The notes beneath the pieces were generated by a model that was given only the letters and a program-made list of their open reading frames with translations, ran no database searches and was not told where the DNA came from. This document shows positions 1-64,000 of a stretch of DNA of 64,000 nt, one piece after another. The translations under genes were made by a program, and so were the position numbers. Location of the stretch: contig JBHLLG010000011.1 of NCBI GenBank assembly GCA_048885925.1, forward strand, positions 1,200 through 65,199, written 5' to 3'. How positions within the stretch are numbered: position 1 is the first letter of the stretch; each line of letters starts with the position of its first letter. The stretch is from Candidatus Hermodarchaeota archaeon (GTDB lineage: Archaea > Asgardarchaeota > Lokiarchaeia > Sigyniarchaeales > SOKP01).

Positions 1-683
1 CTACTAAAGCTCTTGCTATTACTACCACTACTCCCTTTTTTACTATATTATTTGCACTCTTTTTTCTAAATCTTCAATTTTCGCTCCAAATGCTTTTCTC
101 TGCAATTTTGATTGCAATTGGTGTCATAATAATTAGTGAAAAAGATATTAAAACAAATAATAAGATCAATAAAATAAGTTTTCAGAATTCGAATGATAAA
201 AATCAAATTGAATTAAAGCATAAGATCTTTTCTAATACTCTAAAAGGCTCTTTTTTGGCGCTTTTCACCGCAATTTCATGGGCAATAGGGATTGCATTAT
301 CAGATTACTCTATTTCTCAAGTAAATCAAGTATTAGAATTAGGAATATTGAGTACTATGATTGCTATGATGGTAAGATTTGTCTTTGCTTTTATATTTTT
401 AAGCACAGTTGCATTTATCCAAGAGAGACGAAATCCTTTACCTAAAAGTCGAACTACTTGGAAAATTTTGATTATCTCCGCTATATTAAGTTATTCAATT
501 GGTAGTTTATTTTTTGGAGAAGCTGTTCATACAGCTGGTGCTACATTTATGTCCTTAATTTCTACAGCAATGCCATTATTTACCATTCCTTTTTCTTATT
601 TAATAAATAAAGAAAAATTGTCGAAAAAAGGATTTCTAGGTGTAATTATTACTTTAGTAGGCGTTCTATTTATTTTATTCTAA
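1..683 (+). CDS. EamA/DMT-family transporter, 5'-truncated by the window edge
   Basis: The frame of ORF 90..683 stays open back to nt 3 (TKALAITTTTPFFTILFALFFLNLQFSLQM...), so the listed Met is internal. Hydrophobic helices run throughout. The C-terminal pattern ...AMPLFTIPFSYLINKEKLS..GVIITLVGVLFI is typical of an EamA repeat. Confidence 0.6.
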   Translation, partial: TKALAITTTTPFFTILFALFFLNLQFSLQMLFSAILIAIGVIIISEKDIKTNNKINKISFQNSNDKNQIELKHKIFSNTLKGSFLALFTAISWAIGIALSDYSISQVNQVLELGILSTMIAMMVRFVFAFIFLSTVAFIQERRNPLPKSRTTWKILIISAILSYSIGSLFFGEAVHTAGATFMSLISTAMPLFTIPFSYLINKEKLSKKGFLGVIITLVGVLFILF

Positions 684-792
684 ATAAATCTTCAATAAAG
701 AAAATTCATTTCAGAAACTAAAATGAATGAATATAGAAAATTATACCCAAAATCTTGGAAATTTTTAAATTCAAAAAATTAAACAAAATACT

Positions 793-1194
793 ATGAATAG
801 ATTAGAAACTGAAAAAAATCTTAAAGATATTGAAAGAGAAAAAAATTCTATTAAAAAAGCTATTATAGATTATTACCATGAAGGTCATGTTAAAAGTGAT
901 CCAGAACTTTACAAAAAGATACTTCATGATAAATGGAAATTTTTTCTATTCGATGAAAATGAAAATCTACGAATAGTTGATAAAGAAGAATATTTATCTT
1001 GGTATAATCCTAGAAATCTTAACGAGAATTTAACATGGACTACTGATTTTTTTTACATTGATATTACTGGAAATGTTGGAGCTGCTAAACTCAAACTGGA
1101 ATGTCAGGAAGTGGGCTATATAGATTACTTTAATTTGATGAAAATTAATGGTAAATGGTGGATTGTCCATAAATTATCCTATAAAATTAAATAA
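793..1194 (+). CDS. NTF2-fold protein (putative lumazine-binding / SnoaL-like family)
   Basis: IIDYYHEGHVKSDPELYKKILH...IDITGNVGAAKLKLE...YIDYFNLMKINGKWWIVHK matches the NTF2-like Lumazine_bd_2 pattern, which ends in g.WkIv.K. Confidence 0.6.
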   Translation: MNRLETEKNLKDIEREKNSIKKAIIDYYHEGHVKSDPELYKKILHDKWKFFLFDENENLRIVDKEEYLSWYNPRNLNENLTWTTDFFYIDITGNVGAAKLKLECQEVGYIDYFNLMKINGKWWIVHKLSYKIK

Positions 1195-1254
1195 ATTAAA
1201 ATAAGTTCTTGTTTTGAATCAAAACTTATATTTAATAAGATAAAATTCTCTGAC

Positions 1255-2625
1255 TTAGAGTTGTTTTCGTAAATTTAGAATTCTTTTTTCTAATTTTTTT
1301 ATTTTTTGATCAGCTCCATTTGAATCAGGAAAATTTTCAAGAATTTTGACTGCCTGCTGATAATAATTTATAGCATTGATATAATCTTTTCTTTTCTCCG
1401 CTTTTTCTCCTGCTTTCATAGCGTAATCAAGATCAATTTCTTTAATTTTCTTATCAAGCTCTAAAACCATAAATGATATTTTTCCAATCTCTTCCTTCAA
1501 ATCAAAACCTGTTGCTAAAAAAAGAGCTTTCTCATACTCTCTCTGTGCTTCTTTATATATTAAAGCTTTTTCAGCAGTTTCACCTTTTTTAACATAAAAG
1601 TTGATAGATGCTATGACTTCATCTAAGTTCATATACTTGGCTTTTTCTTTTAATTCGTTTATCGCATCATCATTAGCAATAATAGGAGAAATCAACTCAT
1701 TATTAGCAATTCTAGTTGCTTGAGATTCTTTAAATTGTAAAATATTGGTTTCTGCAGTTTCAATTGTCGTTGGATAAATTACATTTGACTGTAAAAGTTG
1801 ATAGATTTCATAGAGAATAACATTTGCTTCAATATTAACAATCTTTTGAACTTGATCAATTAGATTAATAATAAAAAAGAATTGTTTTGTAGCTAGTAAT
1901 TTTTTTGCAAAATCTATTATAGCTTTTTGAATTGGATTTTTTTTTATTTCTTCTAATTTATCTGGTAAAATTGTATGTGTGAGAACCATTGGGAATACTA
2001 ATTTAATATTAAAGGTCTCTATGATAAAATCTATTGTATCTTCAAAATTAAGCATTCCAACATTAATAAGCCTCTCAAGTCTATCTAGATATCGACTTTC
2101 GTAATCATTTAAAAAATCAGATACAAGGGTTTTAAGACTATCAGAAGCCTTATGATCTAAAACTAGACAGATCCTAAGAAATTCTCCATTTTTCAGTAAA
2201 ATATTAAAGGTTTCATACTGAAATTCATAAAACTTACGATTTTGTTTATATGATTGAATATTTTCTGAGCTGCTTCCTGATTCAGAAAAAGTAATATTTG
2301 CTTGTATGAATCCCGTTAAAAATTCTATATTTACACCTGCTCCTGAAATGGGATAACTTATTACAGGTAAACCAATTTTTGTCATTAATAGAATATGTTT
2401 AACATTTAATACATCTAAAAATTTTTGCCAGATTAAATCTCGAAACATTTGAAGACGTTTTTCTTCTGAATCAATCCAGATAATTTTTATATTGGGTGTA
2501 ACGTCTAAACCTAATTTTTTAAGTTGAACTGTAACACATTCTTTACAAAAATCGGGATACTTATCACAACTATTATTATCCCATCCACAATTAAATCCTA
2601 TTCTACTAATTTGGAAATAAACCAT
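1255..2625 (-). CDS. Multidomain protein: N-terminal Cys cluster, roadblock/longin-like domain, C-terminal helical (TPR-like) repeats
   Basis: 456-aa ORF. CGWDNNSCDKYPDFCKEC is a possible Zn site. HILLMTKIGLPVISYPISGAGVNIEFLTGFIQANITFSE...YETFNILLKNGEFLRICLVLD shows the beta-alpha-beta-beta pattern of roadblock/LC7-type domains. The tail carries ...KEAQREYEKALFLA... and ...YINAINYYQQAVKILE... TPR-like helices. Confidence 0.4.
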   Translation of the reverse strand: MVYFQISRIGFNCGWDNNSCDKYPDFCKECVTVQLKKLGLDVTPNIKIIWIDSEEKRLQMFRDLIWQKFLDVLNVKHILLMTKIGLPVISYPISGAGVNIEFLTGFIQANITFSESGSSSENIQSYKQNRKFYEFQYETFNILLKNGEFLRICLVLDHKASDSLKTLVSDFLNDYESRYLDRLERLINVGMLNFEDTIDFIIETFNIKLVFPMVLTHTILPDKLEEIKKNPIQKAIIDFAKKLLATKQFFFIINLIDQVQKIVNIEANVILYEIYQLLQSNVIYPTTIETAETNILQFKESQATRIANNELISPIIANDDAINELKEKAKYMNLDEVIASINFYVKKGETAEKALIYKEAQREYEKALFLATGFDLKEEIGKISFMVLELDKKIKEIDLDYAMKAGEKAEKRKDYINAINYYQQAVKILENFPDSNGADQKIKKLEKRILNLRKQL

Positions 2626-2957
2626 TTAAATCAATAATATTCAATCTTCTATAACTATATTTTTAAAACAAAATTAAGATAAATTTTAAAGAGTGTTTAA
2701 TTCACCTTCAGCTAAATTATAATTTGAAAATTTTTAAAATTTTTCAATCTTCTGAGAATGTATGATAATAGAACGTAATAAGAATCATTTAATCTAAGCA
2801 GTCTAGATTTCAGTCTAAAATTATTATCACTCCTATTCAGAAAATACATAGTTATTTGACTAATTTTTACTATACATAAATTATCACATTTTAAAATAAG
2901 TCTGAGAAATCCTAGAAGAACTCTCTTCTAGGATTATGATATGGAAAGTTGCATTCT

Positions 2958-3914
2958 TTAATTTATTACGTTGATATTAGCTTCTTCAAAACCTAATTTT
3001 TGTTTTAACCTGGTCTCTTTTCGTTTTGAAGCAACCATAATTTGAAAGCTTAAGTCCTTTTTATAGAGATTAGCACTCTTCATTATTTTTTTAGCAGTAG
3101 CTATTTTAACAGAATTATCTTTAATTTCTGCTCCATTAAACACAGGGAGTTCTGAGAATTTTTTTATTAATTCTTCAGTTAATTCATCTGGTAATACATC
3201 AGATCTATCCCTAACTGCTGTATGGATTACTTCTTCTAATTTAATGTAGATTTCTCTCTTGCTATACTGACAAAGCATGCATTTTGAACATCGATTTTTA
3301 AAAATATTTAAAATAATTAAACTAATAAGGTATTTGAAATTTTGGATCAATGTATCTCTATCTATAATTCCAAATTCTTTGATATATTCCTGTGCATAAA
3401 TCTCTGATTCTGTGTACAGGTTAGAAAAAAACTTGGCTCTATCAAAATATGCTGGTACGATACAAAAAATTCGAGTAAACCAAAAAGGTTTAATCGCTAT
3501 TGGAGGTTCTTCATAGAATTTATAATAAACTAATCTTCCTTCTCTTTCTGTATATAAAGTGGATTCCTTTTTTAACATATTTAAATAAGTTGAAGTAGTC
3601 GAACGCGCAATATCTTTAAAATACTTCTTATATTCATCCTCAACTTTTCTAGTGGTTATTTTACCTTTTCCTTTTAATAAGGATTTTAAGAAAATACCTA
3701 AAATTCTATTTTCATGAAGTTGTCCCGTCTTTATTTGTTGTTCTTCCGCTTCGTCTTCTCGGTATTGGTATAAATGTGCTACTTCTGGGGCAAAATCTTG
3801 AATAATATTATCTAAACGCTTAAATTCAGAGACTTCAGTTTCTACACTTTCTAATTTAGTGCTTTTTAATAAGAGGTTTTCGATATCTATCTCTTCTTTT
3901 TCATTTCTTAACAA
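2958..3914 (-). CDS. Hypothetical protein with probable winged-helix segment
   Basis: 318-aa ORF with a TTG start. ITTRKVEDEYKKYFKDIARSTTSTYLNMLKKESTLYTEREGRLVYYKF resembles a wHTH recognition helix plus wing. Confidence 0.35.
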   Translation of the reverse strand: MLRNEKEEIDIENLLLKSTKLESVETEVSEFKRLDNIIQDFAPEVAHLYQYREDEAEEQQIKTGQLHENRILGIFLKSLLKGKGKITTRKVEDEYKKYFKDIARSTTSTYLNMLKKESTLYTEREGRLVYYKFYEEPPIAIKPFWFTRIFCIVPAYFDRAKFFSNLYTESEIYAQEYIKEFGIIDRDTLIQNFKYLISLIILNIFKNRCSKCMLCQYSKREIYIKLEEVIHTAVRDRSDVLPDELTEELIKKFSELPVFNGAEIKDNSVKIATAKKIMKSANLYKKDLSFQIMVASKRKETRLKQKLGFEEANINVIN

Positions 3915-4094
3915 ATTAAAAATCTCGTTTTAACGTGTTTTTTAGATATTCTAAACTTGATCTATATTAAATTTCAATTCATATATAGATTTTTAATTCG
4001 GACTTCATGTGAAGTTCATACTTTAGTACGAAGTATAGAATTTATATAAGAGAATGAATTAATATATATAAAAACAGATAAATTGTGATTATTC

Positions 4095-7070
4095 ATGAGT
4101 AGAACTGAAGAAATTACATATCCTCCTGAAGATATTCTAAATCCGAGAAATGGAAAAACAGATTATGAATATATAATCCTTTGGATGTTAAACGCTAATG
4201 ATTTATGCCAGTGGAGCGATTTTACGGTAGAAATTAGTGGATCAACCTTACATGGATATTTAAAGAAACTTTTAAACAAAGGTTATATTGACCGCCCCGA
4301 AAGAAATCAATATAGAATTACCGCAAAGGGGAGAGATAGGTTTAGTGAAGCGACCTATGATAGAAAATTGGGAAAAAGAAAATTAAAATATCCTCCAAAA
4401 GCTATTCTAAAGAGGCGGAACTATGATCATTGGATTTTATGGATGTTATCTAATAACTATTCATGCAAATGGTCTGATTTTAAACAAGAGCCGCTTTCAA
4501 TTAACCAATCCTCTTTATCTAGTACTCTAAATATATTATTGGATAAGCAATTTGTTGTTAGAAATAATAAAGAATATACAATTACTTCTACAGGAAAGAT
4601 TGAGTATCTAAGAATATTGAAATTGTATGATTTAGATCGGCAATCTATTTTAGAGCAAGAGAGTAAAAGAATTGAAGAAATCACTGAAAAGACAAAGGAA
4701 TTTTTTAATAAATATAAGATTGAAATCGCAGAACTGAAGTTCAGGTATCTTGATCTTGTTTTAAAGTTACCTTATTCAAAAGTAAAAACAGTGTTAAAAG
4801 ATGAGCAAGATTTTAATAAAATTTTACTATTCCTTGCAATCAATCATCCAGATAATTATCCTAATTATATTTCACCAGAAGTATTTTCTGGAAAATATGA
4901 TATTGATCGAATATCGCTTAATTATTACATAAATGAAATTGTTGATAATCAATTTTTCCAAATAGAATTCTTTAAGTTAGAAGATGACAAAGATAGGATT
5001 TATTATTTCCAAAAAAATGAACCACTTGAAAAATTACTTAATGCTACTGTTGAGAAGCATATTACAAAAATCACTTATTTGAATAAATTTCAAAGAAATC
5101 CAACTATTAATATTGATCAATTGTTAGAGAAGATTATAAATGATATATGTATTCATATCTTTCATAATGGTTTGAGAGAATCATTAAGAGATTTTTTACC
5201 AAATTATATAAAAAACTCAGCATATAAAATCGAATCTGAAAAAAAATTAATTGATAGTGAGGCAAAATTAGAAGGTTTTGTGTGGCAAAATATTTTTGAG
5301 GAGTTTCAAACTTTTGAACCATCAGCATCAGTAAATAATGGTAGTTTAGATGAATATTATTATACATTGGATAAACAAATTTTTGATGTTTTAGATATTA
5401 TGTTTATCTCAAAACTGAATTTTATCACAATTCAAGAATTTAAAAATACGGCTAATCTTAAAAAAGTAAAGATTCTTGATGAATTTATCAAATTATTATA
5501 TAGAAGTAAAATATCAAGAGCAAAAAATCTATATAGAAAGACTTTATCCGAATTAGATGAAATTCAGAAATTAATATTAAATGATATTCTTGTCACAGAA
5601 GAGTGTAATTTTAAAAAGTCTATTAACATTACAACAGAACTAATTAGGAAATTTCCATCAAAGTTTATTGGTTATTTATTACAATCTATTTCTTACTTTC
5701 TAATGGATGATTATGAAAACGCATTAAAAGTTATTGAAGAGGGATTTAAAAATGCACCCCATGTCCTTTTACTTTGTCAAAAAGCGCAAATATTTATTAA
5801 AGTTATGAGACAGGAAGAGATATTAAGTGAAATTAATGAAGCATTGTTGAATAATCCGCAACATATTTTATTACTACGAATTAAATATGCGCTTATTCTA
5901 ACTCATACTTTTAATAATTACCTAAGAAGTGGTGACGATCCCTTAAATGTCATAAATAATACGATAAAAATACGCCCAAATGATAAAGAATTATTAGTTT
6001 TAAAGAGTTTATTCTACTTTTTGATAAACAAATATAAAGAAGGAAAAGAACTTCTAATTAAAGAAATAGGATTTAATATATTTAATAAGAATCCTAAAAT
6101 AGATATACCTGCTTTTTTTCTTTTAGTTTTTTCTTATACTGCTAAAGGTAAATTCGATAAAGCTTTTAAAATTGCTAATCAGTTAAATGACATTTATCCA
6201 AATCACCCGATATCATATTTAACAAAAGCAATTGTAATGGGATATAATTTAATTTATGGATTTAAACTTCAAGATGCAGATATTGATACATTTAAAGAAT
6301 TAATTGAAAAAGCTATTTCACTTGAACGTCTTAACTACAAAAAGGTTAAGTATCTTCTGTTTCAAGCACGGGTATTTCATGAAATTAAGTATGAAGGTTC
6401 AATTAATATAATCAATAATGCAATTGATATAATTCCTACATTATCAAAACTTTATGCTGCTAAAGCTTATTTTTTAATGACTAATGGTAAAGAATTTGAA
6501 GCATTAAATTTAATTGATGAGACAGTTCACAAAAATCCTAATTTAAAATATATACTGCATTTTCAAAAATCTTTTATCCTTTTTGGAATGAAAAGATATG
6601 AAGAAAGCTTGAAAATTATAGATGAATTACTAAAAACACACCCAAATGGTATTAAATTACTCAATAATAAAGCTATATTCTTAGCTTTTATGGGCAAAAA
6701 AGATGAAGCCATTGAAACTGTTGAATATTTAATAAGTCTTAATCCAAATTTGGGAAATTCATATGATACATACGGAGAAATTTTAATGAATTTTAAAGAT
6801 TATGAGAATGCAATTAAAAAATATGAACATGCATTAAAAATAGAATCATTAGGGGGTTTTACTTTTCAAACCTGTGCAAAACTAGGCTTATGTTATCAGG
6901 AGCTAAAAAAGTATGATCAGGCTCTAAAGTATTTTGAAAAAGGTAAATTGCTAACAGAACGAATGATTCCTAGTGAAAGGGAACTTTATTTACATAAATC
7001 AGAAGAATATCTTTCAGAACTCAAGATATTAATGAATAAGTCAAATGATTATAATAATATGAAAAATTGA
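4095..7070 (+). CDS. Tandem winged-helix + long TPR-repeat protein
   Basis: 991 aa. Two similar N-terminal modules: YEYIILWMLNANDLCQWSDF..STLHGYLKKLLNKGYIDR...YRITAKGRDRF and YDHWILWMLSNNYSCKWSDF..SSLSSTLNILLDKQFVVR..EYTITSTGKIEY. The C-terminal ~500 aa contain many TPR-like units, e.g. NSYDTYGEILMNFKDYENAIKKYEHALKIE and CAKLGLCYQELKKYDQALKYFEKG. Confidence 0.7.
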   Translation: MSRTEEITYPPEDILNPRNGKTDYEYIILWMLNANDLCQWSDFTVEISGSTLHGYLKKLLNKGYIDRPERNQYRITAKGRDRFSEATYDRKLGKRKLKYPPKAILKRRNYDHWILWMLSNNYSCKWSDFKQEPLSINQSSLSSTLNILLDKQFVVRNNKEYTITSTGKIEYLRILKLYDLDRQSILEQESKRIEEITEKTKEFFNKYKIEIAELKFRYLDLVLKLPYSKVKTVLKDEQDFNKILLFLAINHPDNYPNYISPEVFSGKYDIDRISLNYYINEIVDNQFFQIEFFKLEDDKDRIYYFQKNEPLEKLLNATVEKHITKITYLNKFQRNPTINIDQLLEKIINDICIHIFHNGLRESLRDFLPNYIKNSAYKIESEKKLIDSEAKLEGFVWQNIFEEFQTFEPSASVNNGSLDEYYYTLDKQIFDVLDIMFISKLNFITIQEFKNTANLKKVKILDEFIKLLYRSKISRAKNLYRKTLSELDEIQKLILNDILVTEECNFKKSINITTELIRKFPSKFIGYLLQSISYFLMDDYENALKVIEEGFKNAPHVLLLCQKAQIFIKVMRQEEILSEINEALLNNPQHILLLRIKYALILTHTFNNYLRSGDDPLNVINNTIKIRPNDKELLVLKSLFYFLINKYKEGKELLIKEIGFNIFNKNPKIDIPAFFLLVFSYTAKGKFDKAFKIANQLNDIYPNHPISYLTKAIVMGYNLIYGFKLQDADIDTFKELIEKAISLERLNYKKVKYLLFQARVFHEIKYEGSINIINNAIDIIPTLSKLYAAKAYFLMTNGKEFEALNLIDETVHKNPNLKYILHFQKSFILFGMKRYEESLKIIDELLKTHPNGIKLLNNKAIFLAFMGKKDEAIETVEYLISLNPNLGNSYDTYGEILMNFKDYENAIKKYEHALKIESLGGFTFQTCAKLGLCYQELKKYDQALKYFEKGKLLTERMIPSERELYLHKSEEYLSELKILMNKSNDYNNMKN

Positions 7071-7081
7071 ATGTGATCTGA

Positions 7082-7747
7082 TTGGAATATCGATTCTTAA
7101 AATCTTTCAAGATTAATTCTGATTTTGGGTCATTATTGTCTGTGGATATTAGTTCCTATGCTGATGATACTGACTTTAATAATTTAATTGAGGAAATAAT
7201 GAACGAAATTGTAGATTCTGTCCAAAGAGGACAATTTCCAGATTATTTTTGGATAAAAGGGATTTCTAACAAAAAAAAATATTCAATCTGCAAAGACATC
7301 ATAGGACTGATCAAAGAACTTTATCCAACCCAGAAAATTGGAATGAACTTAAATTGCGCACTGTTTCAAGACGAGAATTTAAGAAACTACTTATATAAAT
7401 GCGATTTAGTTGCAATAAATTTGAACAGTATCGAATTATTAAATTTCTCAAAAATTAATAAATGTCCCGAATCTGCAAATCCAATAGAAATTTTAGATGG
7501 AATTAAAGAATTTAGAAGAAATTTTGATGGCAATCTTGGAATCTATATTCTATTTATAAGAGGCGTAAATGATAACACTAAAACTCTAGAGCATTTGAAA
7601 AAATATTTATTAGAACTTATGCCTGATCATTGTTCTATAAGTAATTACGTTTTAAATGGTTTTAAACCTATAACAGATAAGTTTAAACTAGTACTTAAAG
7701 AAAGTCTGAAAGATTTACCCTTTAAGGTTATTTATACTTTTAATTAA
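7082..7747 (+). CDS. Radical-SAM-fold-like protein lacking the CX3CX2C cluster motif (possible pseudoenzyme)
   Basis: TTG start 11 nt after the preceding stop. It is collinear with COG0731-type radical SAM proteins: ..FGSLLSVDIS.. sits where GrSLGvdl precedes the Cys motif, and DLVAINLNSIE..F.KINKCP....IEILDGIKEFRRNFDGNLGIYILFIRGVNDNTKTLEHLKKYLLELMPDH follows. No Cys triad and no GGEP-like motif are present. Confidence 0.4.
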   Translation: MEYRFLKSFKINSDFGSLLSVDISSYADDTDFNNLIEEIMNEIVDSVQRGQFPDYFWIKGISNKKKYSICKDIIGLIKELYPTQKIGMNLNCALFQDENLRNYLYKCDLVAINLNSIELLNFSKINKCPESANPIEILDGIKEFRRNFDGNLGIYILFIRGVNDNTKTLEHLKKYLLELMPDHCSISNYVLNGFKPITDKFKLVLKESLKDLPFKVIYTFN

Positions 7748-7853
7748 GAAATTTGTGAGAGAGATAAACAGATCAATATCCTTAATCAGAAGCATACTGA
7801 ATAATTATAGAGTGAGTTTTTTATTCCCGTGTAGAATGGTAGTCTCCAACTAT

Positions 7854-8462
7854 TTATATAAACCTAATGTAAGTTCCTCGATGAGAGTAGATGTAAAATA
7901 GATTCAAAAATATTTCCTTTTTAACTTTTCTCCGGAATTCTTTATTGAGATATGTAGCTGATCCAAATCTTATTTTTCCCCCATTAAACATATAGATTTT
8001 TACTATTCCCTGCACCTTGATTCCCATGTATGTTTGGGTAAAATATTTGATATTATTTACTTCAATCCATGAAAAGATACCTGAGCTTAAGATTTTTCGA
8101 TAGTAAAAACCTAAAGGACAAATAACTAGAAATACTCTTGAAGTAAGCAAACTAAATGAAATTACTGGCAATCCGAGAATTGGAAAAGTAATGAAAAGCA
8201 CAGAGCCGGGATCGGGGATGAATAAAGCAAAAAATGATACTATTACTATCACGAACATCAAGATTGTTAGAATCCAACCTCCTATATTCAATCCACCCTT
8301 TAGCACAAATATTTTACCTTTTAAGAATTCCCCAAGAATTTCTTCTTTTGTTGAGTAATTTCCGAATTGATAATTCCCCTTTTTATATTTCTGATACTCT
8401 AAGAGATATTCATCTAAATTTTTAATCTCACCATATGCATCCTTAGGAATCTCTTCTGTCAT
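7854..8462 (-). CDS. Two-TM membrane protein, member of a local paralogous family
   Basis: LDEYLLEYQKYKKGNYQFGNYSTKEEILGEFLKGKIFVLKGGLNIGGWILTIL is clearly similar to both halves of ORF 18037..19236. The C-terminal KEFRRKVKKEIFLNLF parallels NREFPRNYANMFLNLF. Confidence 0.6.
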   Translation of the reverse strand: MTEEIPKDAYGEIKNLDEYLLEYQKYKKGNYQFGNYSTKEEILGEFLKGKIFVLKGGLNIGGWILTILMFVIVIVSFFALFIPDPGSVLFITFPILGLPVISFSLLTSRVFLVICPLGFYYRKILSSGIFSWIEVNNIKYFTQTYMGIKVQGIVKIYMFNGGKIRFGSATYLNKEFRRKVKKEIFLNLFYIYSHRGTYIRFI

Positions 8463-8605
8463 TATTTCAAACTACTTTCAATACAAATTTTTTTTTTAAT
8501 ATATCAAAATTATTGTATTCGCTACAAGTTATTATGAAATTCGAACAGTTTTAAATTTTCGCTAAAAGAACTTTTCTCTCTCAAATTAACTTTATCATTA
8601 AAAAC

Positions 8606-9130
8606 CTATTCAGTGAATTTCAGATATGTTAATCTTTTGCTAAAAATATTTATATTATTTTCCATGTACTGGAAATACTCGAAAAGAGCTTGAAAACATA
8701 TTTTTACGATATCAAAATCAGATTTCGCATCTTTTTCTCCATGAGCAATATTATGTCTAGCTATTCGAAGTTTCATGATAACTGAAAATACATTATCAGG
8801 GATATGAATTTTATAGAGATCTTTCATTAATTTTTCAATTATGTCATGAAAGCTCTGATATCGACTGTCAAATTCACTTTTGGTAATCTTTAAATCATTC
8901 ATTGTCAATTTCTTAAAGAATTCTCTTGTAAATCCTTCATATAAACTGTAAAAATAAACCAGAGCCATATTTATTAAACTCTTTAATCTTATATTGTAAC
9001 TCTCTTCATTGACCTTTTTATTCATTTTTTTATATTCAAGCCAATCTTTTGAATCTTTCAAAAACTCAAAAGTATGAATTATTATTTCATAATACTCTGA
9101 AATTTGGAGAGCCTTTTCTTCTATGGACAT
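8606..9130 (-). CDS. HEPN-domain protein (Rx4H motif), RiboL-PSP/Abi-like
   Basis: 174 aa, all-helical composition. LRIARHNIAHGEKD contains R-x4-H followed by G, as in HEPN ribonuclease families. Confidence 0.5.
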   Translation of the reverse strand: MSIEEKALQISEYYEIIIHTFEFLKDSKDWLEYKKMNKKVNEESYNIRLKSLINMALVYFYSLYEGFTREFFKKLTMNDLKITKSEFDSRYQSFHDIIEKLMKDLYKIHIPDNVFSVIMKLRIARHNIAHGEKDAKSDFDIVKICFQALFEYFQYMENNINIFSKRLTYLKFTE

Positions 9131-9429
9131 AAGATTACCTCTAAAAATTATACTTGAAGCCAGAATATGAATATGTTGAAGTTATTTAAAAGAAAAATTA
9201 ATTATTAATTATTTAAGCAAGCAAGATACTGGATTATTTATTGTATCTCTCTAAATTAGCTAAAGCCTTTATGATAATCTTAAATAAGTAATTATAATTA
9301 TATTACATAATTGTCAAAGATTCTCTGTATTTATACTATTTTGTAAATTTAAGAAAATAACCTTCTCTAAAACTTCTCTAAAAAATAAAAAAGAGTTAAA
9401 GATTAATTACCGTCCTTTAATACTAAATA

Positions 9430-9636
9430 TTGAAGAACTATAAAAAGAAAAAAAGTAATAATAGATCTATCATGGAAGATAAAGAATTAAAAGAAGCGTT
9501 AGGAAAGATTGGATTAGCTATAACCTCTATAGAAAAGAATGTTAAATCAATCGAACAAATATTAAGGATTTTTCTGGTATTTTTTATAATTACTTTGATC
9601 ATTGGATTCTTCTACGGTCTATCTCTTTCAGCATAA
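9430..9636 (+). CDS. Small single-TM protein
   Basis: TTG start, with an internal ATG at MEDKELKEAL also possible. Amphipathic N-terminus followed by the hydrophobic helix IFLVFFIITLIIGFFYGLSL. Confidence 0.3.
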   Translation: MKNYKKKKSNNRSIMEDKELKEALGKIGLAITSIEKNVKSIEQILRIFLVFFIITLIIGFFYGLSLSA

Positions 9637-9754
9637 TTAAAAGATCTTAAAAATATCCACAACAATACCTAAAACTAATCCATTATTGTAAAACTTTAAA
9701 TAAGTAATAAACACTAGATTTTTTTGTAATTTTTAATATTTTTGAGGGAGGAAG

Positions 9755-10600
9755 TTGAAAAAAATAGAAAAAACGATTTTGCTATTAATTCTTATTATTT
9801 TCTCTCATCTATCGATCTTTTGGGTACCTGTATTGGGAAGAAAGGAAACAAAGACGGCTGTTGCTATCGCAGATGCCACTATCGACCAGTATAACCCAAA
9901 TTCTAATTATGGGGGAGGTATAAGCCTCGAAATCGGGTATTTTCTTGAATGGCTTGAAGCATGCATCAAATTCGACTTGTCAGATAAACCAGCTAAAACA
10001 AGAAAAGCGGAATTACGGCTTGATTTTTGGTATATTGAGGCAACTACCACAGTAGAAATTTATGATATTAGTTCAAGTTGGAATGAATATACAATAACAT
10101 GGAATAATGCTCCGTATTATGGTGAATTTCTGGGAGAGTTTACAGTTTATCAAGATGGGATATATATAATCGAAATAACAGATATTATTGAATTTGAGGC
10201 AGGTCAATGGTCAATTTGTCTAACTGCTGAGGAACAAAATTGGTTAATGCTCTCTTCAAGAGAAAGCTTCGGAGATCCTCCAAAAATAGTGTTTACCTAC
10301 GAAGTAAGCGATTTACCAATTATTATTGGAGTATTGGTCGTAATTGGTATAGTTGCGGCAATTGCCATTGGGGGATATACATATACCAAAAAACAAAAAT
10401 TGCGCAAAGAAGCAATATCACCTGTAGTTCCTCAGAAAGCTACTCCTGAACAGGTAGTTAAAGAAATTCCGGGAGCAAAAAAATACTGTCCAATGTGCGG
10501 AACACCAAATCCACGAGAAGCGGCATATTGTATCAATTGTGGGGAAAAATTTCCAGAATTAGATAATTATAAAAACCAAGACATTCTAAAGAATTTGTAA
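9755..10600 (+). CDS. Secreted DNRLRE/CBM96-like domain protein with TM anchor and C-terminal zinc ribbon
   Basis: Signal-like N-terminus. ADATIDQYNPNSNYGG...CIKFDLSDKPAKTRKAELRL...WNEYTITWNNAP matches the DNRLRE-domain pattern. TM segment IIIGVLVVIGIVAAIAIGGY, then CPMCGTPNPREAAYCINCG. Confidence 0.6.
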   Translation: MKKIEKTILLLILIIFSHLSIFWVPVLGRKETKTAVAIADATIDQYNPNSNYGGGISLEIGYFLEWLEACIKFDLSDKPAKTRKAELRLDFWYIEATTTVEIYDISSSWNEYTITWNNAPYYGEFLGEFTVYQDGIYIIEITDIIEFEAGQWSICLTAEEQNWLMLSSRESFGDPPKIVFTYEVSDLPIIIGVLVVIGIVAAIAIGGYTYTKKQKLRKEAISPVVPQKATPEQVVKEIPGAKKYCPMCGTPNPREAAYCINCGEKFPELDNYKNQDILKNL

Positions 10601-10653
10601 TGGTTCAATTTACATTACTCTTATCTTTATAACACAAAAAATTACCAAAGACA

Positions 10654-10926
10654 ATGAGAGAAAATATAAAAAATGTATGTTTGATTTTGGCTTTAGTAAT
10701 TACTGGTGTCTCACTCCCAACAAGCGTTATATCAATAATGAGTAAACCAACTCAACCAATTACAGAAGTTAATAATTATTATTATAATAACACTGTAATT
10801 GAGAGATATAACAACACAATAATTGTATGGGTAAATAATACTGTCGTAGTGAATGAGACCATTGAAGAGAGTGAACCAATTTCAGATAGAAGTAAACCAC
10901 CAGAGAATTTTCGGCATTTGATATAG
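10654..10926 (+). CDS. Small membrane-anchored protein rich in N-glycosylation sequons
   Basis: N-terminal TM segment, then the repeated sequons YYNNTVIERYNNTIIVWVNNTVVVNETIE. Confidence 0.4.
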   Translation: MRENIKNVCLILALVITGVSLPTSVISIMSKPTQPITEVNNYYYNNTVIERYNNTIIVWVNNTVVVNETIEESEPISDRSKPPENFRHLI

Positions 10927-11027
10927 ATTCATTTATCATTATAATGCAATTTTTCTCGGACTTTTTAAATAAAAAATTTAGACGTACAATTTTATAACCC
11001 CAGAGACTAGAAATTTTATAATTTTAG

Positions 11028-11198
11028 CTGGATCTCTTTTTTTCTTTAAATAAAAGGGGCGAAATTAAAAGTATAATAGAAAAAAATCCTACTCATATTT
11101 ATGAAACTATTGGAAATTTCACTGTTTCTGTAACTGTCGTTGATAGGGATGGAGATTTTGACATTGAAACTAAAATTGATTATATTTTAGTTAATTAA
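11028..11198 (+). pseudogene. Orphan C-terminal PKD-domain fragment (no start codon)
   Basis: The frame is open only from nt 11028. It translates ...IIEKNPTHIYETIGNFTVSVTVVDRDGDFDIETKIDYILVN*, the classic PKD tail (P.H.Y...G.YtVtltVtD..G). There is no upstream Met or signal peptide. Confidence 0.5.
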
Positions 11199-11221
11199 TA
11201 AAATAATTTCATTTTTTTTTT

Positions 11222-11857
11222 TTAAATTACTTCTTTTAGCTTTAACTCAATTTTATTACATTGAGTATTTAGATTTTTAACATTTTCTGATAGATGACTG
11301 ATTTTTCTCTTTAAAGTTTTCGGTGAAGTTGTCCACATTATTTTTAACTCTGGTTTTATGCTTTCATCATAGTCCTTTTTAATTTCTTGTAAAAAATCCT
11401 TTAAATTATATAATTTTATTTTATAATTTTGATATTCATGTTTTTCTTTTTGGTTTTTAAATTTTATATTTAATAGTTTATCCTTCTCAAGTGAAATATA
11501 CATATCTTCAAGATCTCTTACCTTTTCTTCAACGAGGTTTACGTTTTTGATTAAATTGTTACCTTGGATATTAAGATTTTTTTCGAATTTTAATGTGCTT
11601 TTTTTTTGGCTTATTTCAGACTTTCTGTTTTTTAACAATGAGAATGTAAAATAGAAAAAAAGTAAAAGACCGCTTGTAAACAATATCTCCATAATAATAA
11701 TTCTAATAAAGTAGTTCTCAGGGAATTCTGAAATATTTGATATTATAAATACCTGAGCTACAACATATAATATCAAAAAAAGTATACTTACTATCAGCCT
11801 ATTTTTAAAAAATTCATCTATTTTTAGATAGTTTGATTTCTTTTTGGTTTTTCTCAT
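11222..11857 (-). CDS. Membrane-anchored coiled-coil protein
   Basis: 211 aa. Two N-terminal hydrophobic helices, then a K/E/L/N-rich heptad-like sequence. Confidence 0.5.
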   Translation of the reverse strand: MRKTKKKSNYLKIDEFFKNRLIVSILFLILYVVAQVFIISNISEFPENYFIRIIIMEILFTSGLLLFFYFTFSLLKNRKSEISQKKSTLKFEKNLNIQGNNLIKNVNLVEEKVRDLEDMYISLEKDKLLNIKFKNQKEKHEYQNYKIKLYNLKDFLQEIKKDYDESIKPELKIMWTTSPKTLKRKISHLSENVKNLNTQCNKIELKLKEVI

Positions 11858-12653
11858 ATTAATTCTCTTATATTGATTCCTTTGGAATCAATCTTTAATT
11901 TTTGAAATCTCATCTATTGTGATTCTTAAATTTGTCAGAGCATAAATTTTTCCCATAATAATCATGCTTTTGTTTCTTTTTTAAGAATGCTTTCTTTTTT
12001 TTCCTGTTTTGTCATTCCCAATAATTATTATGATCCTACACTATAAAATTCTTTTTGTATATTTTTTAATCAATTAAAACCTAATAGAAAAATGTTTTAA
12101 AAAAAGTTATAACTTTTCTCTTTTCTGAATATACTATTTTTTTTTAAAAAAAAAGGATTTAAAAATTTGTAACTTCACGAGCAATAGTTATTGCTTTTGG
12201 TTCACTATAACCAGTAATGTGCGTATTTGCGAAAATAAGATGTATTGTAGCGTTAAAATATAGCCTAAATAATCCTTGAACATGCTCATAACTTCCAATA
12301 CAATAAAAAGCGTATTCCCTTGCGTCATCATAATTTCCTAAACCCCATTGGGTCTCAAAATTGCTTAACTGAGAATCTAAGACTGCAATAAACCACATTT
12401 CACAAAAATAAGATCCTATTATCCGAAATCTTACCTTATCTTCTTTATATAACCATTAGCAAGTTCCAATTCATCTTCTTTATCCTTTAACTCAATTTTT
12501 AATTCTTCTAAACTTCTAATAGTGGATGTGACCGTAAAAAAAAGAATTGATTTAATTTGCTTATTTTCAAGCTCTAATGGGGATAATTAGATATATTAGA
12601 GTAACCAAATATGAGCTAATATAAATGTTTTGAGAGTACATTGGTCATATTCT

Positions 12654-15119
12654 TCAAACTTTTCGGTTCAAATAAACTAGCATCTGTAATCTAGCAACAG
12701 CATTTCGAAGGTTAGCAATAAATGCTGCAGGTTTTGCTTCCTCGAATTCTTCTAAGAAGCGACGAAATGTCTTTGGTGTATCAAATTGATCATTGAGTTT
12801 CGATTTCTCAAGATATTCTATGAAACGTTCAATCAAAGACCTGAGGTCTTTCATCCATACCATGAGGTTCTTGATTGAGTAAAATGGTTTTCGAAATCTT
12901 AAGGATTTTAGATTTTGAGTGACTATCAAATCAGCAGCGTCGAGACCGGACAGGACTGCAAAATCGCGAAATGCGGCAAGTCCGATATCAATGGTTTGAG
13001 CAAGGAAATTATGGGACTTAGAAATACGCGTTTCAAACCTATATCCGATTAATTGAACTTTCCCAAGTAGTGGTTCAATATCAATGAAATAGGATTCACC
13101 AATATCTGCTGTTCCGGGCACCACACCAGTAACCACTAAAGGCACAATATTGCCTGGTTTAATCTCTAAATTTAGGTCAATTTTTTGCGATTCACCGGGT
13201 TTTACTTTATAGTTTCGACGTCCTGGAATCTCAATTTCTATCTGCTCATACTTTAGAGTACCCAAAGCATTTACTTTCAGAGTAATTGGTAATGATTTGT
13301 CCTCCATTTCATCTGGGTATGCAATGATGATTGGGGAGAACCAAATTCTATAGCTCTGACCTGCATTGGCATTTCCATCTGCGTAGTCTCCCACTTCCAA
13401 ATTTCGTTGAACCCAGTCATTATCCTCTCTTATGACTGATTCCACTTCTCTAAATCCTAAACTGGTTATGTCTTGATCGGGTTCCGAAGGACTTCGTATC
13501 ACAGCGAAGACACAACTATGGTTAGGTGTTCCATCAGGAATTTCCCATGATAATGCTACAGTTTCTGGTGCACCGGGCGAAAGGTTATCAGGGACTGGAA
13601 CGGATCCCAGATAATGAATATTAGCTATTCCACCACCAGATCCAGGATGTTTAATGAAATACTTCACTTCCATATCTCGTGGTGGTAGGTCAACAATAGC
13701 TTCAATTTTGGCATATAAGTAGTTTGTAAAGGGATTTCCGCTTACGTCATAACGGATAGGGTGTTGATGGGCTGGAGTACCATCTGCATTGGTACCTCCA
13801 GGAGTATTTGAATGACGATTCCACAAATTCGACATTGAATAGAAATTTCGCCCCGCAGGAGCAACATTAGGTTCATTGCCTATGTCCTCAGGAAAATCAC
13901 GAATATAATGATTTGTGATATCATGAGTTAGACAACATGTATCAACGCTTGTTGACATTGCAGGGTTGTTGGCACTAATGCAATTGAAGTGAGTGTTCTC
14001 ATCAGGATTGGCTATGTTTGGCGATCCTGATGGTACTAAAATTGAGTTTCGGTCTCCTGTCCAGTTTCCTGCCCGAACAACTCCAGGATGCATTCCATCT
14101 AATGTATGGCCTAATTCATGTGCAAGAAGATTATCATTGCCAGCATTTTGGTCTGTAATTACTACTTTTGAGGTTGCATCACCTGAATCAGAAGCTACTC
14201 CTCCACCTTGACTGGTAAGTGCATTTCCAGCGAAGAACACCTCAATAGTATTAGGATCAGGGTCAGTATATGAGTCACGAATAGCGGTGTAACTTGAGGT
14301 GTTTTTAAGAGTGGCATCAGTTATAATGTGGATGGGTTGTACATCGAACTGGATACAGCATTTGCCCCAGATTGCATTTGCTGCATTGAACTGCCGGTTA
14401 GCTGAAACTCCTGTAGGATTGGCATCAGTGTCACTATCCCTAAATCCAACCGGCTGAATTTTCAATGTCCTGATGTTTGTTACAAGGTCTGGATGGCAAG
14501 GATTATTGAGGTTTGCTTTCCCAGTTTCTTTGGGTCCAAGTATCTTAACAAGCTCAACTGCTCTTAAATGCAGGAAAATATTCCTGATGATGCCAAGACC
14601 GCCCTCTTGATACACGAGAGTAACTTTACCATCTCCAATTTGGAATTCTCTTCCCGTTTTCTTTTGGGTTATTGTTAAAACACACAACAAGCGTCCCAAG
14701 AATCGTTCTCGAGGCGAATCAAATACGTCCTCACCGACTTGGATATATCCCATTTTCTGACTAATAAGTCGATAAACCATTCTGACATCCAAGTTTGCTT
14801 CGAGTATCCATTGACTATCTCTAAGTGAAATACTTCCGTCACCATGACCCTTAATACTGATATGTCCTGTGGACTCATTTTGAAGCAACACACCTGAGCT
14901 TACAAGACCAAGGGAGTTTATATTCACACCTATCCTACCTTTTTCGATATGACTTGTAGTAAATCTTAATTCACCTTTAATATCACTTCTTTGATCTAGC
15001 TTCTCTATCGTATTGATAGTTGCATCTTGTTTAATTTTGAGAATAAAAGTAGTACCCTTAGATAATCCAAGCGTCAAGTCTAATCCTTCTTCTGAGTTCT
15101 TACTATTCCTTTCCTCCAT
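12654..15119 (-). CDS. Large zincin/metzincin-like metalloprotease-domain protein, no signal peptide
   Basis: 821 aa. LLAHELGHTLDGMHPG resembles the serralysin-type HExxHxLGLxHPG motif but has D-G at the turn. Markedly higher G+C than the flanks. Confidence 0.6.
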   Translation of the reverse strand: MEERNSKNSEEGLDLTLGLSKGTTFILKIKQDATINTIEKLDQRSDIKGELRFTTSHIEKGRIGVNINSLGLVSSGVLLQNESTGHISIKGHGDGSISLRDSQWILEANLDVRMVYRLISQKMGYIQVGEDVFDSPRERFLGRLLCVLTITQKKTGREFQIGDGKVTLVYQEGGLGIIRNIFLHLRAVELVKILGPKETGKANLNNPCHPDLVTNIRTLKIQPVGFRDSDTDANPTGVSANRQFNAANAIWGKCCIQFDVQPIHIITDATLKNTSSYTAIRDSYTDPDPNTIEVFFAGNALTSQGGGVASDSGDATSKVVITDQNAGNDNLLAHELGHTLDGMHPGVVRAGNWTGDRNSILVPSGSPNIANPDENTHFNCISANNPAMSTSVDTCCLTHDITNHYIRDFPEDIGNEPNVAPAGRNFYSMSNLWNRHSNTPGGTNADGTPAHQHPIRYDVSGNPFTNYLYAKIEAIVDLPPRDMEVKYFIKHPGSGGGIANIHYLGSVPVPDNLSPGAPETVALSWEIPDGTPNHSCVFAVIRSPSEPDQDITSLGFREVESVIREDNDWVQRNLEVGDYADGNANAGQSYRIWFSPIIIAYPDEMEDKSLPITLKVNALGTLKYEQIEIEIPGRRNYKVKPGESQKIDLNLEIKPGNIVPLVVTGVVPGTADIGESYFIDIEPLLGKVQLIGYRFETRISKSHNFLAQTIDIGLAAFRDFAVLSGLDAADLIVTQNLKSLRFRKPFYSIKNLMVWMKDLRSLIERFIEYLEKSKLNDQFDTPKTFRRFLEEFEEAKPAAFIANLRNAVARLQMLVYLNRKV

Positions 15120-15613
15120 CTAATTCCACCTCTCACTATTAAGATTATTCTCATAAAATATTTACCTTATTTTTTATTGGATTACGTTATTATACATTTT
15201 AGGAAAAATTCATATTTAAAACTTTTGTCAAAGTTAAACCATTGAAAGTTCAGTTTTCAATATCTATTCTTCCATAGTTTCTAATTATAATTATAAACTA
15301 TGAATGGACTAAAGATTTGAATGGTCACAGGTATTTTATTTTTCTTTAGCAATACGATAATTTAATTAGATAAAGATACTCTACCACTCCCCTAAATGTA
15401 GATGTGTAAATGAATAATAATTTACACACACTAAGGAGATATAAACTATATATTTTCACTAATTTTTCATTGAAATAAGACGCTGAATTTACCTTTCCAT
15501 GCCAATTTCAAAAGAATTTGAGACAAACTTTATAAATTGTACCTTATGTCTCTTAAACTATAGGTAAAGACGAATCAGAATTAAATTTGAAAAAAAATAA
15601 AAAAAATAAAATT

Positions 15614-16018
15614 TTAATTAAGAAAATCAGGAAATGGAATATTAAATTCTTCACATGCTTTTTTATATTCTTTTTTAAAAAATTGATAGCTCTCTTCTGA
15701 TATGTTTCTCGTTGCATTAGCTCCCGCAGCTAATATTCTATAATTAATTTCTTCAGGCACAGAAAGGCTAGCCTTTGCTCTAGCTGAATACACAGTACTT
15801 CTTTTTTCGGGAGGGAGCTCATTAACGGTTATTACACTCGCTATAACTAAAGTGTTCATATCTTCATCGTTTAAACTATTAAATGCATATATAGTACCTT
15901 CAATTTGCTGGGCTAATTGATCCAATGGTAACTGTACCATCTCTTGTGTTCGTTTACGTGCCATTTCAATTCTCTCATCTTCGGATGCAGTAAGCATTTT
16001 TTTAAGCATTTCTTCCAT
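15614..16018 (-). CDS. Hypothetical protein
   Basis: 134-aa ORF with an ATG start and non-repetitive composition. No recognisable motif. Confidence 0.45.
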   Translation of the reverse strand: MEEMLKKMLTASEDERIEMARKRTQEMVQLPLDQLAQQIEGTIYAFNSLNDEDMNTLVIASVITVNELPPEKRSTVYSARAKASLSVPEEINYRILAAGANATRNISEESYQFFKKEYKKACEEFNIPFPDFLN

Positions 16019-16363
16019 TTTAGGATCTATTTATATCACCTCTAACTATTCTACGTCTATGTACAAATTACAATTGTTAAATCAATCGATTATAAGGAAT
16101 AAACAAAGTTTTATTCTAACTAATAAAACCATTCATTTATTTTTGAATTTAATAATATTTTAAAGGGTAATATCAACATAATGATATTTCTAAAAAAAAA
16201 ACAGATTTTAATATTGACGGGTTATTCAATCTTAAAATTTTAAGAGTTTAAGACTTCTTCTTGATAGTAAGAATTATAAGAAAAAAAAATTAATTATAAA
16301 TTGTAGAAGATAATTGGATTTATAAGAGAAAAGTACCCCACTGCTCTCTTTTTCCATTATTTT

Positions 16364-17251
16364 CTATAAATTACCGAAAATTTGCTCTTTATTTTTATAT
16401 AACCACCGCGGGATTTCAATTTCTTGCCAGTCTTCTGATAAATTTTCAAGAATTTTGATTTGACTTTTTGGTAACCATGTCTCCCTATTTCGTCTTGAAA
16501 TAATTAGTATTGCTTTCGCAATTTCTTTTTTAATCTTAACTTGTGTCCTAATTACTTCATCAACATATTCTTCTTTTGAAAGAATTGGTTTCATTTTATT
16601 ACCCATCCATGCATAGTATTCATATGATACTTTCATTGTTTCATCAAAAGGATTTTTTGAAATCATAATACCTGTTTCAGTTTTTACTTTATTAGCTGGA
16701 ATTTTATATTTGCTATCTCGTAATTTTTTTCTTTGAAATTGCTTTAGGTATCTTAGAAAACTATGAAGAGCCATAGTAAATGGAGTGATTGCAAAATTAT
16801 ATTTCTCAGACATAAAAGGGATTTGTTCTGGAACTTTATCTTCATCTCCTTTATAAATCATCCCGTTTCTTGACCATCCAGTACCTATTAGAAAGCAATC
16901 TACATTTTGAACCATTTTACCATTGATGAAAAATTTTGCTTTTTCAGTAATGAAATATCCATAATAACGAGTTAAATTGAATGCACCTTCAATTAATTTT
17001 CCATAGTGATCTCCTGGTTTCAATTCTAAAAATCCTGCTCGAATAGTAGTCCTATTTTTTGGCAAAAAGTCCCGATCTAATATTTCGCTTTCATAATATG
17101 GATCATAAAAGAAAAGATCGGGTACTGAGCTACCCACACCTTGAGTGTGAAATTGAGGCAATCCTAATGTATTTTTCTTATTAAGGAACGAAATAAATCC
17201 TGCTTTTTCTAAATCGCGTGTGATTATTTTAGTTAAATCCAATGTTTCCAA
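16364..17251 (-). CDS. Hypothetical protein, possible PD-(D/E)xK nuclease fold
   Basis: TTG start. ...DLEKAGF...SSVPDLFFYD...(about 30 aa)...AGFLELKPG gives an E / PD / ExK arrangement. The motif spacing is longer than usual. Confidence 0.3.
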   Translation of the reverse strand: METLDLTKIITRDLEKAGFISFLNKKNTLGLPQFHTQGVGSSVPDLFFYDPYYESEILDRDFLPKNRTTIRAGFLELKPGDHYGKLIEGAFNLTRYYGYFITEKAKFFINGKMVQNVDCFLIGTGWSRNGMIYKGDEDKVPEQIPFMSEKYNFAITPFTMALHSFLRYLKQFQRKKLRDSKYKIPANKVKTETGIMISKNPFDETMKVSYEYYAWMGNKMKPILSKEEYVDEVIRTQVKIKKEIAKAILIISRRNRETWLPKSQIKILENLSEDWQEIEIPRWLYKNKEQIFGNL

Positions 17252-17526
17252 TTTTTTTTCACTTTTTATTTTTAATTTTGATATAAAGATTTTTGTAACA
17301 TTTACATTGCTAATATGTTACGTTTTGGTAGATTTGAGTTATTATACTTATTTGACAGCAATTAAAAATAATTTTTATTAATAGGCTATTACAATCTATT
17401 TTTTAATTAAAGACCTTTTTCGCCTTAGAAGACAATTATATTTACTATTTATTAAAGTCGTAATAATAACAATTTAAATAGGATATAAATCTAAAATCCA
17501 TTTAATATATACCAACGAAATTATGT

Positions 17527-17832
17527 GTGTTGATTAACATAAAATCTAAGCAAGACCAATTTGTAGGTGTAAGATTTACAGAAAAAGAAAAAGAATTAAT
17601 AGATAAGTTTATTCAAAAGAAAAATATCTCTTATAACGAATTTATTCGTGATGCCGTCTTTTCATATATTAATAATATAGAAACTGTGAAAAATAAAGTT
17701 AATATAAAAAAAATTTATTCAAATATTCAAGAATTTGAGAAAATTCTTCCTGAATTAATAAGAAAAATTCATAATTTATATAGGGAATGTGAGCAATTTA
17801 AACTAAATAAGGATGTTTATTTTATTGTGTAA
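17527..17832 (+). CDS. Ribbon-helix-helix (CopG/MetJ-like) DNA-binding protein
   Basis: QFVGVRFTEKEKELIDKFIQKKNISYNEFIRDAVFSYI fits the RHH beta-strand plus two-helix pattern. GTG start. Confidence 0.5.
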   Translation: MLINIKSKQDQFVGVRFTEKEKELIDKFIQKKNISYNEFIRDAVFSYINNIETVKNKVNIKKIYSNIQEFEKILPELIRKIHNLYRECEQFKLNKDVYFIV

Positions 17833-18036
17833 TGTTATTTATTCAAATTTCAATTCTCTAACTATTTATTTACTAGTTTTCAATATTAAAAGTAATGAGT
17901 TATCTCATTAAGACAAAATTCGAGTACCGAGTTCACGAAATCATCAAGCGATTTGTAAATAAATTCATTAATTTTTAGGAATCACATTGGCTAAATAAAA
18001 GAAAAGAGTGTCAAAATCTTTTTATAACTCTATGAC

Positions 18037-19236
18037 TTAATAGAAATTATGTAATTTAGCGTTAAGAGTGAATAGATTTAAGAACATATTTGCATAATTC
18101 CTTGGGAATTCTCTATTCTTATATAGATTTGATCTGAATCTTATTCTTTTATTTAATAGGAAGACGTCTACAACTGCAAGATCATTTGGATAACCGGATT
18201 GAGTGGATCTTTTAATCTTTACGACCTCATCCCATGAAAAATAGGATTTTTTACCAAAAAAGCGGTAATATACTCCCGAAGTGCTAATCACTAAAAATCT
18301 CCTTAAAACTAGAAAGAAAGGTGAACCAACAAAATACCAAATTAATAAAAAATATAGATATTCACTTATATTAAATAATCCATAGAAAGGATTTAAGAGA
18401 GAGATTATTATAACGGGGATAGACCAAATAACTAACAACAGGAGCCATATTCCAATATCAAATCCACCTTTCAATACAAATATTTTCTTTTTTAAGAAAT
18501 CATTTTGAAGCTGTATATTTGTCGTATAATTACCAAAATTATAGTTTTTTTTCTTGTACTCCTCTAAAGTAGCTTTTAATTGGTCCTTCCATGTGTCAAT
18601 AATTACTATATCCGAGTCTATAGCATTATTAACTGCTTGTGGTTGCCAATTAAATATTCCTGTCTTTCTATAATCATAATAGGCAAAAAAGATATACATC
18701 AATAATGTGGCTTTACTTACAAATGATTTATTCTGCGAAATTTCTTTACATGAAAAATTGCTTGCTTCTATTTTAAGATTATCTCCGTTAGACATAGAAA
18801 GATATATTTTATTAAGAAAATAATTCATTTGAATCTCTTCCCAGTTATATCCTCTAATTCGTTGAGTTCGCATTTTATATGCAATTCCTTCGGGACCTAC
18901 AATAATATAGCGTGATCTTTTGTACCACAATCCAAGACCAAAAAATATACCGCAAGGAATACTTGAAATCTCCAGAAAAATGAGAATAAAGGATAAAAAT
19001 GAATATGTTTCGAAAGTTATAAATGAAATCTGCGTGCTCAAAACGAATGAGTATGGTAATACGATGAACCCAATTAAAAAAAATGGGGTAGTGTTTACAT
19101 GACCACCAATAAAGACAATCCTTCTCCCTTTTTCTATAGATTCTCTGAGAGTATGGAGAGATGTAATGCTATTGTATTCATAATTTCCATTTTTAAACTG
19201 TTTATATCTGGAAACATATTCATCTAGATTTTTCAT
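18037..19236 (-). CDS. Membrane protein made of two tandem copies of the module found in ORF 7854..8462
   Basis: Module 1: LDEYVSRYKQFKNGNYEYNS...GRRIVFIGGHVNTTPFFLIGFIV. Module 2: LEEYKKKNYNFGNYTTNIQLQNDFLKKKIFVLKGGFDIGIWLLLL. Each is followed by TM helices and a beta-rich segment. Confidence 0.6.
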   Translation of the reverse strand: MKNLDEYVSRYKQFKNGNYEYNSITSLHTLRESIEKGRRIVFIGGHVNTTPFFLIGFIVLPYSFVLSTQISFITFETYSFLSFILIFLEISSIPCGIFFGLGLWYKRSRYIIVGPEGIAYKMRTQRIRGYNWEEIQMNYFLNKIYLSMSNGDNLKIEASNFSCKEISQNKSFVSKATLLMYIFFAYYDYRKTGIFNWQPQAVNNAIDSDIVIIDTWKDQLKATLEEYKKKNYNFGNYTTNIQLQNDFLKKKIFVLKGGFDIGIWLLLLVIWSIPVIIISLLNPFYGLFNISEYLYFLLIWYFVGSPFFLVLRRFLVISTSGVYYRFFGKKSYFSWDEVVKIKRSTQSGYPNDLAVVDVFLLNKRIRFRSNLYKNREFPRNYANMFLNLFTLNAKLHNFY

Positions 19237-19469
19237 TATTTCGACATATTTTACAAGAAATTTTAATTTATAAAAATTTACTTATTGGGTAATTTATCTT
19301 GAATTTATGAATAGAAAAGAAAAAAAATTTAATTAGATCCTTACCAATGCTTATTAGGATAATAAAAATTGGTATTACTAAGCTAATTATGTTATAAATT
19401 ACTACTTTTATATTCATGCTATCTAACTCCAAATTTCTGCTAAAATTAAAAAAATAAAAAAAAGAGAAT

Positions 19470-20810
19470 TTAGAATTTAGTTTTCCTTTTAGAGATAAAT
19501 CTCCCTATAAATCCAATTATTATAAAACTAACAAGAATAGAAAAACCAATAATATAACTTATGTAATCTGGTGGTTCTGGTGGTTCTGGTTCAACGTCCT
19601 TAATTACAATTAAGTCTTTACATGCGACATTTCCTTTACCATCTCTAACATAGAATATGATTGTGATAAGACCTTTTTCCAGATTATTCCATGCCTCTTG
19701 GTTAATTACATCAATACCATCAGCAGAAATATACTCGCCATAAGAATCCGTCCCTGTTTTGAAATTTATTAAACTAAAAGTATAATTGGTTATTCCATTA
19801 TCTAATGTATACCATTGAGAAACAATACCCGAACTTAATCTTTCTACAATATAAAGATTAAAAGCTGGTGACGTTGTATTGAATATCTGATTTTCTTGAG
19901 GCTCTCTGATATGGATAGAAGGCGGTACAAAATCATCAAATATTAATGTATTATTTTCGATTATATTACCCTCGCAATAATGACCATTCACGCCCATTTC
20001 TTTAATGCTATATTGATAATAATGAACTATATTGTCAGTAATGTTATTGAAGTCAGATATCTCAAGTTCCATGCCCGTTTCAGAATGATCTATAAGATTT
20101 CCTTTTATAATATTATAATTACTATGATCTCGTAGATATATTCCCGTGCGACCGTAATTACCTATTAAACTATTATTTATAATCTGATTATTATCTGATC
20201 TCCATATACTTATTCCGCAATCTGTATTAATTCCGATATTATTCTCTTGAATTATAATATTTTCGCAATATGCTCCTACATAAATCCCATAATCACCATT
20301 ATTAAAACATGTATTATTTTTAACAATAATATTATTAGAGTAATACCATATTTCAATTCCATTATTCTGAACATTATCATAACAGATATTATTAATTATT
20401 AAACCATTTGAGGAGTTCCTTACCCATATTCCATTTCCGCCATAACCAACTATCCAACTACCATCTTCTTTCTTAATAGGCATCCTACCTGCTCCATGAA
20501 ATATACAATCCTTTATAATAAAAAACACGTTTGAACCGTCAATTTTTAAACAATGTTCTAACCCGTTAGTGAAATAATCGTAATCCGTATGTTCAATCTC
20601 TATATTTTCGATAATATACGGATTATTTACTGTTCCATTACCACTACACCATGATTGAGATATGGATAAATTATACCATCCTAAATTTCCATTGATAACG
20701 AATGGATCTACTTCAATTAATCCGTTCTCGGCTCTAATCGGCTGTATAAACAAAATCATACTAAAAACTATAAGCCCTAATACTAAAATTGTTTTTCTTT
20801 TCATTTTCAC
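19470..20810 (-). CDS. Cell-surface right-handed beta-helix (PbH1/NosD-like) repeat protein with C-terminal TM anchor
   Basis: Signal-like N-terminus. WCSGNGTVNNPYIIENIEI, then repeated N..I..N....GI units. PEPPEPP linker plus TM segment plus basic tail (RFISKRKTKF). Confidence 0.7.
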   Translation of the reverse strand: MKMKRKTILVLGLIVFSMILFIQPIRAENGLIEVDPFVINGNLGWYNLSISQSWCSGNGTVNNPYIIENIEIEHTDYDYFTNGLEHCLKIDGSNVFFIIKDCIFHGAGRMPIKKEDGSWIVGYGGNGIWVRNSSNGLIINNICYDNVQNNGIEIWYYSNNIIVKNNTCFNNGDYGIYVGAYCENIIIQENNIGINTDCGISIWRSDNNQIINNSLIGNYGRTGIYLRDHSNYNIIKGNLIDHSETGMELEISDFNNITDNIVHYYQYSIKEMGVNGHYCEGNIIENNTLIFDDFVPPSIHIREPQENQIFNTTSPAFNLYIVERLSSGIVSQWYTLDNGITNYTFSLINFKTGTDSYGEYISADGIDVINQEAWNNLEKGLITIIFYVRDGKGNVACKDLIVIKDVEPEPPEPPDYISYIIGFSILVSFIIIGFIGRFISKRKTKF

Positions 20811-21073
20811 ACTCGCATATTAATAATATAAATTTTCTTATTTTCTAGAAATTCTGATTAATTATAATTTCTGCAAGAATTTCAAATGTCTTCTCTACAT
20901 TTAACGCAATTTTTTTTTGTAATAGGAATTTATTACCTACTTTTATAAGACATTTTACCTAATATGTATTATTTTTTTATTAAATTAAAAAAAGAAGATA
21001 ATCAGGATTTATACTTTCTATTTATGAAGTTTTTTCCTGATAGATTGAATATTCTTTTATCTCAGGGTTAAAA

Positions 21074-22141
21074 TCAAGAATTTTCTCTAATAATTTTCTT
21101 AAAGTTATAACATTCAAGTTTACCATCAGGCGAGATTAGTTGGATTCTATTTCCATCTGGTTGTTCTTCAAAATCCAGTGGAACCCTAAATGACCAAGAA
21201 GGAAATACTCTTCTTTCTACGAGAGCACTACGTTCAGCTTCCTTTTTATTCTGCTCGTTTGACCAATCTTTAATTTGCGAAATGGCTTCATCTTCATTAC
21301 CTGCAAATGCAATATCCACTTTTCCTGTAGACATAGCTTTCCTCATTGCCCATCCAGCTTTTTCCGTGTTGCCCATCTTATTGTATACATCATGGAGATC
21401 CATCCATGCTTTAACGATACTAGAATCAAGTTTTAAGCCTTCTTGAATAGCATTCGCAGCTTGTTTTAATTTTCCAACTTCTGAGAGTGTAGTACCATAA
21501 TGAAACCAATACGGAGGAACTTTTGAATTCAGTTTCAATGCTTTCTCAAATGCTTTTAATGCTTTTTTTAAATCACCGCTATTCTTATAGGTAATTCCAA
21601 GTTCAGCCCAGGCTTCAGCAAAATTAGGATCAATCGTTAAAGCCTGTTCATATGCTTTTATCGCTTCCTTGTATTGTCTATTTTCTTCCAATGCAGAAGC
21701 TAATTATCTCCATCCATCTAAACGATTTGGGTCAAGCTTCACACACTTCTGAAATACGTCAATTGCGGGAATATAATCACCTTTTCCAATATATGCCATT
21801 CCAAGGGAGTACCATGGACTAGGATTATTTGCATCTAAATCGATAGCTTTTTTACTTGTCTCAATAGAGAGATCAAACTGGTTAGTCTCCATATACATAT
21901 GCCCTAAATTTGTCCACACTAAGGAATTCTTAGGATTTTTCTCTATGCACTTTTTACATGTGTCGATAGCCATATCTAGCCGTCCTATAGAGCGGTAGAT
22001 AGCCCCTAGAAGCATCCATGCTCCCACAAACTGTGGTTCTTCATTTATTTTCTTTTCAAGTAATTCGAAGGCTTGATTTGTTTGCCCCGTAGACATCAAT
22101 TGTTGTATTTTTTTTTGCAATTCTAATTCTTTAAAACTCAT
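21074..22141 (-). pseudogene. TPR-repeat gene interrupted by one in-frame TAA (or a recent gene fission)
   Basis: ORFs 21704..22141 and 21074..21691 share one frame and lie 12 nt apart. Read-through gives ...DPNRLDGWR*LASALEENRQYKEAIKAYEQALTIDPN, so a single TPR unit straddles the stop at 21704-21706. Confidence 0.55.
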
Positions 22142-22252
22142 ATTATTGTCTTTTAGTAGTTATTAATAATTTGAATTAAATCAATTTTATAAAAATTTAT
22201 ATTTCCCTTCTAATCTCGTAAATTTTCGTATACTATACATAATCATGATTGA

Positions 22253-23017
22253 TTATGTTTCATTATTCTTTAGGTCTCTGAGTTGAGATATGGCATGCTC
22301 ACCATAGTTAATAACCAATTCAAGGAATTCTCGATATCCTGTTGCTGATGCAATATTTTCTGGTATACTTTCCTTCAACTCAGGATTATTAGTAAATCTC
22401 ATGGTAATTGGCAATATTTGTCGTCTCTTACTAAATATAAACCTATAGGAAGTGAATTCTTCCATTAACTCACTAAAATGATCATATTTTTTAATAAGAG
22501 CAATAAATTTTTTCTTATTATCATCTGTTAACTCTTTGAACCAGTTAGGAAGATAAAGTGGTTCACAATATTTAAGTAGTGGATCTAACTTTTCAGTAAT
22601 TTGGTTTATAAAATATCTCTCATACCATGTGTCTAAAAAAGCTTCTTGGAATTGATCCCAGGTAACCAACTCTAAATTTGTAAACTCTGATGCTTTAAAT
22701 GCACCTGTTTGAAATCCAACCATACTGATAATATAACCGATATTCGCACCAATATCTGTCAATACTGTTCTGAAACTATGAATTATTTGTTGAGGAACTC
22801 TATTTTGCCAATATTTACACTCACATATTATGATATATTTCCTTCTATCAATTATTTCTTCAGCATAAACGTCAATTTCAACTTCACCTCTTACATGTTT
22901 AATTACCTTCTCTATCTCAACAGAGAATCCACATTCTTCTAATATTTTTGCTACTTCATTTTGAAGTTCTTGCCAGTTTTTAGGTTCTTTAGATGTAATC
23001 ATATGATATTTACTCAA
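22253..23017 (-). CDS. Mrr-like (type IV) restriction endonuclease domain protein
   Basis: WQELQNEVAKILEECGFSVE...GEVEIDVYAEE...YIIICECKYWQNRVPQQIIHSF...GYIISMVGFQTGA is the Mrr_cat pattern (D...E.K core). The start is ambiguous: TTG at 23017 or ATG 15 nt downstream at 23002. Confidence 0.7.
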   Translation of the reverse strand: MSKYHMITSKEPKNWQELQNEVAKILEECGFSVEIEKVIKHVRGEVEIDVYAEEIIDRRKYIIICECKYWQNRVPQQIIHSFRTVLTDIGANIGYIISMVGFQTGAFKASEFTNLELVTWDQFQEAFLDTWYERYFINQITEKLDPLLKYCEPLYLPNWFKELTDDNKKKFIALIKKYDHFSELMEEFTSYRFIFSKRRQILPITMRFTNNPELKESIPENIASATGYREFLELVINYGEHAISQLRDLKNNET

Positions 23018-23299
23018 ATGTTTTTAATATTTTAATTTCAATATGGTTAATCTATTGCTTTTTCTTGCCATAATTCATTAAATGAATATTAGACTAATAA
23101 TTTGCATTTATTCTCTCCTGAAAAAAAGGCATTCATGAAAAACCAAGAAATCATCTTGCAGAGGGAAGACACATAGGGATTATTTATGGGATTTATCAAA
23201 TTTTTATTTGATTAACAAATTAAATTTATTCTATATCAACGTTTTTTCTTTTAATTTTATCTTTTATTAGTAAATTAGAAAAATTAGCTTCTTAAAGTA

Positions 23300-24574
23300 T
23301 TATGTAACGTCGATTGATTCCCCACACTTAGGACAAACGATCTTCTTCTTTTTAGGATCTATATATCGCACCACAGTGTTACATTTTCGGCAAAACGTTC
23401 CTTTAGATCCCTTATCATATTTATTTCCTATGCAAATATTAACTCGGTCTAGTTCCACATATTCAGGAGCACTTTCCTTCATGAATCTTGTAGCAAACTC
23501 ATCAGGACCATTACCCATAAGAAAATCCATTTCTTCCCGATAAATTGGCATAACTTGAAGAAAATATACTGGTTTACGTCCAATTAGCAATTCACAGAAA
23601 GTGGGAGACAATTCTTTATAAGGAAACTTAAACAAAAATGCACATAATTTAGTATTGTTAGCAAAAGGTACCGGAGGATGCCCGTTTCCAAAAGTATGCC
23701 CTATTGAGAACCATTGCCGATTTCCATGTACGTATTTAACCAATCTAAATAATTTATCGATTACCCAGTAATATTTATCTTTTTTTACTGATTTTAGAGG
23801 TAAAGGCCAATCTGGTGATAACAACATAAACAATTCAGCACAGGTAGGTTCTGCCATTGAAGGTGCCATCATTGGATATGCACTCATACCAGAGGTAACC
23901 AACACCCCATACTTTCTGTGATCATCAGGAGGAACAATATGCAACTTTATGGGAATCTGAGGAATTTCATTATCGGTCAAAGTGTTATTAATCTTTCCAA
24001 TATTGGCCTCTATATGTGTTGTAATAAATTGGGTTTCTATTTGAGATATTTTTATTTGTAAGGGATTAGCTTTTTTAAGAGCTTTTTCACGAGATATTTT
24101 ACCATCGTTCATCTGTTTCACAATATCATCTTTCTGTTTTGATATTTTCAGCAATTCTGCAAGTATGGGATCAGTTTGATAAACGTTTTCCTGACCAAAG
24201 TATTCATACTTTCTGCCTTCCATCATTCTTTGGTACGATTGTAAAGAGACTAATATTGAATTTTGAGGATCATGGAATGTATGTTTATTCACATCAATTC
24301 GCTCATAAATTGTTGCCTCCGGAGCGTGAGATACTTTAAACCTAATAAACTCTCGAAATGCGCTCTTTATCGAATCTACACTTAATGCTTTTTTATTTGG
24401 AAGATCGTCAATTAAATCCGGATATGTGTAGGGAGCAAATTTAGACACAATACAATTATTTCCCTCCTTACCTTCTTTATCATCGAAGATATCGAAGTCT
24501 CTCGGATCTCCATATACACGTCTTTTTTCAAACTCTATTGCTAATTGATCGAAATCATTATAGTCGATCAACAT
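23300..24574 (-). CDS. SUFU-like (suppressor-of-fused family) domain protein with C-terminal zinc ribbon
   Basis: YGVLVTSGMSAYPMMAP...AELFMLLSPDWPL...YYWVIDKLFRLVKYVHGN..WFSIGHTFGNG...FLFKFP resembles bacterial SUFU-family proteins. The tail is CRKCNTVVRYIDPKKKKIVCPKCG. Confidence 0.5.
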   Translation of the reverse strand: MLIDYNDFDQLAIEFEKRRVYGDPRDFDIFDDKEGKEGNNCIVSKFAPYTYPDLIDDLPNKKALSVDSIKSAFREFIRFKVSHAPEATIYERIDVNKHTFHDPQNSILVSLQSYQRMMEGRKYEYFGQENVYQTDPILAELLKISKQKDDIVKQMNDGKISREKALKKANPLQIKISQIETQFITTHIEANIGKINNTLTDNEIPQIPIKLHIVPPDDHRKYGVLVTSGMSAYPMMAPSMAEPTCAELFMLLSPDWPLPLKSVKKDKYYWVIDKLFRLVKYVHGNRQWFSIGHTFGNGHPPVPFANNTKLCAFLFKFPYKELSPTFCELLIGRKPVYFLQVMPIYREEMDFLMGNGPDEFATRFMKESAPEYVELDRVNICIGNKYDKGSKGTFCRKCNTVVRYIDPKKKKIVCPKCGESIDVT

Positions 24575-24822
24575 AATTTTTGTCTTTTTTATTTTTATTA
24601 AATTTCAATTAATTTTAAAACATAAAAACATTGTGAAAAAAGTTATGTTACTATACCTATAGTATATCTGTATATTATGGAGATAGGGTATTATACTGAA
24701 GATAAAGAAGTCGCAATTAGAGAAGGATTTGCGTGCTTAGATGAAGATGGAAGAGAACTTCTTGAACTTCGCTCAGGCGATCATGTATTCATCTAATTTA
24801 AGAAAATAATGGAGAATGAAAA

Positions 24823-25224
24823 ATGGCAGGATTAGACAGAATGTATGATACTCGTGGAGATATTGAGTATTATATTGCGCACAAAATTAGGGAATTATTG
24901 GAAGAACCAATGAATGAACTACAAGATCCAAACTGGGTACAAGCGGCTACACTCTTTGAACAATTGATATTACCCTTAGATATCTATATAGTGGAGGGGT
25001 TGCTTAATTTGGCAAATGATATTGTTAAAAAGGCAGAGGAGCATAATAATCGAGTGGTCTATAAAGATATTTCCCCAAGGCTGTATAATCAAGTGGTAAT
25101 CGATTCACCTTCTCTTGATATAAATAATTTGCCTGTGGGTGTTAATATCATAGACTATAATCATATCATTGATAATATTAAGAAATGGATAGAGCACCAA
25201 AAAGAGCTAAAAGAAAGCCTATAA
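24823..25224 (+). CDS. Hypothetical protein
   Basis: 133-aa ORF with an ATG start. No recognisable motif. Confidence 0.4.
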   Translation: MAGLDRMYDTRGDIEYYIAHKIRELLEEPMNELQDPNWVQAATLFEQLILPLDIYIVEGLLNLANDIVKKAEEHNNRVVYKDISPRLYNQVVIDSPSLDINNLPVGVNIIDYNHIIDNIKKWIEHQKELKESL

Positions 25225-25513
25225 AATGTAACTTAATAATTTAAAGATATTACAAATTTCTAATTTTTCAAACTTGTGTACTTTAAATATGTTACTAGAT
25301 ACATATAGCAATAAAGTTGAATCTCTAATTCATGAAAGTGGAGTTGATCTCGAAAAAATCAAAAGAGAATTAAACTCATTTCCAAAATCCATCCCACCAC
25401 CAGTATATAAAAGTCTCTTTATATACCCAAACCAATGTGGAACTCTTGATCCTTGTTTATGAAGATTCTAATCGCTTGTGGTGAGCAATTATTTCTTAAA
25501 CATCAAGAGTTCC

Positions 25514-25723
25514 TCATCCTTTTTTCTTATCGAATGTAAATTTTAAGGCTTTTTGATTAGGTTCCATAAGTTTCCAAGATTCCTCTGTCTTTCTTTTAAA
25601 TCGGATAGCCATTTTTTTCTCATAACAATAGCGACAATTGTTTGAGCATCCGAAATAACAGTTAACATTACTATCTGCCCATTCTTTTGTTCCTAAAGTA
25701 ATTTTTCGAGATTTGATTTTCAT
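25514..25723 (-). pseudogene. N-terminal fragment of a radical SAM enzyme
   Basis: A 69-aa ORF carrying the canonical cluster motif GCSNNCRYCY (CX3CX2C) and then stopping. The downstream minus-strand frames hold only short broken reading frames. Confidence 0.45.
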
Positions 25724-25918
25724 CTATTTAATTGATCACCTATTAATATAAAGAAAAAACATAAAATAATAACTAGAGTCTAATTCTTTTTTATTTTATT
25801 ATAAAATAGTCATAATAGTATAAAAAATGCAGATTTTTTTTGGGATAAGATTAAATTTCCACAAACCATAATATAGAAGTAGCGAAAAATAAAAAAAAAC
25901 AAAAAAAAGGGAAAAAAA

Positions 25919-26152
25919 ATGGAATATAAAGTATTAAGAATCTTAGTAATAATTTCAATGATTTTTGGAGTTATTATGTTTTCTGTTTTTTTGGGTTTAA
26001 TGGCTGGAGATTATCAAGGATACTATGCGCGTTCTGATGTACTTTTAATTATTATTTTTTATTCTTGTGCGCTTTTTTCGTTATTTGCTTTTGATGTGTG
26101 TCCATTATTATATTTAAGAAAGAAAAATAAACAACAACAAAAAGTAATTTAA
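25919..26152 (+). CDS. Small two-TM membrane protein
   Basis: 77 aa. Two hydrophobic helices and a basic C-terminal tail (RKKNKQQQK). Confidence 0.35.
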   Translation: MEYKVLRILVIISMIFGVIMFSVFLGLMAGDYQGYYARSDVLLIIIFYSCALFSLFAFDVCPLLYLRKKNKQQQKVI

Positions 26153-26337
26153 AAAACCAAAAAGTTTTAACATCTAATATTTTTTATTTTTTTAATTTAG
26201 AGTCTGATTTTTTGGGTTTAAAATAAGCAATTTTAGAATAAAATTTTTTTTTGTAGTCTTATAGACCATAAATGAAGTAGATTGATACTCCTAATAGCAA
26301 ATATCCCTTTCCTTGATATTCTTTAAAAACTTCTGTT

Positions 26338-26856
26338 CTATGTGGAAGAATCTCGATATCTATCGATAGCCTTTGTCCCTATTAGTGTTATAAACGCGCT
26401 CAGATAAATCCCAATTACACCAAAACCAGGATAATGTCCCCACCAAGAAAACGAAAAATAGTTCCATACTGATATAGTAATGATTAACAGAATGGATAAT
26501 AAGTACCATGTACGCTTGACTTCTTTAAACTCTTCTTTCCCAATTCCATTCATGATAGCTAAAATAATAAGCATAATAGCACAAATCATTATTAAAATTG
26601 AACAAATTATTGAAAAGTATAAAATCCAACTATATAAACCTCCTATAGAAAACCAAGTTGGGTTGTACCCAACATTCTTATCGAGAACCAAACCCCAAAT
26701 CCAAATATAAGTGTATTCTCCAGTGGGTTCATCGAGGCTGATGAACCATGCGGGTGTGGTAAGTGCTATTAAAGAAAGAACTCCACCAATAAAAGGAGCG
26801 ACCCAAGAAAGATTTCTTTTTTTAGATTTCTTCTCTTTTTCAGAAATATTTTTCAC
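26338..26856 (-). CDS. Polytopic membrane protein
   Basis: 172 aa with a GTG start. Four hydrophobic segments, Trp/Tyr-rich loops. Confidence 0.55.
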   Translation of the reverse strand: MKNISEKEKKSKKRNLSWVAPFIGGVLSLIALTTPAWFISLDEPTGEYTYIWIWGLVLDKNVGYNPTWFSIGGLYSWILYFSIICSILIMICAIMLIILAIMNGIGKEEFKEVKRTWYLLSILLIITISVWNYFSFSWWGHYPGFGVIGIYLSAFITLIGTKAIDRYRDSST

Positions 26857-27013
26857 CTTTCATTAGATTTCTCAAGTTCAAAAAAAAATATTCGATTAAT
26901 AGTCAATAAAAGGATATAATAATTCTTATACCTTTATGTAAAAAATTTAATATTATTTAAAAATTTCTAAGGCTTCATGTTATGCATTGTACTTCCCTTT
27001 TAAATTAGGGGGC

Positions 27014-28507
27014 TCAAAAAAAGATTTCTTTCTTGACTTTTCCTTCAGTAAATTTTATCTCTTTTACACCCTCTTTCATGGCTTTTTTATTATAGAAAAA
27101 CCCAATCACTATTATAACAATTGCAACGACGACAATGGGGATCACTATGGTTAATACAATTTCATGAGGATAAAGAGGGCATTTTTCTTGAGTACCTTGA
27201 ATATCCTCAATATTATTACTAAAAGAGTTATTAGAGATATCATTACATTTAGATTCGTATATCAGAATACCAATATTATTATTATTAATTATGTTCTCTT
27301 GAATAATATTGCTGTTGCTCTTGTTTAGAATTATTGCAATTTCATTGTAATTAAGGGTATTTTCTGAAATTTCATTTTTATTATTACTCTCTAAATATAT
27401 CCCTAAAGAATTGTTTTTTATCTTATTTCCCGTAATAGTCATGCTATTGCTCTGACTTAGATGAATTCCATTCCGATAATTGTAATTTGCTATATTTTCC
27501 CAAATTTTGTAAGCATCGCTCTGAAATAAATTGATTCCATCCCGATCGTTGTAATTTGCTATATTTCCCCAAATGTAGTTGTCATCGCTCTGAAATAGAT
27601 TAATTCCATCCTGCTCATTGTAATTTACTATGTTATGTGATATTGTGTTTCCTTTACTTTCATGAAAATCCCATAGCGATCCTCCATTATCAGAGATCAT
27701 ATTTCTATTGCTGGAAACTAAAATCCCATGAATTTTATTGTTATTTGCGGTGTTTTGTGATATTTGATTTCTCCTGCTTCGAAAAATATGAATACCATAG
27801 TTATTATTGTTATTTGCGGTGTTTCCCGATACCTCATTATCCCTTCCACCCCATATGTAAATACCAATACCATTGAAACTTGCGTTGTTTACTGATATCT
27901 CATTATCATTATTATCAGTCCCAACACAACAGATACCAATATCATTATAACTTGCATTATTTCCCGAAATAATGTTTTTATTACTATAGGATAAAAATAT
28001 CCCCTCCGAATTTTCATTAATAGCGTTTTCTAAAATAATATTATTATCACTATCCCATGAATATATACCATTAGAATTGAGAGTGCAATTGTTATCGACT
28101 AATATTCCATTTTCTACATGATGTAATTTAATTCCCACATCAGAATTAAATAAAATATTGTTCTCAATCTTAAAATAGACATTGGAATATTCAATTGTGA
28201 TGCAATTTCCCGAACCTCCGCCATCAATTATTAAATCTTTTATGACATAAGGATCAGAATAAGTACCTGAACCCGTGCAATTTCCATCGTTTTTAAAATC
28301 TACCCACCCCGAATTATTGATGATATGAATTTTTCCTGATATCTTTGAGATTTTTAAATTTTTATTATCTAAATTAATCTCTGTGCTATATTCTGTACTT
28401 TTATAGCCATTTTTCCCATAAAAACTAAGATTATTGTTAATTAGGAGTGATAAAGCAAGCAAGATTCCTATCGTTATAGATAATGCTATTATTGAATTCG
28501 ATTTCAA
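27014..28507 (-). CDS. Cell-surface beta-helix (PbH1/NosD-like) repeat protein with C-terminal TM anchor
   Basis: TTG start and signal-like N-terminus. CTGSGTYSDPYVIKDLIIDG, then about 15 units of 22-23 aa (N.a..N..GI.l..s..N.i..N). TM segment IVIPIVVVAIVIIVIGFFY near the C-terminus. Confidence 0.7.
   Translation of the reverse strand: MKSNSIIALSITIGILLALSLLINNNLSFYGKNGYKSTEYSTEINLDNKNLKISKISGKIHIINNSGWVDFKNDGNCTGSGTYSDPYVIKDLIIDGGGSGNCITIEYSNVYFKIENNILFNSDVGIKLHHVENGILVDNNCTLNSNGIYSWDSDNNIILENAINENSEGIFLSYSNKNIISGNNASYNDIGICCVGTDNNDNEISVNNASFNGIGIYIWGGRDNEVSGNTANNNNNYGIHIFRSRRNQISQNTANNNKIHGILVSSNRNMISDNGGSLWDFHESKGNTISHNIVNYNEQDGINLFQSDDNYIWGNIANYNDRDGINLFQSDAYKIWENIANYNYRNGIHLSQSNSMTITGNKIKNNSLGIYLESNNKNEISENTLNYNEIAIILNKSNSNIIQENIINNNNIGILIYESKCNDISNNSFSNNIEDIQGTQEKCPLYPHEIVLTIVIPIVVVAIVIIVIGFFYNKKAMKEGVKEIKFTEGKVKKEIFF
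27465..27650. repeat. Tandem 69-bp (23-codon) repeat inside the beta-helix gene
   Basis: The string 'attccat' recurs at 27465, 27534 and 27603. Units 1 and 2 share long identical runs (ttgtaatttgctatatt..., catcgctctgaaata). They encode ...NYNEQDGINLFQSDDNYIWGNIANYNDRDGINLFQSDAYKIWENIANYNYRNGIHLSQS. Confidence 0.7.
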
Positions 28508-28844
28508 TTGATTTCATCTTGTAAACTTTATTGTACAATAATAGAATTGTTCCCTTATACATAAAAAGATTGTGTCGTAAAATGGGGTCATATGACAAGA
28601 AAATAGTGGTAATTAATTAGAAATAGGGGTAAATTTGAACAAGAGTTTAAAGACTTTCTTTTTTAATTGAAAAAATTACCTAGCAAATACAAATTTTAAG
28701 GGAGAAATTTCACAGAAAAGTGGGACATTTTAAGACTTCACGCTTTCTTCTGCTTGTTTTTAATAGTTTTAAGGAACTGGGAAGTCTTATGTTGGTAGAA
28801 CTCAACGATTTCTAGGGACACCTACTTATCGTCCTTATTCTTCG

Positions 28845-29147
28845 ATGTCTATTAGGTTTGAAGAGGAACTCGACATAGCATTTAATACTAAAAAAGCTGA
28901 ATTAAGGAAGAAATATAATGAATTTTATCTAGATTCAATGGAGCTTGAGATAGTCGATATTCAATTACTTGGTAATAATTTTGATGATGATTCTATTAAG
29001 ATAAAACAGTTAGAAGATTATTGGATTGATTATAGGCGAATCCAAGGGGAAAATTTATACAATATAGCCGGAGGTGAATCTGGTGCGATATCAGCCTCTT
29101 CATCATCATCTAATATCTCGAAACTGCTTCTTCCCATAAGTTATTGA
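28845..29147 (+). CDS. Hypothetical protein
   Basis: 100-aa ORF with a Ser-rich tail. No motif recognised. Confidence 0.3.
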   Translation: MSIRFEEELDIAFNTKKAELRKKYNEFYLDSMELEIVDIQLLGNNFDDDSIKIKQLEDYWIDYRRIQGENLYNIAGGESGAISASSSSSNISKLLLPISY

Positions 29148-29600
29148 TATTTCTTTTGTTTTTATTATCCTATTTTATTATTGGAAATTCTCCTTTATAT
29201 TTCAATATGGATAAGTTACTTTATGATTTTTTTTAAATATATATAAATATATATAATTGGAATATAAATAAAGTCATCATTGTCCATGATATAGATCTTA
29301 GCATAAGATTTAAATATATTATTATATCTAGATATATAGATAAATATATTAATAATATAAATTAAACCTAAATCAAATAAAAATAATTTCAAAAAATGAC
29401 TTTAAAAGAGTTATATGAAATTGTAATGACAATCATTGGACTTTCTGGTTTAGTTGCTCTAGCTGTTGTTATATTGGTTATTACAGGACTATTCGTTTAG
29501 ATTTTTTATTTGTAAAGATTTAGCTTATATATTATGAAATTTTTCTTTTTTAATATATATAAAATATTTATGAATCTTTAATAGATTTTAAGTTAAAAAA

Positions 29601-30017
29601 TTGCATTTGATAAATATGCTATTTCAAATATTTAATCCAGATTGGTTAGAGTCTTTAGATACATTCGAAGAGATTATGTGGTTTTTGCTTTTTTATCTCA
29701 TATTACTATTGATAATGGCAATTTTCTTGAAAATTGCGCTCAGTTTTTTTAGTAAAGCCTCGCATACTGAATTCGGGCAAGTGTTTCTAACTTCATTTTT
29801 AATCACCATAATCTTTGCTATAGTTTTTCTGTTTTTTGGAGGTTGGCTTGGATGGTTATTAGCACTAATACTAACATGGATAATTATTAGTCTTCGACAT
29901 AATACAGGATTCTTAATTGCGATAGTTATAACGGTAATTGCTTTTTTAATATATGTCCTCGTTGTTATATTAATAGGAGCATTACTTGATATAACAATTA
30001 ATATCTTTCCTTTCTAA
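29601..30017 (+). CDS. Polytopic membrane protein
   Basis: 138 aa with four hydrophobic helices. TTG start, with ATG at 29616 as an alternative. Confidence 0.5.
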   Translation: MHLINMLFQIFNPDWLESLDTFEEIMWFLLFYLILLLIMAIFLKIALSFFSKASHTEFGQVFLTSFLITIIFAIVFLFFGGWLGWLLALILTWIIISLRHNTGFLIAIVITVIAFLIYVLVVILIGALLDITINIFPF

Positions 30018-30157
30018 ATTTTTTATTTCTTTTTATTAATAATCTCATTCAAGGAAATCTTAGGTCTTTCATTAATAATAATTGATATTTTTTTAAGAGG
30101 AATTAAGATACGTATTTTTAAAGGGTTTTTTTGAGAATCCCAAATAATTCAAATTTT

Positions 30158-30955
30158 TCATTTAACACAAAAGATTACATGCTCTAAGGGAGTTTCGATT
30201 CTGTGTTTCCGTAAATCTTCTTTATGATTTTCTATATACAATGGATCCGCAGTCCAATTTTTCAATGCTGCAATAGCATCATTAAATTCTAAGTGAAGTC
30301 CGGTTTCTAAATATCTAACTGTAATGTCTTTAAATCCTACTTTATGCATTAGAGCGGCCAATTCATCAGAATAAGGTGAAAACCAAGTAGGTTTTGGTAG
30401 AGATGTTTCTAAAGAATGCATATCTGCTTCAATAAATAATTTCTGTGAAATATTTTCATATGCAGAAGAATATTCAGCATGTGCCATTTGACCCTCTGTT
30501 TTCAAGACTCTATAAAATTCATTAAGAGCTTTTTCAAGCCCCACTCGATCAAGATCACAAAATAAATCATTTGAGAAAATGAAATCAATGCTACTATTTT
30601 TAATAGCATCAAGCTCTCTTATGTCTCCTTACATAACGGTAATTAAGTTTTGAAGCATAGTATGTTGTATTTTTTTCTTTAAAATATCTACACTCTCAGA
30701 ATATGAGCCAACTGAAAGATCATAGGCTATTACTTTAAAATTTTTAATCTATTTACTAATTTTCTTAGTAAAAGGAATTCTTAGTTGACCCTCACCACAT
30801 CCTACCTCAAGGATAACAGATATATCGAGATTAATGTTTTCTAAAATGAAATCTGCCAGTTTATCACGAGTATTTATAGATATAATCCACTGAAGAATGT
30901 TCTTCCTTGTTTTATAAGGTTTTTTAAATTAAAATCCAATAATTTTGTATTTCAT
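30158..30955 (-). pseudogene. Class I SAM-dependent methyltransferase with three in-frame stop codons
   Basis: One continuous frame from ATG 30955 reads MKYKIIGF*FKKPYK...ILEVGCGEGQLRIPFTKKISK*IKNFKVIAYDLS...LITVM*GDIRELDAIKNSSIDFIFSNDLFCDLDRVGLEKALNEFYRVLKTEG.... It has motif I (VGCGEG) and the post-II/III pattern. The stops are TAA 30929-31, TAG 30749-51 and TAA 30629-31. No frameshift is needed. Confidence 0.7.
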
Positions 30956-31078
30956 AAGAGTAATTAAAATGCGACAAAAAAAATTAGTTAACTAATTATG
31001 TTAATGGGATATTTTAATAACCAATTAATAGTTTTATTTAAATATAATTTCATCAAAACATAAATTGTTCATACTTAA

Positions 31079-31431
31079 CTGTGTGAACGTCGAGAAGAGG
31101 TATTGTTACCTCAATACATTGGAACCGAAAGGTATTCGTAGCGATATGAAAGAAAATTGTGTGTAAAAGCGCAATTAGAACTAAAATATAAACCTTTAGG
31201 CTTATATTCGGTGTTCAATCTTACCAAATCGCAAGAATTGGAAAGGTTATCGAGAGATAACACCATTTATAGAATAGTAAAATATTTTACAAATGGTATT
31301 TCTTTCAACGACGCCATTTGAATTATGTACTGAGTATCTCTTCATTATACGTGAAGAGAAACAATACTGTTGCAATGAACGCCCTTAGGTTTTCAATTGC
31401 AACTTCTCGTCCCTTCTTTATTTTCTACTAA
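31079..31431 (+). pseudogene. Decayed gene remnant, possibly the N-terminal (DUF772-like) part of an IS5/IS1182-type transposase
   Basis: No long ORF, but the composition is coding-like with higher G+C. The frame from GTG 31082 reads VERREEVLLPQYIGTERYS*RYERKLCVKAQLELKYKPLGLYSVFNLTKSQELERLSRDNTIYRIVKYFTNGISFNDAI*, with TAG at 31139-41. A shifted frame then continues to 31431. It loosely resembles G.R....Y.....KA.LL..ly.l.S.R.Le. Identity is uncertain. Confidence 0.3.
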
Positions 31432-31565
31432 ATCCCTATCATTTCATATTAGTAGAGATTTTTTCTTTTTAAAACGAAATCATTAATAATAATTAAATTC
31501 AGAAGAAAGTTTTAATTAATTTTATTATTTTTTCAATCAATAAAATTTCGAAACTTTGTTAGAAT

Positions 31566-32375
31566 TTGAAAAAGTTAACTTCCAGAAGATTTAATTTTAG
31601 GATAGATAAAATCCTCAAAAGATTGCCTGTTTTTGGTAAACTCCTTACTAGTTTATTTGGTATCTTTGAATTGTATCTACTTGAATTATTTCGCAGAATT
31701 GACAAGAGATTTAACATCTATAGTTTTGGTATTATTAATAAATATATTTTAAGGGGGCGATGGGGAGGAAGAGTTGTTCCTTTAAATACAAATATCAGTA
31801 TTGATTCAAAATTCGTCTCTTCTCGAGAAGTTCTAGAAATTCTATATCGTTCGAATGTTGCTGGGATTAGTTGGTGTTATTGTAGAGCAGTACAACGAAA
31901 ATATGAAGAACCCAACTGTGAGAATCCCTTATATACTTGTATTCATCTTAGTTTTGGGAAATCACTTTATGAAATCCCTTACAAATCATATAATCTTAAG
32001 AAAGTATCAAAAAAAAAAATTGAACGATTGTTAGAAGAATGTGATAAAAGAGGATTGATTCATCAATTAATTTATTTTCCAAATCCGCAATTCTATTACT
32101 TAATTTGCAATTGTTGTCCATGCTGTTGCGTGGTTTTAAATAAATTTCTTAAAATTGGCGCTCCACAAATGATTAAGAGTGATTTTATAGCAAAAACAGA
32201 CTTAAATACGTGTATAAGCTGTGGCACTTGCGAAAACTGGTGTTATTTTAACGCAAGATTATTACAAAACGGAAATTTATTTTTTAATTCTAGTAGGTGT
32301 TTTGGATGTGGCATTTGTGTCTCAAAATGTCCAAATAATGCTATAATTTTAATTAAAAAAGAATCATCCAATTAA
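31566..32375 (+). CDS. Fe-S protein: Cys-rich core (CNCCPCCC) plus C-terminal 2x[4Fe-4S] ferredoxin domain
   Basis: TTG start. CISCGTCENWCYFNA and CFGCGICVSKCPNNAI are ferredoxin motifs. Upstream lie WCYCRAV...CENPLYTC...LICNCCPCCC. Confidence 0.6.
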   Translation: MKKLTSRRFNFRIDKILKRLPVFGKLLTSLFGIFELYLLELFRRIDKRFNIYSFGIINKYILRGRWGGRVVPLNTNISIDSKFVSSREVLEILYRSNVAGISWCYCRAVQRKYEEPNCENPLYTCIHLSFGKSLYEIPYKSYNLKKVSKKKIERLLEECDKRGLIHQLIYFPNPQFYYLICNCCPCCCVVLNKFLKIGAPQMIKSDFIAKTDLNTCISCGTCENWCYFNARLLQNGNLFFNSSRCFGCGICVSKCPNNAIILIKKESSN

Positions 32376-32424
32376 TTTATTATAAAGAAAAGATAAGAAA
32401 CATTTTAATATTATTAAAAAGTAT

Positions 32425-32904
32425 CTATTCTATTTCAGTTCCACATTTTGGACATATTTTTGCATTTTCCTCCATTTTATTTCCACAATATGGACAAAAT
32501 CTGATTTCTGACCGATCTTCAAAAGGATATTCATTAGTTAAATCTGATTTTGAAGATTTACTAACTGTATGAAGTAATGAAAACAAATGAGAAAAAAGTC
32601 CAGAATACCAAGATTGCTTAAGTTTCTCCACTCTAAAAATAGTGCGTGCTAGTGGTTCTGCTTCAACTCTAATTAAAGATTGGTTTCCTTCTAATTCAAA
32701 AAAACTAATTCGAATCCGTTTTTTCCAATTTGGGTCATGACCCGTATTAGTCATCATTGTTCCTTGTTTCGCTTCAATGAATGTAGGAGGTGTTGATCTT
32801 TTAATTTTAGCTTTTCGTTGACTAGTTAACCACTGCATTGTAATTTCAAATGCTTTTTTACTATCAATTTTAAGATTTTCCTCATAAATTACTGAAATTC
32901 TCAT
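32425..32904 (-). CDS. Hypothetical protein with C-terminal zinc ribbon
   Basis: 159 aa ending in CPYCGNKMEENAKICPKCG. Confidence 0.5.
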   Translation of the reverse strand: MRISVIYEENLKIDSKKAFEITMQWLTSQRKAKIKRSTPPTFIEAKQGTMMTNTGHDPNWKKRIRISFFELEGNQSLIRVEAEPLARTIFRVEKLKQSWYSGLFSHLFSLLHTVSKSSKSDLTNEYPFEDRSEIRFCPYCGNKMEENAKICPKCGTEIE

Positions 32905-33043
32905 AGTTTAATCTTCAATTTTGCTATAATTTATATAAATAAAGCGATTTGATATAATTTTTTTCCTATTTAAATTGAAAATTTAGCGATTTAATAAAAC
33001 GCATGAATAAAATAAAGAAAATTAATAAAAAAATTTAGCATTA

Positions 33044-34330
33044 TTATTTACGAATAGGTGGTTTAGTCAGAAACGCTAATATTGCAGCCGCTACTGACAT
33101 AGTTCCCATTACTATAAACAAAATCAAATAACTCCCGAATGCTGTAACTAATAGATTCACACCTACTGCGCCAATAAAACCTGCAAGACCATATGATGTA
33201 AAAACCATTCCATAGTTAGGGCCTAAGTTCTTAGCACCAAATAAGTCAGCAGTAGCTGTAGGAAATAAGCTAAAATTCCCACCAAAGCAGAAATAGATTG
33301 CACAGGTCATTATCAGAAAATAAATTTCATTGAAGTTAGTTGTAAAGTAAATAAACAATAAAATTGCTTGTATAGAAAACATCAATAGCATTGCTTTTTT
33401 ATAAGTTATTAAATCGGCCATTTTACCCCATACTATTCTTCCAAGACCATTAAATAATGCTGCTAAACTACCTATTAGTACAAAATCAGCTGTTCCAATA
33501 ACATAAATAAAATTATCACCTGCATCAACTGTTTTTGCAAAGGAAGCATAAGATCCAATAACCATTAGGCCCGATATGGCACTTAATACAAAAGTTGCCC
33601 AAAGCATCCAAAATTGAGGCAGTTTTATTGTTTTTTTTCGCTCAAATTCGAGTCCAGATATTCCACTTTTCTCTGATGGGGGTGGTGATTCCCAACCTTC
33701 AGGTTGCCAACCTTCAGGCGGGTTACTTAATGTCATTGCCCCTCCAATAATCAGTATTAAATAAATAATTCCAAGAATGATGAACATCAAAGGAATATTT
33801 TGGGATATTGTAGAAACAAAATTGGGGTGATCAGTTTCTAGATTAGTAGGATTGGCAAGTGCCTTTATTACATAATTAAAAATGAACGAACCTGCTCCAA
33901 ATCCCGCTACTGCAATTCCATTTATTAATCCTTTTTTATCTGGAAACCATTTACTTGCCGATGCGATAGGGCATACATAACCAAATCCGATTCCCATTCC
34001 AAAGATAATACCATATGTAATTAGTAATCCAACAAAAGTGGTCATAAATGCTGACACTATAACTCCTCCGCCCATAAAAACTCCACCAAGAATAGCAATA
34101 TTTCTTGGACCATATTTTTGTTGTAGTTGTCCAGCAAAAATCATTGTTATGGCAAAGGATAGTAACCCAACACCAAATACATATACAGTTAATTCCTTTA
34201 TTTCATTTAAATAGGGACTAATAAATATAGTAAGTGTCCCCCAAGAATATATTGACCCCAAGGCAAGTTGGATCAAAATAGCTCCGATAACAACAATCCA
34301 ACGATTTCTAACTTTTTGTTCCTCAGACAT
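33044..34330 (-). CDS. MFS transporter, oxalate/formate antiporter (OFA) family
   Basis: RWIVVIGAILIQLALGSIYSWG..., ...QQKYGPRNIAILGG..., ...GMGIGFGYVCPIASASKWFPDKKGLINGIAVAGFGAGSFIF match OFA-family signatures. Twelve TM-like segments. Confidence 0.8.
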   Translation of the reverse strand: MSEEQKVRNRWIVVIGAILIQLALGSIYSWGTLTIFISPYLNEIKELTVYVFGVGLLSFAITMIFAGQLQQKYGPRNIAILGGVFMGGGVIVSAFMTTFVGLLITYGIIFGMGIGFGYVCPIASASKWFPDKKGLINGIAVAGFGAGSFIFNYVIKALANPTNLETDHPNFVSTISQNIPLMFIILGIIYLILIIGGAMTLSNPPEGWQPEGWESPPPSEKSGISGLEFERKKTIKLPQFWMLWATFVLSAISGLMVIGSYASFAKTVDAGDNFIYVIGTADFVLIGSLAALFNGLGRIVWGKMADLITYKKAMLLMFSIQAILLFIYFTTNFNEIYFLIMTCAIYFCFGGNFSLFPTATADLFGAKNLGPNYGMVFTSYGLAGFIGAVGVNLLVTAFGSYLILFIVMGTMSVAAAILAFLTKPPIRK

Positions 34331-34531
34331 TTTTCACTTCACATCAAAAATTTAATGAGTCTAAGAATTAGTAAAAAGATAAAAAAGTTTTTCTAATATT
34401 TTAAAAATTAAATATTAAACTGTTTGATTATGTTCTCAGAATATCTCAAAGCCTTTTCCCCAATCTAAAAAATAATTTAAGTATGATATATTCAAAAGCT
34501 TTATATAAAACATAATCTTAAATTGTAAATT

Positions 34532-35527
34532 ATGAGGTTTATTTCTGGGTTAAAAAGTCTATCAAAAAGAATTCTATTACTGATAATTGTTATACTCTTC
34601 ATTATTTCTTGGTTTTTATTCACTTTAAGCATTAATGTTATACCAAATAACACTTTTAGATTTATACTAATATCTTTTATAGGGTTCTTAGCAGGATTCG
34701 CCTTTGTACTCTTAATTTTATCGCTTTTTTTTGATATTGATAAAAGAGGAAAGGTTCTTGTAATAATTGCACTAATTTCAACAATTCCAGTTATGTTTAT
34801 TTTTAGTGGGATTATTGAATGGTTTTTTTCTTTCTGCCTAATAGCTAATCTTATTTTAACAGCTTTTTTTGCATTTAAATTTTGTAGAGACTCTTCTATA
34901 AAAGTTGATGATTATTTATATAATAAAAAAAGTTCTAGAATATTTACACGAATAATAGAGTTCTTACTTTTTGGATTATTAAATTGGTGGTTTATATCAA
35001 TAACTATAAGATATTTTGCTAGTTTTAGTCAACCAGGAATTCAACGCTTAGCACAAGTCTTCTTTATTCTCTTTTTAATACATTTGACACTAATAGGTTT
35101 TGTCTTAATTAGATTACTCTTTATACAAAAACTAGCGGCTTTTATTTCCTTTTTTAATTTATTGACATTTTTCTATGTTATTTATCTTTTAGTTAGTCTC
35201 TGGGCTGATTTCATTTTCATAGATAGTATGGGATATGATTTTTTCTCATTTTTTATTGATTTTCTTTTATTTATTTATATTATAGGTTCCATCTATGACA
35301 GGATTGATTATATTAAGAAAATACTTGTAATTTTTGGAGCAGATACAATTGCTTTATTTTTAATTTTAATGAAACTTGTTGTTCAAGTTATTAGTATTAA
35401 GCAAGAATTCATTACATCGGAAGAATTTATTATAGGTCAGGTACAAATATTATGGATTTTCTTTGCAATATTTACTCTATTAGTTGGCATATATACTATT
35501 TTTAAACATAAAGAGGGTAAGGGCTAA
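34532..35527 (+). CDS. Polytopic membrane protein (about 9-10 TM)
   Basis: 331 aa, Phe/Ile/Leu-rich helices throughout. No catalytic motif recognised. Confidence 0.55.
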   Translation: MRFISGLKSLSKRILLLIIVILFIISWFLFTLSINVIPNNTFRFILISFIGFLAGFAFVLLILSLFFDIDKRGKVLVIIALISTIPVMFIFSGIIEWFFSFCLIANLILTAFFAFKFCRDSSIKVDDYLYNKKSSRIFTRIIEFLLFGLLNWWFISITIRYFASFSQPGIQRLAQVFFILFLIHLTLIGFVLIRLLFIQKLAAFISFFNLLTFFYVIYLLVSLWADFIFIDSMGYDFFSFFIDFLLFIYIIGSIYDRIDYIKKILVIFGADTIALFLILMKLVVQVISIKQEFITSEEFIIGQVQILWIFFAIFTLLVGIYTIFKHKEGKG

Positions 35528-35631
35528 TATCATTTTAATAAAATCTAAAATAATAAGTAACTTTTTTTTTATTTCATTCCTCTTTAATTTCTAGAGATAT
35601 AAAAAAACAACTAAAGAAATTAATAGAGATT

Positions 35632-35772
35632 ATGAGTGAAATTGAATTAAGTCGATCAAAAAATAGAAGGATACTATTCATTATATTTTTCTCTGTTGCT
35701 GCCTTGATAACTATAATTACCGTAATAACAGTTGTGTTTTTTAGTGCAGAGAATGGAGGAGGAACTGGATGA
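35632..35772 (+). CDS. Small single-TM protein (not in ORF track)
   Basis: ATG...TGA, 46 aa: MSEIELSRSKNRRILFIIFFSVAALITIITVITVVFFSAENGGGTG. The basic N-terminus plus one clean TM helix is more protein-like than the overlapping minus ORF 35574..35780. Confidence 0.3.
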   Translation: MSEIELSRSKNRRILFIIFFSVAALITIITVITVVFFSAENGGGTG

Positions 35773-36121
35773 GGATGCATAATTTTATTTTCAAAAGTAA
35801 TGAATTCTGTAAATTATCGAAATTTAACGTGGTTAAACAAACAAATGTTTAGATTTTTAATTTATTTAATATAAATACCGAATGGAATGATGCTTGCGAA
35901 TAAATTTTAGTGGCAGGAGGACCAACCTTGCAATGGTTTCGGTAATAAAAGTTGATATCAAGAAAAAGATTATGAAGTTGGTTAAATATTAAACAATTCA
36001 CCTCTATTAAAATAATTTGTACTTTTATAAAATTAGAGGTTTATTCTTTTTTTTACTTTTAAATCAAGTATAATCAAATTATAAAGTAAATATTTAAAAG
36101 ATCTATGATTATTCGATAAAT

Positions 36122-36274
36122 ATGTCAGATGCAACCTTAATAGTAAATGAAAGAAAAATCCCTCTTAAAGATTTTATGCAAGAAATGCTTACAAATATCA
36201 TTCTTGGTTATATTAAATCAACAAGAGGTATACCGGAAAATATAGAAACAATAAAAATTGAAATTAATTTATAA
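36122..36274 (+). CDS. Small conserved-looking ORF (50 aa, not in ORF track)
   Basis: MSDATLIVNERKIPLKDFMQEMLTNIILGYIKSTRGIPENIETIKIEINL. Non-low-complexity sequence with a beta-alpha-beta-like pattern. Confidence 0.3.
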   Translation: MSDATLIVNERKIPLKDFMQEMLTNIILGYIKSTRGIPENIETIKIEINL

Positions 36275-36341
36275 ATTCTTATTTTTTTTAATTTTTTAAA
36301 TATGAATTAAATCAATTCTAAAAAAAAAAGAGATTTTATAA

Positions 36342-37652
36342 TTATAATTCTTGAATTGCTTTTTGTTTGGCTAATTTTTCCTCTTCGGCTAGTTCCACTT
36401 CTCCTCTTCTAACTAAGAACATAAAAACAAGAGCAGCAATGAAGAAAAATGAACTTACTAAAAGTAAAGTATAATTACCAAGTACATCTGTTAAAGACCC
36501 CACCATAAATGGGCCTAGAATTGCAGCCATAAAACTAAAGAAATAATAAACTCCTGTATATGTTCCAATCTTTTTACTTGAAGGAGCCATCTGCCATACA
36601 ATTACTATTGAATTGATATTAATGAAGGCCCAACCAATACCAGCAACAAAAAGGATTATTGTTATTACAGTTATTGTTTGAATTGAAAAACCTATAATCA
36701 ACGCTGCAATGAAAATAATCAAACCGATTTTAATAGTTGTTCTTCTACCTATTTTTGAGCCTAAAATACCTGCTGGAAGTGCCGATAAAAGAAATGCGAC
36801 AGCAACATACGTTAACATAAAACCAGCATCACCACGTTCCAATCCCAATACATCCATTCCATAAACAGTAAAAAGTGCTTCTAAAGCTTGATATCCTACA
36901 AACCATGAAAATATAGCAATTAGCATAAATAATGTAGATTTATCCTCTTCTGATAGAATATCCTTAAAACTTTCAATTAGATTAGGTCTTTCTGCTTTAT
37001 CTTTAATTTTTTCACCTTCAGTTCCTTCCCTTTCTAAAAGTAATTTATAACTATAGGATTCTTTTTCTTTTATGGTAAATAAAAGTACAACCAACGATAA
37101 CACCATTATTATTGCAACTGCTAAAAAAGCTGCGAATAAACTTATGGGGACTAAAACTAAATTGAAAACATATGCAATTAAAGCCCCAATTCCGCCCATA
37201 AAATTAATTACTGCATTTCCTTTGCTTCTATTAGCAGGTTTTACAAAATCAGGCATAAGAGCTACAGCTTGAGATCTATAGGAAGCCATACTTATATTAA
37301 AAAAGAACATCCATAAAAGTAATAGCCACAAAGGATCTTGTGATGAATTAATAGTCGATATCATTACAAAGAATATAGCAGCTAAGGGAATTCCAATAAT
37401 TAAATAAGGTATTCGCCGACCAAGTCGAGTACGTGTATTATCGGATATAGTTCCCATAATGGGCTGGATAAATACACCTATGATATTATCCATTGCCATC
37501 CATGCCCCAACAAGAGCATAAGAACCTAGATATTCAAAAAGAGATATATTAACTTGTGTATTATACATTGACCAAGCTATTCCCGTTGTAAAAAAAGCTA
37601 ATCCAATGAAAGCAGTTTGCTTTAAATTAAATTTTTGTGCAGATTCTGACAT
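36342..37652 (-). CDS. MFS transporter, GPH/SLC45-like
   Basis: Twelve TM-like segments. GTISDNTRTRLGRRIPYLIIG is the loop 2-3 motif typical of glycoside-pentoside-hexuronide/SLC45-type MFS proteins. Confidence 0.7.
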   Translation of the reverse strand: MSESAQKFNLKQTAFIGLAFFTTGIAWSMYNTQVNISLFEYLGSYALVGAWMAMDNIIGVFIQPIMGTISDNTRTRLGRRIPYLIIGIPLAAIFFVMISTINSSQDPLWLLLLWMFFFNISMASYRSQAVALMPDFVKPANRSKGNAVINFMGGIGALIAYVFNLVLVPISLFAAFLAVAIIMVLSLVVLLFTIKEKESYSYKLLLEREGTEGEKIKDKAERPNLIESFKDILSEEDKSTLFMLIAIFSWFVGYQALEALFTVYGMDVLGLERGDAGFMLTYVAVAFLLSALPAGILGSKIGRRTTIKIGLIIFIAALIIGFSIQTITVITIILFVAGIGWAFININSIVIVWQMAPSSKKIGTYTGVYYFFSFMAAILGPFMVGSLTDVLGNYTLLLVSSFFFIAALVFMFLVRRGEVELAEEEKLAKQKAIQEL

Positions 37653-37802
37653 ATTTTTATGACAAATTTTTTGTAATTAAATGATTATTTATTAAATCTT
37701 AAAGTATTTAAAAGATCTATCTAACGAATTTATCTTTAAAAAAGAAATTGTATAAAATTATAAAAGAAGCTCATTTAAGGAAAAAAAAATAAAGAATTTT
37801 AA

Positions 37803-38339
37803 CTAGAGTGAATTTGTTCTCAATTTTTTTATTGCATCTGTAAAAAATCCAAAATCCCCAATCTCCGGTTCTTTTTCAGATTTTTTAATTCTATTAAAGT
37901 ATTCTTCAATTTGTGTAAATAAAATATTTTTAAAAGAAGTAAATTGACTTATTTCCGAATAACTATCATTTATTTCTTTACGATATAACGAATAGAACAT
38001 ATCTAATGATTTTTCGGCTTCATCTCTAATGTTATGTTTAATAATCTCCTTATCGAGTATAGCAACAAAAATCAGATTATATTTATAAACGACAATCATA
38101 TCTACATCAAGTCCTTTGATATTTATCTCTTCAATTTGCCCTAAGTTCTCTCCAAACAAACCCAATGCCCCAACAAAAGAAGACAACAGCACTGGATTAA
38201 TCTTTGTGTCTAAAATAAGATCTAATAAATATTCTCCTGACTCTTTACAAATAACAATACCTTTTAGGAGTTTAGAATCTCCAGTAATAATAATCCCTGT
38301 TATTATTATTTTTTTATATTCTAAGTTACTTAAGTTAAT
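37803..38339 (-). CDS. Roadblock/longin-like domain protein; the true start probably lies upstream of the listed GTG
   Basis: The listed ORF (37803..38192) starts at GTG inside a domain. The frame stays open to 38339 and encodes ...IIITGIIITGDSKLLKGIVICKESGEYLLDLILDTKINP|VLLSSFVGALGLFGENLG...MIVVYKYNLIFVAILD. The extension contains no ATG, GTG or TTG. Confidence 0.45.
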   Translation of the reverse strand: MNLSNLEYKKIIITGIIITGDSKLLKGIVICKESGEYLLDLILDTKINPVLLSSFVGALGLFGENLGQIEEINIKGLDVDMIVVYKYNLIFVAILDKEIIKHNIRDEAEKSLDMFYSLYRKEINDSYSEISQFTSFKNILFTQIEEYFNRIKKSEKEPEIGDFGFFTDAIKKLRTNSL

Positions 38340-38449
38340 TCAATTTAATAAAATCTTTTGATATAAAATTTTAAAATATGTATATTATCTAGAAAATAGG
38401 TATATAATTCAAGTATGATTGAAATTGAATAGAAATGTTGAAAAAGGAA

Positions 38450-39301
38450 TTATTTTTCTAAAATTTCTCTTATTCTTTTAACAGATTCCTTAAAGGCTTT
38501 AGCTGATTTACTTTCAGGATATTTTAAGATAAATGGTAATCCTTGATCACTTTGCTGGCTCACCTCGATTTCAAATGGTATTTTACCGAGTAATGATATA
38601 TCGAAATCATTGCTTGCTTTTTCAGCACCACCAGGGGGGTATAAATCAATATATTCTCCACAGTGTGGACAATTAAAACCAGACATATTTTCAATTATAC
38701 CTAAAATCTTTCTATCCATAACCATAGCCATTTTTATCGTCTTTCGAGCATCCATTAAAGCTACTTCCTGTGGAGTTGTTACAACTATTACATTCTCATC
38801 TGGAATAAGCTGGAGTATGTCTAAAGTTTCGTCAGAGGTTCCTGGAGGTAAATCGCATATAAGATAATCAAGCTCTCCCCATTCTGCATCTCCTAAAAAT
38901 TGTCTTACAGCACTCATCTTCATTGGTCCTCTCCAAATCACTGGTTCATCTGGTGAAAGAGTCAAAAATGCCATACTCATTACTTTCATTTTTAAAGGTC
39001 CATCAATAGGATAAAATCTTTTAGCTTCAGAATCTACTCTTGGTTTTAGCTCGGGGCTAATTCCAAGCATTTTTATAACATTTGGTCCAGTGATATCCAC
39101 ATCAAGAATTCCCACTCTTAGTCCTACACTAGCTAGACTCATAGCAAGGTTAATTGCTACTGTAGTTTTTCCTACACCACCTTTCCCTGAAATTATAACG
39201 ATTTTATGTTTAATTTTATCCATATTTTTTTTAAGATTTTTTTCTCTCTCATTTATCATCATTTCTTTTAAATCTATATCTGGAAGTTCTTGTTCTGGCA
39301 T
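38450..39301 (-). CDS. apbC: Mrp/NBP35/ApbC-family Fe-S cluster carrier ATPase
   Basis: Deviant Walker A ISGKGGVGKTTVAINLA, DLPPGTSDE, and the CPHCG cluster-binding motif. Confidence 0.85.
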   Translation of the reverse strand: MPEQELPDIDLKEMMINEREKNLKKNMDKIKHKIVIISGKGGVGKTTVAINLAMSLASVGLRVGILDVDITGPNVIKMLGISPELKPRVDSEAKRFYPIDGPLKMKVMSMAFLTLSPDEPVIWRGPMKMSAVRQFLGDAEWGELDYLICDLPPGTSDETLDILQLIPDENVIVVTTPQEVALMDARKTIKMAMVMDRKILGIIENMSGFNCPHCGEYIDLYPPGGAEKASNDFDISLLGKIPFEIEVSQQSDQGLPFILKYPESKSAKAFKESVKRIREILEK

Positions 39302-39561
39302 ATTTTTTAATTACTCCAATTTAATTTATTAATTATTTAATTGTTAGTTGCTTAATTTAAGAAAAAATGTAAATTGCTTTAACTCTTTTGCTAATAATTT
39401 ATGAACTTTTTCTAATTTGCAGTTATAATTTTAATTTTCATTATAGGTATTTTATAATAAATAAACTAAAGAAATTAATAAATTTCAAAATATTATTCAT
39501 TACTGGAAAGCTTATAAAATTTAAATCATTAAGGTGTTTTTGAATTCCAGTAAGTAATTTT

Positions 39562-40029
39562 ATGGAACTTTACAAATTTTTACCTAAAACCAATTGCAAA
39601 AAGTGTGGAAAACCTACTTGTATGGCGTTTGCATTAGATTTATTACAAGGAAAGGTAAAAATAGATGATTGTACCCCCCTTTTAGAACCTAAATACAAAA
39701 AGAATTATGACACATTGAAGGAATTGATAGGTGCTGAAGAGGGAAAAGAAAAGGAGCTCAAAATTGATGTTGATAATGATCTATGTGATGGGTGTGGAAT
39801 ATGCGTAACTGTATGTCCTGTAAATGCAAGGTATTGCCCTCCAACTTTAAGTGGAAAAGCACCTGATTATCCACCAGAAAAACATCAATTATTTCAAGTT
39901 AAAGGTGGAAAATGTGAATTATTAGCAATTCAGCATTGCAGAAGAATTGAAGCGGAGGGAAGGGAAAGGGAATGCCGTGTTTGTGAGACATATTGTCCAC
40001 GAGAGGCTATAAAAATAGATTATGTTTAA
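39562..40029 (+). CDS. Ferredoxin with N-terminal RnfB/CdhE-type Fe-S domain plus 2x[4Fe-4S]
   Basis: LPKTNCKKCGKPTCMAFALDLLQGKVKIDDC fits the PF04060-type FeS domain. CDGCGICVTVCPVNA and CRVCETYCPREAI follow. It lies 18 nt upstream of fwdB. Confidence 0.65.
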   Translation: MELYKFLPKTNCKKCGKPTCMAFALDLLQGKVKIDDCTPLLEPKYKKNYDTLKELIGAEEGKEKELKIDVDNDLCDGCGICVTVCPVNARYCPPTLSGKAPDYPPEKHQLFQVKGGKCELLAIQHCRRIEAEGRERECRVCETYCPREAIKIDYV

Positions 40030-40047
40030 TTTTTCAGAGGTTATACA

Positions 40048-41343
40048 ATGGATCGTGTAGCATGTAGTGGGTGTTCATTATTATGTGATGATATTTTAAT
40101 TAGGACTGATGGATTATTTATAGATGAGGTAGTTGGAGCTTGTTTGAAAGGAAAAGAGCGCTTCGAGCAATGCACGGCACCAAATAGGATAACAAGCCCA
40201 CAAATTAGAGTGGGAAATGAATATAAATCAGTAAAATTAGAAAAGGCGCTTGGAAAAATTTCTCAGATTCTTAAAACTTCCTCTAAACCATTGCTTTATG
40301 GATTCTCAAATTCAAGTTGTGAAGCCCAGTTAAAGGGATTGCAATTAGCTCAAAAAATAAATGGATTTATAGATTCAAATGCAATTATCTGCCAAGGTCA
40401 AGTTCTTAATAAAGCAAAAGAGCATGGTCTAACTCTTACAACTCTTTCTGAAATTATTAATAAATCAGATTTATTTGTATTTTGGGGAGCAAATCCGGCT
40501 GAATCTATACCAAGACTCTTGAATAAAGCATTATTTTCAAGAGGTAAATTCCGAATGACTGGAAGGGAAATAAAAACCCTAATTATTATTGATCCAGTGA
40601 AAACAGCGTCTTTTAACACTATGGGTGTTCGAGATGTTGCGCTTTTAATCAACCCAAACAAAGATTATGAATTATTAGAAGCATTAAAAGAGGAGTGTTG
40701 TAAACAAGATAGTATCCCTCCAGAAGGAGTTGCTGGCCTTGATGCAGATGATATGAAAAGGTTTCTACTTCATTTATCTGGTGCTGAAAACGGTGTAATC
40801 TTTGTTGGACAAGGATTACTTAGACGTCAAAATAGTCACGATTTATTAAAAGAATTTCTAGAATTAGTAGAAATCATTAATCAAAAGCAACAAAAAGGCC
40901 GTATTTCAGTAATATTAATGGGGGGTCATTTTAATATGAATGGATTTGACCATGTAGCACTCTCCAATTATGGAATAAATCATAGCCTTCAATTTTCTAA
41001 TGGAAATGTTATAGAAAGTGAAGACACGATTGTTTCTAAAATCCAAAATGAAGATTTTGATTGTTCAATAATAGTTGGTACAGATCCAATTTCTCATTTC
41101 CCTTGGGAGTTAAGTAAAAAGTTTGCCTCAAAACCAATTATTGTGTTAGATAATAGAACATCTGGAGTAACATCACTTGCTGACGTTGTTTTACCCTCCG
41201 CGATTACTGGTATTGAGAGCAAGGGATTAGTTTATCGATTAGATCATGTACCACTCGAATTAAAAAAGATTCTTAATCCCCCATCTAATATTCTTTCGGA
41301 TGAAGAATTGCTACAAAAAATAATAGAGACACTGGAGGGATGA
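40048..41343 (+). CDS. fwdB: Formylmethanofuran dehydrogenase subunit B (Cys type)
   Basis: N-terminal VACSGCSLLCDDILI, about 430 aa, molybdopterin-oxidoreductase-like layout. ...NAIICQG... has Cys where some methanogens encode Sec. Confidence 0.8.
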   Translation: MDRVACSGCSLLCDDILIRTDGLFIDEVVGACLKGKERFEQCTAPNRITSPQIRVGNEYKSVKLEKALGKISQILKTSSKPLLYGFSNSSCEAQLKGLQLAQKINGFIDSNAIICQGQVLNKAKEHGLTLTTLSEIINKSDLFVFWGANPAESIPRLLNKALFSRGKFRMTGREIKTLIIIDPVKTASFNTMGVRDVALLINPNKDYELLEALKEECCKQDSIPPEGVAGLDADDMKRFLLHLSGAENGVIFVGQGLLRRQNSHDLLKEFLELVEIINQKQQKGRISVILMGGHFNMNGFDHVALSNYGINHSLQFSNGNVIESEDTIVSKIQNEDFDCSIIVGTDPISHFPWELSKKFASKPIIVLDNRTSGVTSLADVVLPSAITGIESKGLVYRLDHVPLELKKILNPPSNILSDEELLQKIIETLEG

Positions 41344-41350
41344 TGATTAT

Positions 41351-41731
41351 ATGAAATTTATACTCAATATACAGCGTAAAGTAGATTATGATCAAGCAAA
41401 AGAACTAACATTCGGAGATAACATCTCTTTGAAAGAAAAACTTGCTATAGCTATTTTAAATCCAAATGATTACAAAAAATTAAATTTAACCAAAGATACC
41501 CGAGTAAATTTGATAAGTCAATATGGTCAAGTTATAGTTTCTCCAAAGGAAGAGAAAGGAGTTCCCGAAGGTATGATCATTATGCCTGTAAGTATTTGGG
41601 CAAATAAAATAACAGGAATCGAAAAGGATCAATTAGTTTTTAAAAATATTGAAATATTGGTAGAAGCTTCAGATAAACCGATATTAACATTCCAAGAGCT
41701 AATTCAAGAAATATCTTCGAGGGTGAGATAG
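41351..41731 (+). CDS. fwdD: Formylmethanofuran dehydrogenase subunit D
   Basis: 126 aa with a molybdopterin-dinucleotide-binding beta-barrel pattern (...VNLISQYGQVIVSPKEEKGVPEGMIIMPVSIWAN...). Located between fwdB and fwdA. Confidence 0.7.
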   Translation: MKFILNIQRKVDYDQAKELTFGDNISLKEKLAIAILNPNDYKKLNLTKDTRVNLISQYGQVIVSPKEEKGVPEGMIIMPVSIWANKITGIEKDQLVFKNIEILVEASDKPILTFQELIQEISSRVR

Positions 41732-41733
41732 AG

Positions 41734-43389
41734 ATGGAAAAAATTATTATTAAAAATGGACATGTATACGATCCATTAAACAATATTGGTGGAGAGATTA
41801 AAGATATTCTTATCGAGAACGGAAAGGTCGTAGATAAGTTTTCTAATGAATCGAATGTAAAGGAGATAAATGCTAAAAATAAAACAGTAATTCCTAGTGC
41901 CTTAGATATTCATACCCATATAGCTTCACACCAACTTAACTTTGTTCGATTACTTGGCTCAAAAAATCATTTATTTCAAGATTATTGGAAAGGACTTACT
42001 CTTAATCATATAGCACAGAGTTATATTAAGAATGGTTATACTTTTATTTTAGAAGCTAATGTATTTCCTTCTTTAGCGAAAACCTCAATTTTTGATTTTC
42101 AACAACTCCCGGTTCTAGATAAGGCTATGCTTTTAAATATTAGCAATCTCTGGCAGTTAGAATTAGAATTTCAGAATGGAAAAATTAAGGATATGGCTAC
42201 ATTTATACAGGATTTGCTAAGGAAAGTTAAAGCTTTTGGATTAAAAGCATATAATCCATTTGAAAATGAAGCTGAATGGAACTTCTTCTTACTAAGAGAG
42301 GATCTGACATCTAAAGGAAGATTATATAATTTCTCTGCATTAGATGTGTATGAAAATTTGACAAAATGCGTGAATTATTTAGGATTACCCCATTCGGTTC
42401 ATGCACATATTGAAGGTTATGAAACCGAACAGGCTAAAACAAACCTTTCTATTGTTCTTGACAAAATAAACTCTTTAAATATTGAAAAGAATAGTAAATT
42501 AAAACGTTCACAGTTATTTCATTTAGCCCATGGTTCACATTATAATATTGATGGAGAAAATACAGAGTTGCTTAAGATTATCAATAATTCTGATCGTTTT
42601 GATTTAGACCTCGGTATTATTACTTTCAATCCAATAAATCCCTTTATATCATCTGATAAACATTTAATGAAAAAATTGAGAAATGAGGAAACAGACCATA
42701 AAATTATCCGTTATGCTGCTGAATTTGAGGGAGATAATTATTCAACTTTACGTTCCTTTAAAACGTCCAACCCAGTTCATTGCAAAATATGGGCAAATGC
42801 TATTGAATTAGCTTTAAACATAAAAGATAAGTGGAAAATTCAGCTTACTGTTAATTATCCTAATTATGGAGATATTAATGACATTCCTTTAGTTGCTACG
42901 TGGTTAATGAGTACAGAAGCAAGAACAAAATATATTAAGGATATGGCTCCTGAATTTTCCTCTAAAGAATTTTTAATCCAAAATGATCAAGTATTATCAT
43001 TTAATGACTTTATTATTATTTCTAGGTCAAGTCCAGCAAAGTCATTGGGTTTAAGTGCGATAAAAGGAGGATTAGGTATAGGAACAGATGGAGATGTAAA
43101 TATTCTAAATATAGATCTTAATGAAATCGATACCAATAAAGATTATGAGAAAGTAAGAAACTCCTTAACCAATATAGAATTTGTCATAAAAAACGGAATT
43201 GTAGTTAAAAGTGATGATAAAATCGATTTGAACTCTCATGGAAAGATTTTTTGGTCAGAGGGAACAACTGAGATTAAAGATGCATCATTTATTTTAAATA
43301 AAAAGAAAGAATTCTATCAGAAATATTATTCTATCTTCTATAAAACCTTAGAGACTTCAATTCCTAACGAACTTTTGAGGAAAGTTTGA
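41734..43389 (+). CDS. fwdA: Formylmethanofuran dehydrogenase subunit A (amidohydrolase fold)
   Basis: IIKNGHVYDP...VIPSALDIHTHIAS (HxH metal site), 551 aa. The start lies 2 nt after the fwdD stop. Confidence 0.8.
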   Translation: MEKIIIKNGHVYDPLNNIGGEIKDILIENGKVVDKFSNESNVKEINAKNKTVIPSALDIHTHIASHQLNFVRLLGSKNHLFQDYWKGLTLNHIAQSYIKNGYTFILEANVFPSLAKTSIFDFQQLPVLDKAMLLNISNLWQLELEFQNGKIKDMATFIQDLLRKVKAFGLKAYNPFENEAEWNFFLLREDLTSKGRLYNFSALDVYENLTKCVNYLGLPHSVHAHIEGYETEQAKTNLSIVLDKINSLNIEKNSKLKRSQLFHLAHGSHYNIDGENTELLKIINNSDRFDLDLGIITFNPINPFISSDKHLMKKLRNEETDHKIIRYAAEFEGDNYSTLRSFKTSNPVHCKIWANAIELALNIKDKWKIQLTVNYPNYGDINDIPLVATWLMSTEARTKYIKDMAPEFSSKEFLIQNDQVLSFNDFIIISRSSPAKSLGLSAIKGGLGIGTDGDVNILNIDLNEIDTNKDYEKVRNSLTNIEFVIKNGIVVKSDDKIDLNSHGKIFWSEGTTEIKDASFILNKKKEFYQKYYSIFYKTLETSIPNELLRKV

Positions 43390-43770
43390 GAATTTTCATT
43401 TTAAATTAACTTTTATGGTATATAAAATGAAAATATAAAGAAAAAATCAATTCTTTCTTAATTCTCTAAATTTAAGGATATTTTTAAAATATAACTATTA
43501 TTAGATTTGAAATTATTTAAATTAAATAAATATCAAATAATTCTTAGAAAGTTAAATCTTTATACTTTTTAGTTCTTATTTTTAGTTATATTTTGAATAT
43601 GTTAGAAATGGTTGAAGGCTTTAAAGATAGAGATGAAATTTTTAAAAATAGAATTATTAAAGATGATAATGAAATTAATTTAATAGAAAGAGAAGCTATA
43701 AAAAAAATCTTATTATCTGAAATAAAGTAAAAGAATTTTTAATAAGTTATTTTATTTATTTAACCTTAAA

Positions 43771-44973
43771 TCAGACATTGCTTTGGTAATTGTTTATAAT
43801 TTGCTTTTTAAAAGATCTTACTACGATTATTATACCCAATAAAATAAAGACAATTAGGATGTTAATTATGTATCCATATATTTTAGGCTCTGTAGTGCCT
43901 TCTGGATTGCTTTTCAACAATATATTTCCATAAATATAATTATGGTTACTATTTTCTAAGTAAAACCAAGATTCAGAATTTTGAGCTATTGAAAGTGAAG
44001 AAGAAGTTGAGCTATTAGACTCCTGAAAATTATTTGATATTTCATTCCCAACACAATTTTGTTCGTTAATTATAAAATCTCCATATGGATTGGAGTAATC
44101 TGCATAATCTCCGGCAAAAACATTAAAAGTCACATAACTGTAATTAGTATCTACAAGATAAATTCCAGTGTCAGGAAAATGTCCAAATAGAGTATTCTTT
44201 ATAAAATTTCTATTGATTGTATCATTTACACTGTTATAGACAACAATTCCACTATAATGATTAATTATGGTATTATTCTCTACAATATTATCACAACTAC
44301 CATTTCCATTTCCATATCCTCCTAGAGATATTCCACACCCTAGACCCACCTCTGCATCATGATTGCTCAAGATTCTATTAAATGAAATTGTGTTATTATG
44401 ACTCTCGAATAATTGTATTGATCCGCGATTATAAGTTAAATTATTATTTAAAAGAACTCCATTCGTAGTATTATATAAGAAAATGCCAGCATTCCAATCT
44501 GCGTAAACTCCAGATTTATGTAAACTACAGTTTCTAATAATAAAATGAACTCTAGAATGCCTAATAAGTATATTAGAATAATATGAGTAATCCTTTCCTA
44601 CAAATTTACCATCAATGTATACATTTTCGATTACATAAGGGTCTTCTTTAGTTCCAGTACCATTACACCAAGGATATGCTGCTGCTGTTTCACTCCAGGT
44701 AAAATTTTTAAGTGTATCATCTATTAATATCCCTGCGATGGTTTTATATTTTTCTTCAGTATAAAGATCTCCATAATGAGTTATATTCGTCGTCATAAAG
44801 GTTCCAGTTAAATCCCAGAAAGATGAGGTTCTTGGTTGTTTTTTTGGATAAAGATTATTTGCTGTAAGATCTTGAGGTTGGACTTCGATCGTTATAATAC
44901 TTAAAATTTGCATTAAAGTAAATATAATACAAATTATTGATATTATCTTTTTAATACCGAAAATTTTTGTCAT
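43771..44973 (-). CDS. Cell-surface beta-helix (PbH1/NosD-like) repeat protein with C-terminal TM anchor
   Basis: Signal-like N-terminus. WCNGTGTKEDPYVIENVYIDG is the same motif as in 19470..20810 and 27014..28507. Asn-rich repeats, then TM segment YIINILIVFILLGIIIVV. Confidence 0.7.
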   Translation of the reverse strand: MTKIFGIKKIISIICIIFTLMQILSIITIEVQPQDLTANNLYPKKQPRTSSFWDLTGTFMTTNITHYGDLYTEEKYKTIAGILIDDTLKNFTWSETAAAYPWCNGTGTKEDPYVIENVYIDGKFVGKDYSYYSNILIRHSRVHFIIRNCSLHKSGVYADWNAGIFLYNTTNGVLLNNNLTYNRGSIQLFESHNNTISFNRILSNHDAEVGLGCGISLGGYGNGNGSCDNIVENNTIINHYSGIVVYNSVNDTINRNFIKNTLFGHFPDTGIYLVDTNYSYVTFNVFAGDYADYSNPYGDFIINEQNCVGNEISNNFQESNSSTSSSLSIAQNSESWFYLENSNHNYIYGNILLKSNPEGTTEPKIYGYIINILIVFILLGIIIVVRSFKKQIINNYQSNV

Positions 44974-45064
44974 AATCCATATATTGAATTATTATCTTTT
45001 AATCGTTTTTTTCAATAATTAAACTACATCTAAAAATAAGCCTAAAATTAATTATAATTTATTT

Positions 45065-46489
45065 TTAATAATTTAAACCCTTAAAATGCTGGACGGTTGT
45101 ATACATATTTTTTCCACCCTTTCGAAGGTAATCCATAGCTTCCTCAATCCCTTCAACAGTTAAATCAAACATAGGGATAATACTTGAAATTATTTTGCGC
45201 GTCCAAGGTGCCCATTCAGGTCTAATAAGCTCTGGATTTAACCAGACTATATTGTTTTTAAAATGATTTGCGATTTCTTTAATGTAATAAATTCCTGGTA
45301 GTTCATTTCGGTGATAATAATATATAGAGCCATATTTTTCCGTTAATTCCCAACTCGCCATAGCAGCATCCCCGACAATGACTACTTTATATTTATCATT
45401 ATATTTTCTTAAAAATTCATTAAATTCAATTGCTTCATCGGGATTTCTACGAGCATTGAAGTAAAGTGATTCATAAAGGCAATTATGGAAATAGTAATAT
45501 TTAAATTCGCGCCAATGAGACATATTATTGGCTGCTGAGAAGAGAAGGTTAACCAAATGAGCATAAGGAGTCATACTTCCTCCAACATCCATTAAAAGAA
45601 TCATCCTGACGTCATTTTTCCTTTTTTTATCAAATATTATTTCAATATCGCCACAATTTTTAGCAGTCTTGTCAATAGTTTTATCGAGGTCAAGTTCATC
45701 TTTCTTCCCGATTTCTTCAAGTTTTTTAAGTCTTTTTAAAGCAACCTTAATTTGTCTCGTATCTAACACAATATCTTTTCGATAATCTTTAAAAATCCTT
45801 TTTTGAGCGATTTGTACTGCCATTCGAGCGCCAGAAGATCCACCTATTCTCATACCCATAGGATTTTGGCCTCCATGACCAAATGGGGATGCTCCCTGTG
45901 TACCAATCCAATGATCCCCTCCATGATGCTCTTCATTTTGTTTTTCCATTAACTCCTCGAATCTCTTTTGCATTTCTTCGAGATCAAAGAATTGGCTTAT
46001 CATTTCTTGAAAATTTCCACTTAAGGCTGTCATATCAAAATTTTTTTCTAACCATTTCCAAATTTCGTCTTTTATTTCATTTGGAGCATTAATTGCCACG
46101 AAATCACCAAATTCTGCCCCGTACTTTTTCAATAAATCATCGAGAAATTGTTCTAAATCCTCTATATTAAGATATTGCTGATATTCTCTTAAAATTATTT
46201 TTAAACCTTCAATTAACTCTGGTATTGTAATTTCTTTATTTAACCAATCCCAAATTTCCTGTTTTATATCCTCAGGGAAATTAACCATTGCCTCTTTAAA
46301 GAAGTTGGCAAATGCTATATCATAGATATCAAAATGATGTTCAGTTTTGCATAAGATTGACCGAGAGGTATAGTAGAACTCAACCATATTATGGATTAGA
46401 CCCTTATCTAATGCTTCCATAAGAGTCATATATTCAGTTATACTTACAGGCAACCGTTCCTTTAGATAATAAAAGAATTCTACAAACAT
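45065..46489 (-). CDS. VWA domain protein, CoxE-like family
   Basis: The N-terminus MFVEFFYYLKERLPVSITEYMTLMEALDKGL is characteristic of CoxE-type VWA proteins. The MIDAS-like segment ILLMDVGGSM lies in the C-terminal half. Confidence 0.7.
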   Translation of the reverse strand: MFVEFFYYLKERLPVSITEYMTLMEALDKGLIHNMVEFYYTSRSILCKTEHHFDIYDIAFANFFKEAMVNFPEDIKQEIWDWLNKEITIPELIEGLKIILREYQQYLNIEDLEQFLDDLLKKYGAEFGDFVAINAPNEIKDEIWKWLEKNFDMTALSGNFQEMISQFFDLEEMQKRFEELMEKQNEEHHGGDHWIGTQGASPFGHGGQNPMGMRIGGSSGARMAVQIAQKRIFKDYRKDIVLDTRQIKVALKRLKKLEEIGKKDELDLDKTIDKTAKNCGDIEIIFDKKRKNDVRMILLMDVGGSMTPYAHLVNLLFSAANNMSHWREFKYYYFHNCLYESLYFNARRNPDEAIEFNEFLRKYNDKYKVVIVGDAAMASWELTEKYGSIYYYHRNELPGIYYIKEIANHFKNNIVWLNPELIRPEWAPWTRKIISSIIPMFDLTVEGIEEAMDYLRKGGKNMYTTVQHFKGLNY

Positions 46490-46614
46490 TAACTAGAAAT
46501 TTCTAATTCATTCTCTATTAATTTAGTATAATAATTAATTAAATATAGGTTTATGTAATAATTGTAAAAAATACTTACAGTCAAAAATTATTTATCATCA
46601 AAAATCTTGAATTA

Positions 46615-46983
46615 CTAAAACCATTGCGTCGCATCTACTTCTAATACTAAATCATTTAACGTAGCAGCTCCCACAATTTTAACTCCTGGAATTAATTCTA
46701 CTTTTTCCCAACCTAACATTCTTTTTGAAGCTTCACAGACTAATATTTCAATACCCATATCCAATGTTTTATTAATCATTTCTTTCACACTAGGAAAATT
46801 GCCAAGTTTAATTCTTTCAGCCTCACCAGGCTTTAAAATTCTTAATCCTGTACCTAAATAATAAATAGTTGCATCAAGATCCATTGCTTTAGCAGTTTGA
46901 GCTAATACTAATGGTGAATATTGTCGCTCTGGATTATCACTGGTTTGTACATATAAGATGCGTTTTTTATTTTCAGTAATAAT
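46615..46983 (-). CDS. DsrE/DsrF-like family protein; the conserved N-terminus precedes the listed ATG
   Basis: The listed ORF starts at MDLDATIYYLG. The frame is open upstream and encodes ...IITENKKRILYVQTSDNPERQYSPLVLAQTAKA|MDLD..., the typical first beta-alpha unit of DsrE-like proteins. The extension has no ATG, GTG or TTG. AGGTGG lies just upstream of ATT ATT. Confidence 0.5.
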   Translation of the reverse strand: MITENKKRILYVQTSDNPERQYSPLVLAQTAKAMDLDATIYYLGTGLRILKPGEAERIKLGNFPSVKEMINKTLDMGIEILVCEASKRMLGWEKVELIPGVKIVGAATLNDLVLEVDATQWF

Positions 46984-47174
46984 TAACCACCTTTTAATTT
47001 ATTATTTTTATATTTAATAATCAAGTTTATCAATAAATTAATGCTATAATGTTATAATATCATCAATTAATAAATCTCGTCATTATATTTCAAAAAAAAA
47101 AGGAGGATTTATAAAAATAAAATATTGAAGATCTATTAAAAAATAAATATTATATCACCTTATTTCATTAATAT

Positions 47175-49436
47175 TTACCTATAAATCCCTTCTGGCAATT
47201 CTTTGATAGCTTCCTTGTATGATCTGTTGGCTTTATCTGCGCCTTTTTTAATTTTTTCAATTGCTCTATCAAAATCTTCCTGATTAATTTTAATTTGTGA
47301 ATAAGATTTAGGATTTAATGGGTCAATGTTAGTTTGAAAAACTCCTTTTCGAATTGCTAAAATAGTAGCTTCCTCACATACTGCCTTTATATCAGCACCA
47401 CTATAACCTTCTAATTTCTCAGCTAGTAATTCTATATTAATATCATCACTAATAGGACGTTCTTTCAAATGTATTTCAAATATTTTTTTACGTGAATTCT
47501 TATCTGGTAAAGAAATTTCAATATGTCTCCCAAATCTACCTGATCTTAATAAAGCAGGGTCAAGTAGATCAGGTCTATTTGTAGCTGCGATCAATATTAC
47601 ATCTTTAAGTTCTTCTAAACCATCCATTTCGGTTAGAAGTTGTGCTACAACTTGTTCTGTTACTTTTGAATCTGAGGAATCTGAACGTCTAGATGCGATA
47701 GCATCTATTTCATCAAAGAAAATAATACAAGGAGTTGCAGATCTTGCTTTTCGAAAGGTTTCTCTTACAGCTTTTGCGCTTTCACCTACCCATTTAGATA
47801 TAAATTCTGGACCTTTAACTGAGATAAAGTTAGCTTCAGTTTCATGTGCAAGAGCCTTTACTAGTAATGTTTTACCAGTACCAGGAAGCCCGAATAACAA
47901 GATACCATTTGGGGGTCTTGATTTCATATGTTTATAAAAACCAAGATAAAGTAATGGCCATTCAATAATTTCTTTTAATTGTTGTATTGCATCTTCTAAT
48001 CCACCTATTTCATCCCATCTTTCTGAAGGTTGAGTAATAAAGACTTCTCTTAATGCTGATGGTTCAATAGAATTTAATGATTCAATAAAATGTTTCATTT
48101 TAATCTTTAATCGATTTAGAACTTCTTCGGGGATTGGTTTATCAAGATCAATTTCTGGAAGTATTTCTCTAATAGCAAGCATAGCGGATTCTTTACAAAG
48201 TGATTTTATATCTGCACCGACAAAACCATGGGTTTTCTCAGCAATAAATCTCAAATTCACTTCTTCATCTAAAGGCATTCCTCTAGTATGAATTAATAAA
48301 ATTTCATATCTCCCATTAGTGTCCGGAACTTTAATTTCAATTTCTCTATCAAATCTGCCTGGTCTTCTTAAAGCAATATCAATATTGTTTACTTTATTTG
48401 TAGCTCCAATAATAATAGTTTCTCCTCTGCTTTTCAAACCATCCATGAGAGATAATAATTGGGCAACTACTCGTGATTCAACTTGATTTTTACTTTCATC
48501 TCTTTTTGGTGCAATAGAGTCCAATTCATCAAGAAAAATTATTGAAGTTGCATTTTCTTTAGCTTCTTGAAAAATATTTCTAAGGTTTTCTTCACTTTGC
48601 CCAAAAAATTTACTCATAATCTCAGGACCACTAATAGTAATAAAATGAGCATCAGTTTCAGAAGCAACTGCTTTTGCAATTAAAGTCTTTCCTGTACCAG
48701 GGGGTCCATATAACAATATTCCTTTTGGAGGATCAATACCTATTCGTTCAAAAAGTTCTGGATGACGTATGGGAAGTTCAATAATCTCTCTAATTTTCTG
48801 AATTGTTTCTTCTAATCCTCCAATATCCTCATAAGTAACTCTTTCACTTATCTTTTGGAGCTTTTTTTCTATGTCACTTATTCCTTCATATTTTACTACT
48901 TTCTTTTTTACTTCAATATAATCATGGGATGTTTCTGTAAACGAAATTTTAGTATTTAGATTAATTTTAACTGCTTCAGTTTTTGGCAAGTAATTAACAA
49001 CTACCAGATCAATTCTATGCCCCATTGCGTAAAAACTAAGACTATCACCAAGTGTTACAACTCTTTTTTCTAATTTTCTTGCTAATGCTTGAGGATCACG
49101 TGGGATTAATGAATTATTTAAACCAGTAAAGATTATATTTTCAGCAAAATCAGCATTGATCTTCTTAATTTCCACGAGATCATCAATAGAGGCAGCTAAG
49201 TTTCTTCTTAAGGATGGATCCATCCTAATAATTTGCTTTCCTTTATCTTCATTTCTTCCTGAAGACAATAAAGCAACAGTAATTTTTTTTACAAAGGGAT
49301 GGGAAATTCGAATTGTATCACCAACCTTTAAATTTAATTTACTTATTATACTGGGATCTATTCTTATTATTCCTCTACCCGCATCCTCTTTAAAAGCATC
49401 CTTGATCCTTAACTTATATTCCGGTGTTGTACTCAT
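47175..49436 (-). CDS. cdc48: CDC48/VCP-type AAA+ ATPase (N domain + D1 + D2)
   Basis: N-domain ...[23 protein letters not shown]. Two Walker A motifs ([26 protein letters not shown]) and two Walker B motifs ([16 protein letters not shown]). 753 aa. Confidence 0.9.
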
Positions 49437-49523
49437 ATAAACTCACTTCCCTTTGGTAAATTTATGGTTCATTAAATTTACAAAGTAAAATAAAAAATTA
49501 TTTTGAATTAGATTGCGAGTTAT

Positions 49524-50510
49524 TTATTTTTCAAGAAGTTCCTTTGCAATTTCGAATGCATAATTATAATCAAATACTTTCAAACCCTTTGTATTAGCAG
49601 CTTCTTTTAAAATTTGACTTTCTGAATCTGCTTTTAAACGTCCTAGAGCCAATGCTCCGATTCCAAAAATTCCTGGATAAATTTCATCATTCTTATGTTT
49701 GGGTTTAATACCATCAATACCATAAGGTGGAACCAAATTAATATCTACAACAATTTTCTTGCCATTTAATTTTTTCATTAATTCTTCATTTAAAATCTCA
49801 ACACCCGCTGCAGCTAATGACCATATAATCTCAGCATTCTTTACGACATTAAATCTCTCTTCTAATTTAGGAGCAAAAACACCCTTAATTTTTATTGTTT
49901 GATCCCCTATCTCTTCATTAAGTTCTGTTACTAGTTGTTTAATGAAATATTCATTAGATTTGTCCCAAGTTTCTACTAAATAAGTATTACACCCAATTCT
50001 AGCTGCTAAAATTGCCGCTATTTGCCCCACTGGACCTGCACCGAAAATTACAACTTTCTTATCTTTTAAATCATTAAAGCCATGCTTCTTTTTAGCTATA
50101 TCTATTGTCATAGCGACTACAGCAGAAGCAGTAGTATGAGATCCTCTTGGATCAATTATCACAGGACATTCAAAAGGAGGAACCAACGACTTTATAACAG
50201 CCTTAGCTATTTTTTCTCCTTCTTTAACATCTGAACCTCCAATAAAAAAAGTAGTAGGCGCATTTGGTTTACGTGAAAAAATTGCATCTTGTACCAATTT
50301 AGGTACATTCTCTGCTCTCATCTTACTTATTGGTATGACAATATCAAATCCTGAATCATATGCCATATTTATATCAAATGGTGAAGCATTGTCATCTGTA
50401 TCAAAGAAATAACAAATCTTATCTGAAGTATCTTTCTTTTTAATAATGATAGGGGTCAATTCTATTATCGATTTCTTTCCAAGAATGCTTTCAACCTCTC
50501 TTTCTACCAT
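49524..50510 (-). CDS. MtdA/MtdB-like NAD(P)-dependent methylene-tetrahydromethanopterin/tetrahydrofolate dehydrogenase
   Basis: YFFDTDDNASPFDINMAYDSG..., ...FFIGGSDVKEGEKIAKAVIKS..PPF...IDPRGSHTTASAVVA..., Rossmann VVIFGAGPVGQIAA, and the tail FGIGALALGRLK are collinear with the methylotroph MtdA/MtdB family as I recall it. Confidence 0.65.
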   Translation of the reverse strand: MVEREVESILGKKSIIELTPIIIKKKDTSDKICYFFDTDDNASPFDINMAYDSGFDIVIPISKMRAENVPKLVQDAIFSRKPNAPTTFFIGGSDVKEGEKIAKAVIKSLVPPFECPVIIDPRGSHTTASAVVAMTIDIAKKKHGFNDLKDKKVVIFGAGPVGQIAAILAARIGCNTYLVETWDKSNEYFIKQLVTELNEEIGDQTIKIKGVFAPKLEERFNVVKNAEIIWSLAAAGVEILNEELMKKLNGKKIVVDINLVPPYGIDGIKPKHKNDEIYPGIFGIGALALGRLKADSESQILKEAANTKGLKVFDYNYAFEIAKELLEK

Positions 50511-50551
50511 AATATCAACTCCTATTTTTATAAATTTAATAAAAAAAAATA

Positions 50552-51280
50552 TTAAGAAAGATCAACTTCTAACTCTTTTTCAAAAACTTGCTCAACTGAT
50601 TCTGTTTTAATAGTTCTTTCTATTCTCACTTGTTCGATTTCAATCCCTAATTCTTCTGAAAGTTTCCCAAGTCCAATAAAATGTCGTGGATCACATATAA
50701 ACATACCAATAATTTTATTCCCTTCTATTTCTCTTGCAACATTTAATATTTTCATCATCATCCAAGCTTCTCTAACTTTATATCTTATTTCATCTTCTTG
50801 AGAATCATAGTCTTGTTTTAAATATTCTTTCCATAATACAATTCTCTGAAAAATGTCATCATTTTCAGGAATATTTTGTTTAGTTTTCATAATTTCATTT
50901 ATTCTTCGCTCAAGGTTTTTAATATGGATTCTATGCTCATCTAACGTGGAAGAGAGATATAATTCCGCATTCTCTGAAATATCTGCATAATCAAAAGGAA
51001 TTTTTCGATTTTTAAATAACAATCTAAGCGGTTCATTTGAATTCATGTCATTTTTCCACATATTTGGCCTCTCTTCTAAAGCAAATTTAGGTTTGTATTT
51101 TTCAAGGAGTACATCAATCAATTGAAGATATTCCTTAGAAATTAAATGAAGATTCCAAAAAAGATCTTCTTTTAAATTTTTAGGAATTTCAAACCACCAA
51201 TCGATAGGAAATTCACTCTCTACTAATACCAATTTTAAACTTTTATTTTTTAAAGGTTTTAATTCTAAAACTTCAGGCAT
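50552..51280 (-). CDS. Hypothetical protein, tandem paralogue of 51306..51923
   Basis: The N-terminus MPEVLELKPLKNK is shared with its neighbour (MEVLELKPIENKK). REAWMMMKILNVAREIEGNKIIGMFICDPRHFIGLGKL is weakly TraB/GumN-like. Confidence 0.45.
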   Translation of the reverse strand: MPEVLELKPLKNKSLKLVLVESEFPIDWWFEIPKNLKEDLFWNLHLISKEYLQLIDVLLEKYKPKFALEERPNMWKNDMNSNEPLRLLFKNRKIPFDYADISENAELYLSSTLDEHRIHIKNLERRINEIMKTKQNIPENDDIFQRIVLWKEYLKQDYDSQEDEIRYKVREAWMMMKILNVAREIEGNKIIGMFICDPRHFIGLGKLSEELGIEIEQVRIERTIKTESVEQVFEKELEVDLS

Positions 51281-51305
51281 TTAATATCCCCTCTTTTTAT
51301 TTTTT

Positions 51306-51923
51306 TTATAATATTATTTTTTGTATAGTATGTTTTTTATTATAAGAGATTACTTTTACACCTATTTCTCTTAAATTTTCAACAATTTGTAGACATATAT
51401 CTTCACATATATCTTCTTGAACAAAATGGACAAAAAAAATGGTATCTTTTTTAAATGAGCATGCTATATCCAACATTTTCTTGACGATCCATTGAGGTCT
51501 TAACTTTAAACTAAGAAATATCTCCTTTTCTTGAATTTCTTCACCTAACATATCGATCCAATTTTTTAAACTTTGCCCTTTATAAGATTCTTTATTCTCC
51601 ATCATTTCATATTCTTCAAACAATTCATTTTGAAACTCTTGTTTTTCAATTATCTCTTGATATAAATATCCCATTGCATAATCAGGAATATCTACTTGAA
51701 AATAGGGAATCTTAAGTTCATTCAAGGCTAGAGCAAAAGTAGTTTTACTAAATTCTTTCATATCAACTTGAAAATCAACTGTAACAAAATCAATATTGTT
51801 TCTTTTCAAAAATTCAACTAATTTTGAATGATCTACATTCTGAAAATATCTAGCATTTTCTTTAGAAGATACATATACAACAATTTTTTTATTTTCTATT
51901 GGTTTTAATTCTAATACTTCCAT
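51306..51923 (-). CDS. Hypothetical protein, tandem paralogue of 50552..51280
   Basis: 205 aa with the shared N-terminal motif. ...LRPQWIVKKMLDIA...IFFVHFVQEDICEDICLQ is comparable to its neighbour's C-terminal region. Confidence 0.45.
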   Translation of the reverse strand: MEVLELKPIENKKIVVYVSSKENARYFQNVDHSKLVEFLKRNNIDFVTVDFQVDMKEFSKTTFALALNELKIPYFQVDIPDYAMGYLYQEIIEKQEFQNELFEEYEMMENKESYKGQSLKNWIDMLGEEIQEKEIFLSLKLRPQWIVKKMLDIACSFKKDTIFFVHFVQEDICEDICLQIVENLREIGVKVISYNKKHTIQKIIL

Positions 51924-52033
51924 TTTTAATATCCACCTTCAGAATCAATTCTTTATCAACTAAATTTATTGAATTTATAAAATGATTCATTTATTTTTCA
52001 TATACAACTCTAAGAAGCGTTGTATTTACTCTA

Positions 52034-52128
52034 ATTAAATGATGATTTGAAAAAGATTTAAATAATTTGATAAGAATAATTTTAATCGATTTGACAATAA
52101 AATTTATCAAATTTCTTTTTTGTCAAAT
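52034..52128. promoter_or_regulatory. Conserved intergenic element, copy A, with TTGACAA-type inverted repeats
   Basis: 52034-52110 aligns without gaps to 61194-61270, 61 of 77 positions identical by my count, including the exact 14-mer tgataagaataatt. It contains ttgacaataaaatttatcaa, plus a 9-bp perfect inverted repeat atttgacaa (52089-97) / ttgtcaaat (52120-28). Confidence 0.45.
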
Positions 52129-52658
52129 TTTTTATTCAAGGCTAAAATTAGATTGTTTTATTTTCCCATGATTTTATAAAAAATCATACTATCTTAATTT
52201 GAATATTATTTTTATCATGAAATTAGAAAAAATTAAATTTTTTTATAATATAAGAGAAGTAACATTGGAATGTTTGGTCTTATACTATATATCGTGTGAT
52301 ATATTTATTTTGTTGTTAATATTATTAGATAATATGATTGATTTATATGTATAAATCTATTGAAATTGAATAAAATGATCATTTCCATCTAGTCTAAGTA
52401 GTTTTTCCCAATTACAGGTTTTTGGATCCTTAAAATAAAAGTTAAAGTTTTTATATTTTGACTACCATTTTAATCATGATGATAATTAAAATTCAAAAAA
52501 AACAAATAATTCATTGATAATCAAGATTGTTCATGTTCTATAAAGTTTAATCTGAAGATATATATTCTGCTTTACTCATCCAATTATTTCCAATTTAAAG
52601 CTTTATCGTGAATGTAAAGAAAGTAATTTTTAAAATTGAAATTATAATTATTTAAAAG

Positions 52659-52841
52659 TTGGAGGGAAAAAAAACATTGGTTGAAAAGAAAAAGGAAAAA
52701 GAGTTTTGTCCTATTTGTGGGTTCATTATAGAAGAAAACGATTATATTTATAGACATAAAGGACCTAGTGGGTATAAATGTTCTAACTGTGGATTTTTTG
52801 AGTTAATAGTCGAGAATCAATATTCAATACATCACTATTGA
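52659..52841 (+). CDS. Small zinc-ribbon protein
   Basis: CPICGFIIEEN...YKCSNCG. The start is uncertain: TTG at 52659 overlaps a GGAGGG Shine-Dalgarno-like run, and TTG at 52677 is an alternative. Confidence 0.4.
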   Translation: MEGKKTLVEKKKEKEFCPICGFIIEENDYIYRHKGPSGYKCSNCGFFELIVENQYSIHHY

Positions 52842-52851
52842 TGAAATAAAC

Positions 52852-54057
52852 TTGTTAATCTCAGAATTATCATGTAAAAATATTGGAAATTTTATTAATC
52901 AATGTTATAGTTGTAATCGTTGTGTCAATGTATGCCCCTTATCTCATTTAGGACTTTTTTTTCCAAGGCATTTAATTTCAGATTTAATATTCTCAGGATT
53001 AGAACAGGTTATAACAAATAATAATATTTGGAATTGCCTTACTTGTGGACAATGTTCAATCTACTGTCCTATGACTCAAGAAGCTAAGGGTGTCAATATA
53101 CCTGAATTAATTTTAGAGTTAAGAAAAATTTCTCTTAAAAATAATTCCGAATTAGAAAAGATAGTAAAATGTGAAACTCATAATGATATTTTTACTTTAA
53201 TTTCAAAAATTATGGCAAACAATCCTTTACATCCTGACAAATTAGGATTTCTAAAAACAAAAGGATTAAAAACTTCAAAATCAGGTGAAATTGCTTACTT
53301 TATTGGATGCCTGCCTTTAATGGATGATCTTTTTTATAAATTTGATTTCAATTATACTGACATTCCTTCAACAATAATAAGTTTACTTAATGAAAATGGT
53401 ATTGCACCAGTAGTTTTGAATGAAAAATGTTGTGGACATGATGTTTTTTGGGGCAGGGGTGATATTGAAACGTTTACCAAACTTGCCAATTATAATGTTC
53501 AGCTTTATAAAGACGCTGGAGTAAAAACTATTATTGTTAGTTGTGCTGAAGGATTTAAAACATGGAAATTTGATTATCCTAAAATAATAGATGATTTTGA
53601 TTTTAAAGTATTGCATTTTACAGAATTTTTTCTCAATAAAAAAATTCTTGAAAATGTTAAATTTCCTTACAATTTTAAAATTAAGGTAACTTATCACGAT
53701 TCTTGTCGAATAGGACGTTTAGGAGGAAAATTGTATAATCCTCCAAGAGACTTATTAAAACAGATTCCAGGTGTAGAATTGATTGAAATGGAGTATATTA
53801 AAGATGATGCTAATTGTTGTGGTGTTTCAGCATTTGCAAATTGTAATGAGGCTACACGCTTTCTACGGCAAAATCGTATTAATGAAGCACTTAATACCGG
53901 AGCAGATTACTTAATTGTTCCTTGTCCTAAATGTCTTACACATTTCAATTGTTACATAAATGAAATTTCTTTAAATGAAGAGAATAATGAGCATAGAAAT
54001 AAATTTAAAGTAATTGATTTAGCAAGTTTTATTGGAAAACTGCTAATGTTTGTTTAG
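52852..54057 (+). CDS. HdrD-like protein (HdrC-type 2x[4Fe-4S] + two HdrB-type CCG domains)
   Basis: CYSCNRCVNVCP and CLTCGQCSIYCP are followed by two CCG motifs (EKCCGHD, ANCCGVS) and CPKC. TTG start. Confidence 0.75.
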   Translation: MLISELSCKNIGNFINQCYSCNRCVNVCPLSHLGLFFPRHLISDLIFSGLEQVITNNNIWNCLTCGQCSIYCPMTQEAKGVNIPELILELRKISLKNNSELEKIVKCETHNDIFTLISKIMANNPLHPDKLGFLKTKGLKTSKSGEIAYFIGCLPLMDDLFYKFDFNYTDIPSTIISLLNENGIAPVVLNEKCCGHDVFWGRGDIETFTKLANYNVQLYKDAGVKTIIVSCAEGFKTWKFDYPKIIDDFDFKVLHFTEFFLNKKILENVKFPYNFKIKVTYHDSCRIGRLGGKLYNPPRDLLKQIPGVELIEMEYIKDDANCCGVSAFANCNEATRFLRQNRINEALNTGADYLIVPCPKCLTHFNCYINEISLNEENNEHRNKFKVIDLASFIGKLLMFV

Positions 54058-54114
54058 GTTAAAATAACAAGATTGGAATAAAAATTCAATAAATTTATTT
54101 AATAGCTGTGTTGT

Positions 54115-57100
54115 ATGTTAAATTTGCAGAGTAATGTTTTGGTCATTGGAGGAGGAATCTCAGGGATACAGGCATCTCTAGATCTAACCAAGTTAGGTTT
54201 TAGAGTATATTTAGTCGAAATTCAACCAACAATAGGAGGTACAATGGCCCAATTGGATAAAATATATCCCACCCTAGATTGTAGTTTATGCATCCTTGCG
54301 CCAAAAATGGTTGATGTGTATAGAGATCCAAATATAGAATTATTTACTTATTCTTATGTTAAAAAAATTACTGGAAATGCTGGGAATTATACAATTACGG
54401 TTATAAAAAAGCCAAGATATATAAAAGAAGAGATTTGTAAAGGATGTGGTGATTGTGGAACCGTTTGTCCAGTTAGAGGAATCCCTAGCGAATTCGATAC
54501 CAATTTAAAAACTCGAGGAGCTATTTATATTCCTTTTCCGTCATCAGTACCTCCAATATATATTATCGATGATTCAAAATGTTTATATTTAAATTATCAG
54601 ATATGCGGGCTTTGTGCTAAAGTTTGTACTGCAGATGCTATAGATTTTTTACAAAAATCAGAAGAAATTACATTAAATGTAGGAGCAATCATTATTGCTA
54701 CAGGAAATAATCAGGAAATGCCAGAAAAATATACCAATTTTGCTGGTTCCTCTCCTAATGTCTTATCTAATATGCAATTTGAACGTCTTCTTTCTGCGAA
54801 TGGGCCTACTGGAGGTCAAATCATAAGATTAGATGACAAAAAACATCCTAAATCAATTGGTTTTATACAGTGCGTGGGTTCTCGAGATTTTCATCATCTT
54901 GAATGCAAAAAATATTGTTCTGCAATTTGTTGTATGAATTCGGCAAAGGAAGCAATTGTTGTGAAGGAACATAATCCAAATATTGAATGTTATATTTTTA
55001 ATACAGAAATCAGAGCAAAAGGTAAAAATTTTTATGAGTTTATTGAAAAAAGTAAGAATGAATATAATGTTAAATATATAAATGGACATGTTTCATATAT
55101 TAAAGAGAATTTAGATAATGGAAAATTAAGATTATATTATGAAGATATTGATAAAGGAAAAGTTGGAACTTTTGAAGTAGATATGGCTGTTTTAGCAAGT
55201 GCATTATCTCCGACCCCTTCGTATTATGAACTTTTAAAACAACTTAATGTAGATTGTGACGATTTAGGATATATTCGTGAGGAAGACCTCATTTTACTTG
55301 AAAAAAAGAATGTATTTGTTTCAGGTTATTCTAAAAAACCTAATGATATCCAAATGGCTGTTGCAGAGGGTTCTGCATGTGCAGCAAAAATTAGTGAAAG
55401 ATTTTATCCTTTCAGATTTCAAAATATTAAAAAGGTAGAATATCCCCCAGAAATAACAGTAAGGTTAGAGGATGACCCGCGTGTTGGTATTTTAGTTTGT
55501 CAATGTGGTATCAATATTGGAGGAATTGTTAATGTTTCTGAAGTCGTAGACTATGTTTCTAAATTGCCCTATGTAGTACATGTCGAAGAAAATATGTATT
55601 CATGTAGTTCAGATTCACAAGAACGGATTAAAGAATTAATCATTAAATATAATCTTAATAGATTTATAGTTGCATCTTGTACCCCTCGAACACATGAACA
55701 ACTTTTTAAAAATACTCTCAGAGAGGTTGGATTAAATCCATTTTTATTTGAACTAGTAAATATAAGAAACCAAGATTCTTGGGTTCATCAAAACGAACCT
55801 AAAAAGGCAACTAAAAAAGCCTGTGATTTAATTAGAATGTATTTAGCAAAGGTGATTAACCTAAAACCATTAGAAACCATTAAAGTTAAAGTTAAACAGT
55901 CAACTCTAATAATTGGTGGAGGCATATCAGGAATTACTGCCGCACATAATTTAGGAAATCAAGGGTTTGAGGTTTATCTTTTGGATAAGAGATCTATTCT
56001 TGGAGGCAGCGCACTTGAATTTATAGATTTATACTATATACCTATTACTAAAAATGAAATTTTACAGCAAATTAATGATTTAAAGAATAATTCTAATGTT
56101 CATATTTTATTAAACTCTGAAATTGTTGATGTTCAAGGTTATGTTGGAAATTATCATGTTAAAGTTAAAAATATACAAGAGAATTCAAAAGAACAAATCC
56201 TCAATGTAGGTACAATAATAGTAGCAACAGGAACAAAGCAAATAAAGACAGTTAAATGGAAAGAATTATCAGAACGATATCCCAAACGTGTCCTTACTCA
56301 AACAGAACTTACTGCAATAAATGATGTAGATATTCCTGAGTTTAAGGATGCTACAATAATATTATGCGTAGATCAAAGGAGAGATGTATTTAATGACGCA
56401 GAATACATAAAAACTTATTGTTCAAATATTTGTTGTGGAGTTGCATTAAAAAATGTTGAAAAACTATTAAATATCAATCCTAATGCCCAAATTCACATTT
56501 TATATAGAGAATTTCAATTTACAGATTTAAACGCTGAAAATCTATGTCGAGGGCTTCGGAAGAAAGCAATATATGAAAGATATCACTCTATTAATGATAT
56601 CAAAATCAGTGATGAAAAAGATCACTTCCATATTATATATAAAAATATAAGCGCTCAAACAGATATAGAGTATAATACAGATTTATTAATATTAGCTACT
56701 CCTAACGTTCCTTTTGATGATACTAAAAAATTAGCTAAATTATTAAAGGTATCCACAAATAAAGATGGATTTTTCTTAGAAGCAGATGCAAAGCTTAGAC
56801 CAATAGATTTTGCCACTGAAGGTATATTTCTATGTGGAGGAGCTCATTGGCCAAAATGGATTGGAGAAAGTATAATTCAAGCTTATGGTGCTGCCGGAAG
56901 AGCAACAATAATTATGGCTAAAGGAGAAATAGAAACTGAATCTATAACTTCCTATATAGACGAGGAAAGATGTATCGGTTGTGGTAAATGTATTGAGATT
57001 TGCCCATATAATGCTATTGAATTGATAGAAAGTCGTAAAAAAATGGGTTTATACAATATAAGTTTAAGAAAGTCACGTATAATTAAGGCTCTTTGTAAGG

Positions 57101-57228
57101 GTTGCGGAGCTTGTGTTGCAGAGTGTTCAGTTGGAGCTATTGATCAGAATCACTTCAGTAAATTTCAAATTAGCAAAATGATCGACTTATTAACTGATAT
57201 TGATATAGTAGATTATGAAATTATTTAA
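54115..57228 (+). CDS. hdrA: Tandem HdrA-HdrA fusion protein (1037 aa)
   Basis: Two FAD dinucleotide motifs (VLVIGGGISGIQASLDL, LIIGGGISGITAAHNL). Module 1 has YPTLDCSLCILAPKM and an inserted ferredoxin (CKGCGDCGTVCP). Module 2 begins with the HdrA N-domain (GILVCQCGINIGG...IVASCTPRTHE...NIRNQDSWVH) and ends with a 2x[4Fe-4S] domain (CIGCGKCIEICP, CKGCGACVAECS). Confidence 0.85.
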   Translation: MLNLQSNVLVIGGGISGIQASLDLTKLGFRVYLVEIQPTIGGTMAQLDKIYPTLDCSLCILAPKMVDVYRDPNIELFTYSYVKKITGNAGNYTITVIKKPRYIKEEICKGCGDCGTVCPVRGIPSEFDTNLKTRGAIYIPFPSSVPPIYIIDDSKCLYLNYQICGLCAKVCTADAIDFLQKSEEITLNVGAIIIATGNNQEMPEKYTNFAGSSPNVLSNMQFERLLSANGPTGGQIIRLDDKKHPKSIGFIQCVGSRDFHHLECKKYCSAICCMNSAKEAIVVKEHNPNIECYIFNTEIRAKGKNFYEFIEKSKNEYNVKYINGHVSYIKENLDNGKLRLYYEDIDKGKVGTFEVDMAVLASALSPTPSYYELLKQLNVDCDDLGYIREEDLILLEKKNVFVSGYSKKPNDIQMAVAEGSACAAKISERFYPFRFQNIKKVEYPPEITVRLEDDPRVGILVCQCGINIGGIVNVSEVVDYVSKLPYVVHVEENMYSCSSDSQERIKELIIKYNLNRFIVASCTPRTHEQLFKNTLREVGLNPFLFELVNIRNQDSWVHQNEPKKATKKACDLIRMYLAKVINLKPLETIKVKVKQSTLIIGGGISGITAAHNLGNQGFEVYLLDKRSILGGSALEFIDLYYIPITKNEILQQINDLKNNSNVHILLNSEIVDVQGYVGNYHVKVKNIQENSKEQILNVGTIIVATGTKQIKTVKWKELSERYPKRVLTQTELTAINDVDIPEFKDATIILCVDQRRDVFNDAEYIKTYCSNICCGVALKNVEKLLNINPNAQIHILYREFQFTDLNAENLCRGLRKKAIYERYHSINDIKISDEKDHFHIIYKNISAQTDIEYNTDLLILATPNVPFDDTKKLAKLLKVSTNKDGFFLEADAKLRPIDFATEGIFLCGGAHWPKWIGESIIQAYGAAGRATIIMAKGEIETESITSYIDEERCIGCGKCIEICPYNAIELIESRKKMGLYNISLRKSRIIKALCKGCGACVAECSVGAIDQNHFSKFQISKMIDLLTDIDIVDYEII

Positions 57229-57240
57229 TTTGGGGGATTT

Positions 57241-57720
57241 ATGCTGATAAAAATTAAAAAAGTAAGAAATAATGAATTTGAGCCTAAGATACTTGTTTTT
57301 TGTTGTAATTGGTGTAGTTACGCTGGTGCAGACTTAGCAGGAGTCTCGAGATTCCAATATCCCCCAAACATTAGGATTATTAGGGTAATGTGTTCTAGCA
57401 GGGTTGAACCAATATTTGTTCTACGAGCCTTTAATAATGGAATAGATGGAGTATTAATTATTGGATGTCACATGGGAGATTGCCATTATATGAAAGGATT
57501 TGAATATACTCAAGATAGAATGGATCATTTAAAGAAGTTAATAAAATGTATTGGGATTGAAGCAGATCGATTTCAATTGCACTCCATTTCTGCAAGTGAA
57601 GGAAAACAATTTTCAGAATTAATTAAAGAATTCACAGAAAGAATTACAGGATTAGGAGAATTAAAAATTCCTAAAAAATCAGGAATAATTGAATTAGAAT
57701 CTAATTATAAAACAAATTAA
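57241..57720 (+). CDS. mvhD: MvhD-type (F420-non-reducing hydrogenase delta subunit-like) [2Fe-2S] protein
   Basis: ILVFCCNWCSYAGADLAG...IRIIRVMCSSRVEP...GIDGVLIIGCHMGDCHY is the canonical MvhD/FlpD pattern. All positions are Cys, with no TGA. Confidence 0.85.
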   Translation: MLIKIKKVRNNEFEPKILVFCCNWCSYAGADLAGVSRFQYPPNIRIIRVMCSSRVEPIFVLRAFNNGIDGVLIIGCHMGDCHYMKGFEYTQDRMDHLKKLIKCIGIEADRFQLHSISASEGKQFSELIKEFTERITGLGELKIPKKSGIIELESNYKTN

Positions 57721-57734
57721 AAAGAGGAATTAAA

Positions 57735-58850
57735 ATGACTGAATTAGGGTTTCAGAAACTTGAGCAAAGCAACGTAAAAAATTTTCAGGATCTTCAGAAC
57801 GAAATAATTAAAACTAATAAATGTTGTGCATGTGGAGCTTGCATAGCATATTGCGAGAGTCAAAGTTTTGATGTTATTGAGATGAACGGCTACATTCCTG
57901 AGTTTAAATCAGAAAAAAGTGTTAATAATTGTACTAAATGTGGTGTCTGTTATTATATTTGCCCTCAAACTAATATATTATTAAAAGAATTAAATGATAC
58001 TTATTGTATTGAAGATAAAATTGGGCATATTTCCAAAATTTTTGCTGCTAAAACAACAGACTTAGCATTAGAAAAAGTTGGACAGGATGGAGGTGTTGTT
58101 TCGGCAATTCTAACATTTTTATTTGAAAAACATAAAATTGATGCAGCAATTGTTTCAGAATATAATGCCAACTTTGAACCTGTCCCAAAAATTATATTTG
58201 ATAAAGAAGATTTATTCAAATCAGCAGGTACACGTTATTCTATTTCTCCTCAAATATTCCCTTTAAAAAACTTATATACCATACCGCAAGAGATTCTTAT
58301 GAAAAAGGAAATATTTGATATTGACCAGCTAAGAATTGCATTTATAGGAACTCCTTGCCAATGTAGAGCAGTTAGTAAAATGAAGTTTTTATTCGTGAAA
58401 CCAGCTCATGTCATTAAGTATATTATAGGTCTTTTCTGTTATGAGAATTTTATTTATTCTCAACTATATGATATTTTACAAAGAGAAACAAAAGTTGATC
58501 CTACTAATATCAAGAAAACTTGGATAAAGAAGAATTTCTTTATTCAAACTAAGGATAATAAAGAATTTGAAATTAATATCAAAACTTTAAATGCTGCAGT
58601 TAGAAATAATTGCCTTGAATGTGATGAATTCACAGGAAGATTTACAGATATTAGTATTGGAGCATCTGGAGCTCCAGAAGGATATTCTATGATCCTAATT
58701 AGAACTGATAATGGAGAGAAAGTGATAAATAATATGCTTTCAAAAGGAATACTTGAACAATTTATTGTTCCATTTAACAAAACTATTGAGTGGAAAAATA
58801 AGAAATTAGATTGGTTTAATAAATTAATTTCTTTAAAAAACAAGCAGTAG
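57735..58850 (+). CDS. FrhB/FdhB/FpoF-family flavoprotein with N-terminal 2x[4Fe-4S]
   Basis: CCACGACIAYCE and CTKCGVCYYICPQ, then GQDGGVVSAIL...IAFIGTPCQCRAV...GLFCYENF...CLECDEFTGRFTDISIG (FrhB_FdhB N and C domains). Confidence 0.8.
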   Translation: MTELGFQKLEQSNVKNFQDLQNEIIKTNKCCACGACIAYCESQSFDVIEMNGYIPEFKSEKSVNNCTKCGVCYYICPQTNILLKELNDTYCIEDKIGHISKIFAAKTTDLALEKVGQDGGVVSAILTFLFEKHKIDAAIVSEYNANFEPVPKIIFDKEDLFKSAGTRYSISPQIFPLKNLYTIPQEILMKKEIFDIDQLRIAFIGTPCQCRAVSKMKFLFVKPAHVIKYIIGLFCYENFIYSQLYDILQRETKVDPTNIKKTWIKKNFFIQTKDNKEFEINIKTLNAAVRNNCLECDEFTGRFTDISIGASGAPEGYSMILIRTDNGEKVINNMLSKGILEQFIVPFNKTIEWKNKKLDWFNKLISLKNKQ

Positions 58851-58987
58851 AATCTTTATTAACAAATATTTTTAACTTTAATAAAAATAACCAATCTTTT
58901 AATCACTTCAAATTAATTTGAACTGAAGATATAAATTCATATCAATTATTATTCTATATTTTTCTGAAAACCCATACGATGGGTTAG

Positions 58988-59022
58988 TCTCCTCTCAACT
59001 AATATTTTTTTGAGAAGATCAT
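58988..59022 (-). promoter_or_regulatory. Candidate SECIS element (AUGA-helix-GA, k-turn-like) in the 3' UTR of the Sec-HdrA gene
   Basis: Minus-strand RNA 11 nt after the stop: AUGA(59022-19)-UCUUCUCA(59018-11)-AAAAAAUAUUAGU-UGAGAGGA(58997-90)-GA(58989-88). The arms form 8 pairs (7 Watson-Crick plus 1 G.U) and the apical loop is A-rich. Confidence 0.45.
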
Positions 59023-59033
59023 TCCTTTCCAGA

Positions 59034-61070
59034 TTAAGTGTGATAAGGAGCTAATGCTTCAATCTTTTTCCAAATAAGTTCAATAGATTCAATATATTCT
59101 TCCTTATATTCAAGTTCAGTATTACAAATGCCTTTTATCTCTTCAACAATTTGTTTATCTCTATAATATTTAAGATCAATTGCCCTAGCTGGACAGGATG
59201 ATACACAAACACCACATCCTTTGCATTTCAATTCATCTATTTCTGCAATTTTATCTCCATTAACCATTACAGCCTTGTAATTACATAATTTTTCACATCT
59301 ATGACAACCAATACATAGATTTTCATTTATTTCAGCAATTATTAATTCTTGAACGATTGCATCTTTTGATAGTAATGTAGATGTTTTACTCGCTGCAGCT
59401 AATGCTGTTGATACCGAGTATGGGATATTTTTTGGGCCAGCAGCACACCCACAAATATAAATTCCCATATTATTAGTTTCTTGAGGTTTTAGACATCCAT
59501 GAACTTCAGATAAAAATCCATTAATATCTTTACTTAAACCTAATGTCTCAATTAATTTTGTTGTATTCTTAGAAGGGATCATGCCCGTTGATAATACAAC
59601 AAGATCTGTATTCATTGTTATCATATCATTTGTTAAGGTTGAAGAAGCTGTAATTTTGAGGTTTTTTGTTATTGAATCTTCTCGTATATCACCAACTTTT
59701 CCTCGAATCATCATAATCCCTGCTTCTCTCACTTTTCTATAATATTCTTCATTCCCTTTATCCCATGTACGCATATCTATATAAAAAATGGCAATATTAA
59801 TATCAGGATATTCTTGTTTTAACAGTTGAGCATTCTTAAGAGCAACATTACAACATACTCCTGAACAATAAGGATTTCCTTTTAAAGATCTCGAACCAAC
59901 ACATTGAATCATAGCTACTGTTTCTGGGATTCTTCCATCAGAAATTCTATAGACATGACCCCCTGTTGGTCCAACTGGACTTAACATGCGCTCTAATTCT
60001 ATTTGAGTAATTACATCTGGATAAATTCCATATTTATAATCATTATTTTTCATAATTGGATATTCATCCCATCCTGTGGCAAGAATTACAGCACCAACTC
60101 TTATATCAATAAATTCTGGCACCTGTTCAAAATCAATAGCTTCTGCTTGACACAATTTTTGACAATTTTTGCATTCTATGCACACATTCTTATCAATTAT
60201 CGCAACTTTAGGTACAGCTTGAGGAAATGGTATATAGATTGCACTACGTTCACCAATACCACGATTGAATTCATTAGGTACTGTTATAGGACATTTTGTG
60301 GTACATAATCCGCATCCTGTACACTTTTTTTCGTTAACATAACGTGGATTTTTTTGTATTCTAACATTATATTTCCCAGGAATACCACTAAATCCAATAA
60401 TTTCACTATAAGTCAGAAGGGTTATATTTGGGTGTTTTGAAGCATTTACCATTATAGGGGCTAAAACTCATATAGCACAATCGTCAGTGGGATAAATTCT
60501 ATCTAATTGTGCCATTTTTCCACCAATAGTTCCTTCTTTTTCGATTAGAAAAACTCTCACTCCCTGATTTGCTAAATCTAATGCAGCATTCATCCCAGCA
60601 ATTCCAGCACCTATTATTAATACTGATTTCTCCACTGAAATTTTTTTATACGGAACAATCTCTAATTCTCGAGCACGATTGATACCTGCTTGTACTAATC
60701 TTATAGCTTTTTCAGTTGTATCTTTTTTATTATTTGAAGATATAAATGAGCAATGTTCACGAAAATTTACCATTTGAAAATAATATGGATTTAATCCTGC
60801 TTCAGCTAAAACTGCTCGATAAGTAGACTCATGAATTTTTGGTGTACAAGCAGCTACAACTACTCGGTTTAAATCTAAATCCAAAATATCGTTCTTGATA
60901 AGATTTTGCCCTGGATCACTGCAAGTAAAATCATTTGCTCTAGCTATAATGATATTTGGGAGTGCTTCAACATAATCTCTAATAAGGTCACAATCAATAC
61001 TGGCTCCTATATTAACTCCTCATCTGCAAATATACACTCCGATTCTTGCAATGGTCTGTTTTTCAGACAT
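59034..61070 (-). CDS. hdrA: Heterodisulfide reductase subunit A homologue, predicted selenoprotein with two in-frame UGA (Sec) codons
   Basis: Three collinear same-frame pieces: ATG 61070...ICR-TGA(61022-20)-GVNIGAS..., ORF 60468..60884 ending ...IYPTDDCAI-TGA(60470-68), then VLAPI + ORF 59034..60452. The TGAs align with Cys of VCQCGINIGG and of DCSLCILAPKM in the neighbouring HdrA (54115..57228). The full HdrA domain order is restored (678 codons). Confidence 0.85.
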
Positions 61071-61193
61071 CTAATTCACCCTTCCAAACCTCACCAAATA
61101 TTATTCTATAATAATATCTCAAGATTTTGTTTTGAGAAAAAAAACTAAATTTACATAAATGTAAGTATAATTATTTTATTGTACTTTATCCCG

Positions 61194-61270
61194 ATTAAAT
61201 AATGAATTAGAAGAGATTTAAAAAATCTGATAAGAATAATTATAGTCATTTTGACAAATGAATTTGTCAT
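61194..61270. promoter_or_regulatory. Conserved intergenic element, copy B, with a perfect palindrome
   Basis: Gap-free match to 52034-52110. It contains TGACAAAT-GA-ATTTGTCA (61252-61269). A related site, ttgacaatcatatttatca, lies at 61418-61436, 75 nt upstream of the ATG at 61511. Confidence 0.45.
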
Positions 61271-61510
61271 TATTATATAAAATGTATTGATTTGGTCTTT
61301 GATTTGATCTTAATCCAATATAGTGTTTACCTTTTTCTTTGTATTGTGCAAATTATCGATAGTGACAATTATGTTTTATGGGAAAACTTTTAGTCAAGAT
61401 GATCATATTTATATAGTTTGACAATCATATTTATCATAGAGATCATAAAAATTATTAAAATAGTCATAATAAATTTTATGATTATAAAATTAATTTAGTG
61501 ATTTTTCATA

Positions 61511-62644
61511 ATGAGGATAAAGACTTTTAAAGATTTAATTGAAGAAGTTCATAAACCAGGTATTTGTCAAGAATGTGGGGGTTGTGTTAGTTTTTGTAAT
61601 TCAATTAAATATGATGCAATTGGGTTTAAAAAGCCTAATTCACCTCCGGAGTACTTAAATGAAGATAAATGTCTTGAATGTGGAATTTGTTATTTTATAT
61701 GCCCACAGACACATATTTTAGATGAGGATTTAAATAAAACTTATAATTTTTCAGATAGTACAAAAATGCCTTTAGGATTTATAGATAGTATTTACTCTTG
61801 CCAATCTTTAGATGATGAATTTTTAAAATATGGAACAGACGGAGGTGTTGTGAACTCTATCATTAATTATTTAATAGAAAAAAATTTTATTGAAGGAGCA
61901 ATTGTAGCAAAAACAACATCACCTTTTAATAGGGAATCGATAATAGCTAGAAACAAAAAAGATTTAATTGGTGCTTCGGGTGTCAAATTAGATATAACTC
62001 CTCAGCTAGAAATTGTACAAAAGTTTCATACTTATACGAGTTCATTACCCAGTTTAAGGCATTATAAATTTAAAAAAATAGCATTAGTAGGCACACCTTG
62101 TCAGATTTATACGATTAGATGTATGCAAGAATTAGGTATTATTCCATCTGAGAATATCGAGATTTGTCTAGGATTATTTTGTTATGAGAATTTCTTTTTT
62201 GACAAAGAGAGGGTAGAGAAATTCGAAAAATACTTTAAGCTTAAGTTTAAAAATATTGAAAGGGTAAACATAAAGGAAAATTTAATTATCAACATAAAAA
62301 ATAAGAAAAATCCTCAAAAAACTATTCATATTCCATTTGAAAAATTAACTGATTATTCACGTCCAGCTTGTAGTGTTTGTAAAGATTTTACGAATATTTA
62401 CGCAGATATTTCATTTGGAGGATTAGGTTCACATGATAAATATACAACTGTAATCACACGCACTAAAAAAGGGGAGGAATTAATCAATAAAGCGCTGCGA
62501 GCAGGTGTAATTAAAAGATTTAGATTAGATAGCTCCAATTTAAAGGATTTAAAAGAAACATTAATACAATTTACTCAGTTGAAGTTAAAGCGAACAGAAG
62601 AAAATATGAGATATAAGATGATAACAGGGAAATCGTCATCATGA
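61511..62644 (+). CDS. FrhB/FdhB/FpoF-family flavoprotein with N-terminal 2x[4Fe-4S] (paralogue of 57735..58850)
   Basis: CQECGGCVSFCN and CLECGICYFICPQ, then GTDGGVVNSII...IALVGTPCQIYTI...GLFCYENFF...CSVCKDFTNIYADISFG. Confidence 0.8.
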   Translation: MRIKTFKDLIEEVHKPGICQECGGCVSFCNSIKYDAIGFKKPNSPPEYLNEDKCLECGICYFICPQTHILDEDLNKTYNFSDSTKMPLGFIDSIYSCQSLDDEFLKYGTDGGVVNSIINYLIEKNFIEGAIVAKTTSPFNRESIIARNKKDLIGASGVKLDITPQLEIVQKFHTYTSSLPSLRHYKFKKIALVGTPCQIYTIRCMQELGIIPSENIEICLGLFCYENFFFDKERVEKFEKYFKLKFKNIERVNIKENLIINIKNKKNPQKTIHIPFEKLTDYSRPACSVCKDFTNIYADISFGGLGSHDKYTTVITRTKKGEELINKALRAGVIKRFRLDSSNLKDLKETLIQFTQLKLKRTEENMRYKMITGKSSS

Positions 62645-62734
62645 TCTTCTATATTAAATAAAAAGTAATCATATTTAACTTAAATAGAATTTTAATCATT
62701 TTCTTAATATTTAAACTAGGGAGGGAGAAAATAA

Positions 62735-64000
62735 GTGGATATTTATTCAATATTATCTCATCCATTTAGAAGAAAAATCCTACTGCTTTTAGAAAAGGAG
62801 GGTTATATTCCTTATTCAGATTTAATGGAAAGACTTGGTTTAGATACAACTGGACAACTAAATTTTCATCTTAAAAAGATAGGTTCATTGATAGGTAAAG
62901 ACAAAAAATCGTATTATCTTACAGAAGATGGCAAACGAGTATTAAGAATTATTAGTTTGAACAAAAGAATTTTATCTGGAGAAGATATTGATGAATACTT
63001 AGAATCTAAGGGGAGTGAAATAAGCCGAATTGGAGTAATTATTTGTAATTGTAATACCGAAGTTTCAAGTGTAATTAATATCACTGCGTTAGAGAATTAT
63101 ATAAATAAATTGAGAATGGTAGTTTCAGTAAAAGTTTTTGATAATTTATGTCAAGAAAAAAATTTCAAAAAGATTATTAATTGGGTTAAAGATAATTTTT
63201 TAAATAAGATTGTAATAGCTGCTTGTTCCCCAAAAACGCACCAGCTTCTATTTGAACGAATCTTTGAAGATATTATTGACCGTGCAAATATTGAAATAGC
63301 AAACATTAGGGAGCAGTGTTGTTGGGTTCATCAAACTAAAACAAACAAAATAGATCCTTCACTTTCATTGGAAAAATCTAAATTATTAATTGAAGCTGCA
63401 GTTGAGCGCGTAAACATTCAAAAGAAAGTAAAAGTAAAAAGAGTTGAAGTAGAAAAGAGTTGTGCTATTTTAGGTGGAGGAATTGCAGGTATTACACTCG
63501 CATTAAATTTAGCTCGAACTGGCATTAAAGTTCATCTTATTGAGAAATCGCCTACATTAGGAGGTAAAGTAGCGAGATGGCATCGAATCCATCAAATGGG
63601 TGATTGTTCAATATGTTTTATTTCAGAATTAATCAGCGAATTAACAAATCAAAAAAATATAAAAATTTATACTAATACTGAAATTGAAAATGTATCAGGA
63701 GAAGTGGGCAATTTTACTCTTCGTTTAATTAAGAAACCTCGTTTTATTGATGTGAAAAAATGCACAGGATGTAAACAATGTATTGAAGTTTGTAGTATAC
63801 AAAAGCAAAATCAATTTGAATATGGTTTAACTAATCGAAAAATAATATATATCCCTTTTATTCATTCATATCCTTTCGCTCCTATAATTGATAAAGAAGA
63901 TATAAATAAATGTATTAGTTGTAGAATTTGTGAACGTGCATGCGCTAATAAAGCTATAGATTTAACTCAAAAAGATGAAAAGATTGAGATTAAGGTTGGT
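62735..64000 (+). CDS. ArsR-type winged-helix domain fused to an HdrA-like flavo-Fe-S protein (3'-partial; not in ORF track)
   Basis: GTG at 62735 sits 7 nt after GGGAGGGAG, and the frame is open for 422 codons to the window end. N-terminus: DIYSILSHPFRRKILLLLEKEGYIPYSDLMERLGLDTTGQLNFHLKKIGSLIGKDKKSYYLTEDGKRVLRII (wHTH). The HdrA N-domain follows (IGVIICNCNTEV...IAACSPKTHQ...NIREQCCWVHQ), then FAD motif CAILGGGIAGITLALNL, GDCSICF, and ferredoxin motifs CTGCKQCIEVC and CISCRICERAC. Confidence 0.8.
   Translation, partial: MDIYSILSHPFRRKILLLLEKEGYIPYSDLMERLGLDTTGQLNFHLKKIGSLIGKDKKSYYLTEDGKRVLRIISLNKRILSGEDIDEYLESKGSEISRIGVIICNCNTEVSSVINITALENYINKLRMVVSVKVFDNLCQEKNFKKIINWVKDNFLNKIVIAACSPKTHQLLFERIFEDIIDRANIEIANIREQCCWVHQTKTNKIDPSLSLEKSKLLIEAAVERVNIQKKVKVKRVEVEKSCAILGGGIAGITLALNLARTGIKVHLIEKSPTLGGKVARWHRIHQMGDCSICFISELISELTNQKNIKIYTNTEIENVSGEVGNFTLRLIKKPRFIDVKKCTGCKQCIEVCSIQKQNQFEYGLTNRKIIYIPFIHSYPFAPIIDKEDINKCISCRICERACANKAIDLTQKDEKIEIKVG

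Follow-up and report, generated by a model that had tools for sequence, protein, structure and literature searches.

A probably bacterially acquired gene for a putative multidomain metzincin-clan protease in a Hermodarchaeota genome

Results

An intact gene for an 821-residue protein

We analyzed a stretch of 64,000 nucleotides of archaeal DNA (referred to as the window; all positions are counted from its first letter) and focused on a single gene. The host is recorded at NCBI as a Candidatus Hermodarchaeota MAG. The ORF list contains an intact open reading frame at 12654-15119 on the minus strand, and full-length alignment indicates that it is a complete gene, encoding a multidomain protein of the metzincin clan (821 aa) that lacks a signal peptide. 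The ORF is likewise uninterrupted in the sister assembly, the gene sequence is identical on independent Logan and NCBI contigs, and the same gene and flanks are present in the assemblies from both sources. A Shine-Dalgarno-like sequence, GAGAGGTGG, can be read 7-15 nt upstream of the M1 start codon (15126-15134, minus strand), and inspection of the sequence ahead of M388, the start chosen in the NCBI annotation, revealed no such motif. That public annotation covers the C-terminal 434 aa only, leaving out the protease half, and needs correction. We found no signal-peptide-like or transmembrane hydrophobic stretch in the 821-aa protein or in 38 relatives (one of them, P0003, being borderline).

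Downstream lies a 79-aa ORF (12159-12398, minus strand) that shares one 3.5-kb assembly-graph unit with the protease gene. An earlier reading of this DNA (the sequence-only reading) had taken its composition to be atypical, which proved wrong: its GC of 0.333 compares with 0.332 expected and its GC3 of 0.205 with a host mean of 0.21, both typical of the host. This small ORF was found on the host's own contigs only, never beside homologues of the protease, and had no match in the family library.

Base composition of the gene and its surroundings

The protease gene has a GC content of 0.403 (40.3%), the highest of the 50 ORFs of at least 100 aa in the window (z = 2.9), where other genes are near 30%. 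Two 1-kb segments inside the gene reach 40.7% and 41.4% GC (z = 4.3 and 4.5; the rest of the window has a mean of 28.5%, a standard deviation of 2.9 and a maximum of 35.7). The gene had been described as a G+C-rich island, with counts that we found to be exact (30 of 60 nucleotides at 13561-13620 and 10 of 60 at 11221-11280), and these segments do stand far above their surroundings; the rise, however, is limited to the ORF, with intergenic DNA on either side at 24-27% GC, and about 55% of the excess is due to amino-acid composition, the other 45% or so residing in synonymous sites. Under host codon usage the gene would be expected to have a GC content of 0.357, as compared with a host gene mean of 0.301, and much of the island-like look comes from a protein rich in Gly, Pro, Arg, Asp and Ala being encoded in a 29% GC genome. 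At the codon level the composition is atypical in the manner of a horizontally acquired gene (GC3 of 0.305 versus 0.195 expected; residual z = 2.8, the largest among the 50 genes). A suggested check on tetranucleotide deviation gave a divided answer: the raw distance of the gene is the largest in the window (z = 12.5), whereas usage normalized for base composition is ordinary (z = 0.2, rank 56 of 139). The copy of the gene in Saprospiraceae, from a low-GC bacterium, has the same composition as the archaeal gene (GC 0.400, GC3 0.312).

Homologues, phylogeny and the origin of the gene

A search of 5.8 billion proteins returned 28 homologues, the best 54% identical and the others 34-47%, and the 821-aa protein aligns at 90-98% coverage with bacterial proteins of about 790-830 aa. 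All ten matches in the GTDB species genomes were bacterial, from at least five phyla; the bacterial carriers belong to Bacteroidota, Gemmatimonadota, Acidobacteriota, Alphaproteobacteria and Actinomycetota. No further archaeal homologue was found in either search. The phylogeny, constructed by neighbor-joining only, nests the archaeal copy with Dokdonia and Saprospiraceae in a Bacteroidota-containing clade (100/100 bootstrap). Phylogenetic placement and distribution conflict with the host lineage, and sequence comparison makes it a well supported proposition that the Hermodarchaeota lineage acquired the gene from bacteria; given the unassigned taxon of the nearest relative, P0001, there may have been an archaeal intermediate donor. 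The idea that the gene is foreign to its Asgard host is thus upheld, in that the closest taxonomically placed homologues are bacterial and the composition lies beyond gene-to-gene variance; the sequence-only reading had named a composition within normal variance, or vertically inherited Asgard proteins as closest homologues, as what would tell against it, and neither was observed.

The amino-acid contribution of 55% to the GC excess, together with the host-like flanks and GC-normalized tetranucleotides, could also suit a gene native to Asgard archaea, vertically inherited and island-like only by virtue of the protein that it encodes. This we judge very improbable, considering the absence of other archaeal homologues from both searches, the fully supported nesting among bacterial sequences and the excess of GC3 over expectation. 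Acquisition from bacteria had been called recent, a qualifier that we do not retain because composition cannot date a transfer, the nearest relative is only 54% identical, the non-coding flanks and GC-normalized oligonucleotides are host-like, and low-GC bacterial copies have the same composition. Gene transfer of such a kind is ordinary, and for Asgard biology the locus represents another bacterial gene in an archaeal accessory region, an expected finding of modest weight; it is the protease family that is uncharted.

Assembly junctions and mobility

Comparison of contigs revealed that the island is bordered upstream by a conserved element of 39 nt, ATTTTTCATTGAAATAAGACGCTGAATTTACCTTTCCAT (15462-15500, plus strand). 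It is single copy in the window, has no Rfam match, and coincides with an assembly-graph junction at 15464-15493; these 30 nt are exactly what contigs L013 and L019 have in common, and three JGI contigs match the window in the 39-nt element only, with similarity ending at 15461/15464. A downstream junction is located at 12011-12028 (no strand assigned), where Logan contigs L012 and L013 end (at 12011) and L016 and L017 begin (at 12028). Contig breaks on both sides of the gene, and a contig (L013, 3.5 kb) that holds little besides it, are what might be expected if a bacterial fragment had been joined to an archaeal contig during assembly or binning. Such an artefact is scarcely credible here, because L012 is continuous from 12011 to 21161, across the upstream junction and into archaeal genes; two NCBI assemblies span both junctions; L013 itself carries AT-rich, host-like intergenic DNA as well as the host-typical 79-aa ORF; every bacterial homologue is at most 54% identical; and the GC3 of the gene is near host values.

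The archaeal locus is a strain-variable stretch. Direct repeats and integration sites, for which a search had been recommended, did not materialize: there is no tRNA in the 64-kb window, no integrase or recombinase among the labelled neighbours of the archaeal gene, and no convincing direct repeat at its edges (the best is a 17-nt repeat with 11 of 17 matches, at 12004-12020 and 15483-15499, which overlaps both assembly junctions and may be due to chance). We rejected a classical integrated genomic island on the absence of all three features (tRNA target, integrase and convincing repeats). Gene neighbours are not conserved among the homologue loci. On contig L023 the gene is found between a serine recombinase, AAA_25, HNH and a resolvase, and on contig L001 it adjoins an rve transposase, and its flanks are less AT-rich than the gene itself; occurrence in bacteria is sporadic and mobile-looking.

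The zinc site and the catalytic domain

The sequence and the family alignment place the zinc-binding motif AHELGHTLDGMHPG at residues 333-346 (14082-14123, minus strand), confirming the HExxH and third His that had been read there. H334, E335, H338 and H344 are invariant in 26 of 26 family sequences, and this is the metzincin arrangement of HExxH, a third His six residues on and Glu as general base. The sequence-only reading had also pointed to D-G instead of the turn Gly, which is true of the archaeal copy (Asp341, then Gly342, at the family-consensus Gly position) but is a substitution there, the family consensus being the canonical HELGHVLGLLHP; across 142 superfamily members the residue at this position is most often G (95), followed by N (18), S (8), A (5), R (5) and D (3). 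The Met-turn methionine is also replaced: the alignment puts Leu361 (14037-14039, minus strand) in its place, with SILVP here for the consensus GTVMxP, and the CIMRP Met-turn of adamalysins aligns to the same stretch. Leu occupies this position in P0001, P0002 and the short forms as well, and MMP-2 and protease C tolerate the exchange of their Met-turn Met for Leu (PMC1266349).

The catalytic metzincin-like domain was delimited by Foldseek and profile comparison to residues 215-395 (13935-14477, minus strand). With AlphaFold models as queries (pLDDT 83-89), the top Foldseek matches were all metzincins (probability 0.93-1.00, E 2e-8 to 7e-5), the catalytic domain reaching a probability of 1.00 to PAPP-A and fragilysin/BFT; the targets are multidomain or differently oriented, which keeps the global TM-scores low. 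At the level of sequence, it is the zinc-site helix of serralysins, adamalysins and MMPs to which the family profile aligns; Pfam hits to M10, M12B, M43 and M66 are weak and fall below threshold, and no curated metzincin family model reaches threshold with the 821-aa protein. Assignment to the adamalysins/reprolysins (M12B) was rejected on a Reprolysin_3 score of 14.8 bits against a cutoff of 22.4 and on Pro, not Asp, after the third His. Assignment to the pappalysins (M43) was rejected as well, there being no Peptidase_M43 (PF05572) match to the protein and weak ones in 3 of 26 relatives (best E 0.0012), so that the likeness is structural only. For the serralysins (M10B) there is no Peptidase_M10 match (best E among relatives 5e-4) and no RTX/calcium-binding repeat; the earlier label 'serralysin-like' applies to the Pro that follows the third His (found in 135 of 142 relatives; Pro345 here) and to nothing else.

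Given the complete zinc site and the metzincin-type fold of the model, the archaeal protein is predicted to be a peptidase, and the earlier description of it is supported throughout (a metzincin-like zinc protease, flanking domains that are long and have no known function, no signal for secretion). The peptidase reading is weakened by two departures from the metzincin hallmarks, namely Asp in place of Gly341 and Leu in place of Met361. Should these changes have abolished activity, the gene would encode a pseudo-peptidase, kept after the transfer as a decaying or catalytically inert passenger, and it would fit that partner genes were not found near it and that NCBI annotates the C-terminal 434 aa only. 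We consider this unlikely: the 2466-nt ORF is unbroken in a 29% GC genome, where stops arise readily; the zinc ligands, the catalytic Glu and more than 70 family-invariant residues are all retained; a Shine-Dalgarno-like motif precedes M1; Leu is a frequent Met-turn residue in relatives that look intact, and is tolerated experimentally (PMC1266349); and GC3 has moved towards host usage.

Domains flanking the protease

The N-terminal domain (residues 24-193; 14541-15050, minus strand) is modelled by AlphaFold as eight long antiparallel strands in a β-barrel-like arrangement, with pLDDT mostly above 90, and the two-domain model of residues 1-395 (pLDDT 88.6, pTM 0.89) predicts that it packs rigidly on the catalytic domain. 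Its Foldseek matches are to the DynF, OmpW, Ail and PsbO barrels and to the prodomain side of profragilysin; it has no sequence relative in the PDB or Pfam. In the relatives inspected, both short ones of about 380 aa and long ones, it stands ahead of the protease domain; the eCIS_core fusions described below are without it. On the basis of the model, we propose that it is a prodomain or cap.

The inter-domain linker (residues 194-214; 14478-14540, minus strand; pLDDT below 50 at residues 198-208) contains, according to the family alignment, Cys208 in NPCHPD (14496-14498, minus strand). The residues after it form a basic patch in the family consensus (NRRRL) and read NIRTLK in the archaeal copy. 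All 25 full-length relatives have the linker Cys, as do 102 of 142 superfamily members, where chance would give about 39%. The eCIS_core fusions keep it together with one C-terminal Cys, and to judge from this sequence pattern a structural Cys pair would fit as well as, or better than, a cysteine switch.

Beyond the catalytic domain, invariant columns and the model define a β-rich middle region (residues 396-600; 13320-13934, minus strand), where conservation within the protein is highest (CCLTHD, DFPxDxGxEP, SNxWNR, KHPGSGGG, HSCxF and NDWxQRNL); it has no Pfam match, and its fold matches generic β-sandwiches only. The model continues with a β-sandwich domain (residues ~601-700; 13020-13319, minus strand; pLDDT ~85-92) and ends in a C-terminal helical bundle (residues ~701-821; 12657-13019, minus strand) with seven helices between 702 and 820 and weak coiled-coil matches only.

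Discussion

A superfamily linked to eCIS_core fusions

The protein belongs to an uncharacterized metzincin-clan superfamily of 835 representative clusters, with no signal peptide, for which there is no Pfam or NCBIfam model and no solved structure; for protease biology, this flags a sizeable unannotated group. All six of the tested relatives that match the protease domain only combine eCIS_core and either OmpA or PG_binding_1 with that domain, and the catalytic domain (profile positions ~200-370) is the C-terminal module of the eCIS_core fusions. DUF4157 marks the N-termini of toxins (PMC8213781, Geller et al. 2021). That the catalytic module recurs behind eCIS_core suggests that proteolytic effectors of this kind form a testable class. 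The description of the archaeal protein as effector-like therefore finds indirect backing in the toxin-style fusions of the same catalytic domain, but the archaeal protein itself is without eCIS_core: neither it nor its six nearest neighbours match PF13699, and the labelled flanking genes include no phage-tail-like Pfam labels, no eCIS structural genes and no injection or secretion genes. We rejected an eCIS-associated toxin as an identification, because eCIS_core is found only in distant relatives of the catalytic domain and not in the archaeal protein or its neighbours.

Proposed function

Our preferred reading, to which we assign a probability of about 0.6, is that the locus carries a bacterially acquired, intact gene for a multidomain metzincin-clan zinc endopeptidase of a latent, effector type with no secretion signal. 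The N-terminal domain and linker would together form a built-in prodomain like that of profragilysin, so that the enzyme stays latent in the cytoplasm of its producer; activation could occur by cleavage or displacement near the conserved Cys208 and the basic linker; and the conserved middle and C-terminal domains may bind a target or mediate assembly. Such an enzyme would serve as a proteolytic effector in inter-microbial or anti-invader conflict rather than as a housekeeping or nutritional protease. In favour of an effector role are the lack of signal peptides and transmembrane segments across the family, the eCIS_core fusions, and a short form that has a paralogue in tandem, with CHAT and STAND NTPase genes next to it.

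The absence of an export signal across the family, and a single-gene unit that moves alone, are also what one would look for in an intracellular, self-directed protease that is switched on by an invader or by stress (in abortive infection, programmed cell death or regulation) and is not delivered. The archaeal variable regions have Mrr_cat, an RHH/RelB-like gene and a faint HEPN gene nearby, nSTAND1 genes adjoin P0002, and STAND NTPase and CHAT genes adjoin P0100. These STAND/CHAT associations are, however, anecdotal (2 of ~9 neighbourhoods); no PADLOC model of known anti-phage systems matched at E up to 0.1; the protein has no recognizable sensor or NTPase domain; and fusion with eCIS_core, OmpA and PG-binding domains speaks for action outside the producing cell. 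We regard self-directed action as possible, if doubtful.

Extending the latent-effector reading beyond this locus, we tentatively suggest, as a proposal with the odds well against it, that there is a large unrecognized prokaryotic superfamily of metzincin zymogens, the stock of the 'orphan' fragilysin-type zymogen, whose members serve as latent conflict weapons, either loaded through eCIS_core or standing alone. If so, the Asgard copy would be a weapon or defence protease of bacterial origin, taken up by an archaeon closely related to eukaryotes.

Comparison with known systems

The prodomain of profragilysin is said, in the original structural paper, to be without structural relatives, and the origin of fragilysin has reportedly been attributed to a eukaryotic ADAM-like gene. 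The archaeal protein shares the two-lobed layout of the profragilysin-3/BFT zymogen (M10C; PDB 3P24, 7PND, 8WEM): a β-rich N-domain of ~170-190 residues, a flexible linker and a metzincin domain of ~180 residues. Foldseek aligned the model of residues 1-395 with proBFT-3 over ~350-400 columns, covering prodomain and catalytic domain, at a probability of 1.00 and a TM-score of only ~0.3, so that the match is one of local fold and domain order and not a rigid superposition. In proBFT-3, a prodomain of ~190 aa is joined to the ~186-aa catalytic domain by a linker that fills the cleft and binds zinc through an Asp, and proBFT-3 carries a signal peptide (PMC9514063), unlike the archaeal protein, which has no N-terminal hydrophobic segment. 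The profile of the archaeal family matches fragilysin in the zinc helix only (E = 0.79), with no other sequence similarity. The candidate switch residue is Cys in the archaeal family (where it may be structural) and Asp in fragilysin, and the archaeal protein differs further in having ~425 extra C-terminal residues in three domains and Leu for the Met-turn Met.

PAPP-A consists of an N-terminal β-sandwich domain, then a metzincin domain, then further β-rich modules. It is the best structural match for both models (M43; PDB 8D8O, 7UFG, 8HGH; E 2e-8 to 4e-7, probability 1.00, with TM-scores of 0.14-0.29), and its layout resembles the β-barrel N-domain and metzincin domain of the archaeal protein. 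PAPP-A is secreted and eukaryotic, with LNR and CCP modules that the archaeal protein is without.

The best PDB sequence-profile match is to the serralysins (M10B; P. aeruginosa alkaline protease, PDB 1AKL/1KAP; E = 0.006), and it spans only ~35 residues, with the zinc site HEIGHTLGLSHPG in serralysins versus HELGHVLGLLHPG in the family. Pro after the third His and the lack of an N-terminal Sec signal are common to both groups. Unlike serralysins, the archaeal protein has no RTX β-roll or type I secretion C-terminus, and the Met-turn of the family, ~17 residues after the third His, has the spacing of adamalysins.

In the cysteine-switch zymogens of the MMP/ADAM type, for which the MMP motif is PRCGxPD, a Cys likewise stands in a Pro/Asp-rich context (NPCHPD in the archaeal protein) where the N-terminal region ends, shortly before the catalytic domain. 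This is a resemblance only; the Cys of the family is co-conserved with a C-terminal Cys even in proteins without the N-domain, and the prodomain folds differ, a β-barrel in the archaeal protein as opposed to a three-helix bundle in MMPs.

Finally, in the eCIS_core (DUF4157/PF13699) toxins the protease domain takes the usual position of the toxin, and signal peptides are lacking there as in the archaeal protein, which has its β-barrel N-domain where the fusions have eCIS_core.

Reading frame and base composition of the protease gene

The protease gene is an intact open reading frame (ORF) of 821 residues on the minus strand (12654..15119), as the sequence-only reading had proposed, and its zinc motif AHELGHTLDGMHPG was located at residues 333-346 (nucleotides 14082-14123). 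The public annotation holds only part of it: the NCBI proteins MFX0035172.1 and MFX1306224.1 comprise the C-terminal 434 amino acids, starting at M388, and ORFs of 45 and 72 amino acids are placed antisense across the protease half of the gene. Because residues 1-821 align end to end with bacterial proteins of approximately 790-830 amino acids, and because a Shine-Dalgarno-like GAGAGGTGG lies upstream of M1 (none lies upstream of M388), the 821-residue reading is the right one. The value of the finding lies both in an uncharted protease family and in this annotation error.

The G+C counts that first drew attention to the gene are exact (30 of 60 at 13561-13620, 10 of 60 at 11221-11280). The window has a mean GC of 28.9%; two 1-kb windows within the gene reach 40.7% and 41.4%, as compared with 28.5 ± 2.9% elsewhere (z = 4.3 and 4.5), and the gene's own GC of 0.403 is the highest among 50 ORFs of at least 100 amino acids (z = 2.9). 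The rise is limited to this ORF, the intergenic DNA on either side having 24-27% GC. For each gene we calculated an expected GC by recoding its protein with the window's own codon preferences. The protease is enriched in G, P, R, D, T, V and A and depleted in K, I, F, Y and E, and its expected GC is 0.357 (mean 0.301 for other genes), so that approximately 55% of the 10-point excess reflects amino-acid composition. The rest (0.046) is synonymous: GC3 is 0.305 where 0.195 would be expected, and none of the other 50 genes compared has so large a residual (z = 2.8). The sharp compositional change that had been described holds for GC, for GC3 and for raw tetranucleotide distance (z = 12.5), but tetranucleotide usage is ordinary once base composition is normalised (z = 0.2, rank 56 of 139). 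The 79-residue ORF downstream (12159..12398, minus strand), thought to be atypical as well, proved to be host-typical (GC 0.333 versus 0.332 expected; GC3 0.205).

Homologues in low-GC bacteria match the archaeal copy in composition: the Saprospiraceae gene has a GC of 0.400 and a GC3 of 0.312, that of the bacterium represented by contig L001 has 0.392 and 0.283, and that of Dokdonia, in a genome of 34% GC, has 0.365 and 0.21. The gene would therefore stand out as an island wherever the genome is AT-rich, and its transfer cannot be dated from composition alone.

Bacterial origin

From 5.8 billion clustered proteins we retrieved 28 homologues, of which the closest (P0001, GC3 0.57, encoded on a 2.9-kb contig) is 54% identical and the others 34-47%. 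Scanning 185,579 species-representative genomes yielded 10 loci, bacterial throughout (Saprospiraceae, Dokdonia twice, another Bacteroidota, Gemmatimonadaceae, Acidobacteria, Thermoanaerobaculia, Alphaproteobacteria, Allosphingosinicella and Acidimicrobiales); in neither collection did we find a second archaeal homologue. In a neighbour-joining tree (34 sequences, 791 columns) the closest partner of the archaeal protein is P0001 (100/100), and the pair is joined by P0002 (86/100), the host of which is a Gram-negative bacterium, judging from the two-partner-secretion genes on its 522-kb contig; the three are placed with Bacteroidota sequences (100/100). Given this placement, and as no other archaeal homologue was found, transfer of the gene from bacteria to the archaeon is well supported, and we regard the identity of the gene and its bacterial origin as highly probable. 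Transfer of such a gene is ordinary for Asgard genomes. That it was recent, as had been suggested, is not borne out, the nearest relative being only 54% identical and the flanks and oligonucleotide style being host-like. At this level of identity either the donor lineage has not been sampled or the gene moved long ago; either GC3 has mostly converged on that of the host, or the gene came from a donor that was AT-rich to begin with.

A chimeric assembly, in which the juxtaposition of bacterial-type gene and archaeal flanks would be artificial, is unlikely: the gene and the same flanks occur in a second NCBI assembly (99.97% identity, with three mismatches, none inside the gene), the gene is also present on Logan contigs of separate sequencing runs, and Logan contig L012 spans 12011-21161, crossing the upstream island edge into archaeal genes. 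The near-host GC3 and the distance to the nearest bacterial relative argue in the same direction.

Neighbourhoods of the bacterial homologues

All-against-all comparison of the ORFs at 12 loci identified shared neighbours only between the two same-genus Dokdonia loci, and we therefore rejected an operon partner. The 79-residue ORF was rejected as a co-transferred immunity-type gene, as it accompanies no homologue. On one metagenomic contig (L023, JGI 3300002922, BIH7_10000016, 281-10390) the homologue P0025 lies amid a 649-residue serine recombinase, HNH and AAA_25 genes and a second resolvase, and adjoins a truncated Mg-chelatase-type gene; the protease there is probably the cargo of an integrative element. 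On a 522-kb bacterial contig (L001, ERZ25767047 ctg37828, 10001-12430) the homologue has a lower GC than the DNA around it (0.392 versus 0.445) and adjoins two nSTAND1 genes and an rve transposase, so that it looks foreign there too. A third contig (L029, ERZ25039514 contig_74754, 8721-11266) carries P0100, a 421-residue short form (N-domain plus protease), 33 nucleotides downstream of a divergent 415-residue paralogue with the motif HEFGHAMGLEH; this tandem pair lies downstream of, and in one co-directional cluster with, genes for an HTH-NB-ARC-TPR STAND NTPase, a 902-residue CHAT protease and a LysM protein. No relative of the protease was found by tblastn against sequenced plasmids and phages.

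The archaeal locus and the edges of the island

The archaeal gene sits among ORFans, in surroundings suggestive of mobile elements or defence. Close by are a ribbon-helix-helix (RHH) protein with weak RelB/Arc/NikA/MbpA matches (17527-17832, plus strand), a Mrr_cat restriction-type protein (22253-23017, minus strand), a faint HEPN_RiboL-PSP match (8606-9130, minus strand), a 145-residue protein matching phrog_7590 (21704-22141, minus strand; E 7e-12) and a 295-residue protein whose C-terminus matches phrog_8389 (16364-17251, minus strand; E 1.5e-7). Separately, a SUFU (Suppressor of fused) domain, familiar chiefly from Hedgehog signalling in eukaryotes, is clearly present (PF05076, E 1e-31) in a 424-residue protein of this Asgard archaeon (23300-24574, minus strand).

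The locus differs among near-identical strains. A sister assembly (GCA_048937855.1, contig JBHLMR010000035.1) is 99.97% identical from 24018 to 11115, just past a 211-residue gene, and carries wholly different genes beyond; a Logan contig (L017) likewise ends at 11115, which marks either structural variation or a junction in the assembly. A third metagenome-assembled genome (GCA_048940305.1; L024, 4127-4174) is 100% identical down to 16838, inside the gene for the 295-residue protein, and continues with a diverged in-frame allele of it (DLPSQSIPYISERYNIV against DKVPEQIPFMSEKYNFA); strains nearly identical to each other appear to have recombined at this point. Logan contigs also break at 12011-12028 and at 15464-15493, which leaves one 3.5-kb contig with just the protease gene and the 79-residue ORF.

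We examined the locus for signs of integration, as the sequence-only reading had suggested, and found no tRNA in the 64-kb window, no integrase at the archaeal locus and no convincing direct repeat at the island edges. The only repeat, a weak one (CTGTTTTGTCATTCCCA at 12004-12020 and CTGAATTTACCTTTCCA at 15483-15499), matches at 11 of 17 positions and overlaps the contig breaks on either side of the island; in AT-rich DNA it may have arisen by chance. Exactly at the upstream edge, on the assembly-graph junction, lies a conserved 39-nucleotide element, ATTTTTCATTGAAATAAGACGCTGAATTTACCTTTCCAT (15462-15500, plus strand), which includes the palindrome TTTCA-T-TGAAA and has a single copy in the window. 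It recurs, with 30 bases identical, in three unrelated JGI metagenome contigs of 30-34% GC (L026, 1361-1455; L027, 4330-4388; L028, 2159-2195) that have nothing beyond it in common with the window, the similarity stopping at 15461/15464 in all three. No empty-site allele was found. The element had no match in Rfam (a search of Rfam over 11000-17000 gave nothing credible), and its junction 30-mer is absent from IMG/VR. The element may be a mobile-element terminus, a recombination site or a regulatory element.

Zinc site and predicted structure

H334, E335, H338 and H344 are invariant in the family alignment. In the archaeal copy Asp replaces the turn Gly and Leu361 the Met-turn Met, and Leu also occupies the latter position in the nearest relatives and in the short forms; MMP-2 tolerates the replacement of this Met by Leu, as does protease C, though with reduced kinetics (PMC1266349). 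Sequence matches to known families are faint: Pfam gave only Reprolysin_3, below threshold, for the 821-residue protein, and weak matches spread over M10, M12B, M43 and M66 for 26 relatives. The family profile aligned in the PDB with only the zinc-site helix of serralysins, adamalysins and matrix metalloproteinases (E 0.006-0.05), the family's GTVMxP aligning with the adamalysin Met-turn CIMRP. The 821-residue protein had no match in a single-sequence search of the PDB or in PADLOC, NCBIfam and PHROGs; Pfam returned nothing for residues 1-214 and 396-821 run apart, the N-domain profile matched no PDB sequence, and residues 396-821 had no sequence relative in the PDB or Pfam.

The AlphaFold model of the full-length protein is confident (pLDDT 82.9) and has five parts: a β-barrel-like N-domain (residues 24-193), the catalytic domain (215-395), a β-rich stretch of high conservation (396-600), a β-sandwich (approximately 601-700) and a helical bundle (701-821). 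Residues 1-395 modelled alone (pLDDT 88.6, pTM 0.89) are predicted to form one rigid unit of N-domain and protease. With Foldseek, PAPP-A ranked first for both models (probability 1.00), followed, for residues 1-395, by zymogens of the Bacteroides fragilis toxin (BFT, profragilysin-3), matched over nearly the whole length (E 6e-6 to 7e-5, probability 0.99-1.00, TM approximately 0.3). The N-domain alone resembles eight-stranded barrels such as DynF, OmpW, Ail and PsbO. A search of BFVD, a library of viral folds, yielded nothing but generic matches to β-sandwiches and tail proteins. The invariant H/E/H/H, the fold matches and the lack of an export signal bear out the earlier description of a metzincin-like zinc site without a signal peptide.

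A superfamily with toxin-type fusions

When 1.84 billion representatives were searched exhaustively with the family profile, 835 clusters were recovered at E ≤ 1e-3, and 170 at the stricter E ≤ 1e-30; they comprise long forms like the archaeal protein, many proteins of approximately 380 residues (N-domain plus protease) and proteins matching at the catalytic domain only. All six tested members of the last class combine eCIS_core (DUF4157, PF13699; E approximately 1e-32 to 1e-36) and OmpA or PG_binding_1 with the catalytic domain; eCIS_core is described as an N-terminal marker of toxins with a C-terminal toxic domain (PMC8213781). No superfamily form examined has a signal peptide or membrane segment. 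A second large protein search, seeded with short forms, gave five matches. Four of the full-length relatives (P0009, P0010, P0012 and P0017) have an extra conserved C-terminal domain of approximately 140 residues (columns 865-996, approximately, of alignment A1; motif …DKLE(I/V)LYDHDL…FYRI(V/I)), which the archaeal copy lacks.

Proposed mechanism and classification

We propose, with a probability of roughly 0.6, that the gene encodes a bacteria-derived, latent, effector-type zinc endopeptidase of the metzincin clan. The models place a complete zinc site in a predicted metzincin fold, with the N-domain packed on the catalytic domain; the protein lacks an export signal, and its catalytic module is found elsewhere as a payload at the toxin position. 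In proBFT-3 a prodomain of approximately 190 residues, together with a cleft-filling linker that bears a zinc-binding Asp, keeps a catalytic domain of approximately 186 residues latent (PMC9514063). By analogy, the N-domain and linker would hold the putative enzyme latent until cleaved or displaced, a zymogen mechanism to which we give slightly less than even odds. The linker Cys208 (NPCHPD) occurs in every full-length relative and, across the superfamily, in 102 of 142 members (approximately 39% expected by chance), the patch after it is basic in the family consensus, and the two together resemble a cysteine switch. An equally good reading would make Cys208 one half of a structural cysteine pair, since in the eCIS_core fusions the linker Cys and just one C-terminal Cys are conserved together, the remaining cysteines being lost. 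As to the role of a latent protease of this kind, its patchy and mobile distribution, its toxin-type fusions and its setting in a variable region lead us, more tentatively still, to favour an effector in conflict with other cells or invaders over a housekeeping function.

The 821-residue protein is predicted to work like a metzincin. Membership tests failed for every curated metzincin family (M10, M12B and M43), and the archaeal copy is without two hallmarks of the clan, Gly at the turn and Met at the Met-turn. The protein is best filed as a new variant inside the metzincin clan, with a layout closest to that of the fragilysin-type zymogen and of PAPP-A.

Follow-up and report, generated by a model that had tools for sequence, protein, structure and literature searches.

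A probable promoter-operator cassette ahead of Hdr-associated genes in Lokiarchaeia-type Asgard archaea, with an enzyme-fused candidate regulator

AT-rich inverted repeats serve as operators for ArsR/SmtB repressors, among them the 12-2-12 sites of SmtB and CzrA, and PutA, a bacterial flavoenzyme with a ribbon-helix-helix domain, doubles as repressor of its own operon, put. Among archaeal regulators, SurR is a dual-function factor similar to TrmBL1 and HrsM of Methanococcus is of LysR type; dyads placed upstream of a TATA box do not always activate. In the case of TrmBL1 from Pyrococcus furiosus, a site upstream of BRE/TATA leads to activation and a site between TATA and start leads to repression (PMC4706686). 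Sec/Cys isoenzyme switching by selenium in Methanococcus is described in PMC11097638, and multi-Sec HdrA of Lokiarchaeota has already been reported (PMC4989117). Asgard gene regulation is largely undescribed and most of the genomes are MAGs: the searchable literature yielded no account of Asgard promoters or regulons and no promoter or start-site data, and literature searches for DUF7347 and wHTH-HdrA fusions returned nothing relevant.

Our analysis concerns a 64-kb stretch of Asgard DNA (the window), in which an earlier note, made from the letters only, had pointed to a 77-nt intergenic block present at two Hdr loci. The two copies, 52034-52110 and 61194-61270, align gap-free with 61/77 identities, which is the best diagonal between both spacers, as compared with a best 77-mer of 44.0 identities on average (sd 1.5, maximum 50) when the spacers were shuffled 200 times with a Markov-1 model; outside the blocks, the two spacers give no convincing alignment. 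What the earlier note had said of the sequence itself was verified throughout: the shared strings (attaaat, agatttaaa, ttgacaa...aattt(a/g)tca); the 14-mer TGATAAGAATAATT, with exactly two exact occurrences in the window, at 52068 and 61228; the copy B palindrome TGACAAAT-GA-ATTTGTCA at 61252-61269; in copy A, TTGACAATAAAATTTATCA at 52091-52109 and the 9-bp inverted repeat atttgacaa / ttgtcaaat (52089-97 / 52120-28); and the distances of 111 and 124 nt from block to start codon for the two minus-strand genes (51923 and 61070, respectively). The two related sites that it had listed nearer to the plus-strand genes both exist, at 61418-36 (19.8 bits against a family-derived matrix) and at 52458-76 (only 11.1 bits).

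We consider it probable that the 77-nt block represents the conserved core of a promoter-operator cassette of archaeal type, 80-odd bp long and named M1, which would act on the minus strand (Table 1). The shared operator or enhancer that had been proposed is upheld in so far as the block is a selected cis-regulatory element with a dyad-symmetric, putative protein site, but the block would be more than an operator, since it holds a complete predicted core promoter. Read from upstream to downstream, M1 would comprise the dyad at about -68, AATTWTTCTTATCA at about -36 to -49, a TATA box at about -24 to -34 and the ATYGGAA start. The TATA core, AATTTAAA (TTTAAA), is nearly invariant across the copies of the family, as is the 14-mer directly upstream of it, and conservation has its left edge at ATYGGAA, 28-29 nt from the TATA centre; the variable base of this motif is a pyrimidine, C or T, with G after it in nearly all copies and A in a few (copy A among them). 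Relative to the predicted start, M1 has the A/T-rich box some 24-30 nt upstream that is expected of archaeal promoters. The 14-mer is absent from the other promoters of the window, many of which have TATA boxes 30-60 nt ahead of the ATG. At the BRE position the minus strand of M1 reads TTATCA(G/A/T)A, whereas those other promoters have the usual A-rich BRE; the 14-mer is unlike this purine-rich element and may be the site of a separate factor. A bacterial sigma-70 interpretation, with the TTGACA of the block as -35 box, was rejected: it has no -10 box at 17 nt, and both genes and taxonomy are archaeal.

Table 1. Features of the two M1 loci and of the genes around them (window coordinates).
Feature	Position	Strand	Remarks
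M1 copy A	52028-52110	-	upstream of the unk205-unk242-mtdB-cdc48 operon; profile E=6.7e-12
TATA box, copy A	52056-52066	-	
14-mer, copy A	52068-52081	-	
Dyad, copy A	52091-52110		
Extra half-site ttgtcaaat	52120-52128	.	pairs with 52089-52097; 10.3 bits at 52120
Weak second dyad TTGAATATTATTTTTATCAT	52199-52218	.	11.6 bits; 108 nt right of the M1-A dyad
M2-like TATA and degenerate dyad, tttttatatt-TTGACTACCATTTTAATCA	52447-52476	+	11.1 bits
unk205	51306-51923	-	205 aa; first gene behind M1-A; Asgard-only
unk242	50552-51280	-	M1-A operon
MtdB-like	49524-50510	-	M1-A operon
Cdc48	47175-49436	-	M1-A operon
M1 copy B	61188-61270	-	upstream of hdrA(Sec); profile E=1.3e-13
Predicted start-site region, copy B	61189-61195	-	ATCGGGA (family ATYGGAA); pyrimidine-purine step 61193/61192
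TATA box, copy B	61216-61226	-	plus strand ATTTAAAAAAT, minus strand ATTTTTTAAAT
14-mer, copy B	61228-61241	-	TGATAAGAATAATT, minus strand AATTATTCTTATCA; about -36 to -49, at the BRE position and past it
Dyad, copy B	61252-61269	.	TGACAAAT-GA-ATTTGTCA; centre about -68 from predicted minus-strand start; 22.7 bits
M2, predicted frhB/wHTH-hdrA proximal promoter	61400-61466	+	column identity 0.88, 16 spacers
M2 TATA box TTTATATA	61408-61415	+	
M2 dyad TGACAATCATATTTATCA	61419-61436	+	between TATA box and predicted start (about 61438); 19.8 bits; conserved leader follows
hdrA(Sec)	59034-61070	-	behind M1-B; two in-frame TGA (Sec) codons; translation and Pfam
wHTH(ArsR-like, DUF7347)-HdrA2-MvhD fusion	62735-64000	+	candidate dyad binder; cut by window end; 849 aa in the relative L001

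The family comprises 103 profile matches, obtained from GTDB loci and from a context-blind pattern scan of metagenomes (241 million records), and its members come from related Promethearchaeota MAGs and independent metagenome contigs. Counted by majority residue, column identity is 0.85 in copy B against 0.65 in the neighbouring spacer (16 orthologous spacers) and 0.86 in copy A against 0.63-0.64 in the flanks (8 orthologous spacers), and M1 is conserved across genomes in which FrhB identity is only 70-75%. The block is retained at the orthologous hdr loci of related genomes, in positions that are orthologous and syntenic over many MAGs. A profile search of the window found the two M1 copies, with the next best match at E=0.05. 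The association with genes is exclusive and of a single orientation. The leftward (TTCC-proximal) gene, transcribed away from M1, is unk205 in 43 copies, HdrA(Sec) in 37 and a short paralog of unk205 in 18, which places 98 of the 100 assessable copies upstream of these three families; two gave no match and three lie at contig ends. The start codon follows at 26-124 nt, with a single case at 247 nt. In contexts of the C and D types the Shine-Dalgarno sequence and the ATG come so closely after M1 that no other promoter fits; in those of the A and B types the predicted leaders, at 109-122 nt, are long for archaea, and an additional proximal promoter may be present. It is from this geometry and gene context that we infer the start sites and the strand used: M1-B would drive hdrA(Sec) from about 61192 and M1-A the unk205-unk242-mtdB-cdc48 operon from about 52032, and in other genomes M1 would also drive the short unk205 paralog.

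The dyad is the part of M1 that recurs in other promoters. Its family consensus is an 18-bp inverted repeat, TGACAAA-N4-TTTGTCA (TTGACAAA-N4-TTTGTCAA), and its distribution is highly restricted: of the strong dyads (at least 18 bits), 76 lie in M1 and 39 elsewhere, all 115 at no more than 330 nt from an M1, and loci without M1 contained none in 1.19 Mb, including the paralogous Hdr/FrhB loci of the same MAGs. Three strong sites occur in the window. The regulon set was defined from selected loci with a strict pattern (sensitivity 31/38). On a refined reading, the frhB/wHTH-hdrA unit would have a different promoter of its own, M2, that shares only the dyad with M1; the sequence ATCAnA is also found ahead of the M2 TATA box. 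The M2 layout, TATA-N3-dyad, precedes wHTH-hdrA in every arrangement seen, including those that lack frhB. At locus A, the M2-like element at 52447-52476 is conserved in the closest relatives only (the window, L001 and L068; alignment A3). As to the weak second dyad of that locus, three relatives (L005 at 699, L008 at 720 and L076 at 555) have, at an equal offset of 107 nt, a dyad of 17-19.7 bits after a TATA-like run.

Symmetry, a restricted set of promoters and a linked regulator gene that itself carries the site are features expected of the operator of a dimeric ArsR-like wHTH protein, and we tentatively propose, as little short of an even call, that the dyad is bound by the ArsR-like wHTH of the HdrA2-MvhD fusion. 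This protein matches Pfam DUF7347 and HTH_24 at its N-terminus and the HdrA2 model over residues 98-843, and NCBI labels its fragments as ArsR-family or wHTH regulators. The closest solved relatives of the wHTH are the ArsR-type 1y0u and MntR, with a marginal PDB similarity (E 0.003-0.02). Over 15 genomes there is no change in TTGQLNFHLKK, the region of the predicted recognition helix, and a search for homologs of the domain yielded contig-edge fragments and no standalone paralog. It could also be that the cassette is as described but that an unlinked regulator occupies the dyad, the wHTH of HdrA2 serving for protein-protein contact or for another DNA target. We regard this as a real possibility, if one that we would not favour. 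Archaeal genomes contain numerous wHTH regulators, and the 14-mer and the dyad may require two distinct factors. Although the co-occurrence of wHTH and dyad across loci is perfect, with no variation in either the motif or the recognition helix, it is not independent evidence, because wHTH-hdrA is always in the neighbourhood and its association with the site is inseparable from synteny. What argues for the linked protein is that its gene always stays behind a dyad-bearing promoter, even after at least three rearrangements (with frhB, alone by unk205, and divergent from hdrA(Sec)), a retention that is the usual signature of autoregulation; that it is the sole gene with a DNA-binding domain detected in the conserved set flanking the spacers; and that its N-terminal wHTH is better conserved (92% mean column identity) than the enzyme part (73-87%).

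If a dimeric wHTH regulator occupies the dyad, its effect would be expected to differ between the two promoters. In M1 the dyad would lie upstream of BRE/TATA, the usual activating position for archaeal regulators, and in M2 between TATA and start, where archaeal regulators repress. Because the same dyad takes opposite positions, one factor could balance Sec-HdrA and unk205/MtdB against its own Cys-type HdrA2 unit, and with the ArsR-like wHTH-HdrA2-MvhD as that factor the result would be an autoregulated enzyme-regulator fusion. The two enzymes differ in their motifs, CRUG and CAIU in HdrA(Sec) and CNCN and CSIC in the paralog, which has Cys at both Sec positions. In its most complete form, the proposal would be that wHTH-HdrA2-MvhD is a redox-sensing, PutA-like protein that binds TGACAAA-N4-TTTGTCA, represses the frhB/hdrA2 promoter and activates the M1 promoters. 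Taken whole, we find this rather unlikely; if true, the redox or cofactor state of a bifurcating Hdr module (or the selenium supply) would be coupled directly to the transcription of Asgard energy genes.

The predicted arrangement resembles each of the known systems in part. As with TrmBL1, a palindromic site is re-used over promoters, upstream of BRE/TATA in M1 and from TATA to start in M2, but TGACAAA-N4-TTTGTCA differs from the TGM motif and the candidate is an enzyme-fused ArsR-like wHTH and not a TrmB protein. The likeness to ArsR/SmtB lies in a candidate wHTH nearest to 1y0u, in a dyad that is AT-rich and has arms of the form TGA...TCA, spaced 8-2-8 in copy B, and in the presence of the site at the candidate regulator's own promoter; the difference is that the wHTH takes up the N-terminal residues, 1-97, of a flavo-iron-sulfur protein, the 849-aa HdrA2-MvhD, in which no metal-sensing site is evident. 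If wHTH-HdrA binds the dyad, it would be, like PutA, a flavoenzyme that binds DNA through its N-terminal domain and controls both its own gene and others of the same pathway, plausibly by redox state. However, it is archaeal and carries a wHTH; the likeness is functional only, and its DNA binding is putative. Finally, as in the isoenzyme switching of Methanococcus, Sec-HdrA and its Cys paralog are divergent and have the same dyad at opposite promoter positions, but the candidate regulator is not of LysR type, M1 would also drive unk205/MtdB, an operon free of Sec codons, and the selenium link is hypothetical here.

As a class of element, a promoter with its operator, M1 is ordinary; the set of genes behind it is a predicted small energy-metabolism regulon of Lokiarchaeia-type Asgard archaea. 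This compact regulon would comprise the multi-selenocysteine HdrA, the HdrA2-type paralog, FrhB, an MtdB-like dehydrogenase and two Asgard-only proteins. One of the latter, unk205, has no match in Pfam, NCBIfam or PDB, and its named homologs are all hypothetical proteins of Asgard MAGs; membership of the regulon suggests a part for unk205 and unk242 in electron flow linked to Hdr or H4MPT. The cassette also offers a concrete, conserved promoter layout for in vitro tests (TATA box, start region and, at the BRE position, an unusual element), and the 18-bp dyad and the 97-residue wHTH domain make the enzyme-as-regulator hypothesis testable without culture.

The orientation of M1 bears on a further reading, in which the block is an operator or a plus-strand or bidirectional promoter for the right-hand Hdr/FrhB operons (zinc-ribbon gene-hdrBC-hdrA-mvhD-frhB at locus A and frhB/wHTH-hdrA at locus B), with the TATA box firing rightward and the dyad acting as a roadblock at +3 to +21. 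Such operons do stand rightward in the A and B contexts. In many genomes, block and FrhB start codon are a near-constant 320-322 nt apart. On the plus strand, an A-rich, BRE-like AGAAA lies ahead of TTTAAAAA, and TGATAAG follows 3 nt past the TATA, exactly like TGACAAT in M2; since this A-rich run precedes a TTTAAA core that is palindromic, divergent firing of M1 is possible. We nevertheless consider the reading improbable, because it is the left-hand gene family that is constant. The right-hand genes vary by context, and at least 29 of the 103 copies have on their right the 3' end of hdrA(Sec) or cdc48, in convergent orientation, which leaves no plus-strand gene to drive. Moreover, frhB/wHTH-hdrA has its own conserved promoter, M2, at 90 nt from the ATG, and at locus A about 550 nt separate the block from the first plus-strand ORF. 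The more general role that had been suggested for the block, coordination of the two Hdr/FrhB loci, has to be given up on similar grounds: the block is tied to the minus-strand genes, hdrA(Sec) and unk205-unk242-mtdB-cdc48, and paralogous Hdr/FrhB loci do not have it.

The block is intergenic and conserved and copy B could form a perfect 8-bp hairpin. On another reading the block encodes a small regulatory RNA or is part of a structured leader, the palindrome being a hairpin common to the loci. This is very improbable. Rfam searches were negative both at gathering scores and at E<=1, and 50 full-length copies folded no better than shuffles (z of about -0.6, with means of -0.57 and -0.70), with an MFE of only -6 to -8 kcal/mol. 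Conservation is highest in the TATA box and in the 14-mer, which is unpaired. Each half of the dyad is conserved, but its single degenerate position varies largely independently between halves (C.G 35, C.T 16, C.A 15, T.A 11, T.G 7 and T.T 6 among 92 copies); as the mirrored position is non-complementary in 41% of copies, pairing is not maintained. A dispersed or mobile MITE-like repeat, landed by chance in both spacers, would account for two copies with an internal inverted repeat, but can be dismissed almost entirely, as the 64 kb hold those two copies only, without terminal repeats or target duplications in their flanks, 98 of the 100 assessable copies stand ahead of the same three gene families in a single orientation, positions are orthologous and syntenic over many MAGs, and the metagenome scan returned only these few contexts and chance matches that the profile rejected.

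Other features of the leaders were also considered. A small ORF in or after the block was rejected: the conserved ATG at 61282 meets a stop in the window, and the frames differ in relatives. In some A-type leaders a hairpin can fold immediately after the predicted start, with a few compensatory changes, the covariation being weak (3 of 7 pairs with double changes, in an alignment with register problems). A SECIS element in the 5' leader was likewise rejected, the block being AT-rich and unstructured; a lokiSECIS-like hairpin of typical form is found instead in the 3' region of hdrA(Sec).

The conserved 77-nt intergenic block, M1, is a real and strongly selected cis-element, read here as an archaeal promoter with an operator, which is a known kind. 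Its sequence description in the earlier note holds in all particulars: the gap-free match between copy A and copy B has 61 identities in 77 positions and is the best diagonal between both spacers (best 77-mer in 200 Markov-1 shuffles: mean 44.0, sd 1.5, maximum 50), the exact 14-mer common to both occurs at no third place in the 64-kb window, and outside the block the spacers of the two loci give no convincing alignment. The palindrome of copy B (61252-61269) and the 9-bp inverted repeat of copy A (52089-97 / 52120-28) were confirmed at their given positions, as were both related sites, 61418-36 and 52458-76. The genome around them has a G+C content of 28.9% in the window, the relatives of its FrhB gene all come from Promethearchaeota MAGs (Asgard, Lokiarchaeia-type), and a protein identical to unk205, the family-less product encoded beside copy A, is recorded from a MAG labelled Candidatus Hermodarchaeota by NCBI.

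Features of the two loci and their proposed promoter modules (window coordinates, or distances from the predicted transcription start)
Feature	Position	Strand	Remarks
M1 copy A, locus A	52034-52110
M1 copy B, locus B	61194-61270
TATA box, copy B (ATTTTTTAAAT)	61226-61216	minus
14-mer, nearly invariant (AATTATTCTTATCA)	about -36 to -49	minus	BRE position and beyond
M1 dyad	-60 to -77
M2 (GATCATATTTATATA-gtt-TGACAATcataTTTATCA, then conserved leader)	61400-61466	plus	column identity 0.88
unk205, locus A	51306-51923	minus	205 aa, no family match
unk242, locus A	50552-51280	minus	second protein without family match
MtdB-like dehydrogenase and Cdc48, locus A		minus
Small zinc-ribbon ORF, locus A	52659-52841	plus	followed by HdrB/C-like gene, double HdrA, MvhD, FrhB
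hdrA(Sec), locus B	59034-61070	minus	two in-frame TGA codons
hdrA(Sec) 3' hairpin	58963-59033	minus	conserved; also L011, 7459-7548
FrhB, locus B	61511-62644	plus
wHTH-hdrA fusion, locus B		plus	N-terminal wHTH (DUF7347, HTH_24), HdrA2-type part, C-terminal MvhD domain

Over the window plus 77 related GTDB loci, iterated profile searching with nhmmer yielded 38 copies of M1, the two in the window with E 1e-13 and 7e-12 (next-best E=0.05). A metagenome collection was scanned with a context-blind IUPAC pattern built from the invariant M1 columns, which recovers 31 of those 38 copies without any other match in 1.3 Mb; it returned 100 stretches, 50 with true profile matches (64 copies). The idea of a dispersed repeat is rejected, with only two copies in the window and the other 50 stretches being chance pattern matches that the profile rejected. 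Across related genomes the block is kept in orthologous spacers at a majority-residue identity of 0.85-0.86, compared with 0.63-0.65 in adjacent spacer and 0.78 in a neighbouring small coding ORF. The family consensus is TTCCRATTAAAT - about 16 nt - AATTTAAAWAATYTGATAAGAAAAATT - 6 nt - ATTTTGACAAA-N4-TTTGTCA. M1 is a newly defined element in an Asgard lineage, and comes with a compact predicted regulon and an unusual candidate regulator that can be tested.

The gene contexts of 103 copies, the decisive evidence here, make M1 a minus-strand module. The TTCC-proximal gene, on the window's minus-strand side, is unk205 in 43 copies, HdrA(Sec) in 37 and, in 18, a paralog similar to unk205 but of only some 80 aa (of the other copies, three lie at contig ends and two have no gene match); it is always transcribed away from M1, with its start codon 26-124 nt distant (247 nt in a single case). 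The opposite side is variable (hdrBC operon, frhB or wHTH-hdrA), and at least 29 copies have there the 3' end of hdrA(Sec) or cdc48 and no plus-strand gene. In these tandem contexts the leftward gene has its Shine-Dalgarno sequence and ATG so close to M1 that its promoter must be inside the block. M1 is entirely absent from paralogous HdrA/FrhB loci, several of them from the same MAGs. The earlier proposal of an operator was right in kind, its targets needing correction to the minus-strand genes, and the role of general coordinator of Hdr/FrhB loci does not stand. One such paralogous locus (L021-L066, e.g. positions 6300-7900 and 10001-11100; HdrA 31-35% and FrhB 60-65% identical), found in many of the same MAGs, has no M1, M2 or strong dyad.

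In copy B, read along the minus strand, conservation ends at ATCGGGA (family form ATYGGAA), where a variable pyrimidine precedes a conserved G at 28-29 nt from the TATA centre. Judged by sequence, both position and form are those expected for an archaeal initiator, and transcription starts are therefore predicted near 61192 and 52032, with leaders of about 122 nt (copy B) and 109 nt (copy A), and of about 25-50 nt in compact contexts. Other promoters in the window have their TATA box 30-60 nt from the ATG, preceded by ordinary A-rich bases, and lack the 14-mer, which is therefore cassette-specific rather than a general BRE; its core, TGATAAG, is similar to the dyad half-site TGAYAAA. A hairpin in some A-type leaders, from about 12 nt past the predicted start and with a few compensatory changes, weakly supports leftward transcription of the region. 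In the window this unk205-leader hairpin (ACAAC...GTTGT, 52005-52025) comes immediately after the predicted minus-strand start; equivalents occur in seven related loci (L020, L068, L112, L113, L119, L150, L160) and longer forms in four (L005, L008, L017, L120), with a sequence that varies among genomes and some compensatory changes. B-type spacers also conserve a palindrome in the hdrA(Sec) leader (TTTACAnAAATGTAA, 61152-61167) and a GATC-rich motif between M1 and M2 (ATGnACGnATCTGATC-N7-TGATC, 61282-61309).

The inverted repeat of M1, the dyad (TTGACAAA-N4-TTTGTCAA by symmetrised matrix), has a single degenerate position, C/T on one arm and G/A on the other. A small RNA, the other possibility raised earlier, is rejected: in 92 copies this position is C.G 35 times, C.T 16, C.A 15, T.A 11, T.G 7 and T.T 6, and cannot pair in 41%; 50 full-length blocks are no more stably folded than shuffled sequences (z -0.57 and -0.70); and a search of M1 against Rfam gave no match even at E<=1. 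The dyad has instead the sequence features of a highly specific protein site. Three strong dyads occur in the window (52091, 61251, 61418), and in all fetched DNA 76 of at least 18 bits lie inside blocks and 39 outside, every one of the latter within 330 nt of a block, with none in 1.19 Mb of block-free loci. A- and C-type spacers carry an extra dyad 98-108 nt to the right of that in M1, weak in the window (52199, 11.6 bits).

In the second promoter module, M2, the frhB/wHTH-hdrA unit has its TATA box at 61408-61415 and its predicted start at about 61438, with the dyad between the two. In every observed arrangement wHTH-hdrA is preceded by this design, often with another dyad a short way past the first, including arrangements with frhB absent or decayed, with wHTH-hdrA beside unk205, or with wHTH-hdrA divergent from hdrA(Sec). 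Since M2 is kept where frhB is lost, it goes with wHTH-hdrA and not with frhB; in the metagenome contigs L154, L158 and L079, frhB is truncated or missing and M2 and wHTH-hdrA remain.

By the position rule described for TrmBL1 (PMC4706686), under which a site upstream of BRE/TATA gives activation and one between TATA box and start gives repression, a single dimer bound to the dyad would act as a repressor at M2 and could act as an activator at M1, and the outcome would be reciprocal control of HdrA(Sec) and the unk205/MtdB operon versus the HdrA2-type unit. Where HdrA(Sec) has Sec, the HdrA2-type protein has Cys (CNCN and CSIC versus CRUG and CAIU), a pair reminiscent of the switch between Sec and Cys isoenzymes in Methanococcus (PMC11097638); a selenium link here is speculation. 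The wHTH domain of the fusion (849 aa in L001) is ArsR-like in a profile search against PDB (1y0u, E 0.003, then MntR), and no other DNA-binding domain was detected in the conserved gene set on either side of these spacers. It has 92% mean column identity in 15 genomes, with an invariant predicted recognition helix, compared with 73-87% identity in the enzyme part, and a dyad is always present in the promoter of its gene. No description of DUF7347 or of a wHTH-HdrA-type fusion turned up in the searchable literature. The fusion is a tentative candidate for the dyad binder, and so for an autoregulated enzyme-regulator, on a case that is circumstantial and confounded by synteny; PutA offers an analogy.

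The zinc-ribbon ORF (60 aa, CPxCG...CxxCG) has its own Shine-Dalgarno sequence, is conserved immediately before the HdrB/C-like gene in 8/8 aligned relatives, and is probably where that operon really begins. The unk205 and unk242 proteins both start (M/MP)EVLELKP and appear to be paralogs; neither has a match in Pfam, NCBIfam or PDB, structural comparison of the unk205 AF2 model (pLDDT 81.5) with PDB gave no significant neighbour, and every named unk205 homolog is a hypothetical protein of an Asgard MAG. Some genomes carry unk242 as a fusion with the MtdB-like gene (558 aa). Lokiarchaeota are known to have multi-Sec HdrA genes (PMC4989117), and the hairpin 3' of hdrA(Sec), which combines an AUGA...GA motif with a stem of 9 bp and an apical loop of 11 nt, matches the lokiSECIS published there. 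In the published HdrA-VhuD pairs vhuD is present, whereas hdrA(Sec) here has no downstream vhuD, and the hairpin therefore comes directly after hdrA. Finally, the Pfam model of a DsrE-like ORF (46615-46884, minus) is matched only from position 30 onward; the frame is open upstream to about 47010, with a good Shine-Dalgarno sequence and no canonical start codon, so that the ORF may have a non-canonical start, and a weak dyad (11.8 bits) lies nearby at 47014.

Follow-up and report, generated by a model that had tools for sequence, protein, structure and literature searches.

An Asgard archaeal operon encoding a fused type II HdrA, an MvhD connector and an FrhB-family flavoprotein

Gene clusters that combine a fused type II HdrA with MvhD and FdhB or FrhB homologues have been described in ANME archaea and methanogens, where they are read as F420H2-dependent systems (PMC9012536, PMC12054007). 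From the complementary pattern of their accessory domains, Chadwick et al. proposed that the fused HdrA proteins are self-heterodimeric (PMC9012536). FrhB-partnered type II HdrA proteins are biochemically uncharacterised (PMC12054007); a complex of FrhB-like, MvhD-like and Hdr subunits, Elp-Hdr, has been purified and its structure solved, and its FrhB-family subunit oxidises F420H2 (PMC12350162). We analysed a stretch of 64,000 nucleotides (hereafter the window) that carries an operon of this kind. The original prediction for this DNA had called for a comparison with FrhB-associated Hdr loci, which did reveal kindred systems; the design is not new (PMC9012536, PMC12054007, PMC12350162), and the operon is a further example of it, here in an Asgard archaeon.

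Gene content and conservation of the operon

Five ORFs, all on the + strand between positions 52659 and 58850 and separated by gaps of 10, 57, 12 and 14 nt (Table 1), encode, in order, a 60-aa Zn-ribbon protein, an HdrC/HdrB-like fusion, a 1037-aa fused HdrA, MvhD and FrhB1. The co-directional, closely spaced layout had been predicted, and annotation with Pfam and NCBIfam agrees with the predicted gene content of an HdrD-like protein with two CCG domains, HdrA, MvhD and an FrhB-like protein. The same gene order is retained among relatives at 48-94% protein identity per gene, which argues that the arrangement is non-random; the five genes are one operon of a Lokiarchaeia-type Asgard archaeon.

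Table 1. Features of the operon and its surroundings, in window coordinates
Feature	Position	Strand	Basis
FwdB, FwdD, FwdA	40048-43389		
Small Zn-ribbon/rubredoxin-like protein, 60 aa, TTG start	52659..52841	+	ORF; weak Pfam
HdrD-like fusion, HdrC-type 2x[4Fe-4S] plus HdrB-type double CCG, 401 aa	52852..54057	+	Pfam
Fused HdrA, whole ORF, 1037 aa	54115-57228	+	
Type II HdrA half 1, aa 1-430, thioredoxin-reductase-like FAD core without N-terminal domain	54115..55404	+	
Type II HdrA half 2, N-terminal-type cluster domain, aa 453-590	55471..55884	+	
Type II HdrA half 2, flavin core, aa 591-940	55885..56934	+	
Type II HdrA, C-terminal 2x[4Fe-4S] ferredoxin domain	56935..57228	+	5ODC_A alignment
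MvhD/FlpD [2Fe-2S] connector, 159 aa	57241..57720	+	Pfam FlpD
FrhB1, FrhB-family flavoprotein, 371 aa	57735..58850	+	Pfam/NCBIfam
Loki-type SECIS, directly 3' of the Sec-HdrA stop codon	58985..59022 (approximate)	-	Fold and sequence
Type I HdrA with two in-frame TGA (Sec) codons, outside the operon	59034..61070	-	Sequence
FrhB2, second FrhB-like gene, 377 aa, about 32% identical to FrhB1	61511..62644	+	Neighbour
Third HdrA, N-terminal winged-helix (DUF7347) domain, cut by the window end	62735..64000	+	Neighbour

The 60-aa protein contains two CxxCG knuckles (CPICG and CSNCG) and a DYIYRHK motif, and its Zn-ribbon and rubredoxin-like Pfam matches all lie below threshold. A database of 5.8 billion proteins yielded only three relatives; the four cysteines and the motif, as DYIYR[HR]K, are retained at the orthologous position in the related loci L001, L081/L082 and L083 (48-91% identity). 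We propose that it is a lineage-specific small subunit or carrier.

In the 401-aa HdrD-like protein, Pfam recognises a 4Fe-4S dicluster domain and two CCG stretches (93.5 bits). NCBIfam gives no equivalog-level match to HdrB, HdrC, HdrD or TfrB: the best model, TfrB, reaches 129 bits where its cut-off is 385, and the HdrC models reach 33-44 bits where 160-350 would be required. Its match to solved HdrC is confined to the HdrC-like part. Across 40 homologues the eight ferredoxin cysteines are invariant and the second CCG motif is complete (C285, C322, C323, C358, C361). The first motif has four of its five cysteines (C153, C193, C194, C231) and a glycine at position 234, where at least 70% of the 40 homologues carry the fifth. 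The protein does not have the two complete motifs (CXnCCGXmCXXC) of a CoB-CoM heterodisulfide reductase. Neither CoM/CoB synthesis genes nor Mcr occur among the annotated ORFs of the window, and neither CoM/CoB nor another substrate could be identified for it.

The assignment of MvhD is straightforward: the Pfam FlpD score of 182 bits exceeds the cut-off (22.3), the CCNWC, MCS and GCHxGDCHY motifs are conserved, and the protein matches 5ODC_D at 4e-47 and ElpC (8RVU_F) at 8e-45. The gene for FrhB1 starts 14 nt after mvhD. Its product has an FrhB-type FAD/[4Fe-4S] core preceded, at the N-terminus, by a 2x[4Fe-4S] ferredoxin domain (C30/33/36/40 and C66/69/72/76); Pfam detects Fer4, FrhB_FdhB_N (63.9 bits, cut-off 22) and FrhB_FdhB_C (125.3 bits, cut-off 23.3). 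The NCBIfam equivalog cut-offs are not reached, with FrhB at 161 bits against 331.5 and FpoF at 137-143 against 444-475, and the Pfam FrhB families also take in non-F420 enzymes such as BciB and HCAR. Among solved structures, FrhB1 is closest to F420-reductase subunits from Ca. Ethanoperedens (8RJA_E, 1e-46; 8RIU_B, 4e-36), and next to FrhB, Fsr and ElpB/FdhB; the Ca. Ethanoperedens subunits are docked on Fwd and CODH through their N-terminal ferredoxin domain (PMC11493965). Complete F420 biosynthesis has been reported for Lokiarchaeota MAGs (PMC8498797). Judged by family resemblance, FrhB1 is a putative F420-dependent enzyme.

Asgard orthologs at 69-94% identity keep the order HdrAA-MvhD-FrhB whether or not a hydrogenase is encoded nearby; the 69% ortholog is at locus L084. 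In other phyla, the position after mvhD is occupied by MvhG/MvhA (Desulfopila, Methanomassiliicoccales, Bathyarchaeia), by an FdhB-like gene (Methanosarcina and Methanimicrococcus) or elsewhere by a NuoE-like gene; by this comparison, the position 3' of mvhD appears to be a swappable donor slot. Because the trio is conserved in Asgard archaea and the slot varies among phyla, the FrhB-like protein, not a hydrogenase, is likely to be the electron input or output of the operon. The predicted input through FrhB rather than from H2 thus stands as the likely reading.

The fused HdrA and a candidate electron path

The 1037-aa protein contains three stretches matching HdrA2/HdrA models (Pfam and NCBIfam) and two GxGxxG Rossmann FAD motifs. 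Its residues 7-377, 453-625 and 852-1024 are collinear matches to HdrA of PDB 5ODC (5ODC_A), on which the residue assignments below are based (phmmer and MAFFT alignment). Where the original prediction had counted four HdrA-type half-modules, we find two HdrA flavin modules with complementary accessory domains. There are two thioredoxin-reductase-like FAD domains in one chain, as in type II HdrA; half 1 has Cys197 and no N-domain, half 2 has an N-domain and no DCxxC, and the accessory domains are split exactly as in the published pattern (PMC9012536). The Cys197 half comes first, in agreement with the Methanosarcina and Methanoperedens homologues and opposite to the wording of PMC9012536.

In half 1, the following are invariant in 61 Asgard homologues: the cysteines of a DCSLC motif (C56 and C59, the latter corresponding to Cys197 of 5ODC), the ligands of an inserted 2x[4Fe-4S] ferredoxin (C108/111/114/118 and C156/164/167/171), those of the HA4 cluster (C253/268/272/273), E223 (E356 in 5ODC) and K278 (K409). 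The cluster domain of half 2 (C462, C464, C497, C522) aligns with 5ODC_A residues 2-140 and is the most highly conserved part of the protein, with 37% invariant columns. The half-2 flavin core retains GGGISG, HA4-like cysteines (C751/769/773/774) and K779 (the K409 equivalent), and is the least conserved folded region (15% invariant columns versus 23% in the half-1 core). The alignment to 5ODC bears out the predicted non-equivalence of the halves, the second having neither DCxxC nor the inserted ferredoxin. A loop of about 14 aa (ER...GPTGG) is also deleted, and the E356 equivalent is T in its own clade and E in other Asgard clades, in a region where the alignment is gapped. The C-terminal ferredoxin domain, the MvhD docking side in solved Hdr complexes, aligns with 5ODC_A residues 483-647, and its cysteines (C953/956/959/963 and C994/997/1000/1004) are again invariant in the 61 homologues. 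An AF2 model of the whole chain has a pTM of 0.86, which indicates a defined compact arrangement, and its half-1 core superposes on HdrA cores with a TM of 0.91.

By homology, the arm of half 2 (its N-terminal-type cluster domain and the C-terminal ferredoxin) and the core of half 1 would together form a single complete unit for bifurcation. In half 2, the flavin core probably acts as a scaffold or a simple relay; given its FAD motif, HA4-like cluster and K409 equivalent, a second active site there is possible.

We hypothesize, at about an even chance, that the operon encodes an asymmetric, hydrogenase-independent, flavin-based complex of the Hdr type that bifurcates or confurcates electrons. 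The path that we propose is modelled on the solved Mvh-Hdr, Fdh-Hdr and Elp-Hdr complexes. Hydride would be exchanged between F420(H2) and the FAD of FrhB1, and the electrons would leave FrhB1 by way of its [4Fe-4S] cluster and then its N-terminal ferredoxin domain (2x[4Fe-4S]), reaching MvhD at the [2Fe-2S] cluster. MvhD would sit on the half-2 arm, which in turn would serve the flavin core of half 1, the sole core with Cys197 (C59), an inserted ferredoxin and invariant E356/K409 equivalents. In Elp-Hdr and Fdh-Hdr, the FAD', HA4' and HA5' of one protomer are served by a mobile arm of its partner, made up of MvhD, the donor and the two terminal domains of HdrA (PMC12350162); this supports the scheme, since here the pairing of half-2 arm with half-1 core is the only complete one. 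At the half-1 FAD the pair would split, one electron passing by the HA4 cluster to the HdrC/HdrB-like fusion and a putative disulfide-type acceptor, the other reaching ferredoxin by way of the N-domain cluster and the inserted ferredoxin domain. Reduced ferredoxin could feed enzymes such as the formylmethanofuran dehydrogenase whose genes lie about 9 kb upstream. The complex might also run backwards, from reduced ferredoxin and thiols to F420H2, in a cell that ferments in syntrophy. All cofactor ligands for this path are present and invariant, except for the cysteine at position 234 in the first CCG motif of the HdrD-like protein.

Alternative readings and neighbouring genes

The operon could instead encode a non-bifurcating ferredoxin:F420 oxidoreductase, in which HdrAA-MvhD-FrhB wires reduced ferredoxin to F420 and the HdrD-like and Zn-ribbon proteins are accessory or regulatory. 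Such a model has been put forward for the frhB-hdrA-mvhD clusters of Korarchaeia (PMC10667645), and the incomplete first CCG motif and the want of an evident disulfide reductase substrate are in keeping with it. At L084 the trio stands without an adjacent HdrD-like gene, so the high-potential branch may not be obligatory. However, the half-1 E356/K409 equivalents and the entire bifurcation-type cofactor set are invariant, as are the second CCG motif and both HdrC-type clusters; an HdrD-like gene, or HdrC and HdrB genes, adjoins most type II HdrA loci across phyla, and the protein is more elaborate than a plain ferredoxin:F420 reductase would need. We consider this reading unlikely, though likelier than the alternatives below.

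Hydrogenase genes bear on a second alternative. As predicted, the window itself encodes no hydrogenase large or small subunit: none was found among 39 of its ORFs (Pfam and NCBIfam, every ORF of at least 205 aa included), tblastn of the window with a relative's MvhG and MvhA gave no match at E<1, and a scan of the window for [NiFe] large-subunit motifs found nothing. Contigs that are collinear with the window, at 91% nucleotide identity right up to base 64000, do carry MvhG-like and MvhA-like genes, starting about 1.3 and 2.0 kb past the window end (L081, L083 and L001), so that in syntenic relatives an Mvh-type hydrogenase lies about 5 kb downstream of FrhB1. The description "hydrogenase-less" is therefore true of the five-gene operon and not of the locus. 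The original prediction would have been in difficulty had mvhA and mvhG lain immediately outside the window in the same operon; they are nearby, but in a separate transcription unit of FrhB2, HTH-HdrA-MvhD, MvhG and MvhA. FrhB2 is the first gene of this adjacent, hydrogenase-linked operon, and the third HdrA of the window is, in the relatives, an 849-aa HdrA-MvhD fusion followed by the MvhG-like and MvhA-like genes.

Between the two operons lies the minus-strand Sec-HdrA gene. Its TGA codons take the place of Cys13 (61020-61022, in ICRUG) and of Cys197 (60468-60470, in DCAIU). Its SECIS consists of AUGA, a 9-bp stem, an 11-nt A-rich loop and GA, the Loki-type shape described in PMC4989117.

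These downstream genes could make the complex H2-dependent, with a free MvhD docking the downstream MvhG/MvhA and FrhB1 as an interchangeable alternative donor. In other phyla MvhG/MvhA are indeed encoded directly 3' of type II HdrA-MvhD, and donor interchange is documented in methanogens, for example for Fdh/Vhu in Methanococcus maripaludis, as cited in PMC9012536. Against this, the hydrogenase operon has its own HdrA-MvhD fusion and FrhB2 and is set apart by the minus-strand gene, and no hydrogenase is found within 10 kb of the clusters of the L084 ortholog or the L085 paralog. We regard H2 dependence as improbable.

Equally improbable, in our estimation, is an FrhB-like subunit that works without F420, with another cofactor or as a ferredoxin- or flavin-dependent module, in a complex coupling other carriers. 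FrhB1 falls under all the equivalog cut-offs, biochemistry has yet to demonstrate that Asgard archaea produce F420 (PMC8498797), and an adjacent Mpt_N-type dehydrogenase belongs to an NAD(P)-type family; but every named solved relative of FrhB1 at E<1e-7 is a subunit of an F420-dependent enzyme, and its domain layout is identical to that of the proven F420-reductase subunits of 8RJA and 8RIU. Finally, a fortuitous neighbourhood of redox genes that form no joint complex is very hard to reconcile with gaps of just 10-57 nt, a gene order conserved over 48-94% protein identity and homologous components that form solved complexes.

Comparison with known systems

The operon closely resembles the type II clusters of ANME archaea and methanogens (HdrA3/HdrA4, PMC9012536; HdrA-MvhD-FdhB-Molybdop, PMC12054007), with two thioredoxin-reductase-like cores per polypeptide, the complementary split of N-domain and Cys197, and mvhD directly 3' followed by an FrhB/FdhB-family gene. 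The window HdrA is collinear with those of Methanosarcina, Methanimicrococcus and Methanoperedens over residues 1-1030, at 38-41% identity and with the same motif order. In contrast to those clusters, the operon occurs in an Asgard archaeon that is not a methanogen, its HdrC and HdrB parts form a single chain, it has an extra Zn-ribbon gene, and it encodes no non-catalytic molybdopterin (FdhA/ElpA-like) partner; FwdB, whose gene lies about 11.5 kb upstream of the first operon gene, is the one molybdopterin protein that the window encodes. FrhB1 has its ferredoxin domain first and is distant from the methanogen type II FdhB (E 1e-14).

With Elp-Hdr of Methanothermobacter marburgensis (ElpABC-HdrABC, 8RVU/8RVY; PMC12350162), the operon shares the replacement of the Mvh hydrogenase by an FrhB-family subunit that is linked to HdrA via an MvhD homologue, the genes for such a subunit and connector being encoded with HdrA, as in Elp-Hdr and Fdh-Hdr. 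The HdrA proteins match at 4e-175, FrhB1 and ElpB weakly, at 9e-17. Elp-Hdr has a symmetric dimer of type I HdrA, separate HdrB and HdrC, an ElpA scaffold and CoM-S-S-CoB as substrate, whereas the operon encodes a fused, pseudo-dimeric HdrA, a single HdrCB fusion and no ElpA. FrhB1 shares its layout with the F420-reductase subunits of Ca. Ethanoperedens thermophilum (8RJA chain E, 8RIU chain B; PMC11493965), but these dock on Fwd or CODH and FrhB1 presumably on MvhD/HdrA. The HdrA domains and ligands, MvhD and the HdrC-type clusters of MvhADG-HdrABC of hydrogenotrophic methanogens (5ODC) are all recognisable, yet the operon described here has neither MvhA nor MvhG, encodes an asymmetric fused HdrA, joins HdrB to HdrC and carries a degenerate first CCG motif. 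By description only, MetFV-HdrABC-MvhD of Moorella thermoacetica and the frhB-hdrA-mvhD clusters of Korarchaeia (PMC10667645) likewise join Hdr and MvhD to an alternative redox partner in non-methanogens; the Moorella HdrA has been described as a fused two-domain protein (PMC9012536), and its partner enzyme, MetFV, differs from that of the operon described here.

The five-gene operon and its fused HdrA

Five open reading frames on the plus strand, in a window whose G+C content is ~28%, follow one another with gaps of 10, 57, 12 and 14 nt (in gene order), bearing out the co-directional, close-set cluster described in the original prediction, and the HMM search summarized in the table fits the Zn-ribbon, HdrD-like, HdrA, MvhD and FrhB-like content ascribed to it.

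Features of the Hdr island (nucleotide positions refer to the window, residue ranges to HdrAA)
Feature	Position	Strand	Characteristics
ZnR, 60 aa	52659-52841	+	Zn-ribbon/rubredoxin-like HMM matches, all sub-threshold
HdrD-like, 401 aa	52852-54057	+	4Fe-4S dicluster domain and two CCG stretches (HMM search)
HdrAA, 1037 aa	54115-57228	+	HdrA2/HdrA models match three stretches (HMM search)
HdrAA half-1 thioredoxin-reductase-like core	residues 1-430		begins directly at the Rossmann motif
HdrAA N-terminal-type cluster domain	residues 453-590		C462/464/497/522
HdrAA half-2 core	residues 591-940		GGGISG; HA4-like cluster C751/769/773/774; K779
HdrAA C-terminal 2x[4Fe-4S] ferredoxin	residues 941-1026
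MvhD, 159 aa	57241-57720	+	FlpD/MvhD, 182 bits (HMM search)
FrhB1, 371 aa	57735-58850	+	Fer4, FrhB_FdhB_N and FrhB_FdhB_C (HMM search)
lokiSECIS	about 58985-59022	-	found by folding; starts ~12 nt past the Sec-HdrA stop codon
Sec-HdrA (type I)	59034-61070	-	TGA twice in frame, each at a Cys-ligand position
FrhB2	61511-62644	+	first gene of the second operon (region 61511-64000; L081 13911-19624)
Third HdrA	runs off window end	+	N-terminal winged-helix (DUF7347) domain

We assigned the residues of the fused HdrA (HdrAA) by alignment to 5ODC_A, the HdrA of the solved Mvh-Hdr complex. Where four HdrA half-modules had been claimed, the alignment shows two cores with unlike accessory domains. Half 1 carries an inserted 2x[4Fe-4S] ferredoxin, a DCSLC motif whose C59 is the equivalent of Cys197, the HA4 cysteines C253/268/272/273, and E223 and K278, the counterparts of E356 and K409. 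The half-2 core does lack, as had been noted, both the DCxxC motif and the inserted ferredoxin; it has also lost the ER...GPTGG loop, and a threonine occupies the E356-equivalent position in this clade. All ligand cysteines are invariant in 61 Asgard homologues. Among the folded parts of the protein, conservation is lowest in the half-2 core, with 15% invariant columns as compared with 23% in the half-1 core and 37% in the N-domain. An exact-sequence look-up found no record of HdrAA itself, and a relative with 94% identity, P0001, was used instead. The single-chain AF2 model (61 sequences) has a mean pLDDT of 81 and a pTM of 0.86, and its top Foldseek matches are HdrA chains (core TM 0.91), so that the HdrA fold is confirmed and the overall arrangement is a confident one.

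HdrAA is the published "type II HdrA" (PMC12054007), with two fused cores; its counterpart in Chadwick et al. is the fused HdrA3/HdrA4, for which those authors proposed self-heterodimeric partnering (PMC9012536); duplicated HdrA fusions have already been noted in Loki- and Thorarchaeota (PMC11237513). The wording of PMC9012536 places the N-domain in the N-terminal half, which neither HdrAA nor its Methanosarcina and Methanoperedens homologues fit; we treated this as an issue of description and did not adopt a separate family for HdrAA.

MvhD, whose Cys motifs are conserved, matches 5ODC_D, the MvhD of the solved complex (4e-47), and ElpC (8e-45). HdrD-like has both HdrC-type clusters, a complete second CCG motif and a first one with 4/5 Cys; its best NCBIfam match is TfrB, far under the cut-off, and solved Hdr chains match its HdrC-like part only. 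The Zn-ribbon ORF counts as a genuine gene: related contigs L001, L081/L082 and L083 have, at the same position, an ORF with its four Cys and a DYIYR[HR]K motif. A homologue search for it returned only 3 database relatives and no functional lead.

Genes around the operon and relatives of HdrAA

Downstream of the operon, on the opposite strand, lies a type I HdrA gene in which one TGA codon stands at the position of Cys13 (61020-61022, ICRUG) and the other at that of Cys197 (60468-60470, DCAIU). Judging by homology, both positions may, across the dimer, ligate one and the same N-domain [4Fe-4S] cluster. Its SECIS element comprises AUGA, a 9-bp stem, an 11-nt A-rich loop and GA; Rfam, searched at its gathering threshold, gave no match anywhere in the window, SECIS included. 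Multi-Sec HdrA is already known in Lokiarchaeota (PMC4989117), where VhuD is reported always to come after it and to share its SECIS, whereas the gene in the window has its own SECIS and no VhuD after it. The TGA-containing HdrA and the Loki-type SECIS fit a selenocysteine-using Lokiarchaeia-type archaeon (PMC4989117, PMC11227280).

No hydrogenase gene was found within the window, as originally claimed. L081, a contig of a relative, is collinear with window positions 47680-64000 at ~91% nucleotide identity to the last base, with a 94% identical HdrAA, and continues past the window end with the remainder of the 849-aa DUF7347-HdrA-MvhD fusion gene and two hydrogenase genes, encoding an Oxidored_q6 protein (best match VhuG) and a NiFeSe_Hases protein (best match VhuA). 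Because the same Hdr/hydrogenase island occurs in L081, L083 (81%) and L001 (84%), group-3 [NiFe] hydrogenase genes are predicted to start ~1.3 and 2.0 kb beyond the window end. The possibility that mvhA/mvhG lie just outside thus holds as to place, but not as to operon: we rejected membership of the HdrAA operon, since they would belong to a separate co-directional operon beyond the minus-strand gene. In full, this second operon reads FrhB2, the winged-helix HdrA (in relatives fused to a C-terminal MvhD), then MvhG-like and MvhA-like genes, and it contains no HdrB or HdrC. An operon that joins FrhB, HdrA/MvhD and hydrogenase and puts a DNA-binding-type domain on HdrA is an odd, uncharacterised combination.

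Upstream of the Hdr operon, on the minus strand, are two conserved genes without an assigned family, an Mpt_N gene and CDC48. The first three (49524-51923), divergent from the operon, encode 242- and 205-aa proteins, neither with a family match, and an Mpt_N-domain (methylene-H4MPT dehydrogenase-type) protein, and the set is conserved beside the Hdr operon in L081, L082, L083 and L001; the L083 Mpt_N product has 561 aa. Between a VWA_CoxE gene and CDC48, where L082 has a 114-aa DsrE-family gene, an 89-aa ORF (46615-46884, -) may be a shortened sulfur-relay-type gene. Genes for formylmethanofuran dehydrogenase, which consumes low-potential ferredoxin, lie ~9 kb from the Hdr operon: at 40048-43389 (+) they comprise FwdB, which scores above its NCBIfam cut-off, FwdD and FwdA, with a gene for a 155-aa ferredoxin-like protein ahead of them (region 39562-43389, +). 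A MrpORP-type FeS carrier is encoded at 38450-39301 (-). Elsewhere are a SUFU-domain protein (23300-24574, -; 110 bits), three NosD/beta-helix proteins (19470-20810, 27014-28507 and 43771-44973, all -) and a CBM96 protein (9755-10600, +). Many ORFs in the first 20 kb are without any family match; there, 12001-16000 has a G+C of 0.35 against ~0.28 and contains an 821-aa ORF (12654-15119, -) with no Pfam match.

The best relatives of HdrAA are 1030-1060-aa proteins from Promethearchaeota/Lokiarchaeia and other Asgard MAGs, from 94% down to 48% identity. A second Asgard type II HdrA cluster, 48-49% identical (L085, 3875-13547; also L002-L006 and L040), reads SecHdrA-FrhB-FrhB-HdrD-HdrAA-MvhD without hydrogenase; in it the Sec-HdrA is split and the second FrhB is FrhB2-like. 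This paralog and the 84% ortholog appear to lie together on contig JAHPZE010000001.1. When one genome was scanned for each GTDB species, 594 relatives were confirmed, of which the best 80 loci match HdrAA over its full length at 36-49% identity, in Asgard archaea, ANME-2, Methanoperedens, Methanosarcina, Methanimicrococcus, Thermoplasmata, Bathyarchaeia, Desulfobacterales, Chloroflexota and Bacillota. Most of these 80 have mvhD as the next gene downstream and, nearby, a gene for HdrC or an HdrD-like protein. The gene after mvhD is MvhG/MvhA in Desulfopila, Methanomassiliicoccales and Bathyarchaeia, FdhB-like in Methanosarcina and Methanimicrococcus, and elsewhere NuoE-like, a further flavoprotein or a ferredoxin. 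Because this gene varies among phyla, we take its slot, filled by FrhB1 in the Asgard orthologs, to be a swappable donor position. Early in-frame stops in the type II HdrA genes of L026 (Desulfosarcina variabilis; near the DCxxC position), L010 (ANME-2), L059 (Desulfotomaculum) and L021 suggest candidate selenocysteine versions of fused HdrA in other phyla.

A proposed one-site complex

In the Elp-Hdr and Fdh-Hdr structures, MvhD, a donor module and both terminal domains of HdrA make up a mobile arm, which serves the FAD', HA4' and inserted ferredoxin of the partner protomer (PMC12350162). Mapped onto HdrAA, this geometry would leave one complete unit, in which an arm from half 2, carrying MvhD and FrhB1, would serve a core from half 1 that has the inserted ferredoxin, an invariant E/K pair and C59; the half-2 core would act as scaffold or relay. 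Since one unit is left, we propose a one-site complex in which F420H2 would enter through FrhB1, ferredoxin would couple through the inserted ferredoxin domain and a putative disulfide-type acceptor through HdrD-like, with the reverse reaction as the alternative direction. We give this reading about an even chance, homology being the source of everything beyond gene content and ligands.

A non-bifurcating Fd:F420 oxidoreductase is a possible but rather doubtful alternative; a 69% ortholog locus, L084, consists of HdrAA-MvhD-FrhB only, with neither an HdrD-like gene nor a hydrogenase within 10 kb. That the complex is H2-dependent and uses the neighbouring hydrogenase we consider improbable: the hydrogenase operon has its own MvhD domain and FrhB2 and is parted from the five genes by the Sec-HdrA gene. 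It is equally improbable that FrhB1 uses a cofactor other than F420. FrhB1 falls below every NCBIfam equivalog cut-off, and its best solved relatives are Ca. Ethanoperedens F420-reductase subunits (8RJA_E, 1e-46; 8RIU_B), which dock on Fwd and CODH via an N-terminal ferredoxin domain, followed by FrhB, Fsr and ElpB/FdhB. Because we found no usable residue-level information on the F420 pocket in PMC11493965, we only infer its F420 specificity. A sulfite-reductase- or glutamate-synthase-type fusion was rejected, as the 371 aa hold Fer4 and FrhB N/C domains only. That the five products form no complex at all is very hard to credit.

Taking the one-site complex further, we tentatively hypothesize, and think it unlikely rather than likely, that in non-methanogenic Asgard archaea a single-site, F420-linked bifurcating Hdr works on a non-CoM/CoB thiol/disulfide couple and forms an Hdr island with the FrhB2-HdrA/MvhD-MvhGA operon and the two-Sec HdrA. 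Candidates for the couple are a small molecule and a protein thiol, and the four-Cys ZnR encoded in the same operon might conceivably take part. If true, the island would balance F420, ferredoxin, H2 and the Wood-Ljungdahl pathway, and would be a concrete, testable core of redox metabolism in eukaryote-related archaea.

Significance and comparison with known systems

Asgard genome papers usually label Hdr genes as electron-confurcating MvhADG-HdrABC hydrogenase. Here, a Lokiarchaeia-type genome has no fewer than three distinct HdrA systems next to one another, one of which would be wired to an FrhB-type (probably F420) module and not to H2. If our model is right, it provides an H2-independent route linking F420, ferredoxin and a disulfide-type partner in organisms on which syntrophy-based models of eukaryogenesis centre, and a naturally asymmetric one-site HdrA for the study of flavin-based bifurcation. 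It also sharpens the question of what the Hdr substrate is in archaea without CoM and CoB.

Each element has its forerunner. In methane archaea, type II HdrA occurs together with MvhD and FdhB and has been read as F420H2-dependent (PMC12054007). Elp-Hdr proves by experiment that an FrhB-like/MvhD-like/Hdr complex exists (PMC12350162). Korarchaeia have frhB-hdrA-mvhD clusters (PMC10667645), Helarchaeota have clusters of HdrA-FlpD plus hydrogenase (PMC6478937), and Lokiarchaeota have multi-Sec HdrA (PMC4989117). We found no description of an FrhB-linked type II HdrA cluster in Asgard archaea in the literature open to search. Compared with these precedents, the present locus has an Asgard host, no ElpA/FdhA-like scaffold, an FrhB of the ferredoxin-domain-first type, a fused HdrC/HdrB whose first CCG motif is degenerate, and a lineage-specific Zn-ribbon gene.

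Follow-up and report, generated by a model that had tools for sequence, protein, structure and literature searches.

Comparison of relatives suggests a larger three-armed RNA around the eukaryote-like SECIS of a selenocysteine HdrA gene in an Asgard archaeon

The SECIS described in Lokiarchaeota by Mariotti et al. in 2016 (the lokiSECIS, PMC4989117) is a hairpin near the stop codon whose 9-bp stem is flanked directly by AUGA on the 5' side and by GA (in some genes AA) on the 3' side, with an 11-nt loop in which the first five nucleotides are mostly A, the last one is an ultraconserved G and the one before it is usually A. According to that paper, all standard SECIS tools fail on every Loki SECIS, and a homologue of SBP2 was not found in Lokiarchaeota. 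There the canonical Sec position of HdrA is about 200, HdrA always has VhuD after it, and the SECIS is present only on VhuD. Huang et al. in 2024 (PMC11227280) reported AUGA_AA variants of eSECIS-like elements in hdrA/frhD of Lokiarchaeia, used a generic 'lower stem' and 'internal loop' with family-specific lower-stem pairs for frhA and selD, and found hdrA and frhD always as same-strand neighbours with one common SECIS; their Sec-HdrA set includes orthologues of the HdrA subfamily treated here. The main text of the latter paper contains neither a third helix nor a G:C closing pair.

The element treated here lies in the window, i.e. the whole stretch of 64,000 nucleotides that was analysed (29% G+C), behind a gene for an HdrA with FAD/NAD Rossmann and 4Fe-4S ferredoxin domains (Pfam). 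The gene has two in-frame UGA codons, both at Cys-homologous positions, residue 17 being in the context ...GVYICR-U-GVNIG and residue 201 in the context ...PTDDCAI-U-VLAP. It ends with TAA (59036-59034, minus strand), and a spacer of 11 nt (59033-59023, minus strand) separates this stop codon from the AUGA-containing core. The parts of the gene and of the predicted RNA element are the following:

59034-61070, minus strand: coding sequence of Sec-HdrA, 677 aa, from the reading frame, Pfam and the UGA positions of orthologues
61020-61022, minus strand: first UGA (Sec17), within the CxUGxNI Fe-S motif near the N terminus, with the SECIS core 2.0 kb downstream
60468-60470, minus strand: second UGA (Sec201) at the canonical Sec site of HdrA, DDCAI-U-VLAP, with the SECIS core 1.45 kb downstream
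59027-59033, minus strand: 5' strand of helix I (H1), UCUGGAA, beginning right after the stop codon (RNAalifold, RNAfold)
59019-59026, minus strand: 5' side of the k-turn-like core, made up of the junction nucleotide A59026, G59025 (-2b), G59024 (-1b), the bulge A59023 A59022 U59021, and G59020 and A59019; AUGA is 59022-59019
59010-59018, minus strand: 5' strand of helix II (H2, the upper stem of the SECIS), UCUUCUCAA (RNAfold, covariation)
58999-59009, minus strand: 11-nt apical loop, AAAAAUAUUAG, with five leading A and terminal AG
58990-58998, minus strand: 3' strand of helix II, UUGAGAGGA (RNAfold, covariation)
58986-58989, minus strand: 3' side of the core, G58989 (2n), A58988 (1n), C58987 (-1n) and U58986 (-2n)
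58970-58984, minus strand: helix III (H3), ACCCAU-CGU-AUGGGU, which is the second small hairpin of the preliminary description
58963-58969, minus strand: 3' strand of helix I, UUUCAGA, abutting H3 (RNAalifold, RNAfold)

The gene context differs from that of the lokiSECIS in that the HdrA gene of the window stands alone with a SECIS of its own, and the next gene is convergent. This 3' neighbour is FrhB-like (57735-58850), and beyond it lie a Cys-type MvhD gene and a 1037-aa Cys-type HdrA-like gene, while a divergent FrhB-like gene is found on the 5' side of Sec-HdrA. The stand-alone arrangement is seen again in at least 20 of the orthologous loci described below. Thus, the conserved stand-alone Sec-HdrA with its own SECIS makes an exception to the 'always followed by vhuD/frhD' of both papers.

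The hairpin itself has the same AUGA, the same 9-bp stem, the same 11-nt loop led by A and ended by AG, and the same GA as the lokiSECIS. It likewise lies a few nucleotides past the stop codon of a Sec-HdrA-family gene in a Loki-group archaeon, and the standard SECIS tools miss both. The preliminary description had proposed an AUGA-stem-loop-GA element with 8 bp, or 9 bp if the flanking A-U closes; its coordinates and sequence were exactly right, and RNAfold gives the 8 bp plus the closing A-U as a 9-bp stem with one G.U pair and an 11-nt loop. Its reading of this element as a eukaryote-like SECIS is borne out as well, with all of the published lokiSECIS features present and with conservation and compensatory changes in the orthologous UTRs. 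Judged by its sequence and conservation, the hairpin after HdrA is a real eukaryote-like SECIS of the kind described in Lokiarchaeota. It also falls within the type I eSECIS-like elements of Huang et al. (PMC11227280), which have a GA_[G/A]A core, no more than two mismatches in an upper stem of 7-15 bp, and a loop of 8-20 nt. The AUGA_AA reported there for Lokiarchaeia hdrA/frhD is the form of most HdrA orthologues found here, the window itself having AUGA_GA.

At gathering thresholds, Rfam gave no SECIS family in the whole window, and at E <= 10 none, including the eukaryotic families, in 58700-59200, where only sub-threshold noise (gltS, isrJ and snoRNAs) was obtained. The eukaryotic SECIS covariance models (Rfam SECIS_1-5) thus do not match the window element, an outcome that the preliminary description had named as refuting. 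This miss is no valid refutation, since the standard tools miss all Loki SECIS (PMC4989117). The element resembles eukaryotic SECIS form 1 in its 3'-UTR site, the distant UGAs (more than one per mRNA), the AUGA/GA quartet, the unpaired A at the start of the apical loop (the AUGA_AA_GA layout) and a helix I beneath the core. It differs from that form in the shorter helix II of only 9 bp, in an extra hairpin inserted on the 3' side of the internal loop, in a G:C pair that directly closes the 3-nt bulge, and in the lack of an Rfam match. The G..AUGA / RAC signature is common to the window element and the VhuD SECIS of Methanococcales and Methanopyrus (PMC4989117), whereas the GAA_A bulge and the G/C-rich upper stem of the euryarchaeal VhuD SECIS are both missing in the window element. 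A scan of the HdrA UTR for the classical archaeal GAA_A SECIS returned one loose match made of A and U only, which is at chance level, given that this loose model has 119 matches in the window. The absence of a classical GAA/A-bulge SECIS from this UTR, as noted in the preliminary description, was thereby confirmed.

Orthologues were collected with the C-terminal 472 aa of HdrA as query and one genome per species, which yielded 47 loci, nearly all labelled Promethearchaeota or other Asgard; the best one has 95% protein identity. Both TGA codons are kept in all close orthologues, the exceptions being one GGA at the first position and one third TGA. The motif lies 11 nt 3' of the HdrA stop codon in 29 loci, and the remaining ones have other small spacings; twice, the stop codon is itself the UGA within AUGA. 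The two strands of the stem change together, as in UCUUCUCAA/UUGAGAGGA, UCCUUUCAA/UUGAAAGGG and CUCUUUCAA/UUGAGAGAG, and a Jordarchaeia genome has GCAUGCUGGC/GCCAGCAUGG. Most HdrA orthologues carry AA, not GA, behind the stem, so that 2b:2n becomes a non-standard A.A. A covariance model with three helices was built from the alignment of the HdrA UTRs, and it finds the element directly 3' of HdrA in 38 loci, from 38 Asgard genomes, with 80-110 bits. The same model gave no match after the Cys-type HdrA2, MvhD and FrhB genes of the window, or after two Cys-type homologues. Weak matches of about 25 bits in three further loci were rejected, being without AUGA and having many broken pairs.

The HdrA UTRs are conserved over about 70 nt, counted from the stop codon (36 UTRs aligned, with a mean identity of 83%). 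Without any hints, RNAalifold predicts three helices, H1, H2 and H3, from these 36 UTRs, with 92.9% of the cells paired vs 57-60% when the partners are slid by one column. Compensatory changes occur in 10 of the 22 pairs of this alignment (three in H1, four in H2 and three in H3), so that the test for covariation in orthologous UTRs, which the preliminary description had proposed, is passed. In H1, CUG/CAG is replaced by CCG/CGG in orthologues; at columns 10/76, 24 sequences have U-A and 11 have C-G, and columns 11/75 change from GC to AU. For the element of the window, both the unconstrained minimum free energy structure and the centroid are a three-way junction (-19.8 kcal/mol) with a span of about 71 nt (59033-58963), in which H1 encloses H3, and folding of a 77-nt segment gave z = -2.77. 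The preliminary description had missed a convincing helix I below the quartet. Such a helix exists, UCUGGAA (59033-59027) pairing with UUUCAGA (58969-58963) and closing over the second hairpin. That hairpin, AACCCAU-CGU-AUGGGUU (58985-58969), stands after CU, and A58985 can pair with U58969, extending H3 by one pair at the cost of helix I. The preliminary description was right in that the second hairpin is real, and wrong in taking it for a possible terminator. A simple terminator scan does not flag it, and the U-run following it is paired, together with CAGA, in helix I. In view of this, and of the covariation that continues past the U-run, the second hairpin is better read as a covarying third helix and not as an intrinsic terminator.

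The model trained on HdrA alone has, besides the HdrA element itself (99.5 bits), only one further match in the window (35869-35956, plus strand; 52.8 bits, E about 1e-8). It led to a second pair of features:

35632-35874, plus strand: ORF of 80 aa with an in-frame TGA at 35770-35772, ending with TAA 12 nt 5' of the second SECIS core
35876-35944, plus strand: second predicted SECIS of the same three-helix type, with H1 UACCGAA/UUCGGUA, a 3-bp stem UGG/CCA, AUGA (35887-35890), loop AUAAAUUUUAG, GA, and H3 ACC/GGU

Helix II of the second SECIS is a 9-bp stem with two mismatches. The ORF has an N-terminal membrane helix and the context ...GGGTG-U-GC..., and we consider it a candidate for an orphan selenoprotein. 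A search with the 46-aa N-terminal part as query gave one homologue, in which the TGA and the position of the stop codon are retained and the frame stays open; its substitutions are without third-codon-position bias, and its contig ends before the site of the SECIS. The comparison with other TGA-containing genes that was proposed in the preliminary description is thus passed, as this structure recurs after another gene of the window with an in-frame UGA.

Outside the window, the model matches 3' of Sec-VhuD in three HdrA-VhuD same-strand tandems (L034, L035 and L041, the last one from Jordarchaeia). In L041, an element was identified by hand after HdrA too, with H1 GGGUC/GACCC, a 3-bp stem GCC/GGC and H3 CUGGC/GCCAG; the sequences of its helices are entirely different and the architecture is retained. 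Furthermore, ten Lokiarchaeia Sec-PrxL proteins from the supplement of Huang et al. were aligned and scanned against metagenome contigs, which gave 80 metagenomic loci, all with FFRGNW-U-xx-C/U. In nearly all of these 80 loci the HdrA-trained model has a full-length match right after the PrxL stop codon (24-51 bits), and the extra matches there belong to tandem PrxL paralogues. The PrxL elements have H1 of the form (U)CCC(R)AA/UU(Y)GGG(A) and H3 of the form (A)ACC...GGU(U), and T-rich tracts lie 3' of many of them. Every element examined follows a gene with an in-frame UGA at Cys-homologous positions (HdrA, VhuD, PrxL or the small ORF), and none follows a Cys-type gene.

When H2 alone was enforced, 94 of the 107 distinct elements folded with H1 (at least 4 bp) and H3 (at least 3 bp), i.e. 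36/37 of the HdrA type, 3/3 of VhuD, 1/1 of the small ORF and 54/66 of PrxL. The three-way junction appears in 88% of the folds with the native 5' flank (mean -19.2 kcal/mol), in 58% with a chimeric 5' flank taken from another gene family (mean -17.1 kcal/mol) and in 46% with a shuffled 5' flank (mean -16.1 kcal/mol), the native version being more stable than the shuffled one in 105/107 elements. Helix I is short and A/U-rich, and some H1-like pairing persists in the chimera folds (58%). The MAFFT alignment of the PrxL elements was set aside, since it misaligns helix I where the junction lengths vary, and per-sequence folding and a model-fitted alignment were used in its place. In the model-fitted alignment of 98 elements across the families, 91.5% of the cells are paired vs about 50% after sliding and 66.5% after shuffling, double changes affect 21/22 pairs, with a covariation score of 0.66 vs 0.24 in shuffles; these counts lean toward the structure, as the alignment was fitted to it and its members share ancestry. 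Covariation is seen in each of the three helices when HdrA, VhuD, PrxL and the orphan gene are compared. In the families, H1 reads UCUGAA/UUCAGA, ACCGAA/UUCGGU, CCCAA/UUGGG, ACCCC/GGGGU and GGGUC/GACCC, with double changes in all six H1 pairs, and H3 always abuts the 3' strand of H1. Comparison of about 100 relatives suggests that the SECIS hairpin is the middle arm of a larger conserved RNA with three arms. The base pairing of the element is under purifying selection.

We consider, with a probability of nearly nine in ten, that the element is the SECIS of the HdrA mRNA and that its functional unit extends beyond the published hairpin to the three-way junction of about 71 nt. In the best of the other explanations, the SECIS would consist of the published hairpin only, the second hairpin with its U-run would be a separate element for 3'-end formation or terminator stability, and helix I would be a fortuitous pairing kept by the kinship of the UTRs. 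Archaeal transcripts often end at U-runs, many PrxL elements are followed by the T-rich tracts, H1-like pairing survives in part the exchange (58%) or shuffling (46%) of the 5' flank, and the HdrA UTRs are on average 83% identical, all of which fits this explanation. Nevertheless, H1 covaries past the U-run, CG taking the place of UA at columns 10/76 (11 sequences) and AU that of GC at columns 11/75, and it switches among five sequence pairs across the families with 6/6 pairs doubly changed. The constant abutment of H3 on the 3' strand of H1, the failure of the terminator scan to flag H3, and the retention of the architecture in Jordarchaeia despite unrelated primary sequence also speak against it, and we regard a SECIS confined to the hairpin as unlikely.

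The core of the three-way junction fits a standard k-turn in its sequence, with a Watson-Crick pair closing the C helix, a 3-nt bulge, tandem G.A/A.G pairs, and H2 as the NC helix. In these terms, the core of the window consists of G59024:C58987, the bulge AAU, G59020.A58988 and A59019.G58989. Outside the G.A pairs, C58987 appears to pair with G59024, and U58986 to form a G.U pair with G59025. Among the 107 elements, the AUGA and the 3' RA are invariant, exactly three bases (R-A-U) lie between the -1b G and the G.A pairs, and the pair -1b:-1n is G:C in 106, the lone exception being the HdrA element of Jordarchaeia, in which it is swapped to C:G. The geometry of 9 bp and 11 nt is found in 99/107, the loop start AAAAA in 75/107 and the terminal AG in 88/107, and position 2n is A in 34/107. 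One step further out, the HdrA and VhuD types have A:U or G:U, the small-ORF element has G:C, and the pairs of the PrxL elements are mixed.

The arrangement around this core recalls the k-junctions (Wang et al. 2014; Li et al. 2023, PMC10573300), in which a tandem G.A/A.G core is combined with a third helix on the non-bulged strand, opposite the bulge, in a three-way junction. H3 likewise sits on the non-bulged strand, and in the HdrA type it is separated from A1n by C and U, at the site of the connectors c1 and c2 of k-junctions. The difference is that this C and U appear to be paired with -1b and -2b, so that a C-stem of 1-3 bp seems to separate the core from the junction, and that 2-3 unpaired nucleotides lie between the C-stem and helix I; the resemblance is thus one of topology only. 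L7Ae failed to bring about folding in the k-junctions that were tested, and the third helix is thought to block its binding (PMC10573300). By analogy, we speculate that the third helix could keep the abundant L7Ae off the k-turn of the present element.

The k-turn features of the core also fit a different explanation, namely a binding site for a k-turn protein (e.g. L7Ae) or a small RNA like those with C/D boxes, which would serve mRNA stability or regulation and have nothing to do with recoding, and weak sub-threshold snoRNA matches do occur nearby on the opposite strand. These Rfam matches are far under the gathering scores, no pairs of C box (RUGAUGA) and D box (CUGA) are found, and at the loci examined the element follows genes with an in-frame UGA and no Cys-type gene, which makes such a role very improbable.

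The strict pattern of ATGA, nine complementary bases with G.U allowed, an 11-nt loop and GA/AA occurs once in the 64 kb window, both strands included, and on average 0.045 times in 200 dinucleotide shuffles of it; with the loop further required to be AAA...G, it matched in 0/200 shuffles. Its one-mismatch version is expected 0.75 times per window. One such match (22490-22524, minus strand; ATGA-TAATAAGAA-AAAATTTATTG-CTCTTATTA-AA) lies inside the ORF 22253-23017 and was rejected as chance, since it has no match to the three-helix model and matches with one mismatch are expected at that rate. A chance hairpin in the AT-rich intergenic region, to which one might be led by the 93 loose ATGA...RA hairpins that relaxed parameters return at 29% GC, is already refuted by the uniqueness of the strict pattern and by its conservation, with compensatory changes and an unchanged offset, in 38 genomes, and its probability is negligible.

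On the reading as a SECIS in the form of a three-way junction, the element would be transcribed within the 3' UTR of the HdrA mRNA, where the k-turn-like core, with AUGA opposite GA, would fold under the 9-bp helix with its A-rich 11-nt loop. Helix I would begin right after the stop codon, and a stem of 1-3 bp with the near-invariant G:C closing pair would lead to the k-turn and helix II, the third hairpin following the core on the strand without the bulge, ahead of the 3' strand of helix I. By analogy with other SECIS in 3' UTRs, the element would recruit the Sec-specific elongation factor and Sec-tRNA(Sec), directly or via an adaptor, and both UGAs, 1.45 and 2.0 kb upstream, would be read as selenocysteine rather than as stop. 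The function in Sec insertion is inferred from the association with UGA-containing genes, and the protein partners are inferred as well. Since H1 begins at the stop codon, and within the coding sequence in some genes, a terminating ribosome would have to unfold at least H1, which may matter for the cycling of the element.

The kind of SECIS itself has been known since 2016. The lower helix and the third hairpin, conserved and covarying in the present elements, are absent from the text of Mariotti et al., and the main texts of Mariotti et al. and Huang et al. do not mention a three-way junction, a 3-nt bulge closed by G:C or a third helix. A full-text literature search for a SECIS with a three-way junction returned nothing relevant. 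Thus, the three-way-junction architecture appears to be undescribed in those main texts, and an earlier depiction in published figures or supplements is possible.

The SECIS confirms that HdrA of the window is a selenoprotein with two Sec residues, as far as sequence can tell; annotation pipelines tend to cut such genes at the UGA. With it, the Asgard selenoproteome gains a conserved type of locus, the stand-alone Sec-HdrA gene with a SECIS to itself. In addition, the full-element model has revealed a second, unannotated candidate selenoprotein gene within the same window. The architecture is common to HdrA, VhuD, PrxL and the orphan gene and occurs in both Promethearchaeia and Jordarchaeia. 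We propose tentatively, at a little under even odds, that the Asgard SECIS in general is a conserved three-way junction of about 70 nt, in which helix I and a canonical-looking k-turn into helix II are combined with a third hairpin like that of k-junctions. If this is true, the three-way junction would provide the helix I hitherto 'missing' from the Asgard element, and with it a link to the eukaryotic SECIS, and it would be the likely platform for an archaeal SECIS-binding factor. Should the functional element include helix I, the third hairpin and the k-turn closed by G:C, the published search models use only about half of the conserved signal. The comparison of archaeal and eukaryotic SECIS would then gain a concrete and testable intermediate.

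In the window, the gene order at 54115-62644 comprises a divergent FrhB-like gene, the stand-alone Sec-HdrA gene with its own SECIS, and a convergent operon encoding a Cys-type HdrA-like protein (1037 aa), MvhD/FlpD and FrhB-like proteins. This order is conserved, being shared by the HdrA homologue loci L001, L003, L005, L006, L010-L014, L016, L018, L021-L025, L037, L039, L040, L042 and L044. According to the published rule, hdrA in Asgard archaea always has Sec-vhuD/frhD next to it on the same strand, with one SECIS in common (PMC4989117, PMC11227280). The stand-alone synteny contradicts this 'always'. Two of the loci come from contigs with other labels, namely L023 (DATKTW010000119.1, 'Candidatus Nanopelagicaceae bacterium') and L040 (JAENXI010000076.1, 'Candidatus Bathyarchaeota archaeon'). 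In Sec-HdrA (79% identity), SECIS and synteny they match the Asgard genomes, and both are probably Asgard contigs that were mis-binned. Among the orthologues, the first Sec position of HdrA is GGA (Gly) rather than TGA in L009, and a third in-frame TGA (...FVS-U-GDKR) is present in L011; both differences could reflect either natural variation or faults in the assembly.

An HdrA-VhuD tandem from one Jordarchaeia contig (L041, JAHAWR010000001.1) contains two SECIS-like three-way junctions:
5343-5440 of L041, 12 nt past HdrA
5940-6034 of L041, past VhuD
The closing pair of the first is C:G instead of G:C, which is the sole case in the 107 elements compared.

A second three-helix SECIS (52.8 bits) is found in the window, 3' of an ORF that had not been annotated:
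35632-35944, plus strand, 80-aa ORF with its SECIS
35770-35772, plus strand, in-frame TGA of this ORF
35876-35944, plus strand, the SECIS
The product, MSEIELSRSKNRRILFIIFFSVAALITIITVITVVFFSAENGGGTG-U-GCIILFSKVMNSVNYRNLTWLNKQMFRFLIYLI, has a membrane helix at its N-terminus, and no Pfam match was obtained for it. Its only entries in public databases are a 46-aa truncation, recorded as a hypothetical protein of 'Candidatus Hermodarchaeota archaeon', and one 80-aa homologue (P0002, locus L128). This homologue retains the TGA as well as the reading frame and the stop, and an annotation pipeline has rendered its TGA as W. We regard this ORF as a candidate orphan selenoprotein. With a single membrane helix and a Gly-rich segment that includes U, its layout is loosely reminiscent of eukaryotic SelK/SelS, a tentative lead.

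Two look-alike hairpins occur elsewhere in the window. The one at 22490-22524 (minus strand), ATGA-TAATAAGAA-AAAATTTATTG-CTCTTATTA-AA, is core-like with one mismatch, and was judged a chance occurrence since it lies within ORF 22253-23017, has neither helix I nor helix III and gives no model match. The other lies within the HdrA coding sequence at 60988-61023 (minus strand), where the first Sec codon sits in ATGA-GGAGTTAAT...ATTGATTGT-GA. This ATGA...GA hairpin is loose, contains one mismatch and is probably a coincidence.

Finally, the selenoprotein ORF terminates at the very UGA contained in the AUGA core in HdrA loci L013 and L017, and likewise in the PrxL loci L051, L058, L066, L082, L089, L106, L108 and L123. 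Moreover, the 5' strand of helix I falls inside the final codons in most PrxL genes. From this overlap of SECIS and ORF it follows that the terminating ribosome must melt part of the SECIS.
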